From Myxococcota bacterium (GTDB lineage: Bacteria > Myxococcota_A > Polyangia > Nannocystales > Nannocystaceae), in contig JBCCHT010000025.1 in NCBI GenBank assembly GCA_039028615.1, positions 143,948 to 207,947 of the forward strand: DNA of 64,000 nucleotides, read 5' to 3'. Below the pieces are notes generated by a model that was given only the letters and a program-made list of their open reading frames with translations, was not told where the DNA came from and made no database searches. Within the stretch, counting starts at the first letter, position 1; each line of letters opens with the position of its first letter. A program made the position numbers and the translations under genes. Positions 1-64,000 of this stretch are shown in pieces.

Positions 1-234
1 GCGGGCGTACAGCCGACGGTAGTTGCCGCGGATATACTCGTGCAGGAACTCGATGGAGATCGCCTGCCCGTCGGCACTGCCGTAGAACTCGCGCTGCCCC
101 GTGCTCGAGAACGCCGCGTTGACGAACGTGACCAGGTCCTCGCGCTCGACTCGAGAGGCCGCGCGCGCCGAGCCGCCCTTGGGCAGTCGGTCGTGATCGG
201 GTACTTGGGTGCGAGGCGGGCTCTGGGTCGTCAT
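1..234 (-). CDS. Conserved hypothetical protein, N-terminal part (runs off the left edge)
   Basis: Manual translation from ATG at 234: MTTQSPP...EREDLVTFVNAAFSSTGQREFY...EFLHEYIRGNYRRLYAR, open to base 1; not in the ORF track because it is partial. Confidence 0.7.
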   Translation of the reverse strand, partial: MTTQSPPRTQVPDHDRLPKGGSARAASRVEREDLVTFVNAAFSSTGQREFYGSADGQAISIEFLHEYIRGNYRRLYAR

Positions 235-388
235 CGGAAGTCACCGAAGGGGTGGCTCGACGACGATTCGAGCACGAGTTGGAAGAAGCGCCGGCCGGGG
301 CGAGAAAGCGCGGATCACGTCAACGCGTCCAATCGAGTTCGGAAATCCGCACCGAAGTCCCGCAGCCGACCTCTTTGGCTTAACACGC

Positions 389-1555
389 CTACCGATGCGA
401 GGCCAGCCAGGTCGCCCACTTTTCATAGTCGTCGACCGCCCACTCCTGCTCACTCGCCCAGAACATCGCCCCCCACACCCGGGCGCGGATCGTGGCGTCC
501 TCGCCCCGCAGCGCCCCCATGACGATCGCCTCCCAGGCCTCGCGATCGGCGATGACCTCCTGACGAATGCGTCGGTACTTGTCGAGGTCCTCCTCGCCCA
601 CGCCCATGCCTTCGTCGGAGATCAGCATCTGCAGTGCCACCAACACGGCGTGCTGACGCTCCCACCACACCGTCGACTCGGTCATCTCGCGCAGGGCCGC
701 GGCGTCGGCAAAGGGGTTGGCGCTCTCTCGCTCGGGGATGCCGAAGTGGTAGATCTCGCCGCTCATCGCCTCGGACACGGAGCGCTTGGCATCCATGGTC
801 ACCGTGCCGGTTTGGCGATCCCAGGTGAAGTACCAGAAGCGACCGGGGCAGCCCGACGGGCAGTCGTCGCCCTCGCCGTACTCGAACACGACATGGGTGA
901 CCTCGGGTCGCTGCACGAGATAGGGCCGAGTCCCGCCGTCCATGGTGGGCATGTCCATCGCGGAGAAGGCCTTGTCCACGCCCTCGACCTCGAGCAACGC
1001 TTCGACCAGGTTCTCGTGGTCGAACTGCCCTTCGAAGTGCGCGGTGAGGCCCAAGAACGTGCTGACCTCGGTGTGGTGAACACCCAGCCGCTCGAGCGCC
1101 TGGTCGAGCGGCGCGTAGCCGAGCGGCTCGGGCAGGGCGGCACCGCGGCACTTCATCTGCTCCTCGAAATCCGAGGACTCGCCGATGGGCAGCCCCGTCG
1201 CCGCGACCGCCTGCGGAGAGAGCTGGAGCTCGATCTCCGGGTAGTGCGCGGCCATGATCGCGAAGGAGCGGAAGTCGATCTCGGGCTCGAGCTGGTGAAT
1301 CTGCTCGACCGCTTTCAGGGCCCCGGCCATCGCCTCGTCGGAGATGCGGATGTCCTCGGAGAGCCCCTGCAACATATAGAGCGCGGTGCGTTCCTCGATG
1401 AAGGGCTTGCGCGTAAGCGTGCTGGGCAGCTCCGAGGCCTGAGCGTGCCGGACCGGGCTCCCGCACTCTTCAGCCCTTCGCGGGGACGAATGCGCGCAGG
1501 CGATTCCCATCGCACCGAGCACCAGGACATGAACAAGGCCGCGTGATTGCATCAT
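389..1555 (-). CDS. Hypothetical lipoprotein
   Basis: 388 aa ORF, hydrophobic N-terminus ending GIAC (lipobox-like), internal GEGDDCPSGC motif. Confidence 0.65.
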   Translation of the reverse strand: MMQSRGLVHVLVLGAMGIACAHSSPRRAEECGSPVRHAQASELPSTLTRKPFIEERTALYMLQGLSEDIRISDEAMAGALKAVEQIHQLEPEIDFRSFAIMAAHYPEIELQLSPQAVAATGLPIGESSDFEEQMKCRGAALPEPLGYAPLDQALERLGVHHTEVSTFLGLTAHFEGQFDHENLVEALLEVEGVDKAFSAMDMPTMDGGTRPYLVQRPEVTHVVFEYGEGDDCPSGCPGRFWYFTWDRQTGTVTMDAKRSVSEAMSGEIYHFGIPERESANPFADAAALREMTESTVWWERQHAVLVALQMLISDEGMGVGEEDLDKYRRIRQEVIADREAWEAIVMGALRGEDATIRARVWGAMFWASEQEWAVDDYEKWATWLASHR

Positions 1556-1637
1556 GTCCGGGCTCGCTGGGACCGCATACCTAGCAGTACCAGATCCGCC
1601 CGGCCGTGCAACCGCCGCGGCCCCTTGCCGAGCGACT

Positions 1638-2027
1638 TCAGAACTCGTCGGCGATGCTGATGAAGCGCAGGTTGTTCGAGACCGCCTTGCCGATCTTGAA
1701 CGAGCCGCCGTCGATGAAGCTGTTCGTATCGCGGAAGGCGTCGTTATAGATGGCCGTCCACATCAGACCGCGGGGCTTGCCGTCACGGCGACCGGGGACG
1801 TCGGTGCCCGAGGTGAGCTTGATGCTGCCGCCCTGCGTCCCCATCCACGTTCCCAGCGACGACCAATACGCTCGAAAGGCATCGACACTCGGCTCACCGA
1901 GCACCTCTCTCACCCGGAGCTCGGTCGGATCGTCGAGCAATTCATCCAGTTGTGCTTCCGACATCACCGCGAACCTCACGAGTTCGATCCGCATCCGCTC
2001 CGCGAGCTGTTGATCTGAGAACGACAT
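1638..2027 (-). CDS. Hypothetical protein (129 aa)
   Basis: Protein-like composition from MSFSDQQ; start moved from 2117 to ATG at 2027. Confidence 0.55.
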   Translation of the reverse strand: MSFSDQQLAERMRIELVRFAVMSEAQLDELLDDPTELRVREVLGEPSVDAFRAYWSSLGTWMGTQGGSIKLTSGTDVPGRRDGKPRGLMWTAIYNDAFRDTNSFIDGGSFKIGKAVSNNLRFISIADEF

Positions 2028-2230
2028 TGCCCCGGCGTACGCGGCACGCCGCGATCCGTTACGAACATTTCGAGGGTGACGACACGCGAATCCGAGCAAC
2101 CGGAGGCCCGCGCTCATGGCCCTAGAACTGCTCTAAACCCGCGAATTCGACCAGTCGTCGGTTTTCGGTGGTCCACTGGGGCTCGAGATGACTCCAACAA
2201 CTGGCAGAGGTCCGTCGCATTGACGACGAG

Positions 2231-3703
2231 TCAATCAACTCGCCCGCGATAAACCCCACGACCGCCGTCTCCGCCGTCCGCGGTCGCGAACACGATGTCA
2301 CCATCGAAGGGGTCGCCCGCGTTGAGCCGCGGCGATTGTCGGTACGCATTCCAGTCGAGCGTCTGCCAGCTGCCCGTGGCCGGATCGATGAGCCGTAGCG
2401 CGCCGTGCTCGGTCGAGTCCTCGTTGGCGATGGTCAAGATCCGCTCGTCGGCCAGCCACCGTCGACTGGTGTGCACCCGATCGGCGACGCGCTCGACTTC
2501 GCCGCCATCGAAGGGCACGAAGCTCAGGCTGCCCTCGTTCGCCACGGGCACGTCGTCGGTCTCGAAGATCTCCACGCCGGAGCCACGGCGCGACACCGTG
2601 CCCTGATGGCGAGCGAAGACCCGCGGGGACTCGCCCGGCACCCAGCGCAGCTCCTCGGTCTCGCCGTCGACCCGCCGGGCCAGCCACAGCTCGCCATCAT
2701 CGAGCAGACCGCGAATGTCGGTCCGGGCCGGCGTGTCGATCCGAGCCCCGCCCTCGAGCCAGAACAGCAGCGGCCCCTGGTCGTCGTCGCGCACGAGCAG
2801 GTAGTCGCCCAGGTACGGGTTGGCCGTCCACTCGAGATGCGTATTGAGCAGGTGCGTGTCCGTGTGGTCTTCGCGATCGTGCAAGAAGACGGGGCCGACC
2901 GGCGTGTCGGGTTCACCCTCGGCGGGGTCGAGCGCCTGCCATACGAGCCAGCGACCGTCCCCCGAGGCCCGAAACTCGCGGACCCCGGTCAGCTCGGTGG
3001 TCACCTCACCGCCGTCGAGGTCGACGTGCTGCACCTCGCCCGCTTCGGTCAGCACGAGTGCCTCGCCGCCCTTGGCCCACAGCGAGGACGTCCAGTTCGA
3101 TCCCGGGCCGTAGAAGGTGTTGCGGGCGGTTCGAACGCCAGAGGCGAGGACCTCGGGCGTGTCCGCCGGATCGGCCGGGTCTCGCAGCAGCACCAGGTCC
3201 CCAAAATCGCGATCGACGTCGGCCTCGACCGTCACCAACCCGACATCCGTGGTTCGCAGCGGACACCAACCCCCGAAGATCTCCCGTGGCGCCTGCGCCC
3301 CGCTCGGGTCGATGACCCACGCTCCGTGCCCGCCATCGCTGCAGGCCACGTCGACGGCACCGAAACGGCTGGTCAGCGTGAGCCCGCGAGCCACGACCAG
3401 GGGCCGCTCCCCGCAAGGGTCGATGGCGTGGATCCGCAGCTCGAGGGTGGGCGGCAAGCTGGACAGCGGCAGGGCCGGGTCGACGACGAACGTGCTCACC
3501 AACACGCGCTCGGGGTCGGCCCCGCGATCGACGCGATAGGCGTGCTCACCCGCTTCCAGTGGCAGTAACCGATGCGGTCCATCGGTGCCGCAAACCGCGG
3601 ACCAGGTGGCGAGCGGGGGCTCGTCGACGACCATCGGATCGACCGCATCGTCGCGACACCCAGCCCCAATGAGGGTCATGCCGAGCGCGAAACGTCGAAT
3701 CAC
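2231..3703 (-). CDS. Hypothetical lipoprotein, probable beta-propeller
   Basis: VIRRFALGMTLIGAGC lipobox; beta-rich body with a TolB-like segment (SGDGRWLVW). Confidence 0.6.
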   Translation of the reverse strand: MIRRFALGMTLIGAGCRDDAVDPMVVDEPPLATWSAVCGTDGPHRLLPLEAGEHAYRVDRGADPERVLVSTFVVDPALPLSSLPPTLELRIHAIDPCGERPLVVARGLTLTSRFGAVDVACSDGGHGAWVIDPSGAQAPREIFGGWCPLRTTDVGLVTVEADVDRDFGDLVLLRDPADPADTPEVLASGVRTARNTFYGPGSNWTSSLWAKGGEALVLTEAGEVQHVDLDGGEVTTELTGVREFRASGDGRWLVWQALDPAEGEPDTPVGPVFLHDREDHTDTHLLNTHLEWTANPYLGDYLLVRDDDQGPLLFWLEGGARIDTPARTDIRGLLDDGELWLARRVDGETEELRWVPGESPRVFARHQGTVSRRGSGVEIFETDDVPVANEGSLSFVPFDGGEVERVADRVHTSRRWLADERILTIANEDSTEHGALRLIDPATGSWQTLDWNAYRQSPRLNAGDPFDGDIVFATADGGDGGRGVYRGRVD

Positions 3704-3815
3704 GCGTCCAGCATAGCAGCCGAGCGAACCACGCCAGTGGGGGCCCGTAGCCCGCGGCCGGTGCTGGGCGCCCCCACCCTCGACGGTCTTGCTCGGCCGC
3801 GCTAGCTTGGCACCC

Positions 3816-5081
3816 ATGGCTTATCGTTTGGATGGATTGAAGATGAAGATCGTCGCCGGGCTGGGCCTGTCGCCGCTGCTGCTGACAGGCACGTCGGGGT
3901 GCGTCTCGCGTTCGGTCGATGGTCCCGACGACGACATGGGCGGGGACGGCAGCAGCGGCATGGCGGAGACGTCGGGGTCCTCGGCCACGACCGCGATGTC
4001 GACCACGTCTCCCGTCACCACCCTGCCCCCCAGCGACGAGGGCACCACCTCGGTGCCGCCCGAGCAGATGTGCTTCCCCTCCGACGACTGGCTCGAGTGG
4101 GAGATCTGGTGGGGCGTCGATGCCAACGGCGACTGCGTGTGCGATCAAGAGTGCCAAATGGTCGTGCAGTCGCAGTGGGACGAGGAGAACTGCTGCGGCA
4201 GCTGCTGGTACACCTTTGGCGAAGTGCTCTGCTCCGAGCCGCTCGCCGGCCAGTGCCACTTCATCGTCACCATGTACGAGGAGGGCTGCGGCAAGGGCCG
4301 GCCGCTCATCGTGAACGACGAAGCCCGGGTCGCATGCGTGACCGAGCGCGACGACTGGCAGCGCGGCGACATGCCGCGGGTGGACGGTCTGTCCCCGAGG
4401 CAGCGCCGAGAGCTCGCCGCGTACTGGACCGATGCGGCACTCGCCGAGCATGCCTCGGTGGCCTCGTTCGCTCGCTTCATGCTCGACCTGTCTGCCCTCG
4501 GGGCTCCGCCCGAGCTGCTCGCGGACACCAGCGCCGCCATGCACGACGAGATTCGCCACGCCCAGGTCGCCTTTGCCCTCGCGTCGGGTTACGGCGGCAC
4601 GGCGGTGGGCCCCGGGCCCCTGCCCATGCACGGCCTGAACGCGGGGCAGAGCGCCGAGTCCATCGTGCGGGCCGCGGTGCGCGAGGGGTGCGTCGAAGAG
4701 ACGCTCGCCGCGGCCGAAGCCGAGCTCGCCGCCCATCGTGCAACCGAGCCCACCGTCAAAGCTGCGCTCACGGCCATCGCCGAGGACGAGGCGCGCCATG
4801 CCGTGCTCGCGTGGCGCTTCGTGGACTGGGCAGTGCAGCAAGACCGCTCGCTGGCAGCGGCGGTGCGTGACGAATTCGATCGCGCCATCGCGGCGGCACA
4901 GCGTGCCTCCGTCGCCCCCAGCACCGACCTCGAGCCCACCGTGGCCGCCGCCCATGGCGTCCTGTCGGCGGACGCTCGCCACACGCTGCGCGCCCGGTGC
5001 CTGCGGGGCACGGTCGCCGTGTGTGCGAAGGCGATGCTCGTCGACCGTACCGACGTCGAGTCGGCGTCGACGCTCGCGTAG
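3816..5081 (+). CDS. Ferritin-like (diiron) domain protein with Cys-rich N-terminal region, likely lipoprotein
   Basis: TSGC lipobox-like site; GRP motif; AEHASVASF, DEIRHA, EGCVEET and DEARHA motifs. Confidence 0.75.
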   Translation: MAYRLDGLKMKIVAGLGLSPLLLTGTSGCVSRSVDGPDDDMGGDGSSGMAETSGSSATTAMSTTSPVTTLPPSDEGTTSVPPEQMCFPSDDWLEWEIWWGVDANGDCVCDQECQMVVQSQWDEENCCGSCWYTFGEVLCSEPLAGQCHFIVTMYEEGCGKGRPLIVNDEARVACVTERDDWQRGDMPRVDGLSPRQRRELAAYWTDAALAEHASVASFARFMLDLSALGAPPELLADTSAAMHDEIRHAQVAFALASGYGGTAVGPGPLPMHGLNAGQSAESIVRAAVREGCVEETLAAAEAELAAHRATEPTVKAALTAIAEDEARHAVLAWRFVDWAVQQDRSLAAAVRDEFDRAIAAAQRASVAPSTDLEPTVAAAHGVLSADARHTLRARCLRGTVAVCAKAMLVDRTDVESASTLA

Positions 5082-5161
5082 AGCGAGGCGGAGACCCCCG
5101 TGCAGCGGTACGGACCCTTCATCTTGTTCGTACCGCGGCATGGGTCTACGTTGGCCTCGCG

Positions 5162-6331
5162 ATGAATCGACGCTCGCGGTATTCGACTCTGGGTTGGGCC
5201 TTGGTACTCGCGAGCTGCGGCGGCAGCGAAACCGAGCCCGCCGATGCGGCAGGAAGCAGCGGGTCCTCGCTCGCCAGCTCCGATGGCTCCGCCGACGCAG
5301 CATCTTCGGGTGACGGCAGCGACGGCCCCACCGATCCCACCGACCCCGGGTCCACGAGCAGCGCGGACTCCAGCAGCGACGACGGCCCGCCGGGTGATTG
5401 CGAGGCCGAGGGTTTTCACGTCGACGGCGGTACGCTCTACGACGACCACTGCAACCCGTTCGTCTTTCGCGGGCTCAACTACCCCTACGCGTGGTTTGCC
5501 TGGCGTGACGACACCGAGCAGCAATTCGCCGATATCGCGGCCGCAGGGGCCAATACGATGCGGATCGTGCTGGCCAACGGCGAGCAGTGGGAGCGCATCG
5601 ACGGACGGCAGCTGACCCAGGTCATCGACTGGGCGAAGAGCCAGCGACTGGTCGTCGTGCTCGAGATCCACGACGCCACGGGATGGTCGGAGCAGGCCAG
5701 CGCGGCCGATCCTCAGACCGCGGTCGACTACTGGCTCAGCCCCGACATCCGCTCCGCGATCGATGGCAACGAAGCGTTCGTGATCATCAACATCGCCAAC
5801 GAGCCGCTCGGCAACGACACCACCGATCAGTGGGTGCCCTTCCACTCGGGGGCGATCGCCGAGCTTCGTCGGGCCGGCCTGCGACACACGCTCATCGTGG
5901 ACGCGCCCAACTGGGGTCAGGACTGGAGCGGCACCATGCGCGACGGCGTGGCGGCGCAGCAGATCTTCGACGCCGACCCCGATGGCAACGTCGTGTTCTC
6001 CGTGCACATGTACGACGTGTACGGCACGGAGCCGAGCGTGCAGAGTTACTTCGACGAGTTCCTCGCCTCGGGCCTGCCGCTCATCGTCGGCGAGTTCGCG
6101 GCCGACCACGGGCCGAAGAACCCGGTGGCGGCCGAAGCGATCATGGCCGCGAGCGAAGCGGCGTCGGTCGGCTACCTGGGGTGGTCGTGGTCGGGCAACT
6201 CGGCCGAGCTGGCGTCGCTGGACATCGTCGTCGATTTCTCCGGGGCCAACCTCTCGCCCTGGGGCGAGATGCTGGTCAACGGTCCCAACGGGCTGCAAGC
6301 CACCGCGCAGACCTGCAGCTGCTACGAATAG
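5162..6331 (+). CDS. GH5 glycoside hydrolase (endo-1,4-beta-mannanase-like) lipoprotein
   Basis: LASC lipobox; NIANEP (acid/base Glu), DAPNWGQDW, FSVHMY, IVGEF (nucleophile Glu), WSWSGN. Confidence 0.88.
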   Translation: MNRRSRYSTLGWALVLASCGGSETEPADAAGSSGSSLASSDGSADAASSGDGSDGPTDPTDPGSTSSADSSSDDGPPGDCEAEGFHVDGGTLYDDHCNPFVFRGLNYPYAWFAWRDDTEQQFADIAAAGANTMRIVLANGEQWERIDGRQLTQVIDWAKSQRLVVVLEIHDATGWSEQASAADPQTAVDYWLSPDIRSAIDGNEAFVIINIANEPLGNDTTDQWVPFHSGAIAELRRAGLRHTLIVDAPNWGQDWSGTMRDGVAAQQIFDADPDGNVVFSVHMYDVYGTEPSVQSYFDEFLASGLPLIVGEFAADHGPKNPVAAEAIMAASEAASVGYLGWSWSGNSAELASLDIVVDFSGANLSPWGEMLVNGPNGLQATAQTCSCYE

Positions 6332-6415
6332 GCGCGCATCCGCTGCCCCCGAGATAGCGAGGGCAGCCGATGCGCGCTGGAGGGTGGTGGAGGCAGGGGA
6401 GTACTGCCCCACCGA

Positions 6416-7453
6416 TCAGTTGACGGTCGTCTCGGGGGGGCCGTCGCCCTCGGGCTCGAACTCAGGATCGAGCACCATGATGAACTTGTCGAACTCGAGG
6501 CCGTCCTCGCGCATGCCGAACGCGATGGTGTGCACGCCCGGTGTGTCGATCTGCAGCCAGATGTTGGCGTCGCGACGGCTGACGCCGTTGGCCGCCGACA
6601 CGCCCGTGTGCTGAGAGCCGCCGCGGCGATTTTGCGTCCAGCCCCACCCGCCGGGGAACTGCATGCGCATGCTGCTGGGATCGATGAGGTCGTTCTCCGG
6701 CCACTCGCCGTCGAGCCCCACGTGGATCCCGTTGGCGGCCGGCCCCTGCCCTCGCGCCCGCGCCCAGACGTAGTAGCGACCGGTCTGCGTGAAGTTCACG
6801 CGGTACTCGAGCCGCGGCGCCTGGCTTTGGTTGTTGACCACGCCGAGGTTGCCCGTGTTCTGCTCGTGATCGGTCCGGCGACGATCGGGCAGCGGCTCGA
6901 CATAGGCCCCGCCCGCCGCTTCGGCCGGATCGATGTCGTCGCCGTCACAGGTCGGGTACTGGTTGCACTCGGGTCGATTGTCGTTGGTGCACGGCGTGTC
7001 GGTGACGCAGGTGACCTCGGGGTCGTCCACGCCATCTCGGAAGGTGTACCAGTACGCCTGCGTGAACTCGTTGTTGAGCTCGACGTAGTAGTGCTCGGCC
7101 TCCACCGACACGAGGCCGTCGACCTCTTCGAACTCCCAGTCCACCATGGGGCCGCCGGTCGAGCCGGTCTCGTCGCTGCCCGGTCCGGTGGTCTCGCTGC
7201 CGTCGTCGGACTCGTCGGAAGGATCGAAGGTCGTCGCCCCATCGCTCGTCTCGCCGGGCGTCGGGGTGGCATCATCGGTGGTCGCAACGGGCTCGTCGCC
7301 CGACGTGGATGCCATGCCCGAGCCGAAGCTCGGCGTGTCGGAGCTGCCTTCCGTGCCGACATCGCCACAGCCGGCGACGGCCAACAGAGTCACGAGGGTC
7401 GAGCTCGCGAGCAACGAGCGCGAAGCGAAGGTGGGTGTGGCTGAATCAAACAT
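6416..7453 (-). CDS. Lipoprotein with probable carbohydrate-binding beta-sandwich domain
   Basis: VAGC lipobox, Ser/Thr/Asp linker, VEAEHY...GRYYVWAR...MREDGLEFDK motifs; overlaps the DUF1552 gene end by 8 nt. Confidence 0.6.
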   Translation of the reverse strand: MFDSATPTFASRSLLASSTLVTLLAVAGCGDVGTEGSSDTPSFGSGMASTSGDEPVATTDDATPTPGETSDGATTFDPSDESDDGSETTGPGSDETGSTGGPMVDWEFEEVDGLVSVEAEHYYVELNNEFTQAYWYTFRDGVDDPEVTCVTDTPCTNDNRPECNQYPTCDGDDIDPAEAAGGAYVEPLPDRRRTDHEQNTGNLGVVNNQSQAPRLEYRVNFTQTGRYYVWARARGQGPAANGIHVGLDGEWPENDLIDPSSMRMQFPGGWGWTQNRRGGSQHTGVSAANGVSRRDANIWLQIDTPGVHTIAFGMREDGLEFDKFIMVLDPEFEPEGDGPPETTVN

Positions 7454-8885
7454 TGCGGAATCCCGTGATCTCGGTTGGTTGGTAGTCGGGCCATCGCTCG
7501 GGAATCCCCGAGTCCACGCCGTAGGCCGCCAGGGCCTGGTGATAGACGTCGGAGGGGATCAGCGGCTGGTCGTACCAGCCCGCGTTGAAGCGGTCGCCGC
7601 CGCCGAGCACGGCGTGGAAGGTGTCGGCCGGGTCGTGGTTTTCTCCGTACTCGGTCCCGAACAACACCAGGCTGTTGTCGAGCACCGTGCGCCCGTTGAG
7701 CTCGACGATCGCGTCCATCGCCCGCAGCGTCTCGGCCACCAGACCGATGGAAAAGTGCTGATAGCGGCGGATGTGCTCGGGTCGATAGTCGTGGAAGATC
7801 CGGTCGTGCGGGGTGCCGTCGCCCAGCACTTGCTCGAAGTCGAGGCTGCCGCCCAGGGCGTCGTAGACCCCGCTGAAGCGAATGTGACCGCCTCCGCCCA
7901 CGCTGAGCAGGCTGCCGAAGCGCACCGCGTCGCACGAGATGCCCAGGGCGAGGATCTCCCCGATGAGGGTCATCGCCTCGCGTGCGACCTGCCAGGCAAT
8001 CTGGGGCGCGCCGGGTCCGGTCGCTCCGTTGGCCGCGTCGTAGAACGAGTACCCGTCGGGGTCGTTGATGTCCCCCGCCTCGGGCGGGTCGCACACCAAG
8101 GGAATGTCGGGCTCTTCGTCGTTCGGCGCGAGCTGCGTCTCGACGTCGCGAATCGCCGACAGGTGGTTGTCGATCTTCGCCTTCGAGGCGGCCCCCAGCG
8201 GCGAGGCATCCGAGGTCAGGTGTTGGTACTGGTCGAGCACGCTGTCCAGCACGCTGCGATGCACATGGTTGCGAACCAGCTGATCGGGGTCCGGCTCGCC
8301 GCCGCTGCCCGGATCGGGGGGCTCGAACATCCCGAAGAGCAGGTCGAAGATCCGCGACGGACGTCGCTCGGGTCGCTGCCCTGGGCTGCCGTCCTCGTTC
8401 CAGTGGCGCGTGAACTGAGACACCGCGCCCGTGCGCGACCAGATGCCGGCCGAGATCTCGGGCACGGCCACGTTGGGCACCCCCGAGGGATGGAGCGCGC
8501 GCTTCATCACCTGCTCCATGCTCGGGCCGCCCGCCTGGTAGTTGCCGCCGTCGCCTTGCTGCGGCACCCCGGTGAAGGTCGCCGCCGACGTGCTGAAGTG
8601 CGGCGTCCCGCTCGCGCTCAGCGGCCCCCCGTCGACGCGGGTGAACATCGCCGCCTTGTCGGCAAAGGGCGCGAGCGGCTGCAGCGGGCCCTCGAACTGC
8701 TCGAGCTGCATGGCGCGGGCGATCCCCAGGCCAAAGGACATGGTGAAGAGCCGACACGGGGTGCCGTCGTCGGCCTCGGCGCGTGCGCTCGGCATGAACT
8801 CCTCGAGGAAGGGCAAGCCGATCGCGATGCTCCCCGCGCCGCGCAGCAAGTGTCGTCGAGTGAAGGTACGGGTCATCGTGCTCAC
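7446..8885 (-). CDS. DUF1552 domain protein, Tat-exported
   Basis: TRRHLLRG...LPFLE Tat-type N-terminus, GPSMEQ, SVLD, HLSAIRDVE, TVLDNSLV; GTGA overlap with the DUF1592 gene. Confidence 0.85.
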   Translation of the reverse strand: MSTMTRTFTRRHLLRGAGSIAIGLPFLEEFMPSARAEADDGTPCRLFTMSFGLGIARAMQLEQFEGPLQPLAPFADKAAMFTRVDGGPLSASGTPHFSTSAATFTGVPQQGDGGNYQAGGPSMEQVMKRALHPSGVPNVAVPEISAGIWSRTGAVSQFTRHWNEDGSPGQRPERRPSRIFDLLFGMFEPPDPGSGGEPDPDQLVRNHVHRSVLDSVLDQYQHLTSDASPLGAASKAKIDNHLSAIRDVETQLAPNDEEPDIPLVCDPPEAGDINDPDGYSFYDAANGATGPGAPQIAWQVAREAMTLIGEILALGISCDAVRFGSLLSVGGGGHIRFSGVYDALGGSLDFEQVLGDGTPHDRIFHDYRPEHIRRYQHFSIGLVAETLRAMDAIVELNGRTVLDNSLVLFGTEYGENHDPADTFHAVLGGGDRFNAGWYDQPLIPSDVYHQALAAYGVDSGIPERWPDYQPTEITGFRNV

Positions 8886-10570
8886 TCCGCGGGCGCGCTG
8901 CGCTTGAAGGTCAGTTGACGGTTTTCGGCCACCGACATCGCCAGGCCATCGAAGGTCTCCTCGGCGGCCACGAAGTCGTCGGCGGCTTGCTCGATGGAGC
9001 CCACCGCGGCCGAGGCCCGTGCCCCCGAGGCGTACTCCATCATGTTCTCCACCAGGCAGCGGCGGATCTGGTCCTGTCCCGCCAGCTGCCCGAGCATGTC
9101 GGCAGCGGAGGCAAAGGAAAGCTCGGGGCGGTCATCGAACGCGGGCAGCGTGCCGTTGGAGTACAGCGAGCGCCCCTCGGCATCGACCGTGGTGTAGCGC
9201 CCCAGCAGATCGAAGCGCTCGAAGCCATACGCGATGGGCTCGAAGAGCGTGTGGCACGAGGTGCACTGCGGCTCGATGTTCATGCGGAACTCGCTGGCCT
9301 CCCGCGGGGTCATCGATTCCGTCTGCTGCGCCGTGTCCATGATCTGCTCGGCCACGTCGTCCGGCGGCGGCGTGAGGTGCTGACACAAGACGCGCTCGGT
9401 CATGAACACACCGCGTCCCACGAACGAGGTCGTGCCCAGCGCTGCCAAGAACCCGGGATGGGTCAGCACACCGCCGCGGGCCTGGAGCGTCGACGAGTCG
9501 TAGAGGCTCAGCCCCGGCTGCGGGTTCGCGACGCCAGCCAGCTCGGCGACGGCGGGGGTCATCATCAGCTCGCGCCCGTCGAAGAGCGCGGCCAGGGACT
9601 GGTCGTCAGCCGAGATGTGCTCGAAAGTCGCCATCAAGCTACTGACGAGCTGGTCGGCCACCTCGGGCTCGGCCGCGACCAGGCTGGCGATGGAGACCAA
9701 GGAGTAGTCCGCCCAGAACACCTCCCGGCTACGAGCGAAGCGGGGGTCGGCGATCATGCGCTCGACCTGCGCCTCGATCCCGGTGGCATCGACGGCCCCT
9801 TCACCGCCCGCTTGGGCGGCGAACTCGAGCAGCTCGAGATCGGGTGCCGACTGCCACAGGAAGTAGGAAAGACGACTGGCCAGCTCGTAGCCCGTCACCA
9901 GCCGAATCTCGTCCGGCGTGCCGTCCGTCTCGACCTCGAGGCGATACAGGAACTGCGGCGACTGCAACATCGCCTGCACGATGCCCGTGACCACATCCTC
10001 TTCGGTGGTGCCCGGCTCGGCCGCGATGGTCTCGGCCAGCTCGTCGTAGTCCGCCACTTCGTCGTCCTGCAGCGGGCGACGAGCCAGGCGCAGGCCGAGC
10101 CCTCGAATGAAGCTCTCGCGACACGAGGGGTCGGCCATGCCGACGCAGCCGCCGTGGATCTCGGTGAGCCCGTCGGCGTCGAGACGCTCGGTCACCGAGC
10201 GCGCCACGAAGGCGTAGGCGAGCACGTACTGCGTGTTGAAGAACTGCGACGCGACCGCGGTGGAGTAGGCCCCCTCGATGGGGATGTCCCGCGGCAGCTG
10301 CTCGCGCTCCTCGTCGGTCAGCTCGACACCGAGCACATCGAGCACCGAGTACTCGTATTGCGTCTCCGTCAGCCTTCCCACCAAGGGTGGCGGCACGCTG
10401 TGCGGGTTGACGTCCTCGGGCACGCCATCGTCGTCACCGTCCGTCTCGCCGCCCGTGGCCGTGTCCGTACCGCCGTCGTCCGCCGTCATGGCGGGCGAGC
10501 CCGAATAACAGCCGACCAGGCCAGCGATCGCAGCAATTGCCACGCGCCGCGTTCTTCGCCGAAGCTTCAC
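8882..10570 (-). CDS. DUF1592/DUF1588/DUF1595 domain lipoprotein
   Basis: LVGC lipobox, RLTETQY, LQSPQFLYR, YELASRLSYFLWQSAPD, RGGVLT, CTSCH, GFERFD. Confidence 0.85.
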   Translation of the reverse strand: MKLRRRTRRVAIAAIAGLVGCYSGSPAMTADDGGTDTATGGETDGDDDGVPEDVNPHSVPPPLVGRLTETQYEYSVLDVLGVELTDEEREQLPRDIPIEGAYSTAVASQFFNTQYVLAYAFVARSVTERLDADGLTEIHGGCVGMADPSCRESFIRGLGLRLARRPLQDDEVADYDELAETIAAEPGTTEEDVVTGIVQAMLQSPQFLYRLEVETDGTPDEIRLVTGYELASRLSYFLWQSAPDLELLEFAAQAGGEGAVDATGIEAQVERMIADPRFARSREVFWADYSLVSIASLVAAEPEVADQLVSSLMATFEHISADDQSLAALFDGRELMMTPAVAELAGVANPQPGLSLYDSSTLQARGGVLTHPGFLAALGTTSFVGRGVFMTERVLCQHLTPPPDDVAEQIMDTAQQTESMTPREASEFRMNIEPQCTSCHTLFEPIAYGFERFDLLGRYTTVDAEGRSLYSNGTLPAFDDRPELSFASAADMLGQLAGQDQIRRCLVENMMEYASGARASAAVGSIEQAADDFVAAEETFDGLAMSVAENRQLTFKRSAPAE

Positions 10571-10885
10571 GTCTTGCCCCCTCCCGAGCACCAACCGGAG
10601 CCACCACGACGGCGGCCCGCATGTACGAGGAGGTATTCCTCCCGCGGCCCCGGACTCGTCACTCGAACGACAAAGTAATTGTCGTTCGCATCCATGCCGC
10701 AGCGTCATGCGGTGCTCCAGGCACCGGAACAGCCGCGACCCCGCGTCCGTGTCGCTCGACTCGAAGCTCGAGAGCCCTCGGGCCAACCGACGTGGATCTC
10801 GGTCGGTGGGCAGATTCCGATCGCCGAGGCCGAGCCGCTCTGCGCGTGCTGATCCTCGGCGAGTTGCTTCCGACTCGACGAACGA

Positions 10886-11671
10886 CTACGGCGTGGCGGG
10901 AGCCACTGCGACGGGGCAGGCCTTCTCGAGCTCGGCTCTTCGTGCACCTCGCCGGGTCGACAGCAGCGTGCGCGCCGCGTCGATCCGCCCGGCACCGCAC
11001 AGCGCCTTGAGCTTCAGCAACACGCGCTCCTCACCGAAGACACTGCCGGGATACTTTGTCTGGTGCTCTCGCAGCTGCCCGAGCGCCTGACTGTAGCGAC
11101 CCCCGGCCAAGCTCTGGCGGGCGGACTGCAGCAGCGCCATCTCGGCGCGCAGATCTCCGGTCGATGTCGACGGCACGTCCTTGCGTCGCTTGTGCCCCCG
11201 CGAGGTCGAGCGGCGTCGACGGGGCCGCGCATCGGTGGCGGGCTCGGGCGCAGCTTCGGTGTCGGCCTCGGGTGTGATCGACTCGGCCTCGTCCTCCGCC
11301 TCGGGACTCGAGGCCGTGGTGCGGCCCCCGGCGGAGTACGCCTCGCCGCCCACTTCGGCCGAAGCACGAGCGTAGCCCGCTTGGATCGGCTCTTTCGCGG
11401 GCACGATGGAAGACATCGGGGTGAAGGTCGACGCCATCCACAGCATGAGACCCGCCGCGAGTGCGCCCCCGAGGCCGATGGCCAGCCACAGTCGCCGGCC
11501 CCCCGCCGCTTCGTCGGACGGCGGTGCTTCGCCGATGCGCGGCGGTGCATCGCGCTCGACGGAGGCCTGCAGCTGCTCCCAGACCGAGGCGCGCTCCGAG
11601 GCGGGGACCTCGGCCCCGCTCGTCAGCTCGTCGAGCAACCGTCGGGCACTGGGTTGGAGCTCACTCACCAT
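10886..11671 (-). CDS. Putative anti-sigma factor (single TM helix, C-terminal TPR-like helices)
   Basis: Overlaps the ECF sigma stop; one TM segment; LRAEMALLQSAR...ALCGAGR TPR-like tail. Confidence 0.7.
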   Translation of the reverse strand: MVSELQPSARRLLDELTSGAEVPASERASVWEQLQASVERDAPPRIGEAPPSDEAAGGRRLWLAIGLGGALAAGLMLWMASTFTPMSSIVPAKEPIQAGYARASAEVGGEAYSAGGRTTASSPEAEDEAESITPEADTEAAPEPATDARPRRRRSTSRGHKRRKDVPSTSTGDLRAEMALLQSARQSLAGGRYSQALGQLREHQTKYPGSVFGEERVLLKLKALCGAGRIDAARTLLSTRRGARRAELEKACPVAVAPATP

Positions 11672-12227
11672 GGCGCTTCACCTCCGCGCGGTAGCGAGCG
11701 GCAAAGCGCTCGAACTTCTTCCGGGCCAGTCGCAGCCGCGAGTACACGGTGTTGGTCTTGGCTCCCACTGCGACCGCGACGTCGGGTGCCGCGACGCCCT
11801 CGACGTCGTGCAGCACGAACACGGCTCGTTGCTCCTCGGGCAGCCCGGCCAGGAACGTCTGCAGCAGAGCGTGAGCCTGGCTCTGCTGCAGCACCGTCTC
11901 CGCCGTGGCGACCGGCGCCTGGGGGGAGGGCACCGCCTGGAGTCGACGCTCGCGATGCACCCCAGTCCTGGCCCGCGCCACCACGTTGCGGGTAATGCCG
12001 AACAACCAGTTGCGGATCTTCCGCTCGCGATCGAAGTCGTGCCGTCGTCGATACGCGATCAGGAACACGTCGTGCACGATGTCGCCGACATCCTGCGGAG
12101 GTGCGCCCATGTGTTTGGCGATGCGCCATACGAAATCGACGTGTTCCTGATACAGCGCCGCCAGGTCGGTGGGGTCGACCTCGCCCGTGGCCCCGCCCGG
12201 GAGGCATCGGAGCTCTTTTGGCGACAC
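11661..12227 (-). CDS. ECF RNA polymerase sigma factor
   Basis: Region 2 (FVWR...DIVHDVFL...WLFGI) and region 4 (RAVFVLHDVEG...TVYSRLRLAR). Confidence 0.9.
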   Translation of the reverse strand: MSPKELRCLPGGATGEVDPTDLAALYQEHVDFVWRIAKHMGAPPQDVGDIVHDVFLIAYRRRHDFDRERKIRNWLFGITRNVVARARTGVHRERRLQAVPSPQAPVATAETVLQQSQAHALLQTFLAGLPEEQRAVFVLHDVEGVAAPDVAVAVGAKTNTVYSRLRLARKKFERFAARYRAEVKRHGE

Positions 12228-12316
12228 GACCCATATTCATGCGAACGGGTCGATTCCGTCACTCCAAACCCGCTCGAATTCACGTTTTTTTGGGGTCTAC
12301 GACCCCCTGGAGGGCC

Positions 12317-13297
12317 CTAGGAGCCGGTTTTGCGCCGATCGCTCGCCCCGATCGCCCCCATCCGCACCCGCAGGTAGCCGCCCGCGCGAAACTCGGCGGC
12401 GCCCGATCGATAGATCTCCGCCACCGGTTCGGGGTCGGCGACGAAGCGATGCTCGATGAAGGGCACCATCCCGTCCACGAATACGCCGAGCCCCACCGGG
12501 CCCGCGATGGTGACCTCCACCGCGCCCCGCAGCCCGGCCGCCGCCCACAGCCGCTGCTCGCGTCGGGTGCTGGGCAAGCCCTGCCCGCGCGCGTCGATCG
12601 ACCCCAGCTCGAGTACCCCGCACATCGGAAACGCGAACCGCTTCACCGCCTTGTAGGCGCAGCCCCGCAGGGCGCCGCGGAACACCTGAACCTGCATCGA
12701 GACGTCGTCGTTGGGGGGCGCGGCGACGATCTGCTGCGGGAGATCGAAGGCGCCACCGAGCTCCACCCGCCACGCCGACCCGGCAAGGCCGAGGGTGGCC
12801 TCCACCGCGGCCCCCGTTGGCCAGGCCCCGCGTCGGACCCCGCCCGCCAGCGCACCGTAGATCCACGCCCGCGCCTGGGCTGGCTCTGGCTTCGGCTCCG
12901 GCTCCGGCTCCGGTTCGGGCTCGGGCTCCGGCTCGGCCGTTGTCTCCTCCACCGCGCCGAAGTTGGGATCGAGCGCCACCGCGATGATGAAGGCCGTGCT
13001 CTCGACCAAGGCTTGGCAACGATCGGCGCCGATGGTCCGGCGTTGTACCGAGCCGCCGCGCCCAAGCTCCAGCTCGAGCCGCCAGCCCCCCGCGTCGCTG
13101 CCCGTCACCTCCCCGCGTACCACCAGCGGCACCGCGGGCGACGTGGCCTCGGGCGACCGCATGCTCGCCACCGTTCGTTGCAGCACGTCCACGCCCGGGC
13201 ATCCCGCGGGCGCGTCCCACTGCACCGTGTACGCGGGGGACTCCTCGGCGGCGGGGCTCGCCAGCGCCAGGGCGGCCGCAGTGATCAAGGAGAGCAT
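12317..13297 (-). CDS. Exported WxAPxGCP-motif protein with probable C-terminal beta-barrel
   Basis: Signal peptide MLSLITAAALALA, WDAPAGCP, PE-rich linker, alternating hydrophobic beta-strands; paralog at 46951-47991. Confidence 0.65.
   Translation of the reverse strand: MLSLITAAALALASPAAEESPAYTVQWDAPAGCPGVDVLQRTVASMRSPEATSPAVPLVVRGEVTGSDAGGWRLELELGRGGSVQRRTIGADRCQALVESTAFIIAVALDPNFGAVEETTAEPEPEPEPEPEPEPKPEPAQARAWIYGALAGGVRRGAWPTGAAVEATLGLAGSAWRVELGGAFDLPQQIVAAPPNDDVSMQVQVFRGALRGCAYKAVKRFAFPMCGVLELGSIDARGQGLPSTRREQRLWAAAGLRGAVEVTIAGPVGLGVFVDGMVPFIEHRFVADPEPVAEIYRSGAAEFRAGGYLRVRMGAIGASDRRKTGS
12885..12935 (-). repeat. Coding GAGCCG-type tandem repeat (Glu-Pro linker)
   Basis: Repeated ggctcc/ggctcg/ggttcg hexamers on + strand, translating to EPEPEPEPEPEPEPKPEP. 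Confidence 0.7.
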
Positions 13298-13316
13298 GCG
13301 AAGGATCGAACCCGGC

Positions 13317-14030
13317 TCACTGCAGCTCGAAGGTGACCTCGGCGAGCGGGCCCGGTTCACCCATCCCGTTGTCCATGGGGTAGGGCTGCGCGCCCACGGT
13401 GTGCTCACCCACGGTCAGCATCCACGGCGCCAGGTCGGCCTCGATGTTGCCCCCGAGCGTGAACGGCACGATGTTCTCGGTGCGGATCTCCATACCATCG
13501 ACGTAGAACACCACGCTCCCGACCTCGGGGCCCGACGCCTCGGCGGCCAGGCTCAGCGCTGCACCGCCGTAGTTGGCGGGATCGACCATGTCCCCGTCGA
13601 CGAGCGGCCCGAGCAATACGTCGGTGTCGGCGTTGGCGAGGCGGAACCCGACGATCTCGAGGAAGGGCTCCCCCGTGCTCGAGCTGCTCGAGCTGCTCGA
13701 GCCGGTCTCGGACTCGCTGCCCGAGTCGGTGCTCGAGCCACTGGTGGTCCCGCTCGTGGTGCTCGTCTCCGCCCCCGTGTCGTCATCGACCGATCCGCTG
13801 GTCGCCGACATCCCGGGGGGAAGCGAGGGCAGCCCCGTCGTCTCGTCGATGCTCGTGGTGATGCTCGGCGGAAGGCCCGTCGTCGAGCCCCCGCCGCCGC
13901 CCCCGTCCCCGCGCTCGCCCAGCGAGGTGGAGATCGAGCAGGCCATGAGCCCCGCCGCGGCCACGAGCACGCCCGGTGGTCCGTGACCACGAGCAGGGCG
14001 CCGCCGTGCGAGCAGAGAACTCATGGCCAC
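13317..14030 (-). CDS. Lipoprotein with Ser/Thr linker and C-terminal Ig-like domain
   Basis: LMAC lipobox; VGSVVFYVDG...TENIVPFTL...GEHTV. Confidence 0.65.
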   Translation of the reverse strand: MAMSSLLARRRPARGHGPPGVLVAAAGLMACSISTSLGERGDGGGGGGSTTGLPPSITTSIDETTGLPSLPPGMSATSGSVDDDTGAETSTTSGTTSGSSTDSGSESETGSSSSSSSSTGEPFLEIVGFRLANADTDVLLGPLVDGDMVDPANYGGAALSLAAEASGPEVGSVVFYVDGMEIRTENIVPFTLGGNIEADLAPWMLTVGEHTVGAQPYPMDNGMGEPGPLAEVTFELQ

Positions 14031-14212
14031 GCATCCTACCGGACTGCGATGCCCGACACCCGCGAGACGTTGCGCGCGCTAAAGAGGTTTGATGGGGCGC
14101 AACGCCACAAAAGTACGTCGCCAATTCGGTGCGGCGGCGTACCCCGATGAGGGACGCCATGGGGAAACGGCGAGCGGCGCCGACCGCCGAGGCGCTATGC
14201 TGAGCGCCGCCC

Positions 14213-15430
14213 ATGAGCTTCGCTCGCCGCTCGTTTCGCTCCCCCTGGTCATGGCTCCCCGTGCTGGGACTCGCGCTCGCGTGTCAGCCCGTCATCCGCA
14301 CCTCGAGCCCGTCCAGCTCTGGTGCACCACCTCCGGCCCGACCGACGACCACGCCCGCTCCGACCCCCGCGGCCCGACCCGCCCCCGTCAACCCGATGGT
14401 GGAGCTGGCCTCGGGCTCGCTGCACACCTGCGGGCGCCGCAAGACGGGCGACGTGTTGTGCTGGGGTCGCAACGACTACGGGCAGCTCGGCGATGGTCGT
14501 CGTCGCGACTCGGTCCGCCTGGTGAAGGCCGGCAGCCTCACCGATGCCACGCAGCTGGCCGCGGGCCACGACTTCACCTGTGCGCTGCGCAAGGGCGGCA
14601 GCGTGGTGTGCTGGGGCAACAACTTCGACGGCCAGCTCGGCGACGGGCGAGGCGCTCGCTCGGGCGCCATGAGCCTGCGACCGACTCGCGTGGGCGGCCT
14701 GGGCGAGGCGGTACAGATCAGCGCGGGCCAGTACCACGCGTGTGCGCTCGAGCGCGGCGGCACGGTCAAGTGCTGGGGCAGCAGCGAGAACGGACAGATG
14801 GGCGACGACTCGGCGCGGGCCTTCGCCCGACCGATGGCCATCGAGCGCCTGGGCCCCGTGTCGCAGGTCGCCTCGGGGTGGTCGCACGTGTGCGCGCTGG
14901 AGAAGGCCGGCCAGGTGAAGTGCTGGGGCCGCAATACCGAGGGGCAGCTCGGCGACGGCAAATCGGGCAGCCGGATCAAGCCGGTCGTGGTGACCGGCAT
15001 CAAGACCGGCGTCGAGCTCGTGTCCGGGCACAACCACACCTGCGCCCGCACCCGCGACGGCGGCCTGTGGTGCTGGGGCGACAACTCGGCGGGACAGCTG
15101 GGCGCGGGCGCCCGGGGTGAGCCCAAGGCCTATACCCCCGTGCGCATGCAAAACCTCGGTCGGGTGGTCGCGCTCGAAGGCGGCGCCCGGCATCACTGCG
15201 CGCGTCTCGACTCCGGGCGCGTCACCTGCTGGGGCAACAACGACGCGGGGCAGCTCGGCACTCGGGCCACGCCTCGCCCCTCACCGCCCACGACCCTGCG
15301 CGGCATCGAGGACGCCATCGACGTCGCCCTCGGTGAGCGACATACCTGCGTGTTGCGAAAGAGCGGCAACGTGTCGTGCTTCGGCGACGCCAAGGAGAGC
15401 GCCCTGGGCCCCTACGGCCCCAAGCGCTGA
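14213..15430 (+). CDS. RCC1/BLIP-II repeat lipoprotein
   Basis: LALAC lipobox; about seven HTC...CWGxNxxGQLG repeats. Confidence 0.9.
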   Translation: MSFARRSFRSPWSWLPVLGLALACQPVIRTSSPSSSGAPPPARPTTTPAPTPAARPAPVNPMVELASGSLHTCGRRKTGDVLCWGRNDYGQLGDGRRRDSVRLVKAGSLTDATQLAAGHDFTCALRKGGSVVCWGNNFDGQLGDGRGARSGAMSLRPTRVGGLGEAVQISAGQYHACALERGGTVKCWGSSENGQMGDDSARAFARPMAIERLGPVSQVASGWSHVCALEKAGQVKCWGRNTEGQLGDGKSGSRIKPVVVTGIKTGVELVSGHNHTCARTRDGGLWCWGDNSAGQLGAGARGEPKAYTPVRMQNLGRVVALEGGARHHCARLDSGRVTCWGNNDAGQLGTRATPRPSPPTTLRGIEDAIDVALGERHTCVLRKSGNVSCFGDAKESALGPYGPKR

Positions 15431-15439
15431 ACTCGAGGC

Positions 15440-16627
15440 TCAGCGGCAGCTCGTCGCGTCTGCGGCGTGCGTCTGCAACACCGCGTGCAGCGAGGCTTCC
15501 ATCAGCTGCTGGGCGTCGTCGCTCGGCAGGTCGATACCCACGTGGATATGCCCCGCCGCGAGCACGTCGGGGTAGGTCCGCGCGTAGGCTAGTCCGTGGA
15601 GCCCGAGGAATCCGCTGAGGTAGTTGCCGCTGGTGCCCGTCTCGTCGATCTCGACCGACGTCAGATCGAGGACCTCGGTCGCCGCGACGATGGCATCGAC
15701 CGGCAGCTCGGTGGGCAGCACGTTGCCCGCCCGCCAGGTGCTGATCGCGTCCCATGAGCGCTCGTCGATGGAGTCGCGGGTGGGGTGTGTCTGGTCGCCG
15801 TAGCCGTCGGAGCTCCAGTCGAACGCGACGGACTCGCCTCCGCCGTGTCCGCCTTCGATCGCCTCGATCTCCCAGCCGATGCTCCCGCCCCGGCTGGTGG
15901 TGATGAGGATGGTCGGCTCGAGCTCGTCGACGATGCGCCAGAAATCCTCCGAGGTCGCCTGGTAGTCCACCTGCAGATCGAAGTCGCGAGAGCCGACGCG
16001 GCCCTCGGAGCCGAAGGGATCGTTGCTGGGGTCGCCGTCGGGCGGGAACTCGGGGAAGAACGCATGGACGTCGTAGCCGTAGCCGCCCCAGTTTTCCCCC
16101 GTCCAGACCCCGTGGTTCTGCTTCGGGTTCGTGCTCCACTGCCGCAGCATCTCGTTGGTCGGCGGCCAGTAGCCCATGAGCACGACGTTCTTCACGCAGG
16201 GTTCTTCGGCCACGCACGTGGCCTCGTAGTCGACGCAGCACGTGCCGGTCTCCTCGCATCCATCGTGGCACTCGCAGCCGCTGGGAGCGACGCCATCGCA
16301 GAACCCGACGCAGCTGGCGAGGTCTTCTTCGCCGCCGTCCTCCGGCTCGCCGCCGCCCGCTTCGTCCGCCTCGACGCACAGGGTTCGGTAGTCGGAACAA
16401 CAATCACCCAGCAGGCTGCATTGCTCGTCGCACCAGCAGGCCTCGCTGCCCGAACCACCGCACGACCGGAAACAGCTCCCCGAGGCGTCGACGTCGGCGC
16501 CCGCGTCCTCCCGTTCGCCTTCGTCCGAGCCCTGGGCCACGCGCCCGTCGTCCTCCACCGCGCAACCGGCCAACAACGAGAGGGCAGCGCCCAGTACAAC
16601 CATGGTCGATGCGTTCGCGATCTTCAT
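15440..16627 (-). CDS. Lipoprotein with two somatomedin-B-like domains and a pyroglutamyl-peptidase (C15)-like domain
   Basis: LAGC lipobox; two SCxxxC...CxCxxxC...CCxDYxxxC modules; VLMGYWPP...SGNYLSGF...AGHIHVG. Confidence 0.65.
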   Translation of the reverse strand: MKIANASTMVVLGAALSLLAGCAVEDDGRVAQGSDEGEREDAGADVDASGSCFRSCGGSGSEACWCDEQCSLLGDCCSDYRTLCVEADEAGGGEPEDGGEEDLASCVGFCDGVAPSGCECHDGCEETGTCCVDYEATCVAEEPCVKNVVLMGYWPPTNEMLRQWSTNPKQNHGVWTGENWGGYGYDVHAFFPEFPPDGDPSNDPFGSEGRVGSRDFDLQVDYQATSEDFWRIVDELEPTILITTSRGGSIGWEIEAIEGGHGGGESVAFDWSSDGYGDQTHPTRDSIDERSWDAISTWRAGNVLPTELPVDAIVAATEVLDLTSVEIDETGTSGNYLSGFLGLHGLAYARTYPDVLAAGHIHVGIDLPSDDAQQLMEASLHAVLQTHAADATSCR

Positions 16628-16840
16628 GACGAGACGCGCGCCCGTCTCCCGCGGGGGCCGGGCGCTGCCAGGACTAGTGCCCCAGCGTCGACGGATCTAT
16701 TCGGCCACGGGCCAATTGCTCGAATTGTGCCTCCAAAGGACCTCTCCGGGTACGAACTCAACCCCTTCGAGCGCCTCGACGCATGGATTCGTGACGGGCA
16801 GCGCAATCCGATCGCGGCCGAGCGAACTCTACGGGGACGT

Positions 16841-18445
16841 ATGAACGCCCCTGCCCCCTCCCCCCGCCTCACCAGCGCACTCGCGGCGATCGGCTTGTCC
16901 GCCGCCCTCCCCTCCATCGCCGCGGCGGCCCCAGCCGACTACCGGGACTCCGTCGAGATGGAGACCGCCGTCGACCTGCTCGACGGCGCCGCGGGTGGGC
17001 GCATGAACGTGTTCACCGTCGGTCTCACCCCCGATGGCCACAAGACCCGCGCGGTGCAGCTGTCGGCCATCGACTCCGGCGGTGCACCCGATGCCGACTC
17101 GGGAGACAAGCCCGCGCTGCTGGTCGAGTGCGGCATGCATGCGCGCGAATGGGCGAGCCCGGAGAGCTGCCTGCTCTTTTTGCAAGGCTTCGCGCTGGCC
17201 GCGATCTTCAATCCCGCGCGGGTCGACGAGATCCTCGAGCATGCCGACATCTGGGTGCTCCCCATGGTCAACCCCGACGGCCGCGACATGGACGATACGG
17301 GCGGCGGCGACCCGACCAACTTCTGGACCAGCACCGCCCTGCACCCGGCGACCTCGTCGGACTCCAACGGCTGGCGAGACAACGCCCAGACCGTCAGCTG
17401 CCCCGCCGCGGTGGGCGGGCTCGGCGTCGGAATCGACCTCAATCGGGCATTTTCCAAGGGCTGGGATAGCGGCGAGACCGACTGCCTCAACAACAAGTTC
17501 CACGGCGAGTGGCCGTTCCAGGCCAAGGAAGCGAGCATCCTGCGTCGCTTCGTCAACAACCGCATGATCTCGATGTCACTGTCCGTGCACAGCTACTCGC
17601 CCTGCGTGGGCGCCCAAAACGGAGACCCCGGCGTGCCGCAGAACTTCCAGAGCATCTGGAACGGGCTCGTGGCCGACCCCAACATGCAGCTGAGCTACAC
17701 CCCGGGCAGCTGCGAGGGCAAAGGCGTCGGTCAGTTCACGGGCTGGATGGCGCGCTCCTCCGATACCGGTTTTCAGCGGGACCACAGCACCGAGCGTGGC
17801 GCGGTGTCCATGCTGCTCGAGCTGCCGCCCAACGGGGCCAGTTACAACGACGCCACCACGCTGTCCCCGTATCGCGATGCCCACGGGGACGGCTCCAACC
17901 CCTTCCACCCCAGCAGCGCCGTGTACATGAACACGGTGGCGACGCCCTTTTTCCAGTCGCTCATGTACCTGGCCGAGCAGGCCCGGTCGCCGTGGTGTGC
18001 CATCGATCCGGCCACGCTCGCGCCCGATCCCTCGTGCACGGAGGACTTCGGCCTCACCGGCTCCAAGATCGCCACCTGCGAGGACTGCATCGGCAAGATG
18101 ATGTTCCGGGACATCGGCGGCCAGACCATCGAGCGCATGAGAGCGGGCGATCGCAGCGTGGTCTATCGCGTGCAGAACTTCGACTCGAGCACCGCGGGCA
18201 CCGTGCAGGTCACCGTCGTGATTTCCTCGCGACCGGCCGGCAGCGGCACCTATAGCACCGACCTCGTCGACACCCAGGTCTTCAGCCTCGCCTCGCAAGA
18301 GGGCGACACGGGCACGGTGCCGTTTTCGTTCACCGCGGGCCGCGACTACATGGTCTCGATCAACACCTGGGCGCTCTCCTTCCCGGGCTCGGACGACACG
18401 AACCCGGACAACGGACACCACCTGTTCCGCTTCGAGACGTTCTGA
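16841..18445 (+). CDS. Secreted M14 zinc carboxypeptidase
   Basis: Signal peptide; GMHAREW (HxxE), VNPDG, IDLNR, SVHSY; start moved to ATG at 16841. Confidence 0.85.
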   Translation: MNAPAPSPRLTSALAAIGLSAALPSIAAAAPADYRDSVEMETAVDLLDGAAGGRMNVFTVGLTPDGHKTRAVQLSAIDSGGAPDADSGDKPALLVECGMHAREWASPESCLLFLQGFALAAIFNPARVDEILEHADIWVLPMVNPDGRDMDDTGGGDPTNFWTSTALHPATSSDSNGWRDNAQTVSCPAAVGGLGVGIDLNRAFSKGWDSGETDCLNNKFHGEWPFQAKEASILRRFVNNRMISMSLSVHSYSPCVGAQNGDPGVPQNFQSIWNGLVADPNMQLSYTPGSCEGKGVGQFTGWMARSSDTGFQRDHSTERGAVSMLLELPPNGASYNDATTLSPYRDAHGDGSNPFHPSSAVYMNTVATPFFQSLMYLAEQARSPWCAIDPATLAPDPSCTEDFGLTGSKIATCEDCIGKMMFRDIGGQTIERMRAGDRSVVYRVQNFDSSTAGTVQVTVVISSRPAGSGTYSTDLVDTQVFSLASQEGDTGTVPFSFTAGRDYMVSINTWALSFPGSDDTNPDNGHHLFRFETF

Positions 18446-18470
18446 CGCGCGTGCGCCCGAGCGACGAGCT

Positions 18471-19343
18471 TTAGTACAGATGCACGCAGGCGCCGTCGTC
18501 GGTGCATCCCATGTCGCCAGGGCACTCGTCGTCGAAGGTGCACAGCAGCACACACCCGATCTGCTCGGCTCCGATCTCGAAGCCGCACACGGGTATCGCC
18601 GCCCCCGAGGGCGGCGGCGGGCACAGTGACGAGTCCGCACCGAACGGAGTGTTGCAGTCGGTGTGCACGCAGACCTCGAAGGTGCCCTGAAAGTCGGTGT
18701 AGCAGCTGCCGTCGCAGGTCTCGTCACAGAGGCCGTAGGCGCGGTTGCTCAGGCAGACCTGGAACTCGGTGTTGCAGACCATCCCCGTGGGACACGGGTT
18801 GCCGCCCGAGCAATCGATGGAGCAGCCCTCGCCCTCGTCGCAGAACAAGGTGAAGACGTCGTTGCCGGGGATCTGGCAATCGCAATCGTCGGTGCAGCCC
18901 GCCTGCACGCAGATCTCCTGAGGGAAAGACACGGGGCCCATCTCCGCCTCCTGAATGCAAGACATGTTGTCGGCGGGCAGACACTGCGGGTCATCGCAGC
19001 TGGGCACGAAGGGCGGGCCGTCGGGCGGCACGCAGCCCACGGAATCCGAGGACTCGCCGATGCCCGTCTCTTCCACGCCCGCGCTCTCGTCCGCCGTGAC
19101 CCCGTCGTCGGTCGAGGGCGGCGTGGTGGTCGTCCCCTCGCCATTGCCCGTGGTCGAGTTCCCGCTGGTGTTCGGGTTGGTGGTGGTCGATGGCGTCGGA
19201 CCGGAGGTACTGACCGCCGACGTCCCCGAGGTGGCGCCCGTGTCCCCGGAGGCAGCGACGGCGCCGCTTTCGTACGCGGGGTTGAGCCGCTGACATGCGA
19301 CCAGCGTCAGTCCGCAGAGCAGGACGAGAAGCGGCGACTTCAC
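18471..19343 (-). CDS. Cys-rich lipoprotein
   Basis: LVAC lipobox, Thr/Ser linker, many Cys in repeated CxxDxxC modules. Confidence 0.7.
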   Translation of the reverse strand: MKSPLLVLLCGLTLVACQRLNPAYESGAVAASGDTGATSGTSAVSTSGPTPSTTTNPNTSGNSTTGNGEGTTTTPPSTDDGVTADESAGVEETGIGESSDSVGCVPPDGPPFVPSCDDPQCLPADNMSCIQEAEMGPVSFPQEICVQAGCTDDCDCQIPGNDVFTLFCDEGEGCSIDCSGGNPCPTGMVCNTEFQVCLSNRAYGLCDETCDGSCYTDFQGTFEVCVHTDCNTPFGADSSLCPPPPSGAAIPVCGFEIGAEQIGCVLLCTFDDECPGDMGCTDDGACVHLY

Positions 19344-19515
19344 GATGAAAACCTCGCGGGTAGACAAGCCATGCAAACGATGCCTCTACGATACATCGGC
19401 ATTGCACGCATGGGGACGAGTTCGAGGGCGTCCTGCGGTGGCTCGGCGAACGAGGCTCGAGCCCCGTGTCGTACACCAGGGCCGTTCGCGGCACGACATG
19501 TGCGATGATGGGTTC

Positions 19516-19746
19516 ATGGCGCGTACGTGGGGATGGATGGCATTGACGATGGCGCTGGGGTGCGGCCCCACGATCAGCGTCACCACCGAGGGCTCCGGGT
19601 CGGCCTCGACAGACGCCCCGTCGACGCGCGGGTCGCCCGGGCGGTGGCACGTGCTCCCATGGGCCTCGAGCACGTGGGCATCTGCGTGGACTGACCTCCC
19701 GATTCGATTAACAATGCGTCCGTGCCGGACTACGACGTCTGTGTGA
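19516..19746 (+). pseudogene. Possible truncated lipoprotein remnant
   Basis: MARTWGWMALTMALGCGPTISVTTEGSGS looks like a lipoprotein N-terminus, then degenerates and overlaps the next gene start. Confidence 0.3.
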
Positions 19747-21209
19747 TTGGCGCAGGGCCCGCGGGCTTTGCCGCGGCGATGCGTCTTTGGGACTTCGGGA
19801 AGCGCGTCTGCTTGATCGAGCGCAGTCGGGTGGGCGGCGCAGGGGTGCACAACGGAGCCCTGTCTTCGAAGACGCTGTGGGAGCTTTCGTGCGACTACCG
19901 TCGGGCTCGACGACGCGACCGCGGCTACGTGGCCACCGACCTGCAGGTGCACTTCGAGGCGGTCATGCAGGTCGTGGAAGAGGCGACCGGCACCAAAGAA
20001 GAGCAGATCCAACGGCAGCTTCGCGAGCTCGCCAAGCCGCGCCCCGACGCGCCGGGCTCGATCACCTCGGTGCGCGGCACCGCGAAGTTCCTCGACCCGC
20101 ACACGGTGGAGGTCGAGGGCAGGACCACGGGGGACAGCCGCCGCATCACCGCGGACCACTTCATCATCGCCACCGGTTCGCACCCGCGGGCGCTGCCCGA
20201 CGTGGAGATCGATGGCCGCCGCATCATCACCTCCGATCACATCGGCCGCCTCCAGGGCTTCCCGCGGAGCCTGGTCATCCTGGGCGCGGGCGTGGTGGGC
20301 TGCGAGTTCGCCACCGTCTTCGCCAACTTCGGCCAGACCAAGGTCTACCTCATCGATCGGGCGGAGCGGATCCTGCCCTTCGAAGACGTCGACGTCTCCC
20401 GCGTCTGTGCCACCAACCTCGAGGCCAAGGGCGTCACCGTGCACCACCGCGCCCGGCTGTGCTCGATGCGGGCGGTGGGCGACGAGGTCGAGTACACCAT
20501 CGAGCACCCCACGGGCGGGCGCGAGACCATCCGAGTCGACAACGCGCTGATCTCCATCGGCCGGGTGCCCAACACCCAAAACCTGGGTCTCGAGGAGATC
20601 GGCGTGAAGCTGAGCGAGCGGGGACACATCGATGTCGACGACACCCGCAGCTCGCTGCCCCACATCCATGCGGTGGGGGACGTGACCCTCGACGTGGCCC
20701 TCGTGAGCGTGGGGGAGATCGAGGGGCGGCACGCGGCGGAGATCATCACCGGGCACCGCACCGCTCCGCTCGCGTACGACAACCTGTCCACCATCATGTT
20801 CCTCGACCCGGAGGTCGCCGCGATCGGCCTCAACGAGCAAGAGGCGCAGAAGCAGCGCATTCCGTATCGGGTGGCGGTGTACGGCTACAGCCTCGTCAAC
20901 CGGCCGATCGCGATGCGGGCCACCGAGGGCTTCGTCAAGCTGCTCACCACGGACGACGACGAGCTGCGGATCTTGGGCATGCGCGCGCTGGGAGTGCACT
21001 CGTCGACCATGCTCGAGGCGATCTCGCTGATGATCCAGCACAGTCGCTCGGCCAAGGACCTCGCGGAGCTGCTGCACCCGCACCCCGCCGTGACGGAGGG
21101 GCTGCAAGACTGCGTACGCATGCTGATGGGGACGTCGATCTACAAGCCCTCGGTGTTCAAGTCGGAGCTACGGCTGTCGCGGATCGGCTACGACGACGCC
21201 CCCGAGTAG
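19722..21209 (+). CDS. Class I pyridine nucleotide-disulfide oxidoreductase family protein (Lpd/SthA-like) lacking the redox cysteines
   Basis: GAGPAG, IATGS, GAGVVGCE, AVGD, HPHPAVTE; active-site segment reads GGAGVHNGALSSK. Confidence 0.85.
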   Translation: MPDYDVCVIGAGPAGFAAAMRLWDFGKRVCLIERSRVGGAGVHNGALSSKTLWELSCDYRRARRRDRGYVATDLQVHFEAVMQVVEEATGTKEEQIQRQLRELAKPRPDAPGSITSVRGTAKFLDPHTVEVEGRTTGDSRRITADHFIIATGSHPRALPDVEIDGRRIITSDHIGRLQGFPRSLVILGAGVVGCEFATVFANFGQTKVYLIDRAERILPFEDVDVSRVCATNLEAKGVTVHHRARLCSMRAVGDEVEYTIEHPTGGRETIRVDNALISIGRVPNTQNLGLEEIGVKLSERGHIDVDDTRSSLPHIHAVGDVTLDVALVSVGEIEGRHAAEIITGHRTAPLAYDNLSTIMFLDPEVAAIGLNEQEAQKQRIPYRVAVYGYSLVNRPIAMRATEGFVKLLTTDDDELRILGMRALGVHSSTMLEAISLMIQHSRSAKDLAELLHPHPAVTEGLQDCVRMLMGTSIYKPSVFKSELRLSRIGYDDAPE

Positions 21210-21290
21210 CCGGCTCGTCGCCAGCCCTCCAAGGTTTACCCGACAGTACTTTTTTCGGAACGGTTCGGGCACGCGGGAAACAACCAGCGC

Positions 21291-23084
21291 GTGTCCGCCA
21301 CCGCTCGCTCGCTTCCCGGTTCATCGCTTCTCGAGCTCGGGGTTCGCCGCATCCGAGGGCTGGCGAGCGCATTCGACTTCGGGGTGCCCACCGCCCGGCT
21401 CGAGCAACGTTTCGCCGATGCGATTGGACCCGAGGGTCGTCGCGCGCTCGGTCCCCGGCCGCGGTGGAGCTCCGACATCACCGACGACGGCACGCCGTTC
21501 GAATTCTCGGTGGCCTTCACTCCGCATGGGGCACCGACGCTGCGCCTGCTCTTCGAGGCGCAAGAGCCCGAGACCGCGGACACCCCCGCTCGACGCTGGT
21601 CGGCGGCCTGGCGCACCACCGAGCGCCTGGCCGCGCTCGGGCACGTCGACCTTCAGCGTCTTCATGCCATCGCTCCATGGTTCGAGCCCACCCGAGACTC
21701 CAGCGCCGACTTCGTCCTGTGGCATGCGCTCGATCTCAGCCAGCCCGAAGGCGAAGACGCGACCCTCAAGGTGTATCTCAACCCACGCGTGCACGGAGAT
21801 GCGGGGGCGCCCGCCCTCGTGGAGCGGGCGCTCGTTCGGCTCGGCCATGCCGACGCGTGGGCCGACCTGGTCGCTCGCCTCGCGAGGCACGGCGAGCATC
21901 GTTTCCAGTACCTGTCCCTCGATCTCGGCGCGAACGAGTCGGCGCGCACCAAGATCTACGTCGCCCACCACGGGGTGTCGGCCGATCGCCTCGAGCGAGT
22001 CTTCGAAGGGAGTGAAGGCTACGGGGCGGGCGATGCCACGCGGTGGTGCCGGTCGGTCCTCGGGGGGCCCGGTCCCTACGAGCGACGCCCCGTGCTGTCG
22101 TGTTTCGCCTTCTCCCGCCGCACACCCGCTCCCGTCGGTACGCTTCACCTGCCCGTGCGCTGCTACGCCGAGGACGACGCCGCCAGTGCGCGCCGCATCC
22201 TCGCTCACCTGCCCGCGGCCGCAGCCACGCACTATCTCGATGCAGTGGAGGCGTTCTCCGCTCGCCCCCTCGGGGCAGGCCAAGGGCTCCAGACCTACGC
22301 CTCGTTTCGCCGGGAGCGCTCGGCACAGAGACTGACCGTGTACCTCGCCCCCGAAGGCTACGCGGTGCCCCGATCGGAGACACCGACCACGCTCGCCTCC
22401 ATCGATCGCGTGGTCCTGGGGCACGCCAAGCGGCTGGCCACCACCCCCTTTTGCCGAAGGCTCGAAGGCCCCGCCTCGCTCCACGACTTCCGCCGCTTCT
22501 CCCGGGGCCTGAGCTTCTACGTCATGGCGTTTCAAGACATGCTGCGCTTGTGCACCGAGCGGGTGACCGAGCCTCGCCTCGAGCGCATCGCCGCGACGCA
22601 CCAGCGAGAGGACGCGGGACACGAGCAGTGGTTCGTGCACGACCTGCGCCACGTCGGTGAAGAACCCGACCTATCGTGGCTCTTCGGTCCCGAGCACCAG
22701 CCGATTCGAGACATCACCTACGGGATGCTCTCCGAGCTACACCGCACCTGCGACGACCGAGTCCGGCTCGCAGTGGTACTGGCGCTCGAGGGTGCGGGCC
22801 ACGTCTTCTTCAGCCGCGTCGTGAACTACACCGAGCGCATGGACGCGGACCTTCCGCTCCGGTACTTCGCGCGACACCACCTGGAGGTGGAACGAGCCCA
22901 CGAGGTGTTCTCCGACGACGGCGAGGTGAGCCTGGAGGACATCACGCTCGAGCCGGAGGCATTCGCGGAGGCCGTGGCCATGGTCTCGCGGATCTTCGAC
23001 GGCTTCACGCGCATGGCGGCCGACCTCGAAGCCGGGCTCTCGGTCCGCCCCGACGCCGTGCTCGCCGAGGGGAGGCCCCAATGA
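21291..23084 (+). CDS. Tryptophan dimethylallyltransferase (DMATS/ABBA family) fused to a heme-oxygenase-like diiron (AetD-like) domain
   Basis: N-part: DDGTPFEFS, LKVYLNP, YLSLDL, RTKIYV, LTVYLAP; C-part from about 22390: HQREDAGHEQWF, LALEGAG, YFARHHLEVERAH. Confidence 0.8.
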   Translation: MSATARSLPGSSLLELGVRRIRGLASAFDFGVPTARLEQRFADAIGPEGRRALGPRPRWSSDITDDGTPFEFSVAFTPHGAPTLRLLFEAQEPETADTPARRWSAAWRTTERLAALGHVDLQRLHAIAPWFEPTRDSSADFVLWHALDLSQPEGEDATLKVYLNPRVHGDAGAPALVERALVRLGHADAWADLVARLARHGEHRFQYLSLDLGANESARTKIYVAHHGVSADRLERVFEGSEGYGAGDATRWCRSVLGGPGPYERRPVLSCFAFSRRTPAPVGTLHLPVRCYAEDDAASARRILAHLPAAAATHYLDAVEAFSARPLGAGQGLQTYASFRRERSAQRLTVYLAPEGYAVPRSETPTTLASIDRVVLGHAKRLATTPFCRRLEGPASLHDFRRFSRGLSFYVMAFQDMLRLCTERVTEPRLERIAATHQREDAGHEQWFVHDLRHVGEEPDLSWLFGPEHQPIRDITYGMLSELHRTCDDRVRLAVVLALEGAGHVFFSRVVNYTERMDADLPLRYFARHHLEVERAHEVFSDDGEVSLEDITLEPEAFAEAVAMVSRIFDGFTRMAADLEAGLSVRPDAVLAEGRPQ

Positions 23085-24436
23085 GCGAGCCCGAGGTGCA
23101 CCGCGACGAAGCCACACGCTCGAGCCATGCGCGGGACTTCGGCGGCATCGTGACCGCGACGCCGGCCGGGGTCGCGCGGCCCGAGACGATCGACGACGTC
23201 CTCACCCTCATGAAGTGGGCACTGGCTCGAGGGTTGACGGTGACGCCGCGCGGCGGCGGTCAGAGCCAGAGCGGGCAGTCGCTGTCCGAGGGCGGCATCG
23301 TCATGGCGATGGAAGGCATGCGTCGGCTCGAGGTCGACCTCGTCCGGGGCCGAGCGCGATGCGGGCCGGGCGTGCGCCTACGAGAGCTGCTCGCCTACTG
23401 CACCCCCGCCGGGTGGAGTCCCCCGGTCGTACCGCTCAACCTCGATCTCACCGTGGGCGGCGTGCTCAGTGCGGGCGGCGTGGGCTCGTCGAGCCATGGC
23501 TGCGGACCCGCGATCGAGCACATCGAGTCGGTGGTCGTGGTCACGGGCGAAGGCGAACGCGTCGAAGCGACACCGCAGCACAACCGAGCGCTCTTCGACG
23601 CGGTGCTCGGGGGTGCAGGACGCTGCGCGGTGCTGTGCGAGGCCACCTTCATCCTCCGCCGCGCGCAGCCATCCGTGCGGACCTACAGCCTGCTCTTTGC
23701 CGACTTCGCCGAGGCCCTCGAAGCACAACGACGACTGACCGAAGCCAGGTGCACCCATCTCGAGGGTTTCGCCACTTCGGCGATGATGGGCACACGAACG
23801 ACACCCGGCGGCTCGCGACGGGCCTTTGCCCGGTGGTTTCACGGGATTCATGTGAGTTTCGAATACGCGGGGTCTTCCGCGCCCGAGCTGCCCGCCGAGC
23901 TGCCGGGGTCACCCGAGGTCGTGGCCACCGACGATGACGATCTGCTCGGGCACGCCGCCCGCTACGACCTCCGATTCCAGGCCATGCGCGCCACCGGGGC
24001 CGACCGCCAGCTCCACCCGTGGTTCGAGGCGCTCATCCCCTTGGAGGCCGCAACGGCACTGATTCCCGAACTGCTGCAGTCACAGCCACCGTGGCTCGGC
24101 GATGGGCACCGCGAGACGCTCTTCGCGGATCGCCGCACCCGCCCCTTTTTCGCCACGCCCGGCGGACCTGCGATCGCGTTCACCATCCTACCCCTGGGCG
24201 TCCCCGAGGCGCTGCGTGAACCGACGCTGCAGTGGCTCACCGCGCTAGACCGACGCGTCCACGAACTCGGCGGCAAGCGTTACCTCTCCGGTTGGCTGCC
24301 CGACCGCAGCCCCCCCCGATGGCGCGCCCACTTCGGCGAGTCCTTCGATTCGTGGCAGGCGTGCAAGCGACGGTTCGACCCCCGCGGGTGTCTGTCGTCG
24401 CGCATGTTCGCCGCCCTCGATGCCGAGCCAGAGTGA
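23081..24436 (+). CDS. FAD-linked oxidoreductase (VAO/PCMH fold, cytokinin-dehydrogenase-like)
   Basis: RDFGGIV, RGGGQSQSGQ, LTVGGVLSAGG, LFDAVLGG, HPWF, KRRFDP; ATGA overlap and GGAGG at 23071. Confidence 0.85.
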   Translation: MSEPEVHRDEATRSSHARDFGGIVTATPAGVARPETIDDVLTLMKWALARGLTVTPRGGGQSQSGQSLSEGGIVMAMEGMRRLEVDLVRGRARCGPGVRLRELLAYCTPAGWSPPVVPLNLDLTVGGVLSAGGVGSSSHGCGPAIEHIESVVVVTGEGERVEATPQHNRALFDAVLGGAGRCAVLCEATFILRRAQPSVRTYSLLFADFAEALEAQRRLTEARCTHLEGFATSAMMGTRTTPGGSRRAFARWFHGIHVSFEYAGSSAPELPAELPGSPEVVATDDDDLLGHAARYDLRFQAMRATGADRQLHPWFEALIPLEAATALIPELLQSQPPWLGDGHRETLFADRRTRPFFATPGGPAIAFTILPLGVPEALREPTLQWLTALDRRVHELGGKRYLSGWLPDRSPPRWRAHFGESFDSWQACKRRFDPRGCLSSRMFAALDAEPE

Positions 24437-24530
24437 CACCGACATCGCGGTGCCCCCCGCGCCGTGGCGAAGACCACCGCGCAGTTCGAAACTACGTAAC
24501 ACCTCGCCCGAGATGCGGTATGCACCCAGC

Positions 24531-25133
24531 ATGCGAACGCTCCCGCTCCTCGTCGTGATGGCTCTCGCCGCGTGCAACAGCAACGCCCCCGCCGCCAGCA
24601 ACGCCAAGGACGAGTCGGCCAAGGCCAAACCCGCGGAGCCCAAGGGGCCCGTGCTCGACCAGACCGTCAAGATGCTCGACGGCTCGGACAAGAAGCTCTC
24701 CGACTACCGCGGCAAGGCCCTGCTGGTGGTCAATACGGCCTCCGAGTGCGGCTACACCCCGCAGTACGCCGGGATGCAGAAGCTCTACGGCGAGTACAAG
24801 GATCGCGGGCTCGAGGTCTTGGCGTTCCCGTCGAACGACTTCGGCGCTCAAGAGCCCGGCACGCCGGAGCAGATCCGCGAGTTCGTCGACGACAACTACT
24901 CGGTGGAGTTCGCCATGTTCGACAAGGTGAGCACCAAGGGGCCCGATCAGTCGCCCGTCTATCAGATGCTCACCGAGCAGACGGGCGAAGGCCTCACGGG
25001 CGAGATCGAGTGGAACTTCACCAAGTTCATCGTCGACCCCGAAGGCCGCGTCGTGGCTCGCTTCGGCTCGAAGGTGGAGCCCAACGATCCGAAGCTGATC
25101 GAGGCGCTCGAGAAGGTGCTCCCGAGCGCCTGA
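24531..25133 (+). CDS. Glutathione peroxidase family lipoprotein
   Basis: LAAC lipobox; VNTASECGYTPQY, FPSNDFGAQE, WNFTKF. Confidence 0.92.
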   Translation: MRTLPLLVVMALAACNSNAPAASNAKDESAKAKPAEPKGPVLDQTVKMLDGSDKKLSDYRGKALLVVNTASECGYTPQYAGMQKLYGEYKDRGLEVLAFPSNDFGAQEPGTPEQIREFVDDNYSVEFAMFDKVSTKGPDQSPVYQMLTEQTGEGLTGEIEWNFTKFIVDPEGRVVARFGSKVEPNDPKLIEALEKVLPSA

Positions 25134-25149
25134 GCTCCCCCATCGGCGC

Positions 25150-26136
25150 TCACTCGGCTTCGGCGTCGACGGCCGCGTCGGCGTGCGCCCGCAAGATCGC
25201 AGCCTCGTCGGCGGATAGCGAGTCGGGCCACCACGTGTTGTCGGCGACCGGCTCGTCGAGCAGCACGCGGGTGAACACGGCGGTGGCGAGGTAGGAACCG
25301 GCCACGTTGCGGTGACTGCCATCGCCCGAGTGCAAGACGATCTCCGGGTTCATCGCCAGCGAGCGCTCCCACGCCTGCCCCACCGGGGCCAGCGTGCCGC
25401 CGACATCGACGGCGACCCCGTCGTAGGCCTCGTGCAGCAGCGCCTGCATGCCGGCCGGGCCCCCGCCCGACCACGGCTCGTCGTAGATCTCGTGCCCCGC
25501 GATGCGAGCCCAGGTCTCGAACATCACGGGCTCGGCCCCCGCCCCTTGGGCCAGCATCGACAGATCGACCGCCGCATTGTGGAAGGTGTTGGGCTGAACG
25601 AGCGGCTCGTAGCTCTGCCCCTGGATGATGACGAAATCCCAGGTCTCGTTCATCAGCGAGTCTTGCACGTCGGGCCGGGCGAACAGATCGGCCACGGTCG
25701 CTCCGCCCTGAGTGACGGCGGCGATGAAGAAGTCGCGCCCCGCCGCCGTGGTCATCTGCAGGACCATGGAGGACATGCCGTTACCTGCGGTGTAGCTGTT
25801 GCCCAGCATCAAGACGCGCCCGTCGGTGCCGGGGCCTTCGGTCTCCTCGGGCGTGCCCGTCGAGTCCTCGCCGATGGAGGTCGCGCTGGTCTCGACGCTG
25901 CCGGTCGACCCCGAGGTGCTGCCCGCGGTGCTCGTGCTGCCCGCGGTGCTGGTCGTGCCCGGAGACGGGTCGGTGGTGACGCTGGCCCCCTCCCCGCCCG
26001 TCGTGACCGCGTCCCCCGTGCTGGTCGAGGCGGCGTCGGCGTGAATGTTCCCGTCGTCGCCACACCCCGGACTGCCCAGGGCAACCGCGACGAGTAGAGC
26101 GACAGGAACGGAGGCGAGGCGAACGAATGCAGACAT
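25150..26136 (-). CDS. SGNH/GDSL hydrolase family lipoprotein
   Basis: SPGC lipobox-like site; LMLGNSYT, WDFVIIQ, DGSH. Confidence 0.75.
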   Translation of the reverse strand: MSAFVRLASVPVALLVAVALGSPGCGDDGNIHADAASTSTGDAVTTGGEGASVTTDPSPGTTSTAGSTSTAGSTSGSTGSVETSATSIGEDSTGTPEETEGPGTDGRVLMLGNSYTAGNGMSSMVLQMTTAAGRDFFIAAVTQGGATVADLFARPDVQDSLMNETWDFVIIQGQSYEPLVQPNTFHNAAVDLSMLAQGAGAEPVMFETWARIAGHEIYDEPWSGGGPAGMQALLHEAYDGVAVDVGGTLAPVGQAWERSLAMNPEIVLHSGDGSHRNVAGSYLATAVFTRVLLDEPVADNTWWPDSLSADEAAILRAHADAAVDAEAE

Positions 26137-26204
26137 GACCAAGCTTTTGCGTAAGAAACAACGAACGCGACGAGCATCGCATAGCCGCGTCCGCTCGCCC
26201 ACGC

Positions 26205-28382
26205 TCAGGGCTCGAGGACCTTGGTCTGCCCCTCCTGCCACCGCGTGAGATCCGACGCATAGAAGCGGGACCATCGCCGATCGGAGGGACCGCCTGCGAG
26301 CGCCGTGTGCAGAACCGTCTCACCCATGTCCGCGATGATCCGCAGCGAGGGAGCAAAGCTCGTGGCTCGATTGCCGCTGCGATAGACCTGCCCCTGATGC
26401 GGCGTAGCCCGCCCTCCTCGCAACGCAATGGGGCCTTTGTCGAAACCCAGCCAGCGCGGCAGCTTGCCGCCGAAGAGCATGTGATCGAGGGAGATCTGGT
26501 TGCGGTCACCCCAGCGTGCCTTCGGCTGATCGGCGACCGAGTCGAATGCGCTGCGGTACACCTCGTTCCGGCTGCGCTCCCCCAGCCACGGCGACGACTC
26601 GGCCAGCAGCACGCGATCGAAGTTCTGATAGAAATCGATGAACACCCCGGTGCCGTCCTGCAGATGTCGCAGGACTTGTTCCCCGAGGCCACCCCGGCCG
26701 AACACCTCGACATAGAGCTGGCGGTACCACGCCTCGAATAGCGGGGCGCCTGCGCTATCGGGGCCGTACTCGAGATCCCACCCGGCGAGCCGCTGCCCCG
26801 CCTCGGTCTCGGGCAACAGCGGCCGCAGGTGCTCCATGAACGCCTCGGCCTGGATCGACCACACGTCCATGTGAATGCGAGTGTGATCCGAGCGCGACAG
26901 CGGGGCCGAGGCCTCGATGAGGTCGGCGATGCGACGCGCACGATAGTCTCCCATCGGCATGTTGATCGGATCGGCGACGCCCAAGTCGTTGAGGTCCTGG
27001 TTGGCGGTGACGATGTAGCCCTGCGACGGGTTCATCACCCGCGGCAGCTGCTCGGGTGGCACGAAGCCCTGCCAGTCGTCCTCGTCGTTCCATCCCGGCC
27101 GCGGCACGAACCCGGAGACGCCCTCGCGACGCTGCGGCATGAGCCCAGACATCTGGTAGCCGATGTTGCCGTCGCCATCGGCGAGCACCCAGTTCCACGC
27201 CGTCTCGATGCGCCCCACGGCATCCATGCCGTCGGCCACCGTGGCCGCGGTCCACATGTGCGCGGCCGCATCGAGCGAGCGCGAACCACTGTCGGCGCTG
27301 GACCACCGCGTACACAACAAGTAGCCCGCCTGCGCCGGATCGCCGTCGACTACCCCGTGCTCATTGGAGTGCACCACCACCTCGACCGGATCCTTGCCCT
27401 TGCGCCGAATCGTCTCGGTCCGGGTCTCGAACTCGAGCCACTGGTCGCCGCGTCGGTACTTGCCGTCCTCGACCTGCTCGATCCAGCTGTCGACGGCATC
27501 CATGAAGGTATAGGTCGCGCCCCAGGCCAGGTTCCGGTTGCGCCCCACCAGCGGCGCGGGCAAGCCGGGCACGGTGGCGCACGCGACCTCGATGCGCGGT
27601 GGGCCCTCGATCACGAACGCCTGCTCGCACCAGACGTTGGGCAAGCGATTGGTCTCGAGGTGCGGGTCGTTGGCCATGACCGCGTGTCCCGAGGCGCTCC
27701 GCCGCGGCGCGACGACCCAGTTGTTGGAGGCCATCATTCGCGGCATGGGGCTGGCCCAGATCAGGGCCTCGGGCACCACTCTCTCGCCCAGCCGCACCTT
27801 CTCGAGCAGCTCCCGGCCGTAGCCCTCGGGGGCGTGCAGCTCGGGGATGTTGGGGAACAGCGAGCGCAAGCGTTCGTCGTCGACCCCCGCTTGCACCATC
27901 TCGACGAAGAGTCGCTCGACCTCGGCCTGCGACTGCGCCAAGGTCAGGTAACCCATCATGCGCGACAGCAACACGCAGTCCTCGATGCGCCAGGGCTCGT
28001 AACGCACTCCCAGAAGCCGCAGCTCCAGCGGCATGCGGCGCGAGAGTCGGGCATTGATGCCGTCGCAGTAGCGATCGCACCACGCTCGGGTCTCGGGTGC
28101 GAGAGCACGCACCTGGGCCTCCATCGCCCCCGACCAATTCATGCGGCGGAAAAAGCGATCGACCTCGAGCATCTCGTCGTCCGAGGACAACAGCTCCGAC
28201 GCCCGCCCTTGTCCGAGGATCCGCATCATCAGCATTTGCAGGCTGCGATCCATGGCATGGCCGTAGCCCATGCCCCAGTGGGCGCCTTCGAGCGAGTCGG
28301 CGTGTACGTGGGGCACGCCGTGTTCATCACGAGTCAGGGTCACCCCGGCGGGCGCAGGACAACGAATGGCAGTGCGAGACAT
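26205..28382 (-). CDS. Penicillin acylase family (S45 Ntn-hydrolase)
   Basis: RDEHGVPHV, ASNNW (Ser nucleophile), ANDPHL, TANQ; no signal peptide visible. Confidence 0.92.
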   Translation of the reverse strand: MSRTAIRCPAPAGVTLTRDEHGVPHVHADSLEGAHWGMGYGHAMDRSLQMLMMRILGQGRASELLSSDDEMLEVDRFFRRMNWSGAMEAQVRALAPETRAWCDRYCDGINARLSRRMPLELRLLGVRYEPWRIEDCVLLSRMMGYLTLAQSQAEVERLFVEMVQAGVDDERLRSLFPNIPELHAPEGYGRELLEKVRLGERVVPEALIWASPMPRMMASNNWVVAPRRSASGHAVMANDPHLETNRLPNVWCEQAFVIEGPPRIEVACATVPGLPAPLVGRNRNLAWGATYTFMDAVDSWIEQVEDGKYRRGDQWLEFETRTETIRRKGKDPVEVVVHSNEHGVVDGDPAQAGYLLCTRWSSADSGSRSLDAAAHMWTAATVADGMDAVGRIETAWNWVLADGDGNIGYQMSGLMPQRREGVSGFVPRPGWNDEDDWQGFVPPEQLPRVMNPSQGYIVTANQDLNDLGVADPINMPMGDYRARRIADLIEASAPLSRSDHTRIHMDVWSIQAEAFMEHLRPLLPETEAGQRLAGWDLEYGPDSAGAPLFEAWYRQLYVEVFGRGGLGEQVLRHLQDGTGVFIDFYQNFDRVLLAESSPWLGERSRNEVYRSAFDSVADQPKARWGDRNQISLDHMLFGGKLPRWLGFDKGPIALRGGRATPHQGQVYRSGNRATSFAPSLRIIADMGETVLHTALAGGPSDRRWSRFYASDLTRWQEGQTKVLEP

Positions 28383-28471
28383 CGAACGCTCTTTTGTAGC
28401 GCAGATTCGGCACGTCGGTCACGGCGTACGAACGGTTGCGCGCCCGCAGCAAATCGCCGACGCTGACATCC

Positions 28472-30736
28472 ATGAGCGAGTGGACTTCGACGGCATGCAT
28501 CTTGTGCGAGTGCAACTGTGGACTCGAGGTCCAGCTGGGCGGCGACGAAGGCCGCAACTTCGTGCGCCTGCGCGGCGACAAGGCCCACCCCTCGTCACGC
28601 GGCTATGCCTGCGAAAAGGCTCACCGACTCGACTACTACCAAAATGACCGCGAGCGCCTCACCCAGCCGCTGCGGCGGCGCATCGACGGCAGCTTCGAGC
28701 CCATCGACTGGGACACCGCGATCAAGGAGGTCGCCGAGCGCCTGGCCGCCGTCCGCGACGAGCACGGCGGCTCGTCGATCTTCTATTACGGCGGCGGCGG
28801 ACAAGGAAACCACCTGCCCGGCGCCTACGCCTCGGCCACCCGCCGCGCGCTCGACAGCCGCTACCGCTCCAACGCCCTCGCGCAGGAGAAGACGGGCGAG
28901 ATGTGGGTCGCCGATCGCATGCTGGGCGCCTACACCCGCGGCGACTTCGAGCACTGCGAGGTCGCCGTGTTCATCGGCAAGAACCCCTGGCACAGCCACT
29001 CGCTCGCCCGCGCCCGCGTGACCCTCAAGCAGATCGCCAAGGACCCCGCCCGCACGATGATCGTCATCGACCCGCGGCGCTCCGAGACCGCGGCGATGGC
29101 CGACATTCACCTCGCGGTCCGCCCCGGGTGCGACGCCTGGCTGCTCGCGGCCATGGTCGCCATCTTGGTGCAGGACAATCGCATCGATCGCGAGTTCCTC
29201 GACGCCCACGCCACCGGGCTCGACGGTGTACTGCCCGCGTTCACCGACCTCTCCGTCGCCGACTACTGCGAGCGAGCCGGCGTCGAGGAAGCCCTCGTGC
29301 GCAAGGCGGTCGACGTCATCGCCAAGGCCGGCAGCGTCGCCTCCTACGAGGACCTCGGCGTGCAGATGAACCGCCACTCCACCCTGGTGAGCTACCTGCA
29401 TCGCCTGGTGTGGCTGCTGACGGGCAACTTCGGCAAGCAGGGGACGCAGTACATGCCCACGCCCTTCGTCAGCCTCGCCGGGGGCTCCAACACCTCCAAG
29501 GGCGGTCGCGAGAAGCTCACTCCGGTCGCCAAGGCACGGGTCATCGCGGGCCTGGTGCCGTGCAACGTCATCGCCGAGGAGATCCTCACCGACCACCCCG
29601 ATCGCTATCGCGCCATGATCGTCGAGGCGGCCAACCCCGCCCACTCCCTGGCCGACAGCCCGCGCTTTCGCGAAGCCCTCCAGTCCCTCGACACGGTGGT
29701 GGTGATCGACGTCGCCATGACCGAGACGGCCAAGCTGGCCGACTACGTGCTGCCCTCGACCACGCAGTACGAGAAGGCGGAGGCCACCTTCTTCAACTTC
29801 GAGTTCCCGCAAAACTGCTTCCACCTGCGGCGCGCCATCCTGCCGCCGATCGAGGGGCCCCTGCCCGAAGCCGAGATCCACTCACGGCTGGTCGAAGCGC
29901 TGGGCGCCGTGACCGAAGACGACATCGCTCCGTTGCGTACCGCCGCGACCCAGGGCGGCCCCGCCTTCGCGCAGGCCTTCTTCACGCGGGTGCTGCCCAA
30001 CCGCAAGCTCTCCGGGGTGGCCCCCGTGCTGCTGTACCGCGCGCTCGGACCCACGCTCCCCGAAGGGCTGGCCGAAGGCGCGGTGGTCTGGGGCCTGGCC
30101 ATGCGCTACGCGATGGAATACGGCCCGTCCCTGGCTCGCGCCGGCTACGAAGGGCCGCCGCCCATCGCGGGGGCCAAGCTCTTCCAAGCGGTGCTCGAGT
30201 CCCCCTCCGGCGTGGTGTTCTCGGTCGACGATTGGGACCAGAGCTTCAAGCGCGTTCGGGGCGGGACCATCGATCTGAACATCCCCGAGCTGCTCGAAGA
30301 GCTCGGCAGCCTCGACGATGTGCCCACCACCTCCGACGAGTTCCCCTTCGTGCTCTCGGCCGGCGAGCGTCGATCGCTGACCGCCAACACCATCGTTCGA
30401 GATCCCCGCTGGCGGAACAAGGCGCTCGAAGAGGCGCTGCGCATGAGCCCCGCCGACGCCGAGTCCCTCGGCGTACAAACCGGCGACCGCGTCCGCGTGC
30501 ACACCAAGCGCGGCAGCACCGAGGTCGTCGTCGCCGTCTCGGAGATGATGCAGTCGGGCCACGTGTCGCTGCCCAACGGGCTCGGCCTGAGCTATCCCGA
30601 TGACGAAGGTCGGCAGGTCCTCACCGGCGTGCCCGCCAACGAGCTCACGTCCGCCGAAGACCGAGACCCGATCGCGGGCACGCCCTGGCACAAGCACGTG
30701 CCCGCGCGGATCGAGCTGTCGACCGCGAGTCATTGA
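28472..30736 (+). CDS. Molybdopterin (bis-MGD) oxidoreductase, DMSO reductase superfamily
   Basis: CILCECNC...YACEK Fe-S motif, VIDPRRSETA, TETAKLADYVLP, C-terminal MPT-binding domain. Confidence 0.92.
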   Translation: MSEWTSTACILCECNCGLEVQLGGDEGRNFVRLRGDKAHPSSRGYACEKAHRLDYYQNDRERLTQPLRRRIDGSFEPIDWDTAIKEVAERLAAVRDEHGGSSIFYYGGGGQGNHLPGAYASATRRALDSRYRSNALAQEKTGEMWVADRMLGAYTRGDFEHCEVAVFIGKNPWHSHSLARARVTLKQIAKDPARTMIVIDPRRSETAAMADIHLAVRPGCDAWLLAAMVAILVQDNRIDREFLDAHATGLDGVLPAFTDLSVADYCERAGVEEALVRKAVDVIAKAGSVASYEDLGVQMNRHSTLVSYLHRLVWLLTGNFGKQGTQYMPTPFVSLAGGSNTSKGGREKLTPVAKARVIAGLVPCNVIAEEILTDHPDRYRAMIVEAANPAHSLADSPRFREALQSLDTVVVIDVAMTETAKLADYVLPSTTQYEKAEATFFNFEFPQNCFHLRRAILPPIEGPLPEAEIHSRLVEALGAVTEDDIAPLRTAATQGGPAFAQAFFTRVLPNRKLSGVAPVLLYRALGPTLPEGLAEGAVVWGLAMRYAMEYGPSLARAGYEGPPPIAGAKLFQAVLESPSGVVFSVDDWDQSFKRVRGGTIDLNIPELLEELGSLDDVPTTSDEFPFVLSAGERRSLTANTIVRDPRWRNKALEEALRMSPADAESLGVQTGDRVRVHTKRGSTEVVVAVSEMMQSGHVSLPNGLGLSYPDDEGRQVLTGVPANELTSAEDRDPIAGTPWHKHVPARIELSTASH

Positions 30737-31023
30737 GTCCCACCTCGCAGCACCTCGACGTTCGGCGTTGCGAGTCGATCGGAAACGAACGGGACCCAAT
30801 GTGGCCTCATCAAGGACACATCGGTCGGTCGTGTGCGCAGCGTCTCTACGTGACGGCGTCGCCGCCAACTTCGGCGGGGCGCTGAGTCCATTGCGCCCGA
30901 TTTCATTCGATTTCAAACAGCGTTTTTCGGGCTCAGACTGCGGCACAATGGCCGGAAGTCGGCGTGAACCGTCGAGTCTCTCGACGATTTCATTGCCGGT
31001 GCCCCCAACGCCCCGACGAACAG

Positions 31024-31737
31024 ATGATCAGGACGATCGACGAAACTGCTCGAGCCCAGCTCTTGCTGGTCGAAGACACGCCCGAGCTCGCCCATGCCCT
31101 CCTTCGCCTGCTGAACCGCGCCGGCTTGTTGGTGGTGCACGCGGGCAACTTCACCGAGGCCCGCGCGGTGATCGACGATCCCGCCAGCCAATTCGACGCC
31201 GCCATCCTCGATCACCACCTGCCCGATGGGGACTCGCGCGCGCTGGTCTCTGCCCTCGCCCAGAAAGAGCCCGGCTGTAGCTCGCTGGTGCTCACGGGCG
31301 TCGGCGACCCCGGGCTCGCCAAGGACTATCGCGGGCGTGGGGCTTTCCGCTACGTCGCCAAGCCGGTGAAGGGCGCCCAGCTGTTGGCCCACGTGCACGC
31401 CACGATGCTCGACACCCATCGCTGGCGCGCGGCGGGCATGCCGACCACGTACGTGCCGTCGCCGCCCGCCGTCGTCGTCGACGTCGAGGCCGCCGCCGAT
31501 CGGCTGCGCTTTTTGGCCCGGCTTTCACCCACCGAACGCGAGGTCGCCTACTGGCTCTTGCAAGGGCTGCGCGACGCCCAGATCGCCCGACTGCTGGGGC
31601 GAGCCGAGCGCACCGCCAAGCGACACGTGGGGCAGGTGCTGTCGAAGGTCGGCGTGCAGAACCGATCGAGCCTGTGGGCGGTGCTCCGCAACGACGCCGA
31701 TCACCAGCCGCCCTCGGAAGTCACCACCGCGCTGTGA
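31024..31737 (+). CDS. Response regulator with LuxR-type HTH
   Basis: LLVED, ILDHHLPDG, LTG, YVAKP receiver motifs; LSPTEREVA...TAKRHV HTH. Confidence 0.88.
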   Translation: MIRTIDETARAQLLLVEDTPELAHALLRLLNRAGLLVVHAGNFTEARAVIDDPASQFDAAILDHHLPDGDSRALVSALAQKEPGCSSLVLTGVGDPGLAKDYRGRGAFRYVAKPVKGAQLLAHVHATMLDTHRWRAAGMPTTYVPSPPAVVVDVEAAADRLRFLARLSPTEREVAYWLLQGLRDAQIARLLGRAERTAKRHVGQVLSKVGVQNRSSLWAVLRNDADHQPPSEVTTAL

Positions 31738-31804
31738 ATGTGAAAGAGAACCCCTCGACCGAGGGGCTCTCAGCCATCGAGTACGTCGACATGCTCGATG
31801 CGAC

Positions 31805-32227
31805 ATGAAACTGCCGCGACTGTCTCCTCGCTTTGCGTCCATTGGTCTCGCTCGCGATACTCGCCGGTCGGCGGGGATCGGTCCGCAGACCTTCTGCAGC
31901 GTGAATCGCCTGACGGACATCGACGGGTGGGTGGGCGACGCGGCGCAGACCGGCTGCTACGACTCGGCCGCGTTCTCGACCCAGCAGAGCCGGTCCGCGA
32001 ACAACCGAACCACGGGCATGTACATCCTCTCGACCGCGTACGCGCGCGGGCTCGGCTATCACAAGGTGGGCATCATCGACGGTGGCGACGACACCAACGC
32101 GGTGTGCCACATCCCGACGCAGCACGGGATCCCGCGCGACGGCCAGAACCTGACGTGCAGCGGGAAGGTCTCCGGGACGTACTACTCGTACAACAACCTG
32201 TACTCCGAGCAGATCGACTTGAACTGA
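31805..32227 (+). CDS. Hypothetical protein, possibly the C-terminal remnant of a longer gene
   Basis: From about 31880 the codons are GC3-rich and the sequence is protein-like (Cys/Tyr/Asn-rich); the first 25 or so residues look non-coding. Confidence 0.4.
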   Translation: MKLPRLSPRFASIGLARDTRRSAGIGPQTFCSVNRLTDIDGWVGDAAQTGCYDSAAFSTQQSRSANNRTTGMYILSTAYARGLGYHKVGIIDGGDDTNAVCHIPTQHGIPRDGQNLTCSGKVSGTYYSYNNLYSEQIDLN

Positions 32228-32358
32228 CCCCAGTGGCGGCAGCGGCGGCGGAGTCATCGAGAGCCGTCCTGCCAGTGGCCGCCGCCCTCGAACGCGAATC
32301 TAACCGGCTAAAATCAATACACTTTTAGCCTCTGTAGAGTTTTGCCGGACAAAGTCCT

Positions 32359-32395
32359 GGTAGAACGCGTTCTACCGAAGTAGAACACGTTCTAC
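32359..32395. promoter_or_regulatory. Tandem palindromic operators matching the KstR-type consensus TnnAACnnGTTnnA
   Basis: GGTAGAACGCGTTCTACC (32359-32376, perfect 18-bp palindrome) and GTAGAACACGTTCTAC (32380-32395), ending 5 nt before the P450 ATG. Confidence 0.8.
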
Positions 32396-32400
32396 CTTAC

Positions 32401-33795
32401 ATGACTGCGTTGCCCCAGACCCCCGGTCGCCCCCTCGTGGGCCATCTGTTCGACGTCCTCAAGCGCGGCATGTATCCGCTGCTGCGCGAGCACTGGCTCG
32501 AGCACGGCGATGCCTTCTCGCTTCGCGTGGGGCCGAAGCAGCTGGCCGCGTTCATCCACCCCGACGCGGTCGAAGCCATCTACGTCACCCAGCGAGCCTC
32601 GTTCGTCAAAGGCGATGGCTACGACGCGATCCGGCTATTGGTCGGCGATGGCGTGCTGACGGTGGAAGGCGAGACGTGGAAGCAGCAGCGCCGCACGATC
32701 CAGCCGTGCATGAACCGCTCGTTCCTCAAGGGCTTCGCCACGCCGATGGTGCAGGCCGCGGTCGACATGCTCGACGACTGGTCCGATCGCGACGTCGAGA
32801 CGCTCGACATCTATCCCGAGATGCTCCACCTCGCCCTGCGCATCCTGGGCCAGACGCTCTTCAGCGTGGACCTGCGCAGCAGCGCCGACGTGTCGGCCGA
32901 GGCCTTCACCGTCGCCCTGGAAGAGCTCTCGCAGCGAGGCAATCAGCTGTTCGCGCCGCCGCTGTGGTGGCCGAGCCCCAGCAACATCCGGCTCCGCCGG
33001 GCCCTGCGTCAGCTCGACGAGATCGTCTATCAGATGATCGACAGCCGGGCTGCCTCTCGCGACGCGGGCGAGGAACAACCCGCCGACTTGATCTCGCTGT
33101 TGCTCGATCACCGCGACGACGATGGCCAACCGCTCGACCGACGCCTGGTGCACGACGAGATCATCACCATGTTCCTCGCGGGGCACGAGACGACCGGGCT
33201 GGCGCTGACCTGGACCTGGTACCTGCTGTCGCTGCACCCCGATGCCGAGGCGCAGCTGCACGAGGAAGTCGATCGAGTGTTGGGCGGCCGCCTGCCCACC
33301 ATCGACGACCTGCCGCAGCTCGAGTACACCAAGCGGATCTTGCAGGAGTCCATGCGCCTGCTGCCCCCCGTGTGGAGCGGGGGCCGAAGCGTCTCGGGCG
33401 AGGTCGAGCTGAGCGGCTACCCGCTGCACGACGGCCAGATGGCGATGGTCTGCCCCTTCCTGACGCATCGACACCCGGAGTTCTGGAGCCACCCCGAGGC
33501 CTTCGACCCGCGCCGCTTCGAGGCCGCCAACCTCCGTGGGCGTCACAAGTACGCCTACTTCCCGTTCAGCGCGGGGCCGCGCATGTGCGTGGGCAATCAC
33601 TTCACCATGATCGAAGCCCAGCTCGTCATGGCCGTGGTCGCGCAGCGCTACCGCTTCGATCTGCGGCCGGGGCACCTGGTCGAGCGCGATCACCAGATCA
33701 CCATGCGACCTCGTCACGGCATGCAGATGTTGCTGCGCCGCCGCGACCAGGCCGCGGCCGTGTTCGACCCCCAACCGCGGAGGGCATCGGCCTGA
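32401..33795 (+). CDS. Cytochrome P450
   Basis: AGHETT (I-helix), ESMR (ExxR), FDPRRF, FSAGPRMCVG (heme Cys). Confidence 0.96.
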   Translation: MTALPQTPGRPLVGHLFDVLKRGMYPLLREHWLEHGDAFSLRVGPKQLAAFIHPDAVEAIYVTQRASFVKGDGYDAIRLLVGDGVLTVEGETWKQQRRTIQPCMNRSFLKGFATPMVQAAVDMLDDWSDRDVETLDIYPEMLHLALRILGQTLFSVDLRSSADVSAEAFTVALEELSQRGNQLFAPPLWWPSPSNIRLRRALRQLDEIVYQMIDSRAASRDAGEEQPADLISLLLDHRDDDGQPLDRRLVHDEIITMFLAGHETTGLALTWTWYLLSLHPDAEAQLHEEVDRVLGGRLPTIDDLPQLEYTKRILQESMRLLPPVWSGGRSVSGEVELSGYPLHDGQMAMVCPFLTHRHPEFWSHPEAFDPRRFEAANLRGRHKYAYFPFSAGPRMCVGNHFTMIEAQLVMAVVAQRYRFDLRPGHLVERDHQITMRPRHGMQMLLRRRDQAAAVFDPQPRRASA

Positions 33796-33809
33796 TACCG
33801 TGTTCGCAC

Positions 33810-34424
33810 GTGCCCGCGCCCGCCGCCCCGGTCGAGCCCCTCGACATCGAAGAGCCCCGCACGCGGCGGATCGTCGAAGTCGCGCTCGAGCTGGCCGAGG
33901 AGGGGGGCTTTGCCGCCGTTCGCCTGCGCACCGTGGCCGAGCGGGCCGGGGTCGCGCTGCGCACCCTGTACAAGCGCTTCCCCAGCAAGGACGACCTGCT
34001 CTTTGCCGTGCTCGTGGGCGAGCTGGTGCGGCTCGAGCAGCTCCTCGACGAGCGACCGGTGACGGGCAAGACCGCGGTCATTCGCCTGCGCGGGCTCTTC
34101 GAGACCCTCACCGAGTTCCTCTGCGGCCGCCCCAAGCTCGGGCAGGCCATCTTCCGCACCCTCGGCGGCGGCGCGAGCACCCTGCCCCACAAGGTCGGGG
34201 CGTTTCACAACCGCGTCGACGCGCTCATCATCGGCGCGATTCGGGGTGACGACGAGCAAGCGCCCAGCGACCCCGCGCACCCGCACCAGCGCCTGGCCGC
34301 GATGCTCCAGCACGTGTGGTTTTCGAGCCTCGTCGGCTGGGCGGGCGGGGTGCACCCCCCGGAGATGATCGTCGAGGCGGTGATCGACGCCGCGGCGCTC
34401 GTGCTCGAGCGCCCCGACGCATAG
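33810..34424 (+). CDS. TetR-family regulator, KstR-like
   Basis: RRIVEVALELAEEGGFAAVRLRTVAERAGVALRTLYKRFPSKDDLL HTH; C-terminal HVWFSSLVGW; in-frame GTG at 33810. Confidence 0.85.
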   Translation: MPAPAAPVEPLDIEEPRTRRIVEVALELAEEGGFAAVRLRTVAERAGVALRTLYKRFPSKDDLLFAVLVGELVRLEQLLDERPVTGKTAVIRLRGLFETLTEFLCGRPKLGQAIFRTLGGGASTLPHKVGAFHNRVDALIIGAIRGDDEQAPSDPAHPHQRLAAMLQHVWFSSLVGWAGGVHPPEMIVEAVIDAAALVLERPDA

Positions 34425-34479
34425 CGAGATGCCCGGCTCCGCGCGCACGGAGCCAGGGATGGCGCTTCGAGGGTCGCCC

Positions 34480-35460
34480 CTACCAGCGCAGGACGGTGCC
34501 GCCCCAGGTGAAGCCGGTTCCGAACGCGGTCATCACCACCACCGAGCCGTCTTGGATGCGCCCCTCGGTGCGGGCTTCGTGCATCGCCACGGGAATCGTC
34601 GCCGCCGACATGTTCCCGTACTTGTGCACGACCATGTACATCTTGTCCTTGGACACCCCAGCCCGCTCGCGGGCGACTTCCATGATGCGGATGTTCGCCT
34701 GGTGCGGGATGAACAGGTCGACGTCGTCGGAGCCGATCTCGGCTTCCTTCATCGCCGTGGTCGCGGCCTTGGACATCGCGGTGACGGCGTGGCGGAACAC
34801 CGTGCTGCCTTCCATGTGCACGGTGTGGTCGAGGTTCTCCACCGTCTCGTGCGTGGCCGGCTTCCGAGTGCCGCCCGCCGGCTGGTAGAGGATCGGGGCC
34901 AGGTTGCCATCGGCGCCCCAGTTGGACGCCAGCACGCCGCTGTCGCCCTTGGTCGCCGCGATGACGGCCGCGCCCGCGCCATCCCCGAACAGGACGCAGG
35001 TGCTGCGGTCCTTCCAGTTGACCACCTTGCTCATCACCTCGCCGCCCACGACCCCGACACGCTGGGCGGTGCCGGAGTTCACCAGGGCAGCAGCGAGCTC
35101 GAGACCATAGAGGAAGCCCGAGCAGCCCGCGCTCACGTCGAAGGCGGCGGGGCCACTGAGACCGAGCTTGCCCTGCACCCAGCAGGCGGTGGAGGGGAAC
35201 AGCGTATCGGCGGTGGAGGTGCCGACGATGATGGCATCGAGGGCTTGGGGCTCGAGCCCCGCATCGGTGCAGGCGTTGCGGAGCGCCTCCGCGCACAGGT
35301 CCGACGTCGACACATCGTCGGCTGCAATGCGGCGCTCCTTGATGCCCGTGCGACCCGTGATCCACTCGTCGCTGGTGTCCACCATCTTCTCGAGATCCGA
35401 GTTGGTGAGCACTTTGGGCGGCAACGCCGTTCCGGTACCGACGATCTTGAGGTTCTTCAA
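34480..35460 (-). CDS. fabH: 3-oxoacyl-ACP synthase III
   Basis: DTSDEWI, DVSAGCSGF (Cys), PHQAN (His), YGNMS (Asn), LFGDGAGA; probable TTG start at 35460. Confidence 0.93.
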   Translation of the reverse strand: MKNLKIVGTGTALPPKVLTNSDLEKMVDTSDEWITGRTGIKERRIAADDVSTSDLCAEALRNACTDAGLEPQALDAIIVGTSTADTLFPSTACWVQGKLGLSGPAAFDVSAGCSGFLYGLELAAALVNSGTAQRVGVVGGEVMSKVVNWKDRSTCVLFGDGAGAAVIAATKGDSGVLASNWGADGNLAPILYQPAGGTRKPATHETVENLDHTVHMEGSTVFRHAVTAMSKAATTAMKEAEIGSDDVDLFIPHQANIRIMEVARERAGVSKDKMYMVVHKYGNMSAATIPVAMHEARTEGRIQDGSVVVMTAFGTGFTWGGTVLRW

Positions 35461-35632
35461 GCGAGCTGTGCGCCCATCACGCGACGGCGCTCCTTCGCCC
35501 GTGTATGCCGTACCGGCCAACGGCTGGTCAACCGGTCGAGCCGCGGCCTCCGGTCGATCTTCCCGAGATCACGAGGTTTGCAAACCAACGTGGGAACATT
35601 CACCCATTGCGAGGCGTCTGCAGCGAAGCGCC

Positions 35633-36013
35633 GTGCATGATTCCGCCGATCCACCGTCCCTGCGCGTGGCAAGGCCGCCCCTAGCGACCGCCTCTCGCAT
35701 CTCCGACAACGCTTTCCACGTACTGGGGCTCACCCCACGGGCGAACTGGCCGCGTGTGAAAGAAGTTGCCGAGTCACTCCTCGCCGCGCTGTACGCCGAA
35801 GATCCCGGCGTCGGTCATTACGACACGCCCTGGGGGCCGCGCGCGCGAACGACCCGAGCGGTGCACCGCGCCATGGCATCGCTGCAAGATCCCGACGAGC
35901 GAATCCATCACGAGATCTGGTGGGAGGCGCCCACACGTGGGGCATGGGACGACGGTGAGCCCGAGGTCGCATGGCCCAAGGCGCCGGCCGCATGGGGATG
36001 GGCATCCCGATGA
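35633..36013 (+). CDS. Small hypothetical protein with J-domain-like ends but no HPD
   Basis: DNAFHVLGL...AMASLQDPDER; ATGA overlap with the next gene; start uncertain. Confidence 0.55.
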   Translation: MHDSADPPSLRVARPPLATASRISDNAFHVLGLTPRANWPRVKEVAESLLAALYAEDPGVGHYDTPWGPRARTTRAVHRAMASLQDPDERIHHEIWWEAPTRGAWDDGEPEVAWPKAPAAWGWASR

Positions 36014-37530
36014 GCGCCGCAGCCTTCATGGGCCTGTGTGTGCTCGGGTGCTTGGGCATGGTGGCCGCGCCCCTGCCCTCGTCCGAGATGATCGATCCCG
36101 ACAGCAACCGCGCACGGTCGCATCGACGCTCCGAGGCTCGCCTCGCCGCCACCATCTTCGTCATCGCGCTGCTGGCCTTCGGGGTGCTGCTCGCGCTGGG
36201 GCGCGGCGCATCGTGGCCCATCGTGCCGCTGGTCGTGCTCACCGCGGTCGGCTTGGTCGCGCTTCACCCGTGGCTCGCGGTGCGCTGGGTCTGCATTCCC
36301 CTCGGTCTGCCGCGCTTGGCCCTGAAGCTGGGGCGCCTGGGCGGTCACCCGTGGGTTCGCGATCCCGAAGGCGGCCAGGTGCTCGCCGCCGTGCTGGCAC
36401 AGCTGCGACGGCCCGTCGATGACGACATGCACCAGTGGCTCCGCGGGCAGTTGCAGCGCGGTCCGCTGCGCGGGGCGGGCTTGGTCGCGGCCGGTCTGCT
36501 CGCCGCCGATGCGGGCGATCGAGCGAAGGCCCGGGCCCTGCTCGTCAGCCTCGACGATCTCGATCCCGATCTGTGCCCGCCGCTGGCCCGCAAGATCGCA
36601 CTCGACTGGCTCGTGGCCGATGCCGTGCGCAACGGCGATTGGGCCCGCGTCTCGACCCTGGCCGACGACCACCCCTCGCCGTCGCGTACCGTGCGACTGA
36701 TGGCCCTGCTCGCTCGGGTCCACCGCGGCGAGACCCATGCCTCGGTGGGGTGGGCCTGGATGCTCGCGCCGCGCCGCCGCCACACGCTCGCGTTGGTCCG
36801 CGGCGTGCTCGCGCCGGCCGAAGGCCCCGTGCTGGAGCCGGTCGCCCCCGTCGACGATCCGCGCCTGGCCGCCAACGACGGCGGCCCCAGTCCCGCCGAA
36901 GCGCTGGCCCTCCACGTCGAGGCCCTGGGCGACACCGATGCCCCCGGCCCCAGCGGTCGGCTCACTCGGCTGGGGCACGCCTGGGATCGCGCCATGGACG
37001 ACTTCGGCTTTCGCGGTCGGGTGCGTCGCCGGGCGCAGAAGCTGCGCTGCACCGTCTCGGGCGAGCTGGTCATGGCCCGGCTGCATCGCGAGGCCTGCGA
37101 AGACCTCGCCCGCGCCCTGCTGCACTCGAAGGCCTCCGTCGACAGCCTCGGCGAGGGTCGCTCCATCGAGCGCGCCGTGGCGCAGATGCACACCATGGCC
37201 CTCGACGAGCTCGAGGAAGCCAGTGCCGTGCTCGCTGCCCCTCGCCCCAGCTTCGCCAGCGTCGACGACGTGATCTCGTCGTGGCTCACCTGGCTCAGCG
37301 TGCGGCGGCGCTACCAGGCCCTGGCCCAGGTCACCGCCCCCGAGCTTCGCAAGCAAGCCTATGTCGTGCTCGAGCTGAACGCTCGGCAGCTCATGGCCTG
37401 GATGTGGAACGAGCAACGAGAGCGGGGCCTGGCCAACGCCATCGCCACCTGGCTGATGCTCGAGGCCGAGCGGGTGCACGACGAAGAATCCGCCGCGTAC
37501 CACCGCCACAACGTGTCGCTGGTGATCTAG
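36010..37530 (+). CDS. Hypothetical membrane protein with helical-repeat region
   Basis: Several N-terminal hydrophobic segments followed by Ala/Leu/Arg-rich helices. Confidence 0.6.
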   Translation: MSAAAFMGLCVLGCLGMVAAPLPSSEMIDPDSNRARSHRRSEARLAATIFVIALLAFGVLLALGRGASWPIVPLVVLTAVGLVALHPWLAVRWVCIPLGLPRLALKLGRLGGHPWVRDPEGGQVLAAVLAQLRRPVDDDMHQWLRGQLQRGPLRGAGLVAAGLLAADAGDRAKARALLVSLDDLDPDLCPPLARKIALDWLVADAVRNGDWARVSTLADDHPSPSRTVRLMALLARVHRGETHASVGWAWMLAPRRRHTLALVRGVLAPAEGPVLEPVAPVDDPRLAANDGGPSPAEALALHVEALGDTDAPGPSGRLTRLGHAWDRAMDDFGFRGRVRRRAQKLRCTVSGELVMARLHREACEDLARALLHSKASVDSLGEGRSIERAVAQMHTMALDELEEASAVLAAPRPSFASVDDVISSWLTWLSVRRRYQALAQVTAPELRKQAYVVLELNARQLMAWMWNEQRERGLANAIATWLMLEAERVHDEESAAYHRHNVSLVI

Positions 37531-37563
37531 CCCAGCGCTCGAGCAGCGGCGGCTCGCCCCGAG

Positions 37564-37962
37564 CTAGTGCGCCTCGACGCTCAGCGTGGCGGCGTCGGGG
37601 TCGGCCAGCAACGCGCCCACGTCTCCGTGCTGGGAGTCGATCCGGGCGCTGCGCTCGACCTCGCCGCCCGCCGGGATGCTCAGGTCCTTGGGCCTCGCCT
37701 CGAAGCGCCCGCCGGGCCACTCGAGCACATACATGCCCACGTTCACCGCGCTCGCCGTACCGTTGGTAAAGCGCAGGGTGACGCGGGCCGCGGGCGCGCT
37801 GTTGCCCGTTGGTTGGGCCTCGAGCAAAGAGGCCACGACCGCGTTGGAGCCCGGCTCGGCCGCGGCGGGAGGAGGAGTCGAAGACGGTGGCGTCACGGGG
37901 GCCTCCGGGGAGCAGCCGGCGAGCAGCACGGCGAGCGAGAGAATGGTACGGCGGTGGATCAT
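37564..37962 (-). CDS. Small lipoprotein
   Basis: MIHRRTILSLAVLLAGC lipobox; short beta-sandwich-like domain. Confidence 0.65.
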   Translation of the reverse strand: MIHRRTILSLAVLLAGCSPEAPVTPPSSTPPPAAAEPGSNAVVASLLEAQPTGNSAPAARVTLRFTNGTASAVNVGMYVLEWPGGRFEARPKDLSIPAGGEVERSARIDSQHGDVGALLADPDAATLSVEAH

Positions 37963-37975
37963 GGCGGCGGAACCC

Positions 37976-40765
37976 TCAGGCGATGGCCGTGCCGTCGCCA
38001 CCGCCCACGGGGAAGCCGGGGCCGCCCTCGGTGGGACCGTAGATGCCCTGCGGCGCGGGTGCGATGTCGAGGTTCACGAGGTAGTCGGGGATGAGCTGGT
38101 TGCGAGAGCCCGCGTTACCGCTCCAGTTGAACACCACGATGCCTTCGCCCGCCATGCGGGGCAGGTTCGCGGCGCTGGTGAGCCGGCCGTTGGCCGTGGC
38201 CACCGCGTTCCATCGGGTGATGAAGTCGTTCACCGCCCAGCCGCGCACGGTGGCTGCGGTGACGCCCAGGTTGTGGGACCACATCTTCTCGCGGGCGGCC
38301 CGGACCCACTCGCGTTGATCGACGGTGACGTTGAGCTCGGAGTCCAGCTCGAAGCTGCGCACGTTGGCGTTGGCCGAGCCCACGCTCATCGTCTGGTCGT
38401 CGGCCATGATCATCTTGGAGTGCACCGAGCGGTTGAACATGGTGTACACGGCCGCGCGCGAGCCGAAGGCGGTGGTCACTCGCCGGAAGAACTCGTGCTG
38501 GAGGCCGTCGCCGTGCGAGGTGAGCGGGTTGGTGCCGTCGTCGGCCGCCGCGTTGGCCAACACCACGAAGATCGCCCGCAGAGAGCTGGCCGCCCCCGCC
38601 CGCGCCACGAGCTCGTCGGCCAGGCTCAGGTCGCGGAAGTACTGGTTTTCCAGGTACAGGAACGAGCGCGCGCAGTTGATGATCTTCGTATACGACTGCC
38701 GAACGTCGCGGCGATTGACGGTATACGCCCCGATGGTGGCGCCCGAGGAGATGGTACGGGTGAGCTGCACCGAGTGCGCACGCTTGGCCGCCGTGTTGTC
38801 GTCGGCGTGCAGGCGGCTGGGCTGGCTGAGCGTGCCGAAGCTGCCCCAGTCGGGCAGCAACGAGTTGCGAGCCCCGCCCTGCTCCCGATTCCAGCGCTCG
38901 ACGAACTGCCGCTCGACGTCGCGGGTGATCGGCCCCTCCATCTTCATGGTGAGGTCGTGCCAGCCGATCATGCCGCTGTAGCTCCACGCCGAGGGCACCT
39001 TGCGCGACTCGATGTCGAGCCCCCCGCAGTACGCCGTCGTCGCGTTGCCCTGGCGCGTGACCATGAACTTCTGGTGATGGCTACCGATGAAGATCGGCCC
39101 CGAGCCGCCGCCGTGCAGCGCCCGAATGGCCGCGGCGCGCAGGCCCCCGTAGCTGGCCGGGTGGCGGCTGACGATGTACTTGAAGCGCGCCCGCGCGGTG
39201 GCGGAGAGCCCCCGCACCAGCGCCTCCAGCGGGGTGAGGCTGCTGCGGCGCAGCCACGCGTCGAGCCCCGAGAAGGGGTCGAAGTCGTTGATGAGGATGC
39301 GGACCTCCACCCCTTCGCCCGCCTTCTTGCCGAGCAAGCTGCCCCAGGTCGTCTCGCCGGAGTAGGCCCCCGTCTGCAGCCCGGTCGCCGGTTCGAAGAA
39401 CCACGCCGACAGGTAGCAGAAGTCGCCGCTGCCCAGCGCCTTGACCGACCGCTCCATCTCGTCGAGGGGCTGGGTCGCGTCGATGTCGGGCGAGCTGCCG
39501 TTGGAGTTGCGACCGTTGATCAGCAGCTCGAGGCGCCCTTGGGTCGGCGCCGCGACCCAGTCGGTGTAGCTGGTGCTGCTCGCCGTCGGGATCCAGACCG
39601 AGCACGACGCCGAGGAGCCCGAGAAGTCGGGCGCCGACCAGTACAGCCCGTGGGTATTGGCCGAGTCGGCGCCGTCCCCATCGAGGAACATCCGCGTACC
39701 GCCGCGGTAGATCGTCGTGGAGTTGACCTCGACCTGCACCGACTTCAGCGCCCAGCCGTCGGTGCCCTCCTTGCGGATCATGATCTGCCGAAAGTCGGAG
39801 CGCCTCACCCCGCTGAGGTTGCGCAGCGTGAAGGTGTTGCTGGTATTGCGAGCGAAGTTGGAGGAGGGATCCCCCAGCGTCCACTCGTTGATTCCGTTGC
39901 TGAAGTACAGGTAGTCGCCGGTTCCCGCGTTGGCGACGTCGTCCGTCTCCACGGTGACGCGAAGCTGCGTGACCGCGGTCCCGGCCGCGGCGCGTGAGGG
40001 GTAGTTCCGCGAGGCCCACCACTTGCCGTGCTTGAGCTCTTCCCCCGGGCCGCCGTCGAGCCAGGTGCCCACCGCTTCGTCGAGCAGCACGGAGCCGTTG
40101 GCCGTGACCCGGATGTGCTGCACCTTCCACCCATCGGTGCCTTCCTTGCGCAGCGCGATCTGGCGAATGTGGCTCAGCCGTAGGGAGCCGAGCGCCCGCA
40201 GCGTGTACGTGTCGGTCGCCCCCGTCTGGAAGTCGTCGTGGTCGGCCCGGTCGAGCAGCCACTCGCGGGTGCCGACGTTGAAGTACACCGAGTCGTTGGT
40301 CCCGCTGTCCGCGTCCGAGGCCGTGGTCAGCCGCACCTCCAGCGAGGTGACCGCGGCATCGGTCCGGCCGGAGCCCAGCGACACGGGGGTGCCGAAGTCG
40401 GGCGCCTGCCAGCGAAGGCCGTAGAGCAGGCCCGCCCCCTCGCCGCCGTCGAGGAACATGTTGATCGTGCCCCGATAGAGCGGCGTGCCGCTCATCGCCG
40501 GGTTGTTGACCCACACCTCGATCGTCTGCGGCTTCCAGCCGTCGGTCCCCGTCTTGCGCAGCTGGATCGCGGTGATGTGCGAGGTGTCCAGCCCAGGCGA
40601 AATGGCGAGGGTATAGGCGCGCGTCTGACCGGGCTCGAAGTCGTCGCGATCGGTATCGAGGTACCACTCGCGCGTACCGATGCCGAAGTAGACGAAGTCG
40701 TTGGTGCCGGAGTCGGCGTCGCTCGACGTCACGAGCTTGACGATCAGGGAGGTAATGGCCGTCAT
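37976..40765 (-). CDS. Phospholipase D family protein with three N-terminal PLAT/LH2-like domains
   Basis: Three T...(S/A)GT.D..YF...EW.L...F...K.GTDGW repeats; HHQKFMV...GGLD...WHD; YLENQYF; HSKMIMADD...GSAN. Confidence 0.85.
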   Translation of the reverse strand: MTAITSLIVKLVTSSDADSGTNDFVYFGIGTREWYLDTDRDDFEPGQTRAYTLAISPGLDTSHITAIQLRKTGTDGWKPQTIEVWVNNPAMSGTPLYRGTINMFLDGGEGAGLLYGLRWQAPDFGTPVSLGSGRTDAAVTSLEVRLTTASDADSGTNDSVYFNVGTREWLLDRADHDDFQTGATDTYTLRALGSLRLSHIRQIALRKEGTDGWKVQHIRVTANGSVLLDEAVGTWLDGGPGEELKHGKWWASRNYPSRAAAGTAVTQLRVTVETDDVANAGTGDYLYFSNGINEWTLGDPSSNFARNTSNTFTLRNLSGVRRSDFRQIMIRKEGTDGWALKSVQVEVNSTTIYRGGTRMFLDGDGADSANTHGLYWSAPDFSGSSASCSVWIPTASSTSYTDWVAAPTQGRLELLINGRNSNGSSPDIDATQPLDEMERSVKALGSGDFCYLSAWFFEPATGLQTGAYSGETTWGSLLGKKAGEGVEVRILINDFDPFSGLDAWLRRSSLTPLEALVRGLSATARARFKYIVSRHPASYGGLRAAAIRALHGGGSGPIFIGSHHQKFMVTRQGNATTAYCGGLDIESRKVPSAWSYSGMIGWHDLTMKMEGPITRDVERQFVERWNREQGGARNSLLPDWGSFGTLSQPSRLHADDNTAAKRAHSVQLTRTISSGATIGAYTVNRRDVRQSYTKIINCARSFLYLENQYFRDLSLADELVARAGAASSLRAIFVVLANAAADDGTNPLTSHGDGLQHEFFRRVTTAFGSRAAVYTMFNRSVHSKMIMADDQTMSVGSANANVRSFELDSELNVTVDQREWVRAAREKMWSHNLGVTAATVRGWAVNDFITRWNAVATANGRLTSAANLPRMAGEGIVVFNWSGNAGSRNQLIPDYLVNLDIAPAPQGIYGPTEGGPGFPVGGGDGTAIA

Positions 40766-40998
40766 CCGCTGCTTCCTGTCCCATCTCCGCGTCGGGCCGC
40801 TGGCCAACGACGCGGAGTTACGAATGGGGTCGGAATTCTAGGCTGCGGCCGATTTCCACTCAAGCACGCTCGCCTCCGACGTCCCTCGTTCCCGCGACTT
40901 CGCGCCCACGCTCCCGAATCGGGTCGGGTCTCATGACCTCTCGTCGAGCCAGCCCATGAGCCGCTCGACGACGCGCGACCCCGATCGCGCGTCGGACC

Positions 40999-43905
40999 TC
41001 AACGAGCGGACGAGTCCTGCTCGGCGAGCCACTCCCGGCCGCGCTCACGCAAGTCCTCGCCGACCTCGGGCCGCGCGACCCAGGCCTTCATCTGCTCGAC
41101 TGCGGCCGCGGGCTCGTCGAAGCCCATCGCCATGATGAGCAGCAGCTGGGCGCGATGCCGCAGGCCCTGGAATTGCGGATGGTCCTCCGTCAGCGCGATC
41201 ACCTGGTGGGCAGCCGAGCGGATCTCGTCGGGTTCCTCCGCCACGAGCGCGGCTTCGGCCAGCCCCAGCAGCGGCATGCCCAACCGCGGGTTGTCTTCTC
41301 CCAGCGCACGCGTGCGGATCTCCAGTGAGCGGCGGAAGTAGTCCCGAGCCTCCTCCACGTGCCCCTGCCCCAGCAGCGCGCCCGCGAGGTTGCTCTGCGC
41401 TACCGCGAGGTGGGGAAACTCGGCGACCGCGTTGTCGGTGAGCAGCTTGACGATCCTCTCCAGCGTGGGGCGGGCCTCGTCGTAGCGCTCGAGCGCCAGG
41501 TAGGTGTTGGCCAGGTTGTTGAGCACCATCGTGTGCAGCAGGTTGTCGCCGGCATCGATGCTGTCGACCACCGCCACCGCTCGCGCGTGCCAGCGCAGCG
41601 CTTCATCGAAGTTCCTCATGTCGTTTTGGATCCCGCCGAGGTTCGACAGCGCGATGGCCAGGTCGACGTCGGGAACGCGGGTGGCTTCGTGTAGCGCGAG
41701 AGACCGCTCGAGAATCGGCTGCGCCTCCTTGGGGCGACCGCCCTCGATGTGCGCGGCGGCGATGTCGTAGAGCGTGTTGTACAGCGCCGGGTGCTCGGAC
41801 CCGTAGAGCGCCTCCTGCTCGCGGAGCAGGCCTTCGAGGCGTTCGACGCCACCGTCGAAGTCCCCGTCGACCACGTCCACCATCGCCAAGCGGCGGAGCG
41901 TCTGGAACGAGGTGGGATGGCGAGGCCCCAGCGTACGCCCAAAGATCTCGAGGGCGCGCTCGAGCTGCGCTCGGGCCTCGACATGCTCGCCGCGCCCCAT
42001 CGCCTCGCGGCCGAGGGCATGGGCATGGCGACCGTGATTGAGATCGCCTTCGGCGCCCATCTGGTCCAACAGCACGCTCGCATGCCGCAACCACAGCGTT
42101 CGCCGATCACCGAGCTTGGAGCCTCGGCCTTCATAGGACTCGGCCAACAGCGCGGCCCCGAATGCCGTCTCGAGCTCGCCCGCTCGAGCCGCCTCGAAGT
42201 AGGCATCGACCACGTAGTCGAAGCCCTGTTCGTTGCCTTCCAGGTAGAACGCGGCCTTCGCTCGCCGAAGGGCCGCGCTGGCGACCAAGGGTGCCCACGC
42301 GAGTTCCGTGGCGCGCTCGTAGACGGCCGTCGACCGCACGAGGGCGTCCTCGTAGTCCCCCGTGGTGTAGGAGGCCCACGATCGCGCCAGCTCGTGTCGA
42401 GCCTCGCGGACCTGCTCGCGAGACTCGTCGGGCGGTACCGAGATCTGCTGGAGCCGAACTGGGTCGAGGCACGTATCGGACGACGCCAGGTTCTTGGACG
42501 CCACGATGGCCGAGGCCATGACCGCGTCGTTGGGGTGAGACAGCTGGTCGATGACCACGTACAGCTCCACCCGACGATCATCCAGGCACCACTGCGCGCG
42601 GGCGTACTTGGAGCGCATCCACGAGCGATCCACCGTGTGATGGCGGCAGACCTCGATCGTCGCGTCCGCCCACGCCTCGGCACGCGCGCCCAGGACCGCG
42701 AGCACCTGGGACGCCGTGACCTTGGCGTACGGTGCTTCGTGACTCCCGAGCGCCTCGCCGAGCGCCTCGCGGCGCGATTCGTTCCAGACCTCGGAGATCG
42801 CGGCCCCCTGCTCTTCGCAGGCCTGCACCAGCTGCGCGCTCCGTAGCTGCACGGCGCCGATCCCTGCTGCCCCGACCATCGCAACGCCGGCCACCGCCCA
42901 CGCGGCTCGGCGTCGCTTCACTCGCCCCCAGGCGCGACGAAGGTCGTCGAGCAGCTCCGCCATCGACGGCCAGCGCTCGCCGGGCTCGACGGCCAGCCCG
43001 CGCTCGCACGCCTTGCGGACCGACGGCGGCACCCCGTGGCCCGGCGGTGGATCCTGACGCGCGCCGCGGACCACGTTGGCGGCCAGCTCGTAGGTCGAGC
43101 CGCCCTTGAAGGGTCGACGGCTGAACAGCGCCTCCCACAGCATCGAGCAGAACGCGAACTGGTCGGTGCGCGCGTCCAGGGGACGCCGCAGGAACTGCTC
43201 GGGCGACATGTACTGCGGCGTACCGACCGCGGGAGCCATGGTGCCCGCACCGATGGAGACGTCGGTCCCGTCGCCGGTCGAGCCGGTGAGCTCGGTGCCC
43301 AGCTGGGCAATGCCGAAGTCGGTCACCCGCGGGCGGCCGTCCTTGCCGACCAGCACGTTGTCCGGCTTGAGATCGCAGTGCACGAGCCCGGCTTCGTGCG
43401 CGGCCACGATGCCGCGCCCCACCGCCAGGTACATCTGCAGGACTTCTCGCCACGCGCGTCGTCGCTCGCGCTGCCAGCCGCGCAGCGTGGTGCCCTCCAC
43501 CAGCTCCATCGCCACGAACGCACGGTCGTCGGTAATCCCCACGTCGTGCACCGTGACCACGTTGGGGTGGCTGAGCCGGGCCATGGCCTTGCCTTCCCGC
43601 AGCAGGCGCTCGTCGACCGCGAGATCGGGATGCAGCACCTTGATCGCGATCCGTCGCTCGAGCTGCGGATCGTAGGCCTCGTACACCCGACCCATGCCGC
43701 CCGCGCCGATCGAGCGCCGCAGCTGGTAGCGACCGATCTCCTCCGGGCCTCGCTCGCTGACCGTCTCCGCGCCGAACAGATCGGCCAGCACTTTGTTGAG
43801 CCCCAGCGCACGCTCGAGCGAGGGTGGCTTCAGCTCGTCGACCCCGGTCGGCGGCGCGACGTCGCCGTCCGTCGAGGGCACGGAGTCGTACTCGTCGGCG
43901 CTCAC
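40999..43905 (-). CDS. Ser/Thr protein kinase with TM helix and TPR region
   Basis: GAGGMG, AIK, HCDLKPDN, DFG, YMSPE; C-terminal TPRs; GTGA overlap with the ECF sigma gene. Confidence 0.93.
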   Translation of the reverse strand: MSADEYDSVPSTDGDVAPPTGVDELKPPSLERALGLNKVLADLFGAETVSERGPEEIGRYQLRRSIGAGGMGRVYEAYDPQLERRIAIKVLHPDLAVDERLLREGKAMARLSHPNVVTVHDVGITDDRAFVAMELVEGTTLRGWQRERRRAWREVLQMYLAVGRGIVAAHEAGLVHCDLKPDNVLVGKDGRPRVTDFGIAQLGTELTGSTGDGTDVSIGAGTMAPAVGTPQYMSPEQFLRRPLDARTDQFAFCSMLWEALFSRRPFKGGSTYELAANVVRGARQDPPPGHGVPPSVRKACERGLAVEPGERWPSMAELLDDLRRAWGRVKRRRAAWAVAGVAMVGAAGIGAVQLRSAQLVQACEEQGAAISEVWNESRREALGEALGSHEAPYAKVTASQVLAVLGARAEAWADATIEVCRHHTVDRSWMRSKYARAQWCLDDRRVELYVVIDQLSHPNDAVMASAIVASKNLASSDTCLDPVRLQQISVPPDESREQVREARHELARSWASYTTGDYEDALVRSTAVYERATELAWAPLVASAALRRAKAAFYLEGNEQGFDYVVDAYFEAARAGELETAFGAALLAESYEGRGSKLGDRRTLWLRHASVLLDQMGAEGDLNHGRHAHALGREAMGRGEHVEARAQLERALEIFGRTLGPRHPTSFQTLRRLAMVDVVDGDFDGGVERLEGLLREQEALYGSEHPALYNTLYDIAAAHIEGGRPKEAQPILERSLALHEATRVPDVDLAIALSNLGGIQNDMRNFDEALRWHARAVAVVDSIDAGDNLLHTMVLNNLANTYLALERYDEARPTLERIVKLLTDNAVAEFPHLAVAQSNLAGALLGQGHVEEARDYFRRSLEIRTRALGEDNPRLGMPLLGLAEAALVAEEPDEIRSAAHQVIALTEDHPQFQGLRHRAQLLLIMAMGFDEPAAAVEQMKAWVARPEVGEDLRERGREWLAEQDSSAR

Positions 43906-44555
43906 GATGACTTCGGCGCCGGGGTGAGACCGGCACGGATCTGTCCGGCCCACGTTTCGAGACCGACCACGGTGGATTGGGCGAGGGCCTCGTCCTCGGT
44001 GAGCGCCTCGATGGCCTCGCGCAGCCGCGTGCGACCGCGGCGACGGCGGGTGTAGACGGTGTCCACGGGCACCCCGAGCAGCTCGGCGATCGCGGCTGGA
44101 TCGAGGCCCTCGACGAAGTCCAGCTCCAGCACGATCTGCTGCTCGATGGGGATCCGTCGCAGCGCTCTCGCCAGCAGCTGCGCCTCTTCCCGTCGGGCAA
44201 TCATGCGAGTGGGGCTGTCACCACCCAGGGTCTGGGCCACACACAGCTCCGAGAAGTCGTCGAGCTCGCGGGCGCGCTTGGTCTTCTTGCGCAGGTACGC
44301 CCGCAGCGTGTTCATCGCGATCGCGAACACGTAGCTGCGAAAGGCCCCCTGGTTTTCGATCGATTGGTGGCCACGCGTACACCCCAGCATCGTCTCCGAC
44401 ACGAGATCGGTGGCGTCCTCAGCGTCGCGAACCTTGTTGCGAAAGAACCGAATCAGCAGGTCGTAGTAGCGCTCGACGAGGCGAGCCCCCGCCCGCTGGT
44501 CGCCGCCGCGCCAGCGTTCGAGGAGTTCGTGATCGGCCAGCTCCGAGTGCGGCAC
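43902..44555 (-). CDS. ECF sigma factor coupled to the kinase gene
   Basis: DHELLERWRGGD, FRSYVFAIA, IAELLGVPVDTVYTRRRRGR. Confidence 0.88.
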   Translation of the reverse strand: MPHSELADHELLERWRGGDQRAGARLVERYYDLLIRFFRNKVRDAEDATDLVSETMLGCTRGHQSIENQGAFRSYVFAIAMNTLRAYLRKKTKRARELDDFSELCVAQTLGGDSPTRMIARREEAQLLARALRRIPIEQQIVLELDFVEGLDPAAIAELLGVPVDTVYTRRRRGRTRLREAIEALTEDEALAQSTVVGLETWAGQIRAGLTPAPKSS

Positions 44556-44869
44556 GGCCGGGAGTATCCGACATCGAGACCGCGGGAGTAGGCCCAAAGC
44601 CGCCGAATCGATGGCCCCTCGTGTGTCGGATCTCCGGTCGGCAGCTCCGCCGATCCCGCGGGCCCCGAGTAGAGCACGCTAACGACGTTGAACCGCGTGC
44701 TGTACCCCGCTCATCGGCGACGACGGGCACGACGGGAGGGTCGTAGTCGCGCGCCGAGTTGCCGACATTGTCCTACTGAATGTAACGGGAGTGCCTTCAA
44801 TTGCCTGTGAGCGTCGGAAAAAGTCACGGCCCGCGGTGTCGATTCTGATGAAGACGGAAGACGCGACGA

Positions 44870-45127
44870 ATGAGGGTGCACACCGTCAGCGCGAATCAGC
44901 GGCGCATGCTGCTCGAGCTGCTCGCCAGCGAGCGAGCCGGAGAGTTCGCCCTGTTCATCGGCCGCTATCTCGGGCGTGATCGTACCGCCAGCGAGCTGTG
45001 TCGCCTGCGGCTCTCCGATTGGGTCGACGAGCAAGAGATCATCTTCACCGCGCACGGGCGGCAGGTGGCCGAGTCCTTGGCCAACCGACTCGTCGATCGC
45101 TACGCCTACGCCGAGCTGGTGAGCTGA
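44870..45127 (+). CDS. Small hypothetical protein (85 aa)
   Basis: Fills the intergenic gap, ends convergently next to gloA, protein-like composition. Confidence 0.5.
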   Translation: MRVHTVSANQRRMLLELLASERAGEFALFIGRYLGRDRTASELCRLRLSDWVDEQEIIFTAHGRQVAESLANRLVDRYAYAELVS

Positions 45128-45128
45128 G

Positions 45129-45554
45129 CTACCACTCGCCCGTGTTGGGCATCGACAGCCAGGGCTCTTTGGGCGGCAAGGCTTCGCCGGCCTGGAGCAG
45201 CTCGACGGAGATCGCATCCGGCGAGCGCACGAAGGCCATGCGTCCGTCCCGGGGCGGGCGATTGATCGTCACGCCTGCCTGCTGCAGACGCTCGCAAGCC
45301 TCGTAGATGTCATCGACCGCATAGGCCAGGTGCCCGAAGTTCCGGCCTCCCGTGTAGGCCTCGGTCTGATCCCAGTTGTGGGTGAGCTCGACCTCCGGCT
45401 CCCCCTCGGCCGTGGCCAAGAACACCAGGGTGAACTTGCCCTTGGGTACATCCTTGCGACGCACCTCTTTCAGGCCCAACACCCCGAAGAACGCCAGCGT
45501 AGCGTCGAGGTCACGCACCCGGATCATGGTGTGGAGGTACTTCACGCCGGGCAT
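45129..45554 (-). CDS. gloA: Lactoylglutathione lyase (glyoxalase I, VOC family)
   Basis: [32 protein letters not shown]. Confidence 0.88.
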
Positions 45555-45572
45555 GATACGGGAAAGCCCCGC

Positions 45573-46901
45573 TCAGGCACCTCCGCACGCGGCCGTCACG
45601 ATGCGATCCCAGCGGGACGGGGCCGAGCCGGCCGCATAGCGCCGGGCCACGGCACGGGCATCGTCGGCTCGGCCGGCCGTGCACAAGACCTTCAGGCGCG
45701 TCGAACGAGCCTCGTCGCGCAGGACGCCGCGATCGAAGCGAGCATCGTAGTCGTCGAGTACAGACAGAGCCTTGCTCGTGTCACCGCGACGCAGCGCGCC
45801 GCGGGCGAGCTCCAGCAGGCGCGTTTCCTCGGCGAGAGTCGAGGCTGCCGTCGGCGGAGGCACAGTCGTTGCCGATGGCTTCGTGCTCCGCCGTGCCTTG
45901 CTGGCGCGACGCTTCGGCGAAGGCTCGGTCGAGGCCGCCGACGCGCGAGGAGGGGGAACCGGCTCGACCGGCGGAGGCTCGACCGTCGCATCGACGACCG
46001 CGGGGGGAGGCGGGACCGCAGGTGGGCTCGGCGGGGCAACCGGCTCGGCGCGCGGCACCGTAGCGGCGACCGTCTGAGGCTCGCGCTCGGGCTGCTCGCC
46101 AGCCGAGGTCGATGCGACCCACGTCAGCCCCAGCGCTCCGGCCACGGCCCCCACGACGATCGGCAACGTCCACCCACCGCTCGACGACAGCGTGATGCTC
46201 TCCCACCCGGGCACGGCCGGCGAGCTCCCCTGCTCGAGCTGCAGCGCGACCGCAGCCGCCACCGCCTTGCGACGCCGCGCCTCGGGGCGCTCTTGGGCCG
46301 CAGCCTGAAGCACCGCCCGCGGCCGCAGCTGGCTCACCCGTTGGTTGCCGCGCTCCCGCGCATGCATCCGCCGCAGCGCGGTCCCGAACCGCTCCCGAGC
46401 GAGCCGCAGCCGCGAGTGCACCGTGCGAGGGTTGACGCCGAGGATCCGTGAAATCTCCCGCACCTCCACGCCCTCGATCTCGGCGAGCACGAACACGGTG
46501 CGCTTGGGCGGATCGAGCTGTTCGAGGAGCGTGTCGACCAGGTGCCCCGCCTCCGCCCGTGCGAGGTGATCCTCGGGGTCGACGGTGGAGCGACCATGCA
46601 TGCCCTCGCCCGCCTTGGTGCGCCGCGCCGCCTCGCGCGTGTCGCTGCGGCGCCGGGTCGAGGCCACCCGCACGGCCACCGCATAGATCCACGTGCGCAG
46701 CGACGCATGCCCGCGAAACTCGGGCAGCCGCCGCATGACCACCAAGAAGGTGTCCTGCACCGCGTCGTCGAGGTCCGAGTCGGGCACGCCGCAGTGCCGC
46801 AGCACCCGCCAGACATACGCAGAGTGCGCGCGATAGATCGCGGTCAGGGCCGAGGGATCGGCCGATTCGCGGGATTCAAAGCTGCGGCTGCCTTCCGGCA
46901 C
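45573..46901 (-). CDS. ECF sigma factor fused to an anti-sigma-like TM/TPR module
   Basis: Sigma regions 2 and 4 (DDAVQDTFL; TVHSRLRLAR) continue in frame into a TM helix, Pro-rich linker and LAEETRLL...LCTAGR. Confidence 0.82.
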   Translation of the reverse strand: MPEGSRSFESRESADPSALTAIYRAHSAYVWRVLRHCGVPDSDLDDAVQDTFLVVMRRLPEFRGHASLRTWIYAVAVRVASTRRRSDTREAARRTKAGEGMHGRSTVDPEDHLARAEAGHLVDTLLEQLDPPKRTVFVLAEIEGVEVREISRILGVNPRTVHSRLRLARERFGTALRRMHARERGNQRVSQLRPRAVLQAAAQERPEARRRKAVAAAVALQLEQGSSPAVPGWESITLSSSGGWTLPIVVGAVAGALGLTWVASTSAGEQPEREPQTVAATVPRAEPVAPPSPPAVPPPPAVVDATVEPPPVEPVPPPRASAASTEPSPKRRASKARRSTKPSATTVPPPTAASTLAEETRLLELARGALRRGDTSKALSVLDDYDARFDRGVLRDEARSTRLKVLCTAGRADDARAVARRYAAGSAPSRWDRIVTAACGGA

Positions 46902-46950
46902 GGAAAAACGCAAAGTCCTCGATGGTTGGTGCCGCCGATCGGCGTACGCA

Positions 46951-47991
46951 TCAAGGAATTTTTCGTGCGCGGTGGATCTCGAGGCCGACCAACCCCCGCA
47001 GACCGCCCGCGCCCGCCGTCCACTGGCCCTGGACGCCATCGACCGAAAAGGCGGGGCGGTACAGCGAGATCACGCCTTCGAGCCCGGCCCACAGCGAAAT
47101 TCGCTCCACCATCGCGTACTCGAGGCCGGGTTGGAGCACAGCCCCCGCCCAGGGAGCGACCGCCGATCGAGCCTCGATGAGCGCATTGCCCGTGCCTTGC
47201 CCCAGCACGGCGCCGCCATCCACCCCGGCGCACAGAGGCACGCGCAGCCGACCCCGGCCGAGCACGGGACAGACCCGCACCCCACCGCTGACCAGGCGCA
47301 CCACGCCGGCCGCGTCCTGCTGCGCATCGAAGGAGACCCGACGCCCCGACCACGCCTGGACAGCCGCTCGTACCTGGATCCGCTCGGTCCCCAGCCAGGG
47401 GGAGAGCACGCCGCCAAAGCCGGCTCCGGGCAGCACCAGGCCTCCCGGGCCCGCGCCGAGCCGCACGCCGAACTCGAGACCGGGGGCGACCGACCGCTTC
47501 CGCTCGGCCTTCGTCTTTGGCGGGGTCCCGGGCGGCTCGGGCCGCGGGGGCTCCACGGGCGCGGGGCGTCTCGGCCGACGTCGCACCGCCGGCTCGGGCA
47601 CGGTCGTTGGCTCCTGCTCCGCCTCCGACTCCTGCTCGGCGATCGCCTCCGCCGTCGTCAGAGGATCCAGCCCGACCGCGACCACCACCATGTTCGCGCG
47701 CGCCAAGAGCTCGCACTCGGGCGCCCACAGCTCGCGCGTGGACGAGGCCGGACCCGCATCGAGCACCAACCGGGAGGCAAAGCCGTCGTCGCGGGCCTCC
47801 ACCGTGATCTCCGCCCGCACGGCGATGGTGGGCGGAGCGTCGAGGGTCAGCGCCTCGAGCCAGCCGTCGACCTGCCCTTCATTCGGGCATCCCGGCGGCG
47901 CGACCCAACGCAGCGCCACACCAGCGCGACGGGGAACCTCCGACCGCGGGCTGGACAGCGCCATCGTCGCGATCAGGCCGAGCATGAGCAT
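46951..47991 (-). CDS. Exported WxAPxGCP-motif protein with probable beta-barrel
   Basis: Signal peptide, WVAPPGCP, VAVGLDP, Pro-rich linker, beta-strand C-terminus; paralog of 12317-13297. Confidence 0.65.
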   Translation of the reverse strand: MLMLGLIATMALSSPRSEVPRRAGVALRWVAPPGCPNEGQVDGWLEALTLDAPPTIAVRAEITVEARDDGFASRLVLDAGPASSTRELWAPECELLARANMVVVAVGLDPLTTAEAIAEQESEAEQEPTTVPEPAVRRRPRRPAPVEPPRPEPPGTPPKTKAERKRSVAPGLEFGVRLGAGPGGLVLPGAGFGGVLSPWLGTERIQVRAAVQAWSGRRVSFDAQQDAAGVVRLVSGGVRVCPVLGRGRLRVPLCAGVDGGAVLGQGTGNALIEARSAVAPWAGAVLQPGLEYAMVERISLWAGLEGVISLYRPAFSVDGVQGQWTAGAGGLRGLVGLEIHRARKIP

Positions 47992-48047
47992 GTCGTTTTT
48001 CGTGATACCGCCGACCGACCGCGGCCACAAACCAACGAGACCGACTC

Positions 48048-48641
48048 ATGCGCTTCGACTACCGTTATTCCTCTCTCTTCGGTTCCCTCTTGCTCTCGGC
48101 CTGCGTCGCGACCGAGCCCGAGCCCCTCGGCGATGTGGGGGATACGGGCGACGATCAGGGCCAAACGAGCACCACCGACTCGGCGGATTCGGCAGCGCCG
48201 ACCGGGGACGCGGGTGACGATGGGGCGACCCAGGGCGCGACCAGTACGACCGACGCCACCGGAACGACCAATGCCACGACCCCGGGCACCGACGACGGGG
48301 CCGAAACCGATGGCGGCGACACCGAGGGCGACATGTCGACCGGGGACGAGCCGGGCACCAGTGGAGGCGTGGCCGATTGCGGAGGCCTCGACGAAGCGGC
48401 CTGCGCCGCGGACCCGGCCTGCATGGAGCTGCGGGGTCAGGAGATCGTGCAAGCGGGCGCCGTCGGCCTGTGCCTGGGCCCGCCACAGTTTCTGTACTGC
48501 ATCGACGCCGGGGTCGGTTGCCTGCCCGCGACGGCCACCGTGTGCAACGGCGGCTCGTTCTACGAAGCGTGGTCGCAGTGCCCCCTGCCGGCCGAGTGGA
48601 TGGCCTGCGATCCGCCCGGCATGGTCAACGGCGACTGCTGA
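48048..48641 (+). CDS. Cys-rich lipoprotein
   Basis: LLSAC lipobox, Thr/Asp/Gly linker, C-terminal Cys cluster. Confidence 0.7.
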   Translation: MRFDYRYSSLFGSLLLSACVATEPEPLGDVGDTGDDQGQTSTTDSADSAAPTGDAGDDGATQGATSTTDATGTTNATTPGTDDGAETDGGDTEGDMSTGDEPGTSGGVADCGGLDEAACAADPACMELRGQEIVQAGAVGLCLGPPQFLYCIDAGVGCLPATATVCNGGSFYEAWSQCPLPAEWMACDPPGMVNGDC

Positions 48642-48725
48642 AGCCCGGGTTGCGAACACGGTTCGTCGCCACGCGGCATTTCGACGGCTTTCATGCGCGC
48701 ACAGGGCCACGGCCCGCGTGCGAGC

Positions 48726-49853
48726 ATGAAGGTCATGACGCGTACGGTGACCTCGCAGCCCTCGCATACGCACGACGTCAGCCCGCCGACGAGCTCGTAC
48801 GGGCAACCCCAGGCGCAGGACACCGCGGCTCCCGTGCAGCCCATGCTCCACGGGCTGCGCGACTTCGGCGTGGGGCGCCGCGGAGGCCCCAGCACCTCCG
48901 CCCTCGCCTCGGGCGGCAACGTCATCCAGCGCGTGAAGTCCAAGATCAAGGGCTTCGACGACGAAGAGACCGAGTCGGAGATCAACTACGATCCGGCGAA
49001 ACAACTGAGCCAAGGGGCCGAGGGCACCGTGCACGTGGGCAAGATCGGCAAGCGCAAGGTGATCGTGAAGGTCGCCAAGCCCGTCGGAGAGCTCGGTACG
49101 CAAAACGAGATCGGGATCCTCGGCAAGGTACGACCGGGGCCCCATATCGTGGGCGCGATCGGTCACGGGAAGACGGCCGGAGGGAGCTCGGTGGTGGTCC
49201 TGAACAAGGCCGACCACTCGCTCAACAACCAGCTCCCCAAGGACATCCACCGTCGACTCAACCTCGCTCTGGGTACCGGTCGCGGGCTCCAGAGCCTGCA
49301 CGATCAGGACATCACGCACGGCGACCTGAACCTGAAGAACATCCTGTCCACGAACGGTGAGGCGCAGCTGACCGATTTCGGAGCGGCCGCGGATTTCAGC
49401 AATTCGGACAGCATACAGCTACCGCTCGACCCGGGGCTGGCCGCCATGGGCATCCAACCGGAGACCATCCACAAAGACGCCACGAAGCTCAAGGACCGCA
49501 AGGACTTCAGGAAGGCGGCCGTGAACATCCTGCGTGGCAACAAGGCCAACGACGAGTTCGATGGCGACGCGATCGACGCCCTGGAAAAGAGCCTCAGCCT
49601 CAAGGGCCTGTCGAAGGCGAGCATCACCCCGATCATCAAGTTCGCCCGCAAGCAGAACCCGACCGAAGACGACCACGCCGATTTCGTGAAAGCCGCTCAC
49701 CTCACCGTCGAGCGCAACCGGCTCATGAAGCAGCTGGAGGCCACGCCGACCGGCGGGAAGAACAAGAAGAAGAACAAAGAGTACAAGGCGGCGCGACTGG
49801 CCATTCAGTCCAAGCTCTCCGCCAACAAGAAGGCGCTCGCCGAACTCTCGTGA
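48726..49853 (+). CDS. Soluble Lys-rich protein kinase-fold protein
   Basis: LSQGAEGTV, VIVK, NEIGIL, HGDLNLKN, TDFG; no TM segment. Confidence 0.8.
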   Translation: MKVMTRTVTSQPSHTHDVSPPTSSYGQPQAQDTAAPVQPMLHGLRDFGVGRRGGPSTSALASGGNVIQRVKSKIKGFDDEETESEINYDPAKQLSQGAEGTVHVGKIGKRKVIVKVAKPVGELGTQNEIGILGKVRPGPHIVGAIGHGKTAGGSSVVVLNKADHSLNNQLPKDIHRRLNLALGTGRGLQSLHDQDITHGDLNLKNILSTNGEAQLTDFGAAADFSNSDSIQLPLDPGLAAMGIQPETIHKDATKLKDRKDFRKAAVNILRGNKANDEFDGDAIDALEKSLSLKGLSKASITPIIKFARKQNPTEDDHADFVKAAHLTVERNRLMKQLEATPTGGKNKKKNKEYKAARLAIQSKLSANKKALAELS

Positions 49854-49868
49854 CTCAGCGTCCGTGAG

Positions 49869-52385
49869 CTACCGATAGTAGCTGAGCAGGCGGCCGTCCT
49901 TGGCGTCCACCACCAGCATGCAACCCGCCAGCATGTAGAAGCGGCCATCCCCGGGCAGCACCGCGCGGGCGGAGAGCTGTCGCTTCCAGGTCTGCTCCCA
50001 GCGGGTCTTGCCGTCGCGGGTCTCGATCATGTGCATGGCGATGCGGTCGTCTCCATAAGAGACCACCACGATGCCCGAGCCCACCACCACCGCCACGATG
50101 TCGCCCTTGATGTCGCGCAGGCTGTCGAACTTGCGGGTCCACTCCACCGTGGTCGCGCGGTAGCGAATCATGTGGGGGATGTTGGTCCCGCGCGACTTCT
50201 CGTACAGGGCGAAGTCGCTGCGCGGGCACGTGGCCATGAAGCCGCGGGTGAAGTCGCAGAAGCGGTCGCCGATGGACGCCTCGAACTCGAGGCCCTCGAT
50301 CTGCGGGAAATCTTCGTCGCGCAGCCGCTTGATCCGCGTGGGCTTGGCCACGTCCGAGGTCACCCGCCCGCTCGTGAGCGACACCGCGCTGACGACGTTG
50401 TCGATGGTCTCGACGTAGACCTCGTCGTCCTCGACCACGAACCAGAACACGTCGTCGGACAGCTGCCCCTCCCACCGCGTGTTGCCCGTCGCCATCTCGA
50501 TGCCGCGAATGTTGCGGCCGAAGGACTGCACGAGCAGGTCGTCGTGGAAGCCGTAGCGGCGGACCTCGGAGCGGTGCTCGTCGGGCGCGAGCTTCCACAG
50601 CGGCTGCATGGTCTTGCCGTTCAGCGCGATGACCTTGGACATCATGGGGTCGCTGGCCTGCAAGAACTCGACGATGACGTCTTCGGTGCCGTCTTTGTTG
50701 AAATCGTCCGCGTGCACCAGCGCCTGGGGCACGGTGGGCGCGAACGAGATCGGGGGGCCTCCTTGGCACGCGGCCGCGACCGCCTCGCCGAAGTCCTCGG
50801 TGTCCAGCGGCTTGGGGGGCTTGCCCTGGCTGGGGGAGTCGCCGGAACTGGGCGTATCGGTGACTCCGGGCACCCCGGGGATCTTGGGTACGCCCGGCAC
50901 CTCCGACGCGGCGTTGCTCGAGCTCGCTCCGCTGGACGGGGCCGCCGACGCGGATGCACTCGAGGCGCCGTCGTCCTTGCCCATCAGCAGGACGCCCGCG
51001 ACTCCGGCCGCGATCAGCACGACGGGGATCAACAGGAACGGCCAGACGGGGCGGCTCTTGGTCGGCGCGCCCGTGGCGTTTCCGACCGCGGTGGGCACCC
51101 CGGCCGAGGCCGCATGGTGACTACCCGCGGCGGGATGCGATGCGCCCGCGGACCAACCGGGGGCCGCTCCAGACCCGCCGGGCCCGGTGGGCGCCGCCAC
51201 TGCGCCCGCCCCCGGCTGGCTCGCGGCCCACTGCGACGCGCCGGGCATCGCCCCCGCGGGCGGTACGCTGCCGGGCGATGAAGCGGGCGCCGAGGCTGCG
51301 GTTCTGCCCATCGGCCCCGGCATGCTCGGAGCCCACTGCGACGCCCCCGGAAAGTGCCCCGCCGGAGCACCGTGGGTCGGCTGCGGACCGGCCTGCACCG
51401 CCCCCGTCCCCGGGAGGCTGGACAGCAGCTCGGCCCCCTGCCCCGGATTGCCGTGGGTGGGTGGGTTGCCGGGGAGCCCCGGATCGCTGCCCTCCCACGC
51501 CGACGCCCCCGGGAAGCTCATCTCGTTGCCCGGGCCCGCTCCGCCGACCACCGGCTTGAAGCTCAGCGATGCGGGCACGCCGGGCAACGACGAGAGCATC
51601 TGCAGCACCGCGTTCGCGCTCGAGGGACGACCGTCGGCCGACTTGGCGAGCAGCAAGTGCATGATCTCCACCAGGTCGGGCGGCGTGGCGTGCTGCACCT
51701 CGGGCGGCAAGGGGGGCACGGGCGCGGTGCACTGGGCATCGAGCAGCGCCCGGGTCGAGGTCGAGGTGAAGGGCGGCGCCCCCGTGAGCATCTCGTAGAG
51801 CACCAGACCGGCCGCATATAGATCGGTCCGCGGATCGATGGTCGTGCCGTCGATCTGCTCGGGCGCCATGTACTGCAGCGTGCCCACGTCGGCGGTGGCC
51901 TTGGTGGCATCGCGCATGACCTTGGCGATACCGAAGTCCATCACCTTGATGGTGGTGTCCTCGGTGACCATGACGTTCTCGGGCTTGAGGTCCCGATGCA
52001 CGACGGCCGGCTTCTGCTCGTGCGCCGCCCCCAGCCCGGAGAGGATCTGCCGCAGCATGATGACCGCGTCGGTCCATGCGAACCGGGTCATGCGCTGGAG
52101 GCTCTGGCGCAGGGTCTCACCCCGCATCAGCTCCAGCACCATCACCAGCTGCTCGCCGTGCTCCTGGCAGGCGAGCAGGCGCACCACGTTGGGGTGATCG
52201 AGGCGGGCGAGGATTCCCATCTCACCAACGAACAGCTCGCGCCCGCGCGGCGACGCCGCGATGTTCCCGTGCATCACCTTGAGCGCGACGGGACGCCGAG
52301 ACAGCCGCTCCTGCGCCTCGTACACGGCTCCCATCCCGCCGCGGCCCAGCTCGCGCAGGACCATGTATTCGCCGATTTGTTTCAT
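49869..52385 (-). CDS. Membrane Ser/Thr kinase with extracytoplasmic PQQ-like beta-propeller
   Basis: GRGGMG, ALK, HRDLKPEN, DFG, YMAPE; TM VWPFLLIPVVLIAAGVAGVLL; DFNKDGTED and GxxRW repeats; ATGA overlap. Confidence 0.92.
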   Translation of the reverse strand: MKQIGEYMVLRELGRGGMGAVYEAQERLSRRPVALKVMHGNIAASPRGRELFVGEMGILARLDHPNVVRLLACQEHGEQLVMVLELMRGETLRQSLQRMTRFAWTDAVIMLRQILSGLGAAHEQKPAVVHRDLKPENVMVTEDTTIKVMDFGIAKVMRDATKATADVGTLQYMAPEQIDGTTIDPRTDLYAAGLVLYEMLTGAPPFTSTSTRALLDAQCTAPVPPLPPEVQHATPPDLVEIMHLLLAKSADGRPSSANAVLQMLSSLPGVPASLSFKPVVGGAGPGNEMSFPGASAWEGSDPGLPGNPPTHGNPGQGAELLSSLPGTGAVQAGPQPTHGAPAGHFPGASQWAPSMPGPMGRTAASAPASSPGSVPPAGAMPGASQWAASQPGAGAVAAPTGPGGSGAAPGWSAGASHPAAGSHHAASAGVPTAVGNATGAPTKSRPVWPFLLIPVVLIAAGVAGVLLMGKDDGASSASASAAPSSGASSSNAASEVPGVPKIPGVPGVTDTPSSGDSPSQGKPPKPLDTEDFGEAVAAACQGGPPISFAPTVPQALVHADDFNKDGTEDVIVEFLQASDPMMSKVIALNGKTMQPLWKLAPDEHRSEVRRYGFHDDLLVQSFGRNIRGIEMATGNTRWEGQLSDDVFWFVVEDDEVYVETIDNVVSAVSLTSGRVTSDVAKPTRIKRLRDEDFPQIEGLEFEASIGDRFCDFTRGFMATCPRSDFALYEKSRGTNIPHMIRYRATTVEWTRKFDSLRDIKGDIVAVVVGSGIVVVSYGDDRIAMHMIETRDGKTRWEQTWKRQLSARAVLPGDGRFYMLAGCMLVVDAKDGRLLSYYR

Positions 52386-54487
52386 ATGCCCTGATTCCTT
52401 GGCGCGGCCGCGACGGCGACGTGAGCGTGGGGATGGCCATGCACGGGCGCGACGTGGACGGGGCCTTCGTCGACCCGGCGGATCCCCAGCGAGCCCAGGA
52501 AGGCCCACGGCGCCACGTTACCGATCATCACGAAGACCGCGTCGACCCCCAGCGTCTGGGTGCCGCCCGAGCCGGATAGATGCACGACCCCCGGCTCCAG
52601 CTGCGCGATCTCGGTGGAGAAGCGCAGATCGATGTTGCCCAGCTCGGCCTGGCGCCGTACTTCTTCGATGTTGCGACGCTTGCCGCGTTTGAAGTCGGGG
52701 CCGCGGTACGAGACGGTGACCTTGGTTTGAGGCTGGCTCGCGAGGGCCACCGCGGCCTCCATGGCCACGTCACCCAGGCCCACCACCAAGACCCGCTGCC
52801 CCGCGAAGCTGGCCGCGTCCGCCAGCGAGTAGTGCACGTGGTCGACCATGGGGTCGGGGATGGGCACCTTCAGCTTGCGCGGCGTGCCGCGACGCCCGAA
52901 CGCGAGCAAGACCCGCTTGGCCATCACCTGAGTGGCCTGCCCGGTGCTGGCCACCGCGTCGACGCGGAAGGGCCCGCCCCACTGCAGCGCGGCCATGCCC
53001 GTGACCCGGGTCCGCTCCTGCACGTGGATCTGCCGCGAGCGAATGATCTTCATCCACTGCGCCAGCAGCTCTTCCTTGGTGCTCTCCTGCATCCACAGCG
53101 CGCCGATGGCCGGCACCTCGAGCGGCTGATCGAAGACCAGCTTGTCGCGCGGGAAGCTACGGATGCTCTCCGCCACCCCGCCCTGGTCCATGATCACGAA
53201 GCGGAGACCGAGCTGCTGCGCCTCGAGGGCCGCGCTGATGCCCGCGGGGCCGGCCCCCACGATGACCACGTCCACCGCGTCCGTGCCGACCGCCGCCGGT
53301 CGAGCGTGGAGCGACGCATGGATGTTGCGCATGGCCATGGACCCCTGGTTGATCGCGTTCTTGATGAGCGGCAGCCCGGTGAGGTCGCCGGCCAGGAACA
53401 CGCCGGGGTTGTCGAGGCTCTCGAGGTTCTCGCCCATGCGCGGCAAGTCGCCGATGGGCTCGCCGTCGGACATGACCAAGGCCCCGGTGGGACAGCGCTG
53501 CTCGCAGAGCGTCAGGCCGCAGCAGTCGTCGGGGCGACTGACCCGGGCCAGGAAGTTGCGCATCTCGAGCACGTCGTAGGGGCACGCATCGACGCAGGCG
53601 TTGCAGCCGATGCAGATGGAAGGATCGATGCGAGGCAGGCGAACGCGGGTGGCCGGCATCACGTCGACGTCGGCCGCGGCGTCGCCCGTGGCCTTGCCCA
53701 CCGCGTTGCCGAGCGCTCGCCACACCAGCGCCGCGCCCCCGGCCACCAACAAGCCCGCGAACACGGCGAGCCACGGCCACCAGGCGAGGTCCTCCTCGGG
53801 CTCGGTGCCCGGGGGGCTGCTGCGCGCCACCTTGGCCGCGGCGAGCCAGGCCACTGGGCGCTCGGGGTCGAGCGACGAGCGGTGAATGTCGAAGCACAGG
53901 TTGCCCGCCGTCGGGTTCACGCAGGCCGCGGCGGCGTCGCTGTCGTGGTCGACGACATGGCAGCTGCTGCAGGCCGCCGCGTCGACCAGCGACACGTGCA
54001 TCGTCTTCGGCGGACGCAGCAGCCCCTCGAGCTCGGTCAAGACCGTCTGCGTCTCGCCGTGCCAGCGCGTCACCGTGCCGTCGGAGGCGAAGGTCACCCC
54101 CTCGGCCGCGTGCGGCGGGTGACAGGTCAGGCAGCTCCACGAGCCCTCGGCCGCCAGCGCCACATGCGGTGCCCGGCGAGGCGCGTAGTCGTGACACGTA
54201 CGGCAGGTGTCGTCGTCGGGCGTGGCCGTGCTGGTGTGGCACGACTCGCACTCGAGGCCGGCCGCCTTGTGGGGCGCGGACACGGTTCGGCCCGACGCGC
54301 CCTCGGGCGCGAGCGTCGAGACCCACCACCCCACGCCCGCGACCAGCAGCATCGTCACCGCCGCCGCGAAGCCGATGCCCCGGAAGCGCCGTACGTCGCT
54401 GCTGCGCTCGTACTTGCGGGCGACTCGCGAGCGCCCCTTCACGGGCGCCGACTTGTCGACGAAGACGGTGTTGGAGCCGTCGTTCAT
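52382..54487 (-). CDS. Multiheme cytochrome c / ferredoxin / thioredoxin-reductase-like flavoprotein fusion
   Basis: TM; CESCH, CRTCH, CLTCH, CSSCH; TM; CIGCNACVDACP and CCGLTLCEQRCP; GAGPAG; GLGDVAME. Confidence 0.85.
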   Translation of the reverse strand: MNDGSNTVFVDKSAPVKGRSRVARKYERSSDVRRFRGIGFAAAVTMLLVAGVGWWVSTLAPEGASGRTVSAPHKAAGLECESCHTSTATPDDDTCRTCHDYAPRRAPHVALAAEGSWSCLTCHPPHAAEGVTFASDGTVTRWHGETQTVLTELEGLLRPPKTMHVSLVDAAACSSCHVVDHDSDAAAACVNPTAGNLCFDIHRSSLDPERPVAWLAAAKVARSSPPGTEPEEDLAWWPWLAVFAGLLVAGGAALVWRALGNAVGKATGDAAADVDVMPATRVRLPRIDPSICIGCNACVDACPYDVLEMRNFLARVSRPDDCCGLTLCEQRCPTGALVMSDGEPIGDLPRMGENLESLDNPGVFLAGDLTGLPLIKNAINQGSMAMRNIHASLHARPAAVGTDAVDVVIVGAGPAGISAALEAQQLGLRFVIMDQGGVAESIRSFPRDKLVFDQPLEVPAIGALWMQESTKEELLAQWMKIIRSRQIHVQERTRVTGMAALQWGGPFRVDAVASTGQATQVMAKRVLLAFGRRGTPRKLKVPIPDPMVDHVHYSLADAASFAGQRVLVVGLGDVAMEAAVALASQPQTKVTVSYRGPDFKRGKRRNIEEVRRQAELGNIDLRFSTEIAQLEPGVVHLSGSGGTQTLGVDAVFVMIGNVAPWAFLGSLGIRRVDEGPVHVAPVHGHPHAHVAVAAAPRNQGI

Positions 54488-54488
54488 C

Positions 54489-56813
54489 TCACAGCCACCG
54501 CTCCATCGCCGTGACCACGTGGATGATGAGCAAGCCCATCAGCACTGCGGTGGCGAGCATGTGGGCGGGCAGCCACATTCGCAGCGCTCGCATCAGCCAG
54601 ATCCGCGCGGGCAGGGCTCGCACCGCCACGGCGCTGCGCACCGCCTCTTTGATGTCGACCGTCTCGCCCGAGGCCACGGGGGGAATGCGCTTGGTGACCC
54701 GCCGCAGCAGCAGGGCTTCCTCTTGCTTGAGGGTGCGGCCGCTGGCGATGAGCGTCGTGGTGCCCAGCGGCGTGCGGACATAGGACGACAGCGCCGGTCC
54801 CACGATCGCCTGCACGGCCGGGGGTTGGGTGCCCACGGCCCGTCGGAAGCGATCGTCGAGGCGCTCGCGCTCGGCGGGGAAGTCCTCGGGCAGCAGGCTC
54901 TTGCGCTCGAGCTTGGTCAGCCGCCGCGGCAGCGAGCGATAGACCCAGGCGCTGAGGATGCCCAGCAGCGACACCACCCAGAACGACAGCGCGGCCGCCC
55001 CCGCGATGTTGTTGGGCACGCGCATCTGAGTGTGCAGCGCCACCGCCCCCATGGCCAGCAGCCCCACCGCGATGTGGAACGCGAGGAAGCGGCGCACCTT
55101 GGAGCGCGCGACCTCGCTGGACTTGTCCGCGTTCGCCTTCTTGCGTCGCAGCCAGGACCGAGGGATCCGCTTGGGCGCCACGTAGAGCATCGCGAGCACG
55201 ATGGTCACCGCCCCGAGCACGCCCGCCGTAAGCCCGACCAGGCCCGCCGACGCGAACAGTCCCGTGCCCGCGATGCGGCTGCCCGCCACCAGCCCGGCCA
55301 CCCCGAGCGCCAGCGGCCACCAGGCGTTGACCCGCTCCACCACCGAGCGTCGTGGTCGGCCCTCGTTGCCCATCAGCGAGGCGACGTCCCGGAAATCGGT
55401 GGACGGGTCGAGGCGCAGGATGGCCTCGGTCGGGCACGCGCTCACGCAGGCGGGCGCCGAGTAGTCGCGGCACAGGTCGCACTTGACCGCCAGCTCGGTC
55501 GGCCCGACGGGCGCGGGGGCTCCGGGGGCCGCAGCCGGCATCAAGCTCGGCGCGATGGGCAGCGACTTGGGTCGCGGCGCCATCTGGATGTTGTCCCACG
55601 GGCACGCCTTGGCGCAGTTCGAGCAGCCCGTGCACAGCTCCTCGCGAATGAACACCTCGCCCTCGGGGTCGCGACCGATCGCCGCCGTCGGGCAGTCGAT
55701 CATGCACACCGGGTTGCTGCAGTGCTGGCACGAGTTGGGCAGCATGAGGCTGCGGACCCCGTCGTCGCGCCCCTCGACGTCGAGCCGAGCCAGGGTCTTG
55801 TCGCCGCGCCGCACGATCCGGGCGACGCCGTGCACCTGGTTGCAGGTCCACGTGCAGTGCCCACACCGCACGCACAGGTCCTGGTCGATGGTCAGCAGCG
55901 AGCTGGCCATCTGCATCTGGTACAGGTCGGCGAACACGTGGCGCGTGCTGTTGTCCTCGCCCGGCGCGACCTCTCGCACCACCTCGCGCTGGGCCTGTCG
56001 CCGCTCGATGCTGGTGCGCTGCAGCTGCCGGAGCAGGCGACCGTTGCGATCGGCCAGCGTGCGAAAGAGCCGAGCCGGGATCGCCAGCAGCTGGCAGTGC
56101 CCCACCGCCACCGCCGAGCGCTTGCGTCGACGCGCGGCCACGATGTCGTCGTCACCGAAGAAGTCACCCGGCGTCAGGTAGGCGGTGACCCGCAGCGCCC
56201 CGCCGTCACCCGACTGCACCTGCACCATGCCCTCGAGCACCAGGTACAGCCACTTCGCCGCGTCTCCGCTGCGATAGACGGGATCCGAGCGGCGCACCTC
56301 GATGTGCTTGGCCCCGTCCACCGCCATCGCGAAGTCTTCGTCGGGCAGGTCGCGAAAGAACAGCCCCGCCCGCAGGATGTCCTTGGTCGCGTTGCGACGC
56401 AGGCGTCGCGCGAGACGCTGGAGCTCGTCGCTGTCGCCCTGCTCGCCCGCGACCGCGGCCGCCCGCCGAAACAGCGGCCCGGGGATCGACACGAAGGTGG
56501 CCGCCGTCGCGGCCCGAGCCTCCGCCCGCCGAGCGTGCCCCAGCAGCGCCTCTTCGCCGAAGCTCTCGTAGGGCCCCACGTCGCGAATCACCCGGGGATG
56601 GTCGTGCCCCCGCGGCGTGGCCATGAGCTGCACCGAGCCCCGCGCCAGCACGTACACGTGATCGCTGCTCTGCCCCAGCCCGAAGATCGAGGACCCCGCG
56701 GGCACCTGCAGCGTGCGTCCGGCCTCGGAGATCCGCCCCTTGGCACTGGCCGACAGCTCGCGCAGCAAGGGCGCCTCGAGCAGGCGCGGATCGAAGGGAT
56801 GCTCGGCGTTCAA
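54489..56813 (-). CDS. Tandem cyclic-nucleotide-binding, multi-[4Fe-4S], membrane protein
   Basis: FGEEAL...RRA and FFGDD...RKRSA cNMP domains; CVRCGHC, CQHCSNPVC, CTGCSNC, KCDLC; His-containing TM helices; TTG start at 56813 overlaps the upstream TGA. Confidence 0.85.
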   Translation of the reverse strand: MNAEHPFDPRLLEAPLLRELSASAKGRISEAGRTLQVPAGSSIFGLGQSSDHVYVLARGSVQLMATPRGHDHPRVIRDVGPYESFGEEALLGHARRAEARAATAATFVSIPGPLFRRAAAVAGEQGDSDELQRLARRLRRNATKDILRAGLFFRDLPDEDFAMAVDGAKHIEVRRSDPVYRSGDAAKWLYLVLEGMVQVQSGDGGALRVTAYLTPGDFFGDDDIVAARRRKRSAVAVGHCQLLAIPARLFRTLADRNGRLLRQLQRTSIERRQAQREVVREVAPGEDNSTRHVFADLYQMQMASSLLTIDQDLCVRCGHCTWTCNQVHGVARIVRRGDKTLARLDVEGRDDGVRSLMLPNSCQHCSNPVCMIDCPTAAIGRDPEGEVFIREELCTGCSNCAKACPWDNIQMAPRPKSLPIAPSLMPAAAPGAPAPVGPTELAVKCDLCRDYSAPACVSACPTEAILRLDPSTDFRDVASLMGNEGRPRRSVVERVNAWWPLALGVAGLVAGSRIAGTGLFASAGLVGLTAGVLGAVTIVLAMLYVAPKRIPRSWLRRKKANADKSSEVARSKVRRFLAFHIAVGLLAMGAVALHTQMRVPNNIAGAAALSFWVVSLLGILSAWVYRSLPRRLTKLERKSLLPEDFPAERERLDDRFRRAVGTQPPAVQAIVGPALSSYVRTPLGTTTLIASGRTLKQEEALLLRRVTKRIPPVASGETVDIKEAVRSAVAVRALPARIWLMRALRMWLPAHMLATAVLMGLLIIHVVTAMERWL

Positions 56814-59800
56814 TCGATCACCACCGTCCGACGGTGCAGCTCCACCGCCTCGAGCCGCTCGAGCACGTCCAGGGTCAGCAGCGGACCGTCCGGGCGCTCC
56901 CCCTTCTCCGTCATGTAGGCCTCGTACGCGGCAAAGGTCCGCAACAAGAAGGGCGGGAACCCACGGAAGAGCAACCGGGCCTCGACCTCGAAGGGACCCT
57001 TGCTGCCGTCCGTGGACAGCAGGTAGGTGTAGCGCACGGGGGTGTCCGGCGGGATCGAGCGCGTGTCGATGATCGCGTCCGGTCCTCGCAGCACTCCGCG
57101 CTCGCTGTCGAGCGAGCCGACCGGGAAGAACACCTCGGTGAAGCGGTGGTGCCCCTCGAGGTTCGACTTGCACTCGCCGGTATCGATGTCGTAGTCGCCG
57201 TCCTCGAAGCGATCGTAGCGGTGGCCGTTCTGCAAGAAGCCCGGCTTGCAGTGACCGTCCTCGTCGATCGTGCCGCGGCACCGAACGCAGCGCAGGAAGC
57301 CGTTTTGCAGGTTGATGAGGCCCTTGCCGCGGAACTCGGTGCCGCCGAGCTCGGGGTTGGGATCCCACTGCGGCACGTCGGGCCCGTCCACCACATCCGC
57401 CCCGAACAACCCCAGCGGCTGCCCGGCGTCGTCGGTGTTGTCGTCGCGTACGGTGACCTTCTCGAAGATCTTGTCGTGCAGGTCCTCGTCGCCCCGGTCG
57501 ACGCGACCGACCTCGTAGACCAGCTCGCCGTCGGCATCGGTGACCCGCAGGTGCACCCAGATCTCTCGCTCTTGGGAGAACCCGGCCGGCACCCGGTGCC
57601 CCGCGCCCACGTTCTCCATGACCAGCGGGATCTCGAGATCTTCGCCCGAGCGCTTCGGCGGCTCGAGCTCGAAGCGGAACGCCACGCCCAGCAACATGTC
57701 GCGGCGCCCCATGAGGCCGACCGGCGTGCCCTCGGCATCCACCCCGACCTCTTCGATCAACGCGTCGGGGAACGATGGCGTGAGCGGCACGTCGACCGAC
57801 GAGAAGTAGTGCGAGACGATCGGCGAGGGGTCGCTGCGATTGGCGATGGCTCCCTGCGGATAGTCGCCCGGAGAGCGCGGCTCGAAGTGCGTCCCGGGCG
57901 GGCACGCGCGCACCAACGCCACGTCGCCCGGGTCCGGCCCGTCGCCGCCCGCCGAGTCCGCCACGCACAGCCCCGGGAATTGAGACATGTGGCAGTCCTG
58001 GCAGCTGTAGACGTCGGCGCCGGCCTTCTTGCGATCGTCCGCCCATACCCGCCACTCGGAGTACGCGTTGCGCAGGCGCTTGAAGTGCTCACCCCGCTCG
58101 ATGCCGATCGAGTCGGTCCCGAAGAGCCGGACGTCGTGGCAGGTGCCGCAGAACTCGCTGCTGCGACGGTACTCCTTGACGTCCTTGGGCGTGGCCGCGT
58201 GCGGCATGCCGCCGTTGCTCGCCGCATCGGCCAGGAACTGCGCCGCGTCGAGGAAGTAGGCCGAGTTCGCAATGCCCGGGACCTCCGCCGACTCCGGCCG
58301 CATCCCGTAGACATTGTCCGACGTAAACGAGTGCCACGCGGGATTGCCCATGTACGTCCCCGCGTCGGCATCCTCGGGTCGAACCCCGCGGGTCACCTGA
58401 TGGCAAAATGCACAGTCGATCCCCTCGAGCTGGCTCTCGGAGAGCATGCTGAGCAAGGGCCGACGCCGATCCGACTTGTCGCGGACGCCGTCCCAGGCGG
58501 GCACTTGGTTGCCCAGGTTCGTCAGCGGGCTATGGCAGTTGATGCACCAGCCCTCGCCGCCCGTGCCGGTGAGCGAGCGCCCGTTCGCCGTGCACGAGTT
58601 GCCGACCTCCGCAAAGCGCAGCACCCCTGCCCCGTGCGGACATGCGTCGCTGCGGGCCACCTGCTCTTCGATGAGCATCTCCAGCGACTGGAACAGCGGG
58701 CTCCGTGCCGCTTGGCCCATGATCGATCGGCGCCACTCCATCATCTGCCGCGTATGGCAGGCCCCGCAGTCTTCGGGGCGGGTCTTCGCGGGCACCAAGG
58801 CCGTGGCCGGGCGCAGCGACGGCTCGGGCTTGCTCTGCTCCTCCGCCATCCCGCTCAGGAACCATGCGGCCGGGGCCGCCACCGCCACCGCCAGAGCCCC
58901 GCTGAGCCAACCGGGAGCCGAACGGCGCTTGCTCGGCGTCGCCACGGGGCGAGCGGGCGACGACATCTGAGCCGAGCTCGCCGCGGGCATGGGCGGGTGC
59001 GAAGGATGACCCGAAGCCACGGGGCCCGGCTCCGAGCTCGCCGCGGGCATCATCTGCTGGAGCATCTCCGCGCTACCAAACGCGGTCGATGCCGGGGCCA
59101 GCGGCTTGGCCGAGGCGTCCGCCCCGGCCTGCGATGCCGCGCCCTGTGACAGATGCTGCTCGAGTCGGGTGATGAGCTCCGCCCAGGTGCTCGGCCGTCG
59201 CCGCGGCTGGGTGTCGATCATCGCCAGCAGCGTGCTCGCCAGCCCGGCCGGCAAGGCCTCCGCCGCCGCACCGTGGGGCGGCGAGGGCTCGCGTGAGCGC
59301 GTGTGCAGGCCATCGCCGGAGAACGGCTCCTCCGCGCAGAGCAGGCGATACAGCAAGCGACCCAGCGCATAGCGATCGGCCGATGAAGAGGGCTTGCCCG
59401 CGGGCGTCTCGGGCGGACGCCACGCGCCGCGGGTCGGGGGCCAATGCGGAGACGCGTCGACCAGCCGCCGTACCGCGCCGCTGTCTGCCACCACCAACGC
59501 CGTCTGCTCGCCCGGGGCCACCCAGCGCAAGGTCTCGGGCTCGATCGGGCCCGCTCGGATCTTTCGCTTCTCGCAGGACGACAGCGCCCGCGCCAGCACC
59601 AACACCAGCTCGCACGCCCGCCGCCACGGCACCGGCTCGGCCGACATCGTCTGCATCAGCGGCTCGCCGAGCGTGCGCACCACCGTGAACGAGCCCGCCT
59701 GCGCGGGCGCGGCATGAAATCCGCCCACGTTCATCGAGCCGAGCCACGCCAGCCACTGCTGCGCCGTCTCGTCGGGCACCACCCAGCGCTCGACGGGCCC

Positions 59801-59887
59801 CTCGTGAAAGACCAGCGCTCGACCGATCGACTCGTTCGGAGCACCAGGCACGGCCGAAGGCGGATGACCGGAGATCGTAGCCACCAC
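56810..59887 (-). CDS. Pseudokinase / TM / pentaheme cytochrome c fusion
   Basis: Kinase C-lobe remnants (WRPPE, SADRYALGRLLYRLL, PRRRP); TM; CGACH, CINCH, CAFCH, CGTCH, CQDCH; GAGHRVPAG. Confidence 0.8.
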   Translation of the reverse strand: MVATISGHPPSAVPGAPNESIGRALVFHEGPVERWVVPDETAQQWLAWLGSMNVGGFHAAPAQAGSFTVVRTLGEPLMQTMSAEPVPWRRACELVLVLARALSSCEKRKIRAGPIEPETLRWVAPGEQTALVVADSGAVRRLVDASPHWPPTRGAWRPPETPAGKPSSSADRYALGRLLYRLLCAEEPFSGDGLHTRSREPSPPHGAAAEALPAGLASTLLAMIDTQPRRRPSTWAELITRLEQHLSQGAASQAGADASAKPLAPASTAFGSAEMLQQMMPAASSEPGPVASGHPSHPPMPAASSAQMSSPARPVATPSKRRSAPGWLSGALAVAVAAPAAWFLSGMAEEQSKPEPSLRPATALVPAKTRPEDCGACHTRQMMEWRRSIMGQAARSPLFQSLEMLIEEQVARSDACPHGAGVLRFAEVGNSCTANGRSLTGTGGEGWCINCHSPLTNLGNQVPAWDGVRDKSDRRRPLLSMLSESQLEGIDCAFCHQVTRGVRPEDADAGTYMGNPAWHSFTSDNVYGMRPESAEVPGIANSAYFLDAAQFLADAASNGGMPHAATPKDVKEYRRSSEFCGTCHDVRLFGTDSIGIERGEHFKRLRNAYSEWRVWADDRKKAGADVYSCQDCHMSQFPGLCVADSAGGDGPDPGDVALVRACPPGTHFEPRSPGDYPQGAIANRSDPSPIVSHYFSSVDVPLTPSFPDALIEEVGVDAEGTPVGLMGRRDMLLGVAFRFELEPPKRSGEDLEIPLVMENVGAGHRVPAGFSQEREIWVHLRVTDADGELVYEVGRVDRGDEDLHDKIFEKVTVRDDNTDDAGQPLGLFGADVVDGPDVPQWDPNPELGGTEFRGKGLINLQNGFLRCVRCRGTIDEDGHCKPGFLQNGHRYDRFEDGDYDIDTGECKSNLEGHHRFTEVFFPVGSLDSERGVLRGPDAIIDTRSIPPDTPVRYTYLLSTDGSKGPFEVEARLLFRGFPPFLLRTFAAYEAYMTEKGERPDGPLLTLDVLERLEAVELHRRTVVID

Positions 59888-60031
59888 GTTCCGATTTACG
59901 GGGCGCCCCGGGGCTGCGTCAACGAAACGTTCGCCGTCCCGTGATTCTCCGCCGAATCGGGACGGATCCTCATGCGCATTTCATTGTCCGGCCCCACCTG
60001 ACAGCGTTTTCGAGGGGGCCTGGGGGCCGGC

Positions 60032-60586
60032 TCACTCCTGCCATCGCCCCTCGAAACGGCCGGCGAAGAAGCTCCCCTGCCCCTTGACCAGGATCTCGCA
60101 CTTCGGCCGCTTCCGCGACAGTGCCTCCAACGCCTCGCGCGAGCCCGTTTCCGTGTCCACCACCAGCTCTTCGAGGTCGGGTACCCCCGACAGCGCCATC
60201 AGCCCCGTCGCGCGGATCGAAGTCTCGTGCACCTGCAGATTCACCAGCCGGGTCAACGCGCTCAGGTGAGGCACACACCCGTCGTCGAGCTGCGGGTTGT
60301 CCTTGAGGCGCAGGTATCGAAGCGCGGGTAGCCGGGCGAGCACCGCGAGGCCGCCGTTGGTCAGCGCCGTGTGCTGAAGCCTCAGGTTGTCCAGCGTGGT
60401 GCACTCGCACACGTAGCCCAGGCCTTCGTCCGTCAGCGGCACGTCGCAGAAGCTCGCCGACGAAAGCCGCGGCAGCGCGGCCAGCCGTCGCAGCTGCTGC
60501 ATGTCGTACGACTCGCCGAAGGGCCGCGGAAGAAAGTGTTCGCTCGTCGGACCGAGAACCTCGCCGAAGACTTCGACCGTACTCAC
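60032..60586 (-). CDS. Leucine-rich repeat protein
   Basis: LTDEGL, LRLQHTALTNGGL, LRYLRLKDNPQLDD, LQVHETSI repeats; start uncertain. Confidence 0.65.
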   Translation of the reverse strand: MSTVEVFGEVLGPTSEHFLPRPFGESYDMQQLRRLAALPRLSSASFCDVPLTDEGLGYVCECTTLDNLRLQHTALTNGGLAVLARLPALRYLRLKDNPQLDDGCVPHLSALTRLVNLQVHETSIRATGLMALSGVPDLEELVVDTETGSREALEALSRKRPKCEILVKGQGSFFAGRFEGRWQE

Positions 60587-60652
60587 CGGCCCCAGCCTAT
60601 CCCGACCGTCACTTGGTGTGGTGATCCCATCGCGAGTACCATCGCCTCGCCG

Positions 60653-61141
60653 ATGTCCGTGCGTCCTGCATCGATCCGCCTCTTCGCCTTCGACATCGAC
60701 GGCACCCTCACCGACGCTACCACCTGGTGGGGCGGCGAATCCCGGGGGTGGCTGCAGCGCTACAGCGTGCGCGACGGCGAGGCCCTCAAGCGGCTGGCCG
60801 CCGACCGCCACGTCCTGCCCCTGTCGCGCAACAAGACCGATTCTGCCGCCCAGCGCATGCGCGGCCTCGGCTTCGACTCCCGCTGGCTCGGCGTCAGCGA
60901 CAAGGTCGCCTCCATCCGCGAGATCTGCCGCGAGTACCAGGTCGACGCCCGCGAGATCGCCTTCGTCGGAGACGGCCCCGACGACGCCGTCGTCTTCCCC
61001 GAAGTCGGCCTGGGCTTCGCCGTCGCCGACGCCCACCCCGAGGCCCTGCAGGCCGCCCACGTCGTGCTCGACTCACCCGGCGGGGGCCGAGCCGTCGAAG
61101 AGATCGAGCTTCGCCTCGCCGGGACATGGCCGGCACAATGA
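60653..61141 (+). CDS. kdsC: KdsC-family HAD phosphatase
   Basis: FDIDGTLTD, SVRDG, FVGDGPDD, AVADAHP, GGGRAVEE. Confidence 0.82.
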   Translation: MSVRPASIRLFAFDIDGTLTDATTWWGGESRGWLQRYSVRDGEALKRLAADRHVLPLSRNKTDSAAQRMRGLGFDSRWLGVSDKVASIREICREYQVDAREIAFVGDGPDDAVVFPEVGLGFAVADAHPEALQAAHVVLDSPGGGRAVEEIELRLAGTWPAQ

Positions 61142-62265
61142 GCCGACCCATGCGCGCCCTCGGCTTGATGAGCGGCACCTCGGCCGATGGCGTCGACGCC
61201 CTGCTGCTGCAGCTCGACGACCCCGACCAGCGGCACTGCCCCCGCGTGCTCGGCCACGCCTACCGCCCCTTCCCCGACGCCCTACGCACCACCCTGCGCG
61301 CCCCCGAGCAGCTGCGCGTCCCCGAGATCTCCGAGCTGAGCTACGCGCTCAGTGCCCGCTACGCCGAGGCGGTCAAAGCCATCGCTGCGTGGGACACCGC
61401 CGACGTCTGCGGCATGCACGGGCAGACCGTCTGGCACCGCCCGCCTTCGCAGGCCGACGGCGGCATCGCCCACACCCTGCAGATCGGCTCCAGCGGAGCC
61501 CTGGCGCAGGCCTTGGGCCTGCCCGTCGTCGGCGACATGCGGGCGGCCGACCTCGCCCTCGGCGGCGAAGGGGCCCCCATCGCTCCCCTGTCGCACTGGA
61601 TGTTCACCCCCGTCGAGCACTCGGGGCGCCTGGTCGTCAACGTCGGCGGCATCGCCAACAGCACCTTCGTCGCCGAGCGGCAGGAGCAGGTCCTCGCCTC
61701 CGACATCGGCCCGGGCATGATGATCACCGACGCACTCGCCCACCACGTCTCCGGGGGGCAGGCGCACTACGATCACGACGGACAGCTGAGCGCGGGCGGA
61801 CAGCCGCAGCCCGCCTTCGTCGAGCACGTCCTCGCGCACCCCTTCTTCTCGCGCCCGCTACCACGCTCGACCGGGCGCGAGGACTTCGGGGCCCGCTACG
61901 TGCAGTCGCTGCTCGAGCGCTTCGGCGACCTCGCCCCCGCCGACCTGCTCACCAGCGCGCTCGAGGTCACCGCCCGGGCCATCGCCCACGTCGCCCTCGA
62001 AGCGTTGTCGGGCGTCACCGAGATCGTCCTGACCGGAGGCGGCGCGCTGCACCCCCGCATCGTCGGTCGCGTGGGGCAGCTCGTAGCCTGCCCCGTCGTC
62101 GTGCACACCGAAGGCGCCCTCGCGCCTCAGCACCACGAGCCCGCTGCCATGGCCCTCATCGCCGCGCGGACCCTGCATCGGCTCCCCAGTGGATTGCCGG
62201 GGGTCACGGGCGCGCGAGCCCCTGCCATCCTCGGCCACGTACACTGGCCAACCCCGCTCGGCTGA
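61138..62265 (+). CDS. anmK: Anhydro-N-acetylmuramic acid kinase
   Basis: GLMSGTSADGVD, HGQTVWH, GGEGAP, NVGGIAN, STGRE, GGGA; ATGA overlap with kdsC. Confidence 0.93.
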   Translation: MSRPMRALGLMSGTSADGVDALLLQLDDPDQRHCPRVLGHAYRPFPDALRTTLRAPEQLRVPEISELSYALSARYAEAVKAIAAWDTADVCGMHGQTVWHRPPSQADGGIAHTLQIGSSGALAQALGLPVVGDMRAADLALGGEGAPIAPLSHWMFTPVEHSGRLVVNVGGIANSTFVAERQEQVLASDIGPGMMITDALAHHVSGGQAHYDHDGQLSAGGQPQPAFVEHVLAHPFFSRPLPRSTGREDFGARYVQSLLERFGDLAPADLLTSALEVTARAIAHVALEALSGVTEIVLTGGGALHPRIVGRVGQLVACPVVVHTEGALAPQHHEPAAMALIAARTLHRLPSGLPGVTGARAPAILGHVHWPTPLG

Positions 62266-62286
62266 AGCGGGGCGTGCGGCTCGGCC

Positions 62287-63627
62287 TCAGCCGCCCAGGC
62301 GGGCTTCGATCGCCGCCGTCGAGGCTGCGTCCGAGGGCTGCGCCGTGGGTTCACCCGGTCGGGCCGACAGCACCGCGTGCAGACGCGACGCCATCTCTGG
62401 GGTGGACGAAACCGCATCGACCACCCGACCGTGTCGCTCCACGCGGAATGCCCGGGGCTCGATCCCCTTGGGTGCGATCGCGGCCGCGAACTGCTGCGCG
62501 TCGATCTCTCGGTCCCACGCGCTGCGCCAGATCACCACCCGCTCGCCGGACACGTGCTCGTAGATGCGGAGCAAGTCGCCGTCCCAGCCGACCACCGCGA
62601 GCTGGGCCTGCTCTGGGTCGACCCCGCGCTCCAGCAGCATGCGGTGCATCGTCAGCTCGCCCATCACGTCCTCGTAGACCAGCTTCGCCGACCCGATGTA
62701 GTCGTCCTCGCCGTCGTCCTCGGGCCAGCCCGGCTGTCCCACGTTCACCGGGAAATCGAGATCGATCTTCGACGGGTGAATGAGCTGCTCGGTCGACGGC
62801 GGCGGACTGCGAACCGCCCGCAGCACCGCCCCCCAGCCCCCTTCGCGATACCGAGCGTAGAGGAACTCCGCCCCCGGCCCGCACAGGGTTTCCGTCAGCG
62901 TCGCGTGCAAGTGCAGCGGCGGCGGGTTCAGCTGGGCCATCGCCTCTTGGCTCAGGTTGTCGATGCTCCCGTGTCGCGCCAGCAGCTCCGCCAAGCGGGC
63001 GTGCCCTTCGAGCAAACACTTGCGCACCCGCACCCCGTCCAGGCGCCCCTGGGGCTCGTACAGCGCTTCTGCCAGACCCCCCGGCCCTTGGTCGTAGAAC
63101 GCATAGACCAGCTGAGCCGCCACTGCCGCCTCCAGGCTCACCGTGTCTTGCGCTTCCGCTTGGATGAACACCATCGCCCGGCGGTCGGTCGCGTAGTAGA
63201 CCCGGACCCCGGGCAAGCGGGCCTCCACCGCCTCCCTGCGCAGTCGCTTCAGGCTGCGGATCGGCGGCGTCGCCTCCAGGATTCCTCGCATCTGCCACAG
63301 CACGTCCATGTGCTCCGGCCGCAGCCCCAGATCGATCTGCGCTCCCAGGTCCAGCGCCACTTCTTCGCGCAGCTTCGACTCCGACAGCAGCTTGCTCCGG
63401 TCGACCGACACTCCCGTCGAGCGCAGCCGTCGGTTCACCGTCTGGATCGTGCGGGCCTCCGGCGTCTTCGCGATCGGCTCCGTCGGGTGCGTGCTCTGGT
63501 TGTTGCAGAGTGCTCCCCCCGCTCCCAGCACCGCCACCGCCCCGATCAGGGCCCGGCACAGTCCAGCCTGCCACCCTCTGCGGTGCGCGCGGCGAGCGTT
63601 CGGCCCATGAAAACCGGTGCGATTCAT
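62287..63627 (-). CDS. Exported protein resembling HExxH zinc-metallopeptidase-like surface proteins, motif degenerate
   Basis: Hydrophobic N-terminus; AAQLVYAFYDQ, LLEGHA, PPPSTEQLIHP, MGELT, GWDGD. Confidence 0.6.
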   Translation of the reverse strand: MNRTGFHGPNARRAHRRGWQAGLCRALIGAVAVLGAGGALCNNQSTHPTEPIAKTPEARTIQTVNRRLRSTGVSVDRSKLLSESKLREEVALDLGAQIDLGLRPEHMDVLWQMRGILEATPPIRSLKRLRREAVEARLPGVRVYYATDRRAMVFIQAEAQDTVSLEAAVAAQLVYAFYDQGPGGLAEALYEPQGRLDGVRVRKCLLEGHARLAELLARHGSIDNLSQEAMAQLNPPPLHLHATLTETLCGPGAEFLYARYREGGWGAVLRAVRSPPPSTEQLIHPSKIDLDFPVNVGQPGWPEDDGEDDYIGSAKLVYEDVMGELTMHRMLLERGVDPEQAQLAVVGWDGDLLRIYEHVSGERVVIWRSAWDREIDAQQFAAAIAPKGIEPRAFRVERHGRVVDAVSSTPEMASRLHAVLSARPGEPTAQPSDAASTAAIEARLGG

Positions 63628-63772
63628 CCGATCGCGGATGTTCGCACACTCCGACCGCCAATCCTGGCCCTCCCCCGGCAGGCCCGCCCCCGACCCCTTT
63701 ACGAGCGATTTACGCCCCGCACATCGGGGCGTGACCGAAGATCCGCGACTCTATCGGCAGCCGAACCCGCCC

Positions 63773-64000
63773 ATGAAGACTCTCGCCATCATCGCCGCCC
63801 TCCTCCTCACCGGGGGTGCCATCTACTACGTCACCAGCGACTCCGCCGACGACGGTCCCACCACCGCCAACGCCGACGCGGGTGACAAGGGCTCTCGCAA
63901 GGGTCGCCGTGGCAAGGGCCAGCGCGACCGCAAGCGCTCCGCCGACGGCTCCACCCGCGGCTCCGACCACGCCGTGCCCGCCGACGCCAGCCTCGAAGAA
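63773..64000 (+). CDS. Exported or membrane-anchored protein, N-terminal part (runs off the right edge)
   Basis: Manual translation MKTLAIIAALLLTGGAIYYVTSDSADDG..., open to the window end. Confidence 0.6.
   Translation, partial: MKTLAIIAALLLTGGAIYYVTSDSADDGPTTANADAGDKGSRKGRRGKGQRDRKRSADGSTRGSDHAVPADASLEE

Follow-up and report, generated by a model that had tools for sequence, protein, structure and literature searches.

Heme-oxygenase-like diiron oxidases form a young and fast-growing enzyme class. AetD, from Aetokthonos hydrillicola (PDB 8JI2, 8TWW), is the nitrile synthase of aetokthonotoxin biosynthesis. Its metal ligands are D76, H79, E140, H172, E176 and H179, while Y167 hydrogen-bonds the substrate carboxylate, F44 and I146 clamp the indole and S214 lies at C7 (PMC10654658). 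AetD has been proposed to activate O2 twice, with branching at a nitrogen-inserted intermediate (PMC11611611). SktA, an AetD homologue (39% identical) with the same predicted ligands, instead yields 5-bromoskatole, cyanide and bicarbonate (PMC11869266), and a review distinguishes the two enzymes at two active-site positions, M139 and A142 in AetD and T139 and T142 in SktA. Two tryptophan-processing members thus derive two unprecedented reactions from one ligand set, and homology consequently does not fix the product.

Other relevant systems pair a DMATS (tryptophan dimethylallyltransferase) with a separate enzyme. In actinomycete DMATS clusters, a tryptophanase or flavin monooxygenase partner reworks the tryptophan side chain: the two-gene clusters IptA plus tryptophanase and SCO7467 plus SCO7468 give 6-DMAI-3-carbaldehyde and 5-dimethylallylindole-3-acetonitrile, respectively (PMC3617294). 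The same paper describes a bacterial DMATS pair that, at 59% identity, is already split between C5 and C6 prenylation. Among myxobacterial metabolites, the indiacens A and B of Sandaracinus are indoles with a prenyl-derived dienyl group, and indiacen B is 4-(4-chloro-3-methylbuta-1,3-dienyl)indole, whose chemical synthesis started from 4-iodoindole and introduced no substituent at C3 (PMC4660955). Literature searches found no indiacen gene cluster.

The window analysed here, a stretch of 64,000 nucleotides from a Myxococcota bacterium (GCA_039028615.1, JBCCHT010000025.1:143948-207947), holds two coupled genes on the plus strand. Gene 1 (21291..23084, 597 aa, GTG start) encodes, in a single reading frame, a DMATS-type tryptophan prenyltransferase followed by a heme-oxygenase-like diiron oxidase. 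The domain assignments in both genes are statistically well clear of chance. Its start is consistent with the N-termini of 12 homologues in an alignment, its frame is unbroken with a GC3 of 0.82 along the entire length, and an identical protein is recorded as P0003 with annotations to Pfam PF11991 and PF14518. The DMATS and metal-ligand motifs that the original prediction had read from this ORF were located in the translation, including DDGTPFEFS at aa 65-73, KVY at 160-162 and KIY at 221-223. The inter-domain linker (22371..22385) differs in length among homologues, some of which have as many as roughly 40 extra residues at alignment columns 380-430.

The DMATS domain occupies aa 40-360 (21408..22370). 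Pfam Trp_DMAT (PF11991) matches aa 52-306 with an E-value of 1.2e-23 and a score of 84.6 bits, well past its cut-off of 25, and NCBIfam TIGR03429 matches with an E-value of 1.4e-40 and 139.8 bits, under its subfamily cut-off of 163.85. Among PDB sequences, the top solved relative is the bacterial DMATS 6zrx (E 7.8e-37, aa 40-360), and PriB, 6-DMATS and CymD likewise match; 6zrx and its fellow best matches we take to be 5- and 6-DMATS enzymes. In this family, the catalytic glutamate lies in the TPxEFS motif, and basic and tyrosine residues bind the diphosphate and shield the carbocation. Across 13 fusion proteins, E71, R85, Y162, K221, Y223, Y292 and Y351 are invariant, and K160 is present in 12. 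The Pfam score far above cut-off and the full-length match to solved bacterial tryptophan prenyltransferases bear out the predicted identity of the N-terminal half.

The diiron oxidase domain (aa 366-581, 22386..23033), delimited by a profile match, belongs to a subfamily referred to here as class I. When the C-terminal 237 aa of gene 1 were compared with all PDB sequences, AetD was the sole match under E 0.1 (5e-8), and a profile search matches AetD over the whole length (E 5e-16). Pfam PF14518 (Haem_oxygenas_2) reaches 25.2 bits in gene 1, under the gathering threshold of 28.9, and some relatives exceed that threshold (P0005, for example, at 32.3 bits). The AF2 model of the domain (pLDDT 90.4) contains 11 helices, in keeping with the helical domain of about 230 aa described originally. 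Foldseek places AetD at all of ranks 1-21 (TM 0.76-0.80, identity about 20%), followed by BesC and CADD (TM 0.56-0.61). The AetD likeness and the ligand spacing that had been proposed are therefore upheld by the PDB match, the Foldseek superposition and the ligand alignment alike.

All six AetD metal ligands are present in gene 1, as aligned by HMMER. D441 and H444, in the motif H437-x2-E440-D441-x2-H444 (22599..22622), correspond to AetD D76 and H79; E500 (LALEGAG, 22788..22790) corresponds to E140, an Fe2 ligand; and H530, E534 and H537, in the motif H530-x3-E534-x2-H537 (22878..22901), correspond to H172, E176 and H179. A residue census over the best 150 representative clusters of class I found D in 139 and E in 8 at the D441 position, H in 148 at H444, E in 148 and D in 2 at E500, and H, E and H in 148, 147 and 146 at H530, E534 and H537. 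Of the 146 representatives whose alignment spans the six sites, 134 carry exactly D-H-E-H-E-H, and 8 more carry E-H-E-H-E-H. Y525 (22863..22865) aligns with AetD Y167, and this position is Y in 126 and F in 21 of the 150. F44 aligns with Y410, which is still aromatic, and the amino-acid binding mode of AetD may well be retained; I146 and S214 are changed, to F506 and F572. At AetD positions 139 and 142, gene 1 has L499 and A502, which, as two residues compared at about 20% identity, tilt weakly towards an AetD-like outcome. Among the 150 relatives, 67 have A, 40 have T and 12 have S at position 142, a mixture that suggests the class I family may have more than one outcome.

Gene 2 (23081..24436, 451 aa), designated FADox_A, is a full-length cytokinin-oxidase-like flavoprotein. 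FAD_binding_4 matches with an E-value of 1e-28, which agrees with the initial assignment to the VAO superfamily, and Cytokin-bind scores 19.2 bits, under its cut-off of 23. The best PDB sequence matches are plant cytokinin oxidases (E 5.9e-30, identity 23-25%), and these also fill Foldseek ranks 1-34 over the whole length of the AF2 model (pLDDT 81, TM 0.77-0.81). The protein had first been likened to EasE of ergot biosynthesis, but a BBE-type identity was rejected: Pfam detected no BBE domain in gene 2, and PpBBE-like 1 matches at E 4e-10, far behind the cytokinin oxidases. In cytokinin oxidases, the histidine of GHGHS is the covalent FAD anchor. This site aligns to GGGQS in gene 2, and the substituting Q63 is invariant in eight FADox_A sequences.

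The two genes are translationally coupled (23069..23084), as originally noted from their ATGA overlap: the gene 2 ATG at 23081 overlaps the gene 1 stop codon TGA (23082-23084), and a Shine-Dalgarno-like GGGGAGG at 23069-23075 precedes it by 5 nt. A promoter and terminator scan of 19400-25600 gave nothing above chance. A complex prediction for the oxidase domain and the flavoprotein scored 0.00 without controls and speaks neither for nor against binding. The flanking disulfide oxidoreductase (19722-21209) and glutathione peroxidase were considered as pathway members and excluded because neither occurs in any of 25 related loci, and the neighbours of the cassette in the window are otherwise not conserved. 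The peroxidase appears to be a secreted lipoprotein.

Class I comprises 191 representative clusters at E <= 1e-30. Among the best 150, the architectures include 33 DMATS-HDO proteins, 8 other fusions that contain the flavoprotein (4 HDO-FADox, 3 FADox-DMATS-HDO, 1 DMATS-HDO-FADox) and 1 HDO-DMATS, and the DMATS-oxidase fusion is also present in 9 fetched loci. Literature searches found no paper describing a fusion of a DMATS to an AetD-like oxidase, in line with the original prediction, although with at least 33 of the best 150 clusters sharing it the architecture is not unique. The fused or unfused state has changed at least 18 times on the tree, with at least 7 changes forced by well-supported branches. 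In Polyangia genomes, the prenyltransferase, oxidase and flavoprotein co-occur whether fused or split, and a search for homologues with the same flavoprotein neighbour found a cytokinin-oxidase-like gene in 15 of 18 class I loci within the stretch fetched. In 11 other loci FADox_A itself is the gene immediately after the class I oxidase; in all, 12 of 12 cases either follow that oxidase directly or are fused to it, and none of the tryptophanase-type or class III cassettes in the loci fetched has FADox_A. The other subtype, FADox_B, accompanies DMATS generally, whatever the cassette type.

The slot held by the oxidase is the side-chain-processing slot, because 10 related DMATS loci, none with a class I oxidase, carry a tryptophanase-like beta-eliminating lyase there instead; DMATS is paired with a tryptophanase in, for example, Umezawaea (L017) and L028. 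A Sandaracinaceae MAG (L012) holds the class I fusion, and two single-contig genomes of the same family combine FADox_B and DMATS with a closer AetD homologue (E 3.8e-33) and a P450. The P450 nearest to the window cassette lies 8 kb off and is 25% identical, and the cassettes examined showed no halogenase.

We propose, with a probability of roughly 0.45, that the two genes form a three-domain cassette in which prenylation, oxidative cutting of the side chain to a one-carbon group at C3 and flavin-dependent dehydrogenation lead to a modified prenyl-indole. In broader terms, the likely product is a prenyl-indole whose side chain has been shortened. By analogy with its family, the DMATS domain would transfer dimethylallyl from DMAPP onto the indole ring of L-tryptophan. 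The diiron domain, if it behaves like AetD, would hold prenyl-tryptophan at Fe1 through the amino and carboxylate groups, activate O2 and trim the alanyl side chain so that the beta-carbon alone stays at C3. The coupled flavoprotein would then take a hydride from a CH2 adjoining the heteroaromatic system; the simplest target would be C1' of the dimethylallyl group, giving a 3-methylbuta-1,3-dienyl or hydroxylated chain and H2O2. As to the side chain, an AetD-type carbonitrile, or an aldehyde shunt, is a tentative prospect, methyl, cyanide and CO2 as in SktA would be less expected, and some other outcome may account for what remains. The nitrile or aldehyde expected earlier is not the sole option because SktA makes a skatole plus cyanide.

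The role of the flavoprotein is where a different division of labour has to be weighed. Cytokinin oxidases dehydrogenate the C-N bond of N6-isopentenyladenine, which is an amine oxidation, and FADox_A might act comparably: the diiron domain would carry out the first O2 step alone, rearranging or cleaving the chain so that the carbon on C3 bears a secondary amine, an imine or an amine, and the flavoprotein would dehydrogenate the C-N bond with the prenyl group untouched. Such a split is consistent with the two O2 activations and nitrogen-inserted branch-point intermediate proposed for AetD (PMC11611611), with the 4 HDO-FADox fusions and with the co-occurrence of FADox_A and FADox_B in three loci (L007, L009 and L020), which implies different jobs for the two. 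Because FADox_A is confined to the class I oxidase while FADox_B serves DMATS generally, FADox_A may not be what modifies the prenyl group, contrary to the original prediction, and may act in the side-chain chemistry instead. Against this, four class I loci (L001, L012, L013 and L015) hold FADox_B alone within the stretch fetched, so FADox_A is not obligatory, and AetD and SktA complete their reactions unaided; we regard the divided reaction as rather unlikely. We are similarly doubtful of a bolder version in which the class I oxidase and its dedicated flavoenzyme would perform a tryptophan side-chain conversion new to the AetD/SktA family, by rearrangement or cleavage at the diiron site and then oxidation of a C-N bond by the flavoenzyme, with direct handover of prenyl-tryptophan suggested by the fusion of prenyltransferase to oxidase, and would supply a new type of prenyl-indole from widespread uncultured Polyangia.

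The product itself could also depart from the proposed one. Conversion of prenyl-tryptophan to prenyl-3-methylindole, cyanide and CO2, in which a volatile indole or cyanide could be useful to a predatory soil bacterium, follows the precedent of SktA with its same predicted ligands (PMC11869266), and both SktA and gene 1 have F at the AetD S214 position; L and A at positions 139 and 142 are nearer to AetD (M, A) than to SktA (T, T), weak evidence either way, and this outcome seems improbable to us. Complete removal of the side chain, by the diiron domain alone or with another enzyme, would leave C3 unsubstituted and give an indiacen-type prenyl- or dienyl-indole. The Sandaracinus origin of the C3-bare indiacen B (PMC4660955), the class I fusion in Sandaracinaceae and the AetD homologue and P450 cassettes of two genomes of that family point in this direction, but both characterized homologues retain the beta-carbon, no P450 adjoins the window cassette, no halogenase turned up in the cassettes and the tryptophanase-type cassettes offer a simpler route to a 3-unsubstituted indole. 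Reactions of the AetD or SktA type retain the beta-carbon and so would not lead straight to an indiacen, and the indiacen-like product of the original prediction is weakened accordingly; we consider it quite improbable. Finally, degenerate ligand sets in four relatives (P0012, P0013, P0148 and P0036) could raise the suspicion of a dead C-terminal remnant, or the fusion might be an assembly or frameshift artefact. The unbroken frame with uniform GC3, the recurrence of the architecture in independent assemblies and the intact ligands in gene 1 make either explanation close to negligible.

Class I forms a third, divergent branch, 191 representative clusters strong at E <= 1e-30, beside AetD and SktA. 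Its repeated fusion to a prenyltransferase and a cytokinin-oxidase-like flavoenzyme makes the oxidase substrate guessable and a direct assay therefore feasible. A modular scheme emerges for myxobacterial prenyl-indole cassettes, in which one prenyltransferase is combined with exchangeable side-chain enzymes, namely the class I oxidase, a closer AetD homologue with a P450, or a tryptophanase. The scheme names specific candidates for the genes of indiacen biosynthesis and may open a way to obtain prenylated indole nitriles or aldehydes by biocatalysis.

Set against the known systems, the cassette differs from the indiacens in that these lack a C3 carbon, and the window genome and the Sandaracinaceae MAG belong to different families. 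Like the IptA and SCO7467 clusters, it combines a bacterial DMATS, here predicted to act on L-tryptophan, with an enzyme that would rework the alanyl chain; unlike them, its side-chain enzyme is a diiron oxidase rather than a PLP lyase or flavin monooxygenase, is fused to the prenyltransferase and is joined by a flavoprotein. Gene 2 shares a whole-length fold with plant cytokinin oxidase/dehydrogenase (CKX; PDB 4ML8, 4O95, 3S1C), whose substrate is a heteroaromatic compound with a dimethylallyl group, although the setting is an indole rather than a purine pathway. EasE, a BBE-like enzyme, falls in the same VAO/PCMH superfamily but a different subfamily; for EasE-type flavoenzymes, conversion of an aromatic dimethylallyl substituent to a diene has been proposed. 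SktA, the skatole synthase of Nostoc punctiforme NIES-2108, is likewise homologous to AetD and takes a substituted tryptophan as substrate, but it is a stand-alone protein in a halogenase cluster, whereas the gene 1 oxidase is fused to a DMATS and has L and A in place of T139 and T142, the SktA residues being those given in the review. With AetD, the gene 1 oxidase has in common the seven-helix heme-oxygenase-like fold, whole-length homology, the set of three histidine and three carboxylate ligands in an unusual H-H-E order, the carboxylate-contacting tyrosine and a ring-substituted L-tryptophan substrate, halogenated for AetD and presumably prenylated here. The two differ in the pocket (I146 to F, S214 to F and F44 to Y), in the fusion of the gene 1 oxidase to its ring-decorating enzyme, in the coupled flavoprotein, which is dispensable for AetD, and in their hosts, a myxobacterium for gene 1 and a cyanobacterium for AetD.

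Gene 1 (21291-23084, +) opens with GTG and encodes 597 residues in a window with a GC content of 66-73%. Gene 2 begins at an ATG at 23081, within the TGA stop of gene 1 (23082-23084), ends at 24436 and encodes 451 residues; a GGGGAGG sequence can be read upstream of its start. The original prediction described a motif-bearing ORF overlapped by a second gene, and translation confirms this arrangement, with every listed motif found at its assigned coordinates. The pair is flanked by genes for a disulfide oxidoreductase (19722-21209), a glutathione peroxidase, a DUF4886 protein and a penicillin amidase. None of these neighbours is found in any of the 25 related loci, and the unit consists of genes 1 and 2. 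The glutathione peroxidase homologue (24420-25133) most likely starts at ATG 24531 and carries a lipoprotein-type signal (MRTLPLLVVMALAAC). It and the disulfide oxidoreductase lie on either side of a gene for a putatively H2O2-producing oxidase, and neither is conserved in the related loci. Between 30886 and 35568, 6-11 kb downstream of the cassette, are genes for a LuxR-type response regulator, a KAS III homologue and a P450. The P450 is similar to pentalenene/albaflavenone oxygenases (E about 1e-76) and scores far under the equivalog cut-offs. None of the three is conserved beside the cassette at other loci. Elsewhere in the window, an ORF on the minus strand (15440-16696) encodes two Somatomedin B domains, which are unusual in bacteria. 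It overlaps the 5' end of an M14 carboxypeptidase ORF on the plus strand (15785-18445), and one of the pair may be overextended or not a real gene.

The C-terminal domain of gene 1 is an AetD-like heme-oxygenase-like diiron oxidase (HDO). Searched against all PDB sequences, its last 237 residues match only AetD, the nitrile synthase of the aetokthonotoxin pathway, under an E-value of 0.1 (E 5e-8), and a profile built from 15 such domains recovers AetD over its whole length at 5e-16, followed by BesC at 0.019. An AlphaFold2 model of the domain (pLDDT 90.4) places AetD at Foldseek ranks 1-21 (TM 0.76-0.80), with other heme-oxygenase-like oxidases ranking below (TM 0.56-0.61), while Pfam PF14518 scores slightly under threshold (25.2 versus 28.9 bits). 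PMC10654658 gives the AetD ligands as H79, H172 and E176 for Fe1 and D76, E140, E176 and H179 for Fe2. AetD D76, H79, E140, H172, E176 and H179 align with D441, H444, E500, H530, E534 and H537 of gene 1; likewise, Y525 corresponds to Y167, the AetD residue in contact with the substrate carboxylate, and Y410 and F506 to the indole clamp residues F44 and I146. Among the 146 of the best 150 representatives covered at all six positions, the ligand set is exactly D-H-E-H-E-H in 134 and E-H-E-H-E-H in eight, and an arginine (R473 of gene 1) is found in 150 of 150. The match to AetD named in the original prediction was accurate. In an alignment of fusions, four other DMATS fusion proteins (cluster representatives P0012, P0013, P0021 and P0022) have tails that have lost the metal ligands, and such tails may persist as a structural domain.

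Residues 40-360 of gene 1 form a DMATS-type prenyltransferase, with Pfam Trp_DMAT over threshold (E 1.2e-23) and NCBIfam TIGR03429 at E 1.4e-40, yet under its subfamily cut-off. The closest solved relatives are bacterial tryptophan prenyltransferases, namely 6zrx (E 7.8e-37) followed by PriB, CymD and a 6-DMATS, and the family-typical acidic, basic and tyrosine residues are invariant across 13 fusion proteins. Gene 2 is a cytokinin-oxidase-like flavoprotein. It contains FAD_binding_4 (E 1e-28). Plant cytokinin oxidases are its top matches among PDB sequences (E 5.9e-30), and they also fill Foldseek ranks 1-34 for its model (pLDDT 81; TM 0.77-0.81), with DprE1 after them. A BBE/EasE subtype is rejected on these matches, and the EasE analogy first proposed gives way to one with cytokinin oxidases; the domain assignments of the original prediction were correct. 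The histidine of the cytokinin oxidase GHGHS motif, the covalent FAD anchor of those enzymes, aligns with a glutamine in gene 2.

Several cassette types emerged when the window and 41 other loci were surveyed by tblastn and scanned with Pfam; nearly all of the related loci belong to Polyangiaceae, Sandaracinaceae and other Myxococcota MAGs. Oxidases with at least 33% identity to the window domain were termed class I, and different or degenerate heme-oxygenase-like tails on DMATS class II. Type 1 cassettes carry DMATS and a class I oxidase with a flavoprotein of the gene 2 subtype, FADox_A, directly downstream (window, L005, L008, L029, L030, L036, L037, L038, L041), and three add a second subtype, FADox_B, upstream (L007, L009, L020). 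Type 1b combines FADox_B, DMATS and a class I oxidase (L001, L012, L013, L015). Type 2 comprises FADox_B, a tryptophanase-like beta-eliminating lyase, a 140-aa protein and a class II-tailed DMATS (L004, L006, L011, L021-L025), and Type 3 comprises FADox_B, DMATS and a stand-alone class III oxidase much nearer AetD (E 3.8e-33; L003, L010, L045, L046), with a P450 also in L045 and L046. Two loci, one from an actinomycete (L017) and L028, hold DMATS and the lyase only. Within the stretches examined, a cytokinin-oxidase-like gene is present in 15 of the 18 class I loci and absent from L002, L016 and L019. In L019 (8926-11776; Polyangiaceae MAG), DMATS and the class I oxidase are separated by a PALP-family PLP enzyme and an aminotransferase comes next; the 18.6 kb covered there contain no cytokinin-oxidase-like gene. 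The FADox_A gene of L038 (2235-3578) has one internal stop in translation and may be a pseudogene or reflect a sequencing error. Distribution is patchy: the query matched 7 of the 24 genomes in the window's family, and in the family of L012 it matched 13 of 32. Since the window genome has a single DMATS and a search of it turned up neither a FADox_B orthologue nor a class III oxidase, its cassette is the minimal form.

DMATS and the class I oxidase share a single open frame in the window and in nine of the 18 class I loci; they are separate genes in eight, and L020 has the oxidase joined to FADox_A rather than to DMATS. At that locus (7974-11849), a 604-aa DMATS ORF runs on for about 250 aa past its DMATS domain, and the class I oxidase and FADox_A are encoded together by another gene (676 aa), giving two oxidase-type modules in one locus. 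A k-mer-based protein search returned about 15 fusion clusters, including a 1012-aa FADox-DMATS-HDO protein and a 696-aa HDO-FADox protein. An exhaustive profile search for the oxidase gave 658 representative clusters at E <= 1e-3, of which 191 reach E <= 1e-30. Among the best 150, 108 have the oxidase alone (many from short metagenome contigs), 33 are DMATS-HDO, four HDO-FADox, three FADox-DMATS-HDO, and one each DMATS-HDO-FADox and HDO-DMATS. On a FastTree phylogeny of 140 domains, which omits rows under 85% coverage and P0003, a duplicate of the window protein, the fused state requires at least 18 changes, at least seven of them forced by well-supported branches, so fusion and fission recurred in evolution. 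Such recurrence is classical evidence for joint working of the parts.

A full-text literature search, in which subscription journals were thinly covered, did not turn up any account of a DMATS domain fused to an AetD-like one, or of myxobacterial AetD homologues. The paper on the skatole synthase SktA reports AetD homologues "across various genomic contexts", with function unknown for all; the words prenyl and fusion are absent from its main text, one supplementary file and a 2026 review, and "myxo" from the main text and that file (PMC11869266). The DMATS/AetD-like/flavoprotein cassette is a new and widespread combination of known enzyme kinds, and it comes with a directly testable substrate hypothesis. 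The proposed link to indiacens, the Sandaracinus prenyl-indoles, proved indirect: PMC4660955 describes indiacen B synthesis from 4-iodoindole by adding the chlorodienyl chain alone, so indiacens carry no C3 carbon. The literature search found no indiacen gene cluster. A candidate indiacen locus occurs in two single-contig genomes of L012's family (about 10.3 and 10.75 Mb; L045:6901-13459 and L046:5443-11894), with FADox_B, a C-terminally extended DMATS, a 159-aa ORF, the stand-alone AetD-nearer oxidase and the P450. The Type 2 sister cassette (L021:992-6245, L022:4556-9755; also L023-L025, L004, L006 and L011), whose lyase is about 468 aa and whose conserved 140-aa protein has no Pfam family, would fit a 3-unsubstituted prenyl- or dienyl-indole.

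The pathway logic originally proposed, in which tryptophan would be prenylated, its side chain shortened and the prenyl group oxidised, is plausible. In the related loci, the slot beside DMATS is occupied by either a tryptophanase-like lyase or an AetD-like oxidase. AetD and the tryptophanase of the aetokthonotoxin pathway reportedly act on the same halogenated tryptophan. That pathway has both enzymes, the tryptophanase being only implied in PMC11869266, and actinomycete DMATS enzymes pair with a tryptophanase or a flavin monooxygenase that reworks the tryptophan side chain, according to PMC3617294. This alternation and these pairings support an order in which tryptophan would be prenylated before the alanyl chain is processed.

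Cytokinin oxidases act on heteroaromatic rings that bear an isopentenyl group, oxidising the CH2 of that group, and the fold of the gene 2 product suggests that it may take a hydride from the dimethylallyl C1', yielding a diene or alcohol. A serious rival is that FADox_A instead finishes the side-chain chemistry, as it is seen exclusively beside class I oxidases, whereas FADox_B accompanies DMATS more generally. For the oxidase step itself, two characterised enzymes offer a comparison. In the AetD reaction the beta-carbon is retained in a nitrile, or in an aldehyde formed by a shunt, and glyoxylate or glycolate is released (PMC11611611); in the SktA reaction it is retained as a methyl group, with cyanide and bicarbonate as the released products (PMC11869266). 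The 2026 review singles out two residues that differ between them. At the position of S214 (AetD numbering), the window oxidase has a phenylalanine, as does SktA, but at the two singled-out positions its L499 and A502 are AetD-like, and the comparison leans only weakly towards a nitrile or aldehyde.

Follow-up and report, generated by a model that had tools for sequence, protein, structure and literature searches.

A porin-less relative of the PCC4/ptd clusters in a Myxococcota bacterium, with a pseudokinase-bearing cytochrome and a kinase from a cluster-dedicated family

The window analysed here is the whole 64,000-nucleotide stretch of contig JBCCHT010000025.1 from a Myxococcota bacterium, and its minus strand carries four tightly coupled genes, A to D (Table 1). 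A and B share a TTGA overlap (56810-56813), a single base (54488) separates B from C, and C and D share an ATGA overlap (52382-52385). Re-reading the sequence confirmed these junctions as given in the initial annotation, and the domain make-up that it had assigned to the four proteins was borne out by Pfam and profile matches, CxxCH counts and a transmembrane scan. The four reading frames are open (4/4) and have a GC3 of 0.89-0.93 as compared to a GC content of about 0.70 for the window, so we consider them coding. A scan for sigma-70 promoters and terminators returned no promoters and three terminator-like sites that were not above shuffled sequences. The operon contains five CxxCH motifs in A and four in C in total, hence no decaheme gene (PtdG in the ptd system discussed below), and its four coupled genes leave no space for a porin gene (PtdB), of which there is none. 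There is no cyclase gene inside the cluster either. Elsewhere, the genome has genes for cytochrome c maturation, 6 class III cyclases and a second copy of the cluster with its own kinase.

Table 1. Genes and protein features of the locus (positions in the window).
Feature	Position	Strand	Remarks
Gene A	56810..59887	(-)	pseudokinase - TM - periplasmic pentaheme cytochrome c with Ig-like domain (PtdA-like)
A pseudokinase domain	59132..59842	(-)	RAGPI at HRD position, no DFG
A weak single transmembrane segment (330-349)	58841..58900	(-)	
A pentaheme + beta-sandwich domain	56813..58795	(-)	fold of T. tepidum c552 (5ZE8)
Gene B	54489..56813	(-)	2 cNMP domains - four-cluster Fe-S domain - 5-helix membrane domain (PtdE+PtdF fusion)
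B tandem cyclic-nucleotide-binding domains	55959..56801	(-)	cassette A G-E..R95; cassette B G-D-x-E..R230
B Fe-S domain, DmsB/NrfC/HycB-like	55404..55907	(-)	16 invariant Cys; predicted 4 x [4Fe-4S]
B membrane domain, PCC3/PCC4 IMP family	54495..55319	(-)	H580-X13-H594 + H751-X13-H765; predicted di-heme b
Gene C	52382..54487	(-)	TM - tetraheme - TM - ferredoxin - permuted FAD/NAD(P)H reductase (PtdD+PtdC-like fusion)
C periplasmic heme domain	53882..54271	(-)	4 CxxCH + conserved H73, H108, H126, C189, C198, H202
C cytoplasmic Fer4 ferredoxin domain	53474..53635	(-)	Pfam
C GxFxAGD FAD segment	53288..53461	(-)	normally C-terminal, here ahead of Rossmann fold (circular permutation)
C TrxR/YpdA-fold flavoreductase	52472..53278	(-)	without any Cys
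Gene D	49869..52385	(-)	intact Hanks kinase, cluster-dedicated family - Pro/Ala/Gly linker - TM - PQQ-like propeller
D PQQ_2-type beta-propeller	49872..50639	(-)	absent from cluster kinases of other loci

Protein A (1025 aa) has five CxxCH motifs and, by hydropathy, one weak transmembrane segment; its start is open to doubt because the database holds a 1013-aa entry for this window. The N-terminus is kinase-like (the profile matches a bacterial protein kinase with E 1.8e-20 and PknB chains with E 2e-18), and HRD and DFG were each found in 0/118 of the family sequences with the domain, the HRD position being mostly occupied by FPGPL. The N-terminus of A is therefore a pseudokinase. The model of the periplasmic part gave a single significant Foldseek match, the penta-heme cytochrome c552 of T. 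tepidum (5ZE8); this likeness rests on structure, as the sequence match of the profile reaches E 0.28 only. Judged by the model, A has the pentaheme with C-terminal beta-sandwich, homologous to c552, that characterizes PtdA. At 18% identity to 5ZE8, the domain in A differs in its size (about 660 aa with inserts), in 8 extra invariant Cys, in its membrane anchor and in its fusion to a pseudokinase. Five c hemes and an Ig-like C-terminal domain are also described in the available part of the account of the polysulfide reductase MccSep (PMC13510729), i.e. such an architecture can be an enzyme. MccSep is defined by a His/Cys-ligated heme 2 and by Sec/Cys in the Ig domain. Gene A shows no stop codon within the frame, and between heme motifs 2 and 5 the protein lacks a free Cys, its invariant Cys pairs lying elsewhere; to take A for an MccSep is thus unsupported.

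Protein B (774 aa, TTG start) contains two cNMP domains (PF00027 twice, Pfam E 2.9e-29). The phosphate-binding G-E...R cassette is well kept in domain A (G 132/132, E 127/132, R95 128/132), whereas domain B deviates from it (G-D 120/132, E at +2 111/132, R230 127/132); both domains are predicted from these motifs to bind a cyclic nucleotide and to gate the chain described below. The Fe-S domain matches PF13247 above cut-off, so that B combines cNMP and pfam13247 parts in the way of PtdE, and its 16 Cys are kept, along with two HX13H motifs of the membrane domain, in 132/132 sequences. A hydropathy scan counted 4 TM in the membrane domain, and the structure model, one confident unit (pTM 0.87), has 5 long helices (499-513, 525-542, 573-595, 603-634 and 722-773). 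The four invariant membrane His lie on the third and fifth of these, the spacing being 13/13 in 132/132 sequences as in the PCC3/PCC4 IMP, and two b hemes are predicted from this pattern. The strict form, i.e. WX3HX13H twice and SGXXG on TM4, is eroded: W occurs in 21/132 and 89/132 sequences, respectively, and the last Gly (G618) is the only invariant residue of SGXXG. Distant matches of the membrane profile have the strict motifs (both WX3HX13H in 12/12 checked, SGxxG in 9/12), therefore we regard B as a diverged IMP relative. Searched against PDB sequences, the membrane-domain profile found no match (best E 0.18), and a fold search with the whole-B model returned the cNMP domains only, the membrane-domain fold not being among the matches.

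Protein C (701 aa) has the order TM, 4 CxxCH, TM, Fer4, Pyr_redox_3. The four CxxCH are invariant between the two TM in 38/38 sequences, and by motif count this part is a putative periplasmic tetraheme comparable to PtdD. Directly behind the ferredoxin lies the reductase (Pyr_redox_3, E 1.5e-29), a FAD/NAD(P) oxidoreductase as is PtdC. The best solved relatives of its flavin domain are YpdA/Bdr and TrxR-type ferredoxin-NADP+ reductases (7A76, 7A7B, 3AB1); like the YpdA/Bdr group it has no CxxC, but unlike that group it shows a circular permutation and follows a ferredoxin within one chain. The unpermuted order is found in two loci (L125 and L140). There is no Cys after residue 332 and thus no redox-active CxxC in the NADPH domain, so that a TrxR-type disulfide reductase is excluded and thioredoxin reductase was rejected as the identity of C; YpdA/Bdr (TIGR04018) was rejected on its score of 120.2 against a cut-off of 339.9 bits.

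The general features of A, B and C can be compared to those of the PCC4 and ptd clusters. In the available part of the ptd preprint (bioRxiv 10.1101/2023.11.21.568154) the function of ptdABCDEFG is called completely unknown, T. tepidum c552 is named as a PtdA homologue, and ptdAB are described as transcribed in marine oxygen-deficient zones. Both systems contain a pentaheme with C-terminal beta-sandwich, a FAD/NAD(P) oxidoreductase, a tetraheme, a cNMP and Fe-S protein and a ferric-reductase-like membrane protein. They differ in several respects. Firstly, A-B-C has neither the porin PtdB nor the decaheme PtdG. Secondly, A-B-C packs the five common parts, by fusion, into three membrane proteins. 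Thirdly, the pentaheme of A is, as opposed to PtdA, anchored and pseudokinase-bearing. Finally, A-B-C loci have a dedicated kinase and usually a vWA gene, and the ptd account, as far as available, does not mention a kinase. The likeness to PCC4, as presented in the available part of He et al. 2017 (PMC5566968), lies in a pfam13247 Fe-S gene upstream of the IMP, 4- and 5-heme cytochromes and further redox genes; the IMP of PCC3/PCC4 is, like the membrane domain of B, a 5-TM protein with two HX13H, though its strict motifs are eroded in B. PCC4 has in addition a porin and a 10-heme protein that A-B-C lacks. The same source notes one fused Fe-S/IMP annotation in Oceanospirillum and lists porin-less clusters of cytochrome, IMP and redox proteins in its Table S6. 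The eight supplements searched mention no myxobacteria, cNMP or kinase; Supplementary Figure 4, which presents domain architectures and lies outside these eight, may show the cNMP domain. PMC9900912 and PMC12442390 deal, in their available parts, with PCC3 only. The initial annotation knew of no characterised pathway with this layout; since the redox core has already been described as PCC4 and ptd, an unprecedented layout is not supported, though these systems were never characterised, and the literature searched, some of it partially available, contained no experiment on any PCC4/ptd-type member.

PCC4 and ptd have both been proposed as conduits for extracellular electron transfer (PMC5566968; bioRxiv 10.1101/2023.11.21.568154, as far as available), and A-B-C might serve to respire or oxidise metals by way of an unlinked porin-cytochrome. 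A total of 17 frames in the genome contain at least 4 CxxCH, 3 of them 11-13, which would suit this idea. Against it, all cytochrome domains of the cluster are inner-membrane anchored, the operon lacks porin and decaheme, and none was recognised in the recurrent flanking families of 58 loci, where a Pfam scan without a porin-specific profile covered members of 9 out of the 14 commonest families (7 gave non-porin Pfam matches, 2 gave no match). We consider this proposal very improbable.

Fusions are found in relatives. Reductase, two cNMP domains and Fe-S part form one chain in L125 and L140, and among the 20 distant loci examined there are 7 in which one protein combines the membrane domain with a ferredoxin-reductase, so the electron chain proposed in the initial annotation is supported. 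We favour a conduit leading from NAD(P)H to the periplasm because each redox part has a ptd and a PCC4 counterpart, because these fusions tie the parts together, because the motifs of B are kept in 132/132 sequences within a confident one-unit fold, and because the genome has cytochrome c maturation genes and class III cyclases. From the domains, the motifs, the folds of B and of the periplasmic part of A, the gene order and the co-occurrence we infer its cofactors, its assembly into a complex, its direction and its substrate as follows. Electrons of cytoplasmic NAD(P)H would enter the FAD and ferredoxin of C, pass through B with its predicted set of four [4Fe-4S] clusters and two b hemes, and reach the pentaheme of A by way of the periplasmic tetraheme of C; the pentaheme probably reduces a periplasmic substrate. 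The opposite direction was modelled by He et al., who propose in the available part of PMC5566968 that the IMP is a quinone-active cytochrome b feeding electrons inward to the quinone pool. Accordingly, A could oxidise a periplasmic donor and the b hemes of B could pass the electrons on to the quinone pool or to NAD(P)+. Weak Ni_hydr_CYTB matches in 6 of 38 B membrane domains, and an Fe-S domain of the DmsB/NrfC type, which is found in quinone-linked complexes, agree with such a flow. It is nevertheless distinctly unlikely in our judgement, as the membrane domain shares a chain with a cytoplasmic Fe-S wire in B and with a ferredoxin-flavoreductase in relatives. FRD/NOX-type proteins carry out NAD(P)H-fed transmembrane transfer, and the fusions in B and its relatives resemble them.

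Protein D (838 aa) consists of a Pkinase domain, a TM (444-474) and a PQQ_2 propeller (Pfam), and its Gly loop, VAxK, HRD and DFG are all present and conserved in the family alignment, as in Hanks-type kinases. Among the approximately 350 kinase domains of its own genome, D is closest to the kinase that accompanies the second copy of the cluster (56.2% identity, as compared to 39.9% for the next). The 28 cluster-type kinases form one clade with respect to 30 other own-genome kinases (support 0.875). With family membership set at an E-value cut of 1e-95 of our choosing, A and the dedicated kinase family occur in the same 33 out of 201 genomes (related genomes among these are not independent), and no member was found in three large kinase-rich genomes without A. 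The kinase is adjacent to A in 30/33 genomes, and it stays paired with A where B lies apart (L089, L090 and L091). The link of the kinase to the cluster is thus real, D being a member of this family, and the expectation that kinase genes travel with the redox genes was upheld by this synteny survey. Foldseek matches suggested a PKA-like arrangement in which the tandem cNMP domains of B would inhibit the kinase. It is A, however, that the kinase follows and not B, given that 4 genomes have B but no such kinase and that the kinase goes with A in split clusters.

The layout of the window is itself atypical. The usual order is kinase-A-B-C with a short kinase, a vWA gene often being next; cluster genes occur in cultured Polyangium, Chondromyces and Minicystis, and protein A in Sorangium. 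The four-gene A-B-C-D order ending in a kinase-propeller is consequently not supported as the conserved unit: in relatives a short kinase lacking the propeller lies upstream of A, and the vWA gene often follows C in the slot that D holds here. Nor is the propeller a conserved part, because cluster kinases elsewhere do not have it and the sole other propeller-form kinase (L085) is unlinked, on another contig than its A-B-C. These features raise the question whether D is a bystander, i.e. a family kinase that arose by duplication, acquired a propeller as well as a new input and came to lie after C by rearrangement. The window copy would then depend on the short kinase of the C13 cluster or do without one. 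The G042 orthologue of D is unlinked and adjoins a probable transposase frame, and the median identity of D to cluster kinases is 54% as compared to 69-70% among themselves. On the other hand, the start of D overlaps the stop of C, both genomes with a D-type kinase carry a second A-B-C copy, and, with some 350 kinases in the genome, chance would rarely place here the one further member that the dedicated family has. We regard a bystander role as unlikely.

As a member of the dedicated family, D likely switches the chain by threonine phosphorylation, and the cNMP domains of B provide a predicted second gate. The reading of kinase control draws on kinase-less sister proteins, which carry FHA domains instead (3-4 ahead of the TM-heme part in 4/4 scanned); two other relatives have the order FHA-TM-decaheme. 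In the available part of the report on Ferrigenium straubiae (bioRxiv 10.64898/2026.01.22.701106), a cluster likewise combines an anchored multiheme cytochrome bearing a cytoplasmic phospho-signalling domain with a 5-TM protein and a 4Fe-4S protein, but the domain is an FHA reader and not a pseudokinase, and the cytochrome is a wire-like nonaheme and not a c552-fold pentaheme. Taken jointly, the porin-less PCC4/ptd-type conduit, the D-type kinase switch and the predicted cNMP gate make up the reading that we prefer, by a little over even chances. Several observations do not fit it well: two of the 33 genomes dispense with the pseudokinase, B occurs without A or kinase in 4 genomes, its second cassette is mostly G-D and not G-E, the cluster has no cyclase and, by Pfam, no FHA domain and so no phosphorylation reader, and the kinase is divergently transcribed in 6/33 genomes and unlinked from A-B-C in two.

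Another possibility is that the pentaheme of A senses a redox ligand and signals through the pseudokinase to the kinase, with B and C resetting the sensor and the output being targets elsewhere. The receptor topology of A, the phyletic profile that it shares with the kinase, their adjacency when B is elsewhere, the loss of porin and decaheme, and the retention of a dead pseudokinase in all 118 sequences with the domain are consistent with a sensor. Yet L142 and L143 (2/33 genomes) have the kinase beside an A without pseudokinase, which is therefore dispensable there; the pentaheme, of enzyme-like architecture, is better conserved among relatives (about 52-58% identity) than the pseudokinase (30-37%); and FHA-type relatives have a reader as their phospho-module, which hints at an input and not an output. 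We find a sensor doubtful on balance. A putative contact between kinase and pseudokinase is part of the preferred reading; the complex prediction of the pseudokinase with the kinase domain of D scored 0.00 in two runs, in which the controls did not fold. A combined form, in which A is a single-pass receptor-pseudokinase whose pentaheme is fed by the cNMP-gated NAD(P)H wire and whose dead kinase controls the dedicated Ser/Thr kinase, is slightly less doubtful, though still a minority view.

PCC4/ptd clusters are widespread and have so far been read as extracellular electron conduits. In the form preferred here, a conduit under kinase control, porin and decaheme have been dropped while the inner chain and pentaheme are kept, which suggests that the pentaheme reaction is the core. 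Because the five parts are reduced to three proteins in cultured myxobacteria, the function of the family becomes directly testable. What is new is the pseudokinase fused to the terminal cytochrome, together with a kinase family that shares its genomes with A; the literature searched contained no other multiheme cytochrome that carries a pseudokinase and is accompanied by a kinase family of its own. Together with the FHA sister forms, this suggests a general layer of control by threonine phosphorylation on PCC4/ptd-type conduits. If A is indeed a receptor-pseudokinase, electron flux, second messenger and phosphosignalling would be coupled in one machine, and PCC4/ptd would be a regulated periplasmic redox or sensing system rather than a metal-respiring wire.

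The four minus-strand genes under study, A (pseudokinase-TM-pentaheme), B (two cNMP domains, Fe-S domains and a membrane domain), C (TM-tetraheme-TM-ferredoxin-reductase) and D (kinase-TM-propeller), are joined just as the initial annotation described, i.e. on reading the sequence A and B overlap at TTGA, B and C are separated by one base, and C and D overlap at ATGA. Pfam confirms the domains: B has two of the cNMP type as well as Fe-S domains, C has Fer4 and Pyr_redox_3, and D has Pkinase and PQQ_2. GC3 is 0.89-0.93 across the four frames. The window (G000:C25:143948-207947) belongs to a 12.3 Mb genome in which the cluster occurs again on another contig, C13. Named relatives are for the most part Polyangiaceae and Nannocystaceae, which points to a myxobacterium.

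Open frames of the cluster in the window and the second copy in the same genome
Feature	Position	Strand	Description
A	56810-59887	-	open frame
B	54489-56813	-	open frame
C	52382-54487	-	open frame
D	49869-52385	-	open frame
Second copy (L074)	G000:C13:130858-141144		canonical copy, short kinase-A-B-C-vWA

The relatives do not support the layout A-B-C-D, closed by a propeller kinase, as the conserved unit: they show a short, propeller-less kinase upstream of A and often a vWA gene after C. Among the 57 loci L019-L075, 40 contain A with room upstream (the other 17 are cut by a contig end or lack A), and a short kinase-TM gene immediately precedes A on its strand in 36 of these, is divergent in 1 and is missing in 3; these kinases measure 348-464 aa counted from the kinase start. 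A gene with a vWA domain, a probable fifth cluster gene, is present in 30 of 58 loci, and where it could be placed (25 loci) it is on C's strand in 23 and within 500 bases of C's end in 20; in the window there is no vWA gene and D occupies its slot. This makes kinase-A-B-C(-vWA) the conserved unit and the copy in the window a rearranged one. The vWA protein (L038:12758-14377 and 29 other loci) has about 520-570 aa and an N-terminal hydrophobic segment; in L070 and L154 its gene follows the divergently placed kinase, not C.

The kinase domain of D is 56.2% identical to the short cluster kinase on C13, while the best of the rest, among about 350 kinase domains in this genome, reaches at most 39.9%. 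A tree was built from 58 sequences, namely 18 of the 37 cluster kinases, 9 more members of the family, D, and 30 other kinases from the same genome; all 28 family members fall into a single clade (support 0.875), whose outermost branch is D with its orthologue. Among 201 class genomes, taken as one sample, 33 were found to have A, and the kinase family (E<=1e-95, a cut-off of our choice) turned up in the same 33, with the B membrane domain in these and 4 more; no more than 4-12 candidates per genome were scored, absence here means not found, and kin are not independent. When a single copy is counted for each genome, 24 have the kinase upstream of A on its strand, 6 have it divergent and 3 have it on a separate contig; in two of these three, A sits at a contig start. 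Even where the cluster is split (L089-L091), kinase and A stay together as a pair. The initial annotation asked whether the kinase genes travel with the redox genes. Against a tight link, the kinase is unlinked in genomes G006 and G022, A lacks its pseudokinase in L142:5750-7963 and L143:5537-8269 (a family kinase is still directly ahead), and the single propeller-bearing orthologue of D (75% identical in the kinase) is on a different contig from its A-B-C (L085). As a question separate from how the chain works, D might be a bystander in the window copy, which we consider unlikely. One genus (L149-L153) has additional unlinked cluster-kinase paralogues with other C-terminal parts.

In protein B, His580, 594, 751 and 765 and sixteen Cys are invariant in 132 sequences, the membrane His pairs keep a 13-residue spacing in 132/132, and the structure model (pLDDT 91.2, pTM 0.87) is one confident unit whose membrane region has five long helices. 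Of the two cNMP cassettes the first is canonical (E in 127/132, Arg in 128/132), and the second has G-D in 120/132 and Arg in 127/132. Members of the membrane domain match Ni_hydr_CYTB (6/38), DUF4405 (5/38) and Ferric_reduct (3/38) weakly; our profile collects 2925 representatives at E<=1e-3.

In C, two TM segments enclose four CxxCH. Its flavin domain is nearest to YpdA/Bdr and TrxR-type FNRs, below the YpdA score cut-off, and contains no Cys. A GxFxAGD segment that matches the GltD C-terminus (E 5.6e-5) precedes the Rossmann motif, and because the relatives L125 and L140 keep the normal order, C is circularly permuted. In TrxR-fold enzymes, Arg residues like R595 and R601 of C go with NADPH use; as both are invariant, NADPH is by analogy a plausible donor. 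Behind the fourth CxxCH, residues 189-202 (window 53882-53923) hold a conserved C-x(n)-C-x3-H, which might bind a fifth heme in a non-canonical way or form a disulfide. In A, residue 392 (window 58712-58714), two residues past an invariant Met, is His in 120/132 and Gln in the window copy and 11 others, a possible heme-ligand switch.

Our preferred reading, which we hold at a little better than even, is that FAD in C takes up electrons from NAD(P)H and that the ferredoxin of C would pass them to the four predicted clusters of B; two predicted b hemes of B would carry them across the membrane to the C tetraheme and on to the A pentaheme, for a reaction on a periplasmic substrate. Inward or quinone-linked flow strikes us as rather improbable. 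In the preferred chain the cNMP domains would serve as a gate on the cytoplasmic step, the cluster kinase would act on the chain, and the A pseudokinase would probably be a scaffold; genome G000 has genes for six class III cyclases and for cytochrome c maturation. The cluster might instead be a redox receptor with phosphorylation as its output, which we find doubtful.

It is instructive to compare the cluster with PCC4 and ptd. In He et al. 2017 (PMC5566968), PCC4 comprises a porin, cytochromes with 4, 5 and 10 hemes, an Fe-S gene and further redox genes, together with a 5-TM protein that contains WX3HX13H twice; both motifs are present in 12/12 distant matches of the B membrane profile that were checked. 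A bioRxiv preprint (10.1101/2023.11.21.568154) names ptdA-G, calls their function completely unknown, and lists a c552-like pentaheme with a beta-sandwich, a cNMP/4Fe-4S protein and a ferric-reductase-like protein, and a Ferrigenium preprint notes an FHA-nonaheme relative. The architecture of A corresponds to that of PtdA; B has the architecture of PtdE+F, and C that of PtdD+C. The A-D cluster thus appears to work like PCC4/ptd, yet it is no full member because PtdB and PtdG are absent. Extracellular electron transfer by the A-D cluster we consider very unlikely. The literature searched, with subscription papers largely outside its coverage, yielded no paper on the pseudokinase-cytochrome fusion or the myxobacterial form.

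Further afield, the B membrane profile has matches in 29/201 phylum genomes. Of 20 such loci examined, 3 have kinase-A-B-C, 2 a single-chain reductase-cNMP-cNMP-FeS with a separate membrane protein and an FHA-decaheme, 7 a membrane domain-ferredoxin-reductase fusion near cytochromes of up to 42 hemes, and 8 a free membrane protein, mostly adjoining a 21-27-heme cytochrome. The C-like protein of kinase-less B+C clusters carries 3-4 FHA domains in 4/4 scanned (5 fetched). Fusions among the redox parts thus recur, and so do ties to phosphothreonine modules. These kinase-less sister clusters of B plus a C-like protein (L144-L148, L072) mostly lie near divergent 7-16-heme cytochromes, and in L144-L148 the C-like frames have 1200-1400 aa and 7-8 hemes. 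The clusters L132 and L134-L138, where the membrane domain is fused to a ferredoxin-permuted reductase adjoining cytochromes with 26-42 CxxCH, resemble PCC3-type clusters with an NAD(P)H input. Sel1-ankyrin repeat genes recur near clusters of a 21-heme cytochrome and membrane protein (L127, L129, L131, L133), and an Anaerolineales record (L060:6353-10494) has a Pyr_redox-FHA-FHA protein and a cNMP-FeS protein without membrane domain, divergent from a vWA gene.

A few neighbours can be added. Gamma-glutamyltranspeptidase and HAD hydrolase genes stand ahead of the C13 copy and recur before several related copies, and another own-genome frame (G000:C50:54720-56432) has cNMP and Fe-S matches without a membrane-domain match. 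In the window, a degenerate-looking kinase gene (48693-49853, plus strand; Pkinase E 6e-11) is convergent with D, and the stretch around it has the highest AT skew of the window (0.235). The minus-strand regions 40999-44597 and 45573-48030 hold an ECF sigma factor paired with a kinase-TPR gene and, behind a gene without Pfam match, another ECF sigma factor with a long extension. HAD phosphatase and anhydro-N-acetylmuramic acid kinase genes (60371-62265, plus strand) are divergent from the operon and absent from the recurrent neighbour families listed for the cluster loci.

The A-D cluster is a real, conserved system, a variant of a described kind that is itself known by description alone, and what is new in it, and best supported, is the connection to the kinase.
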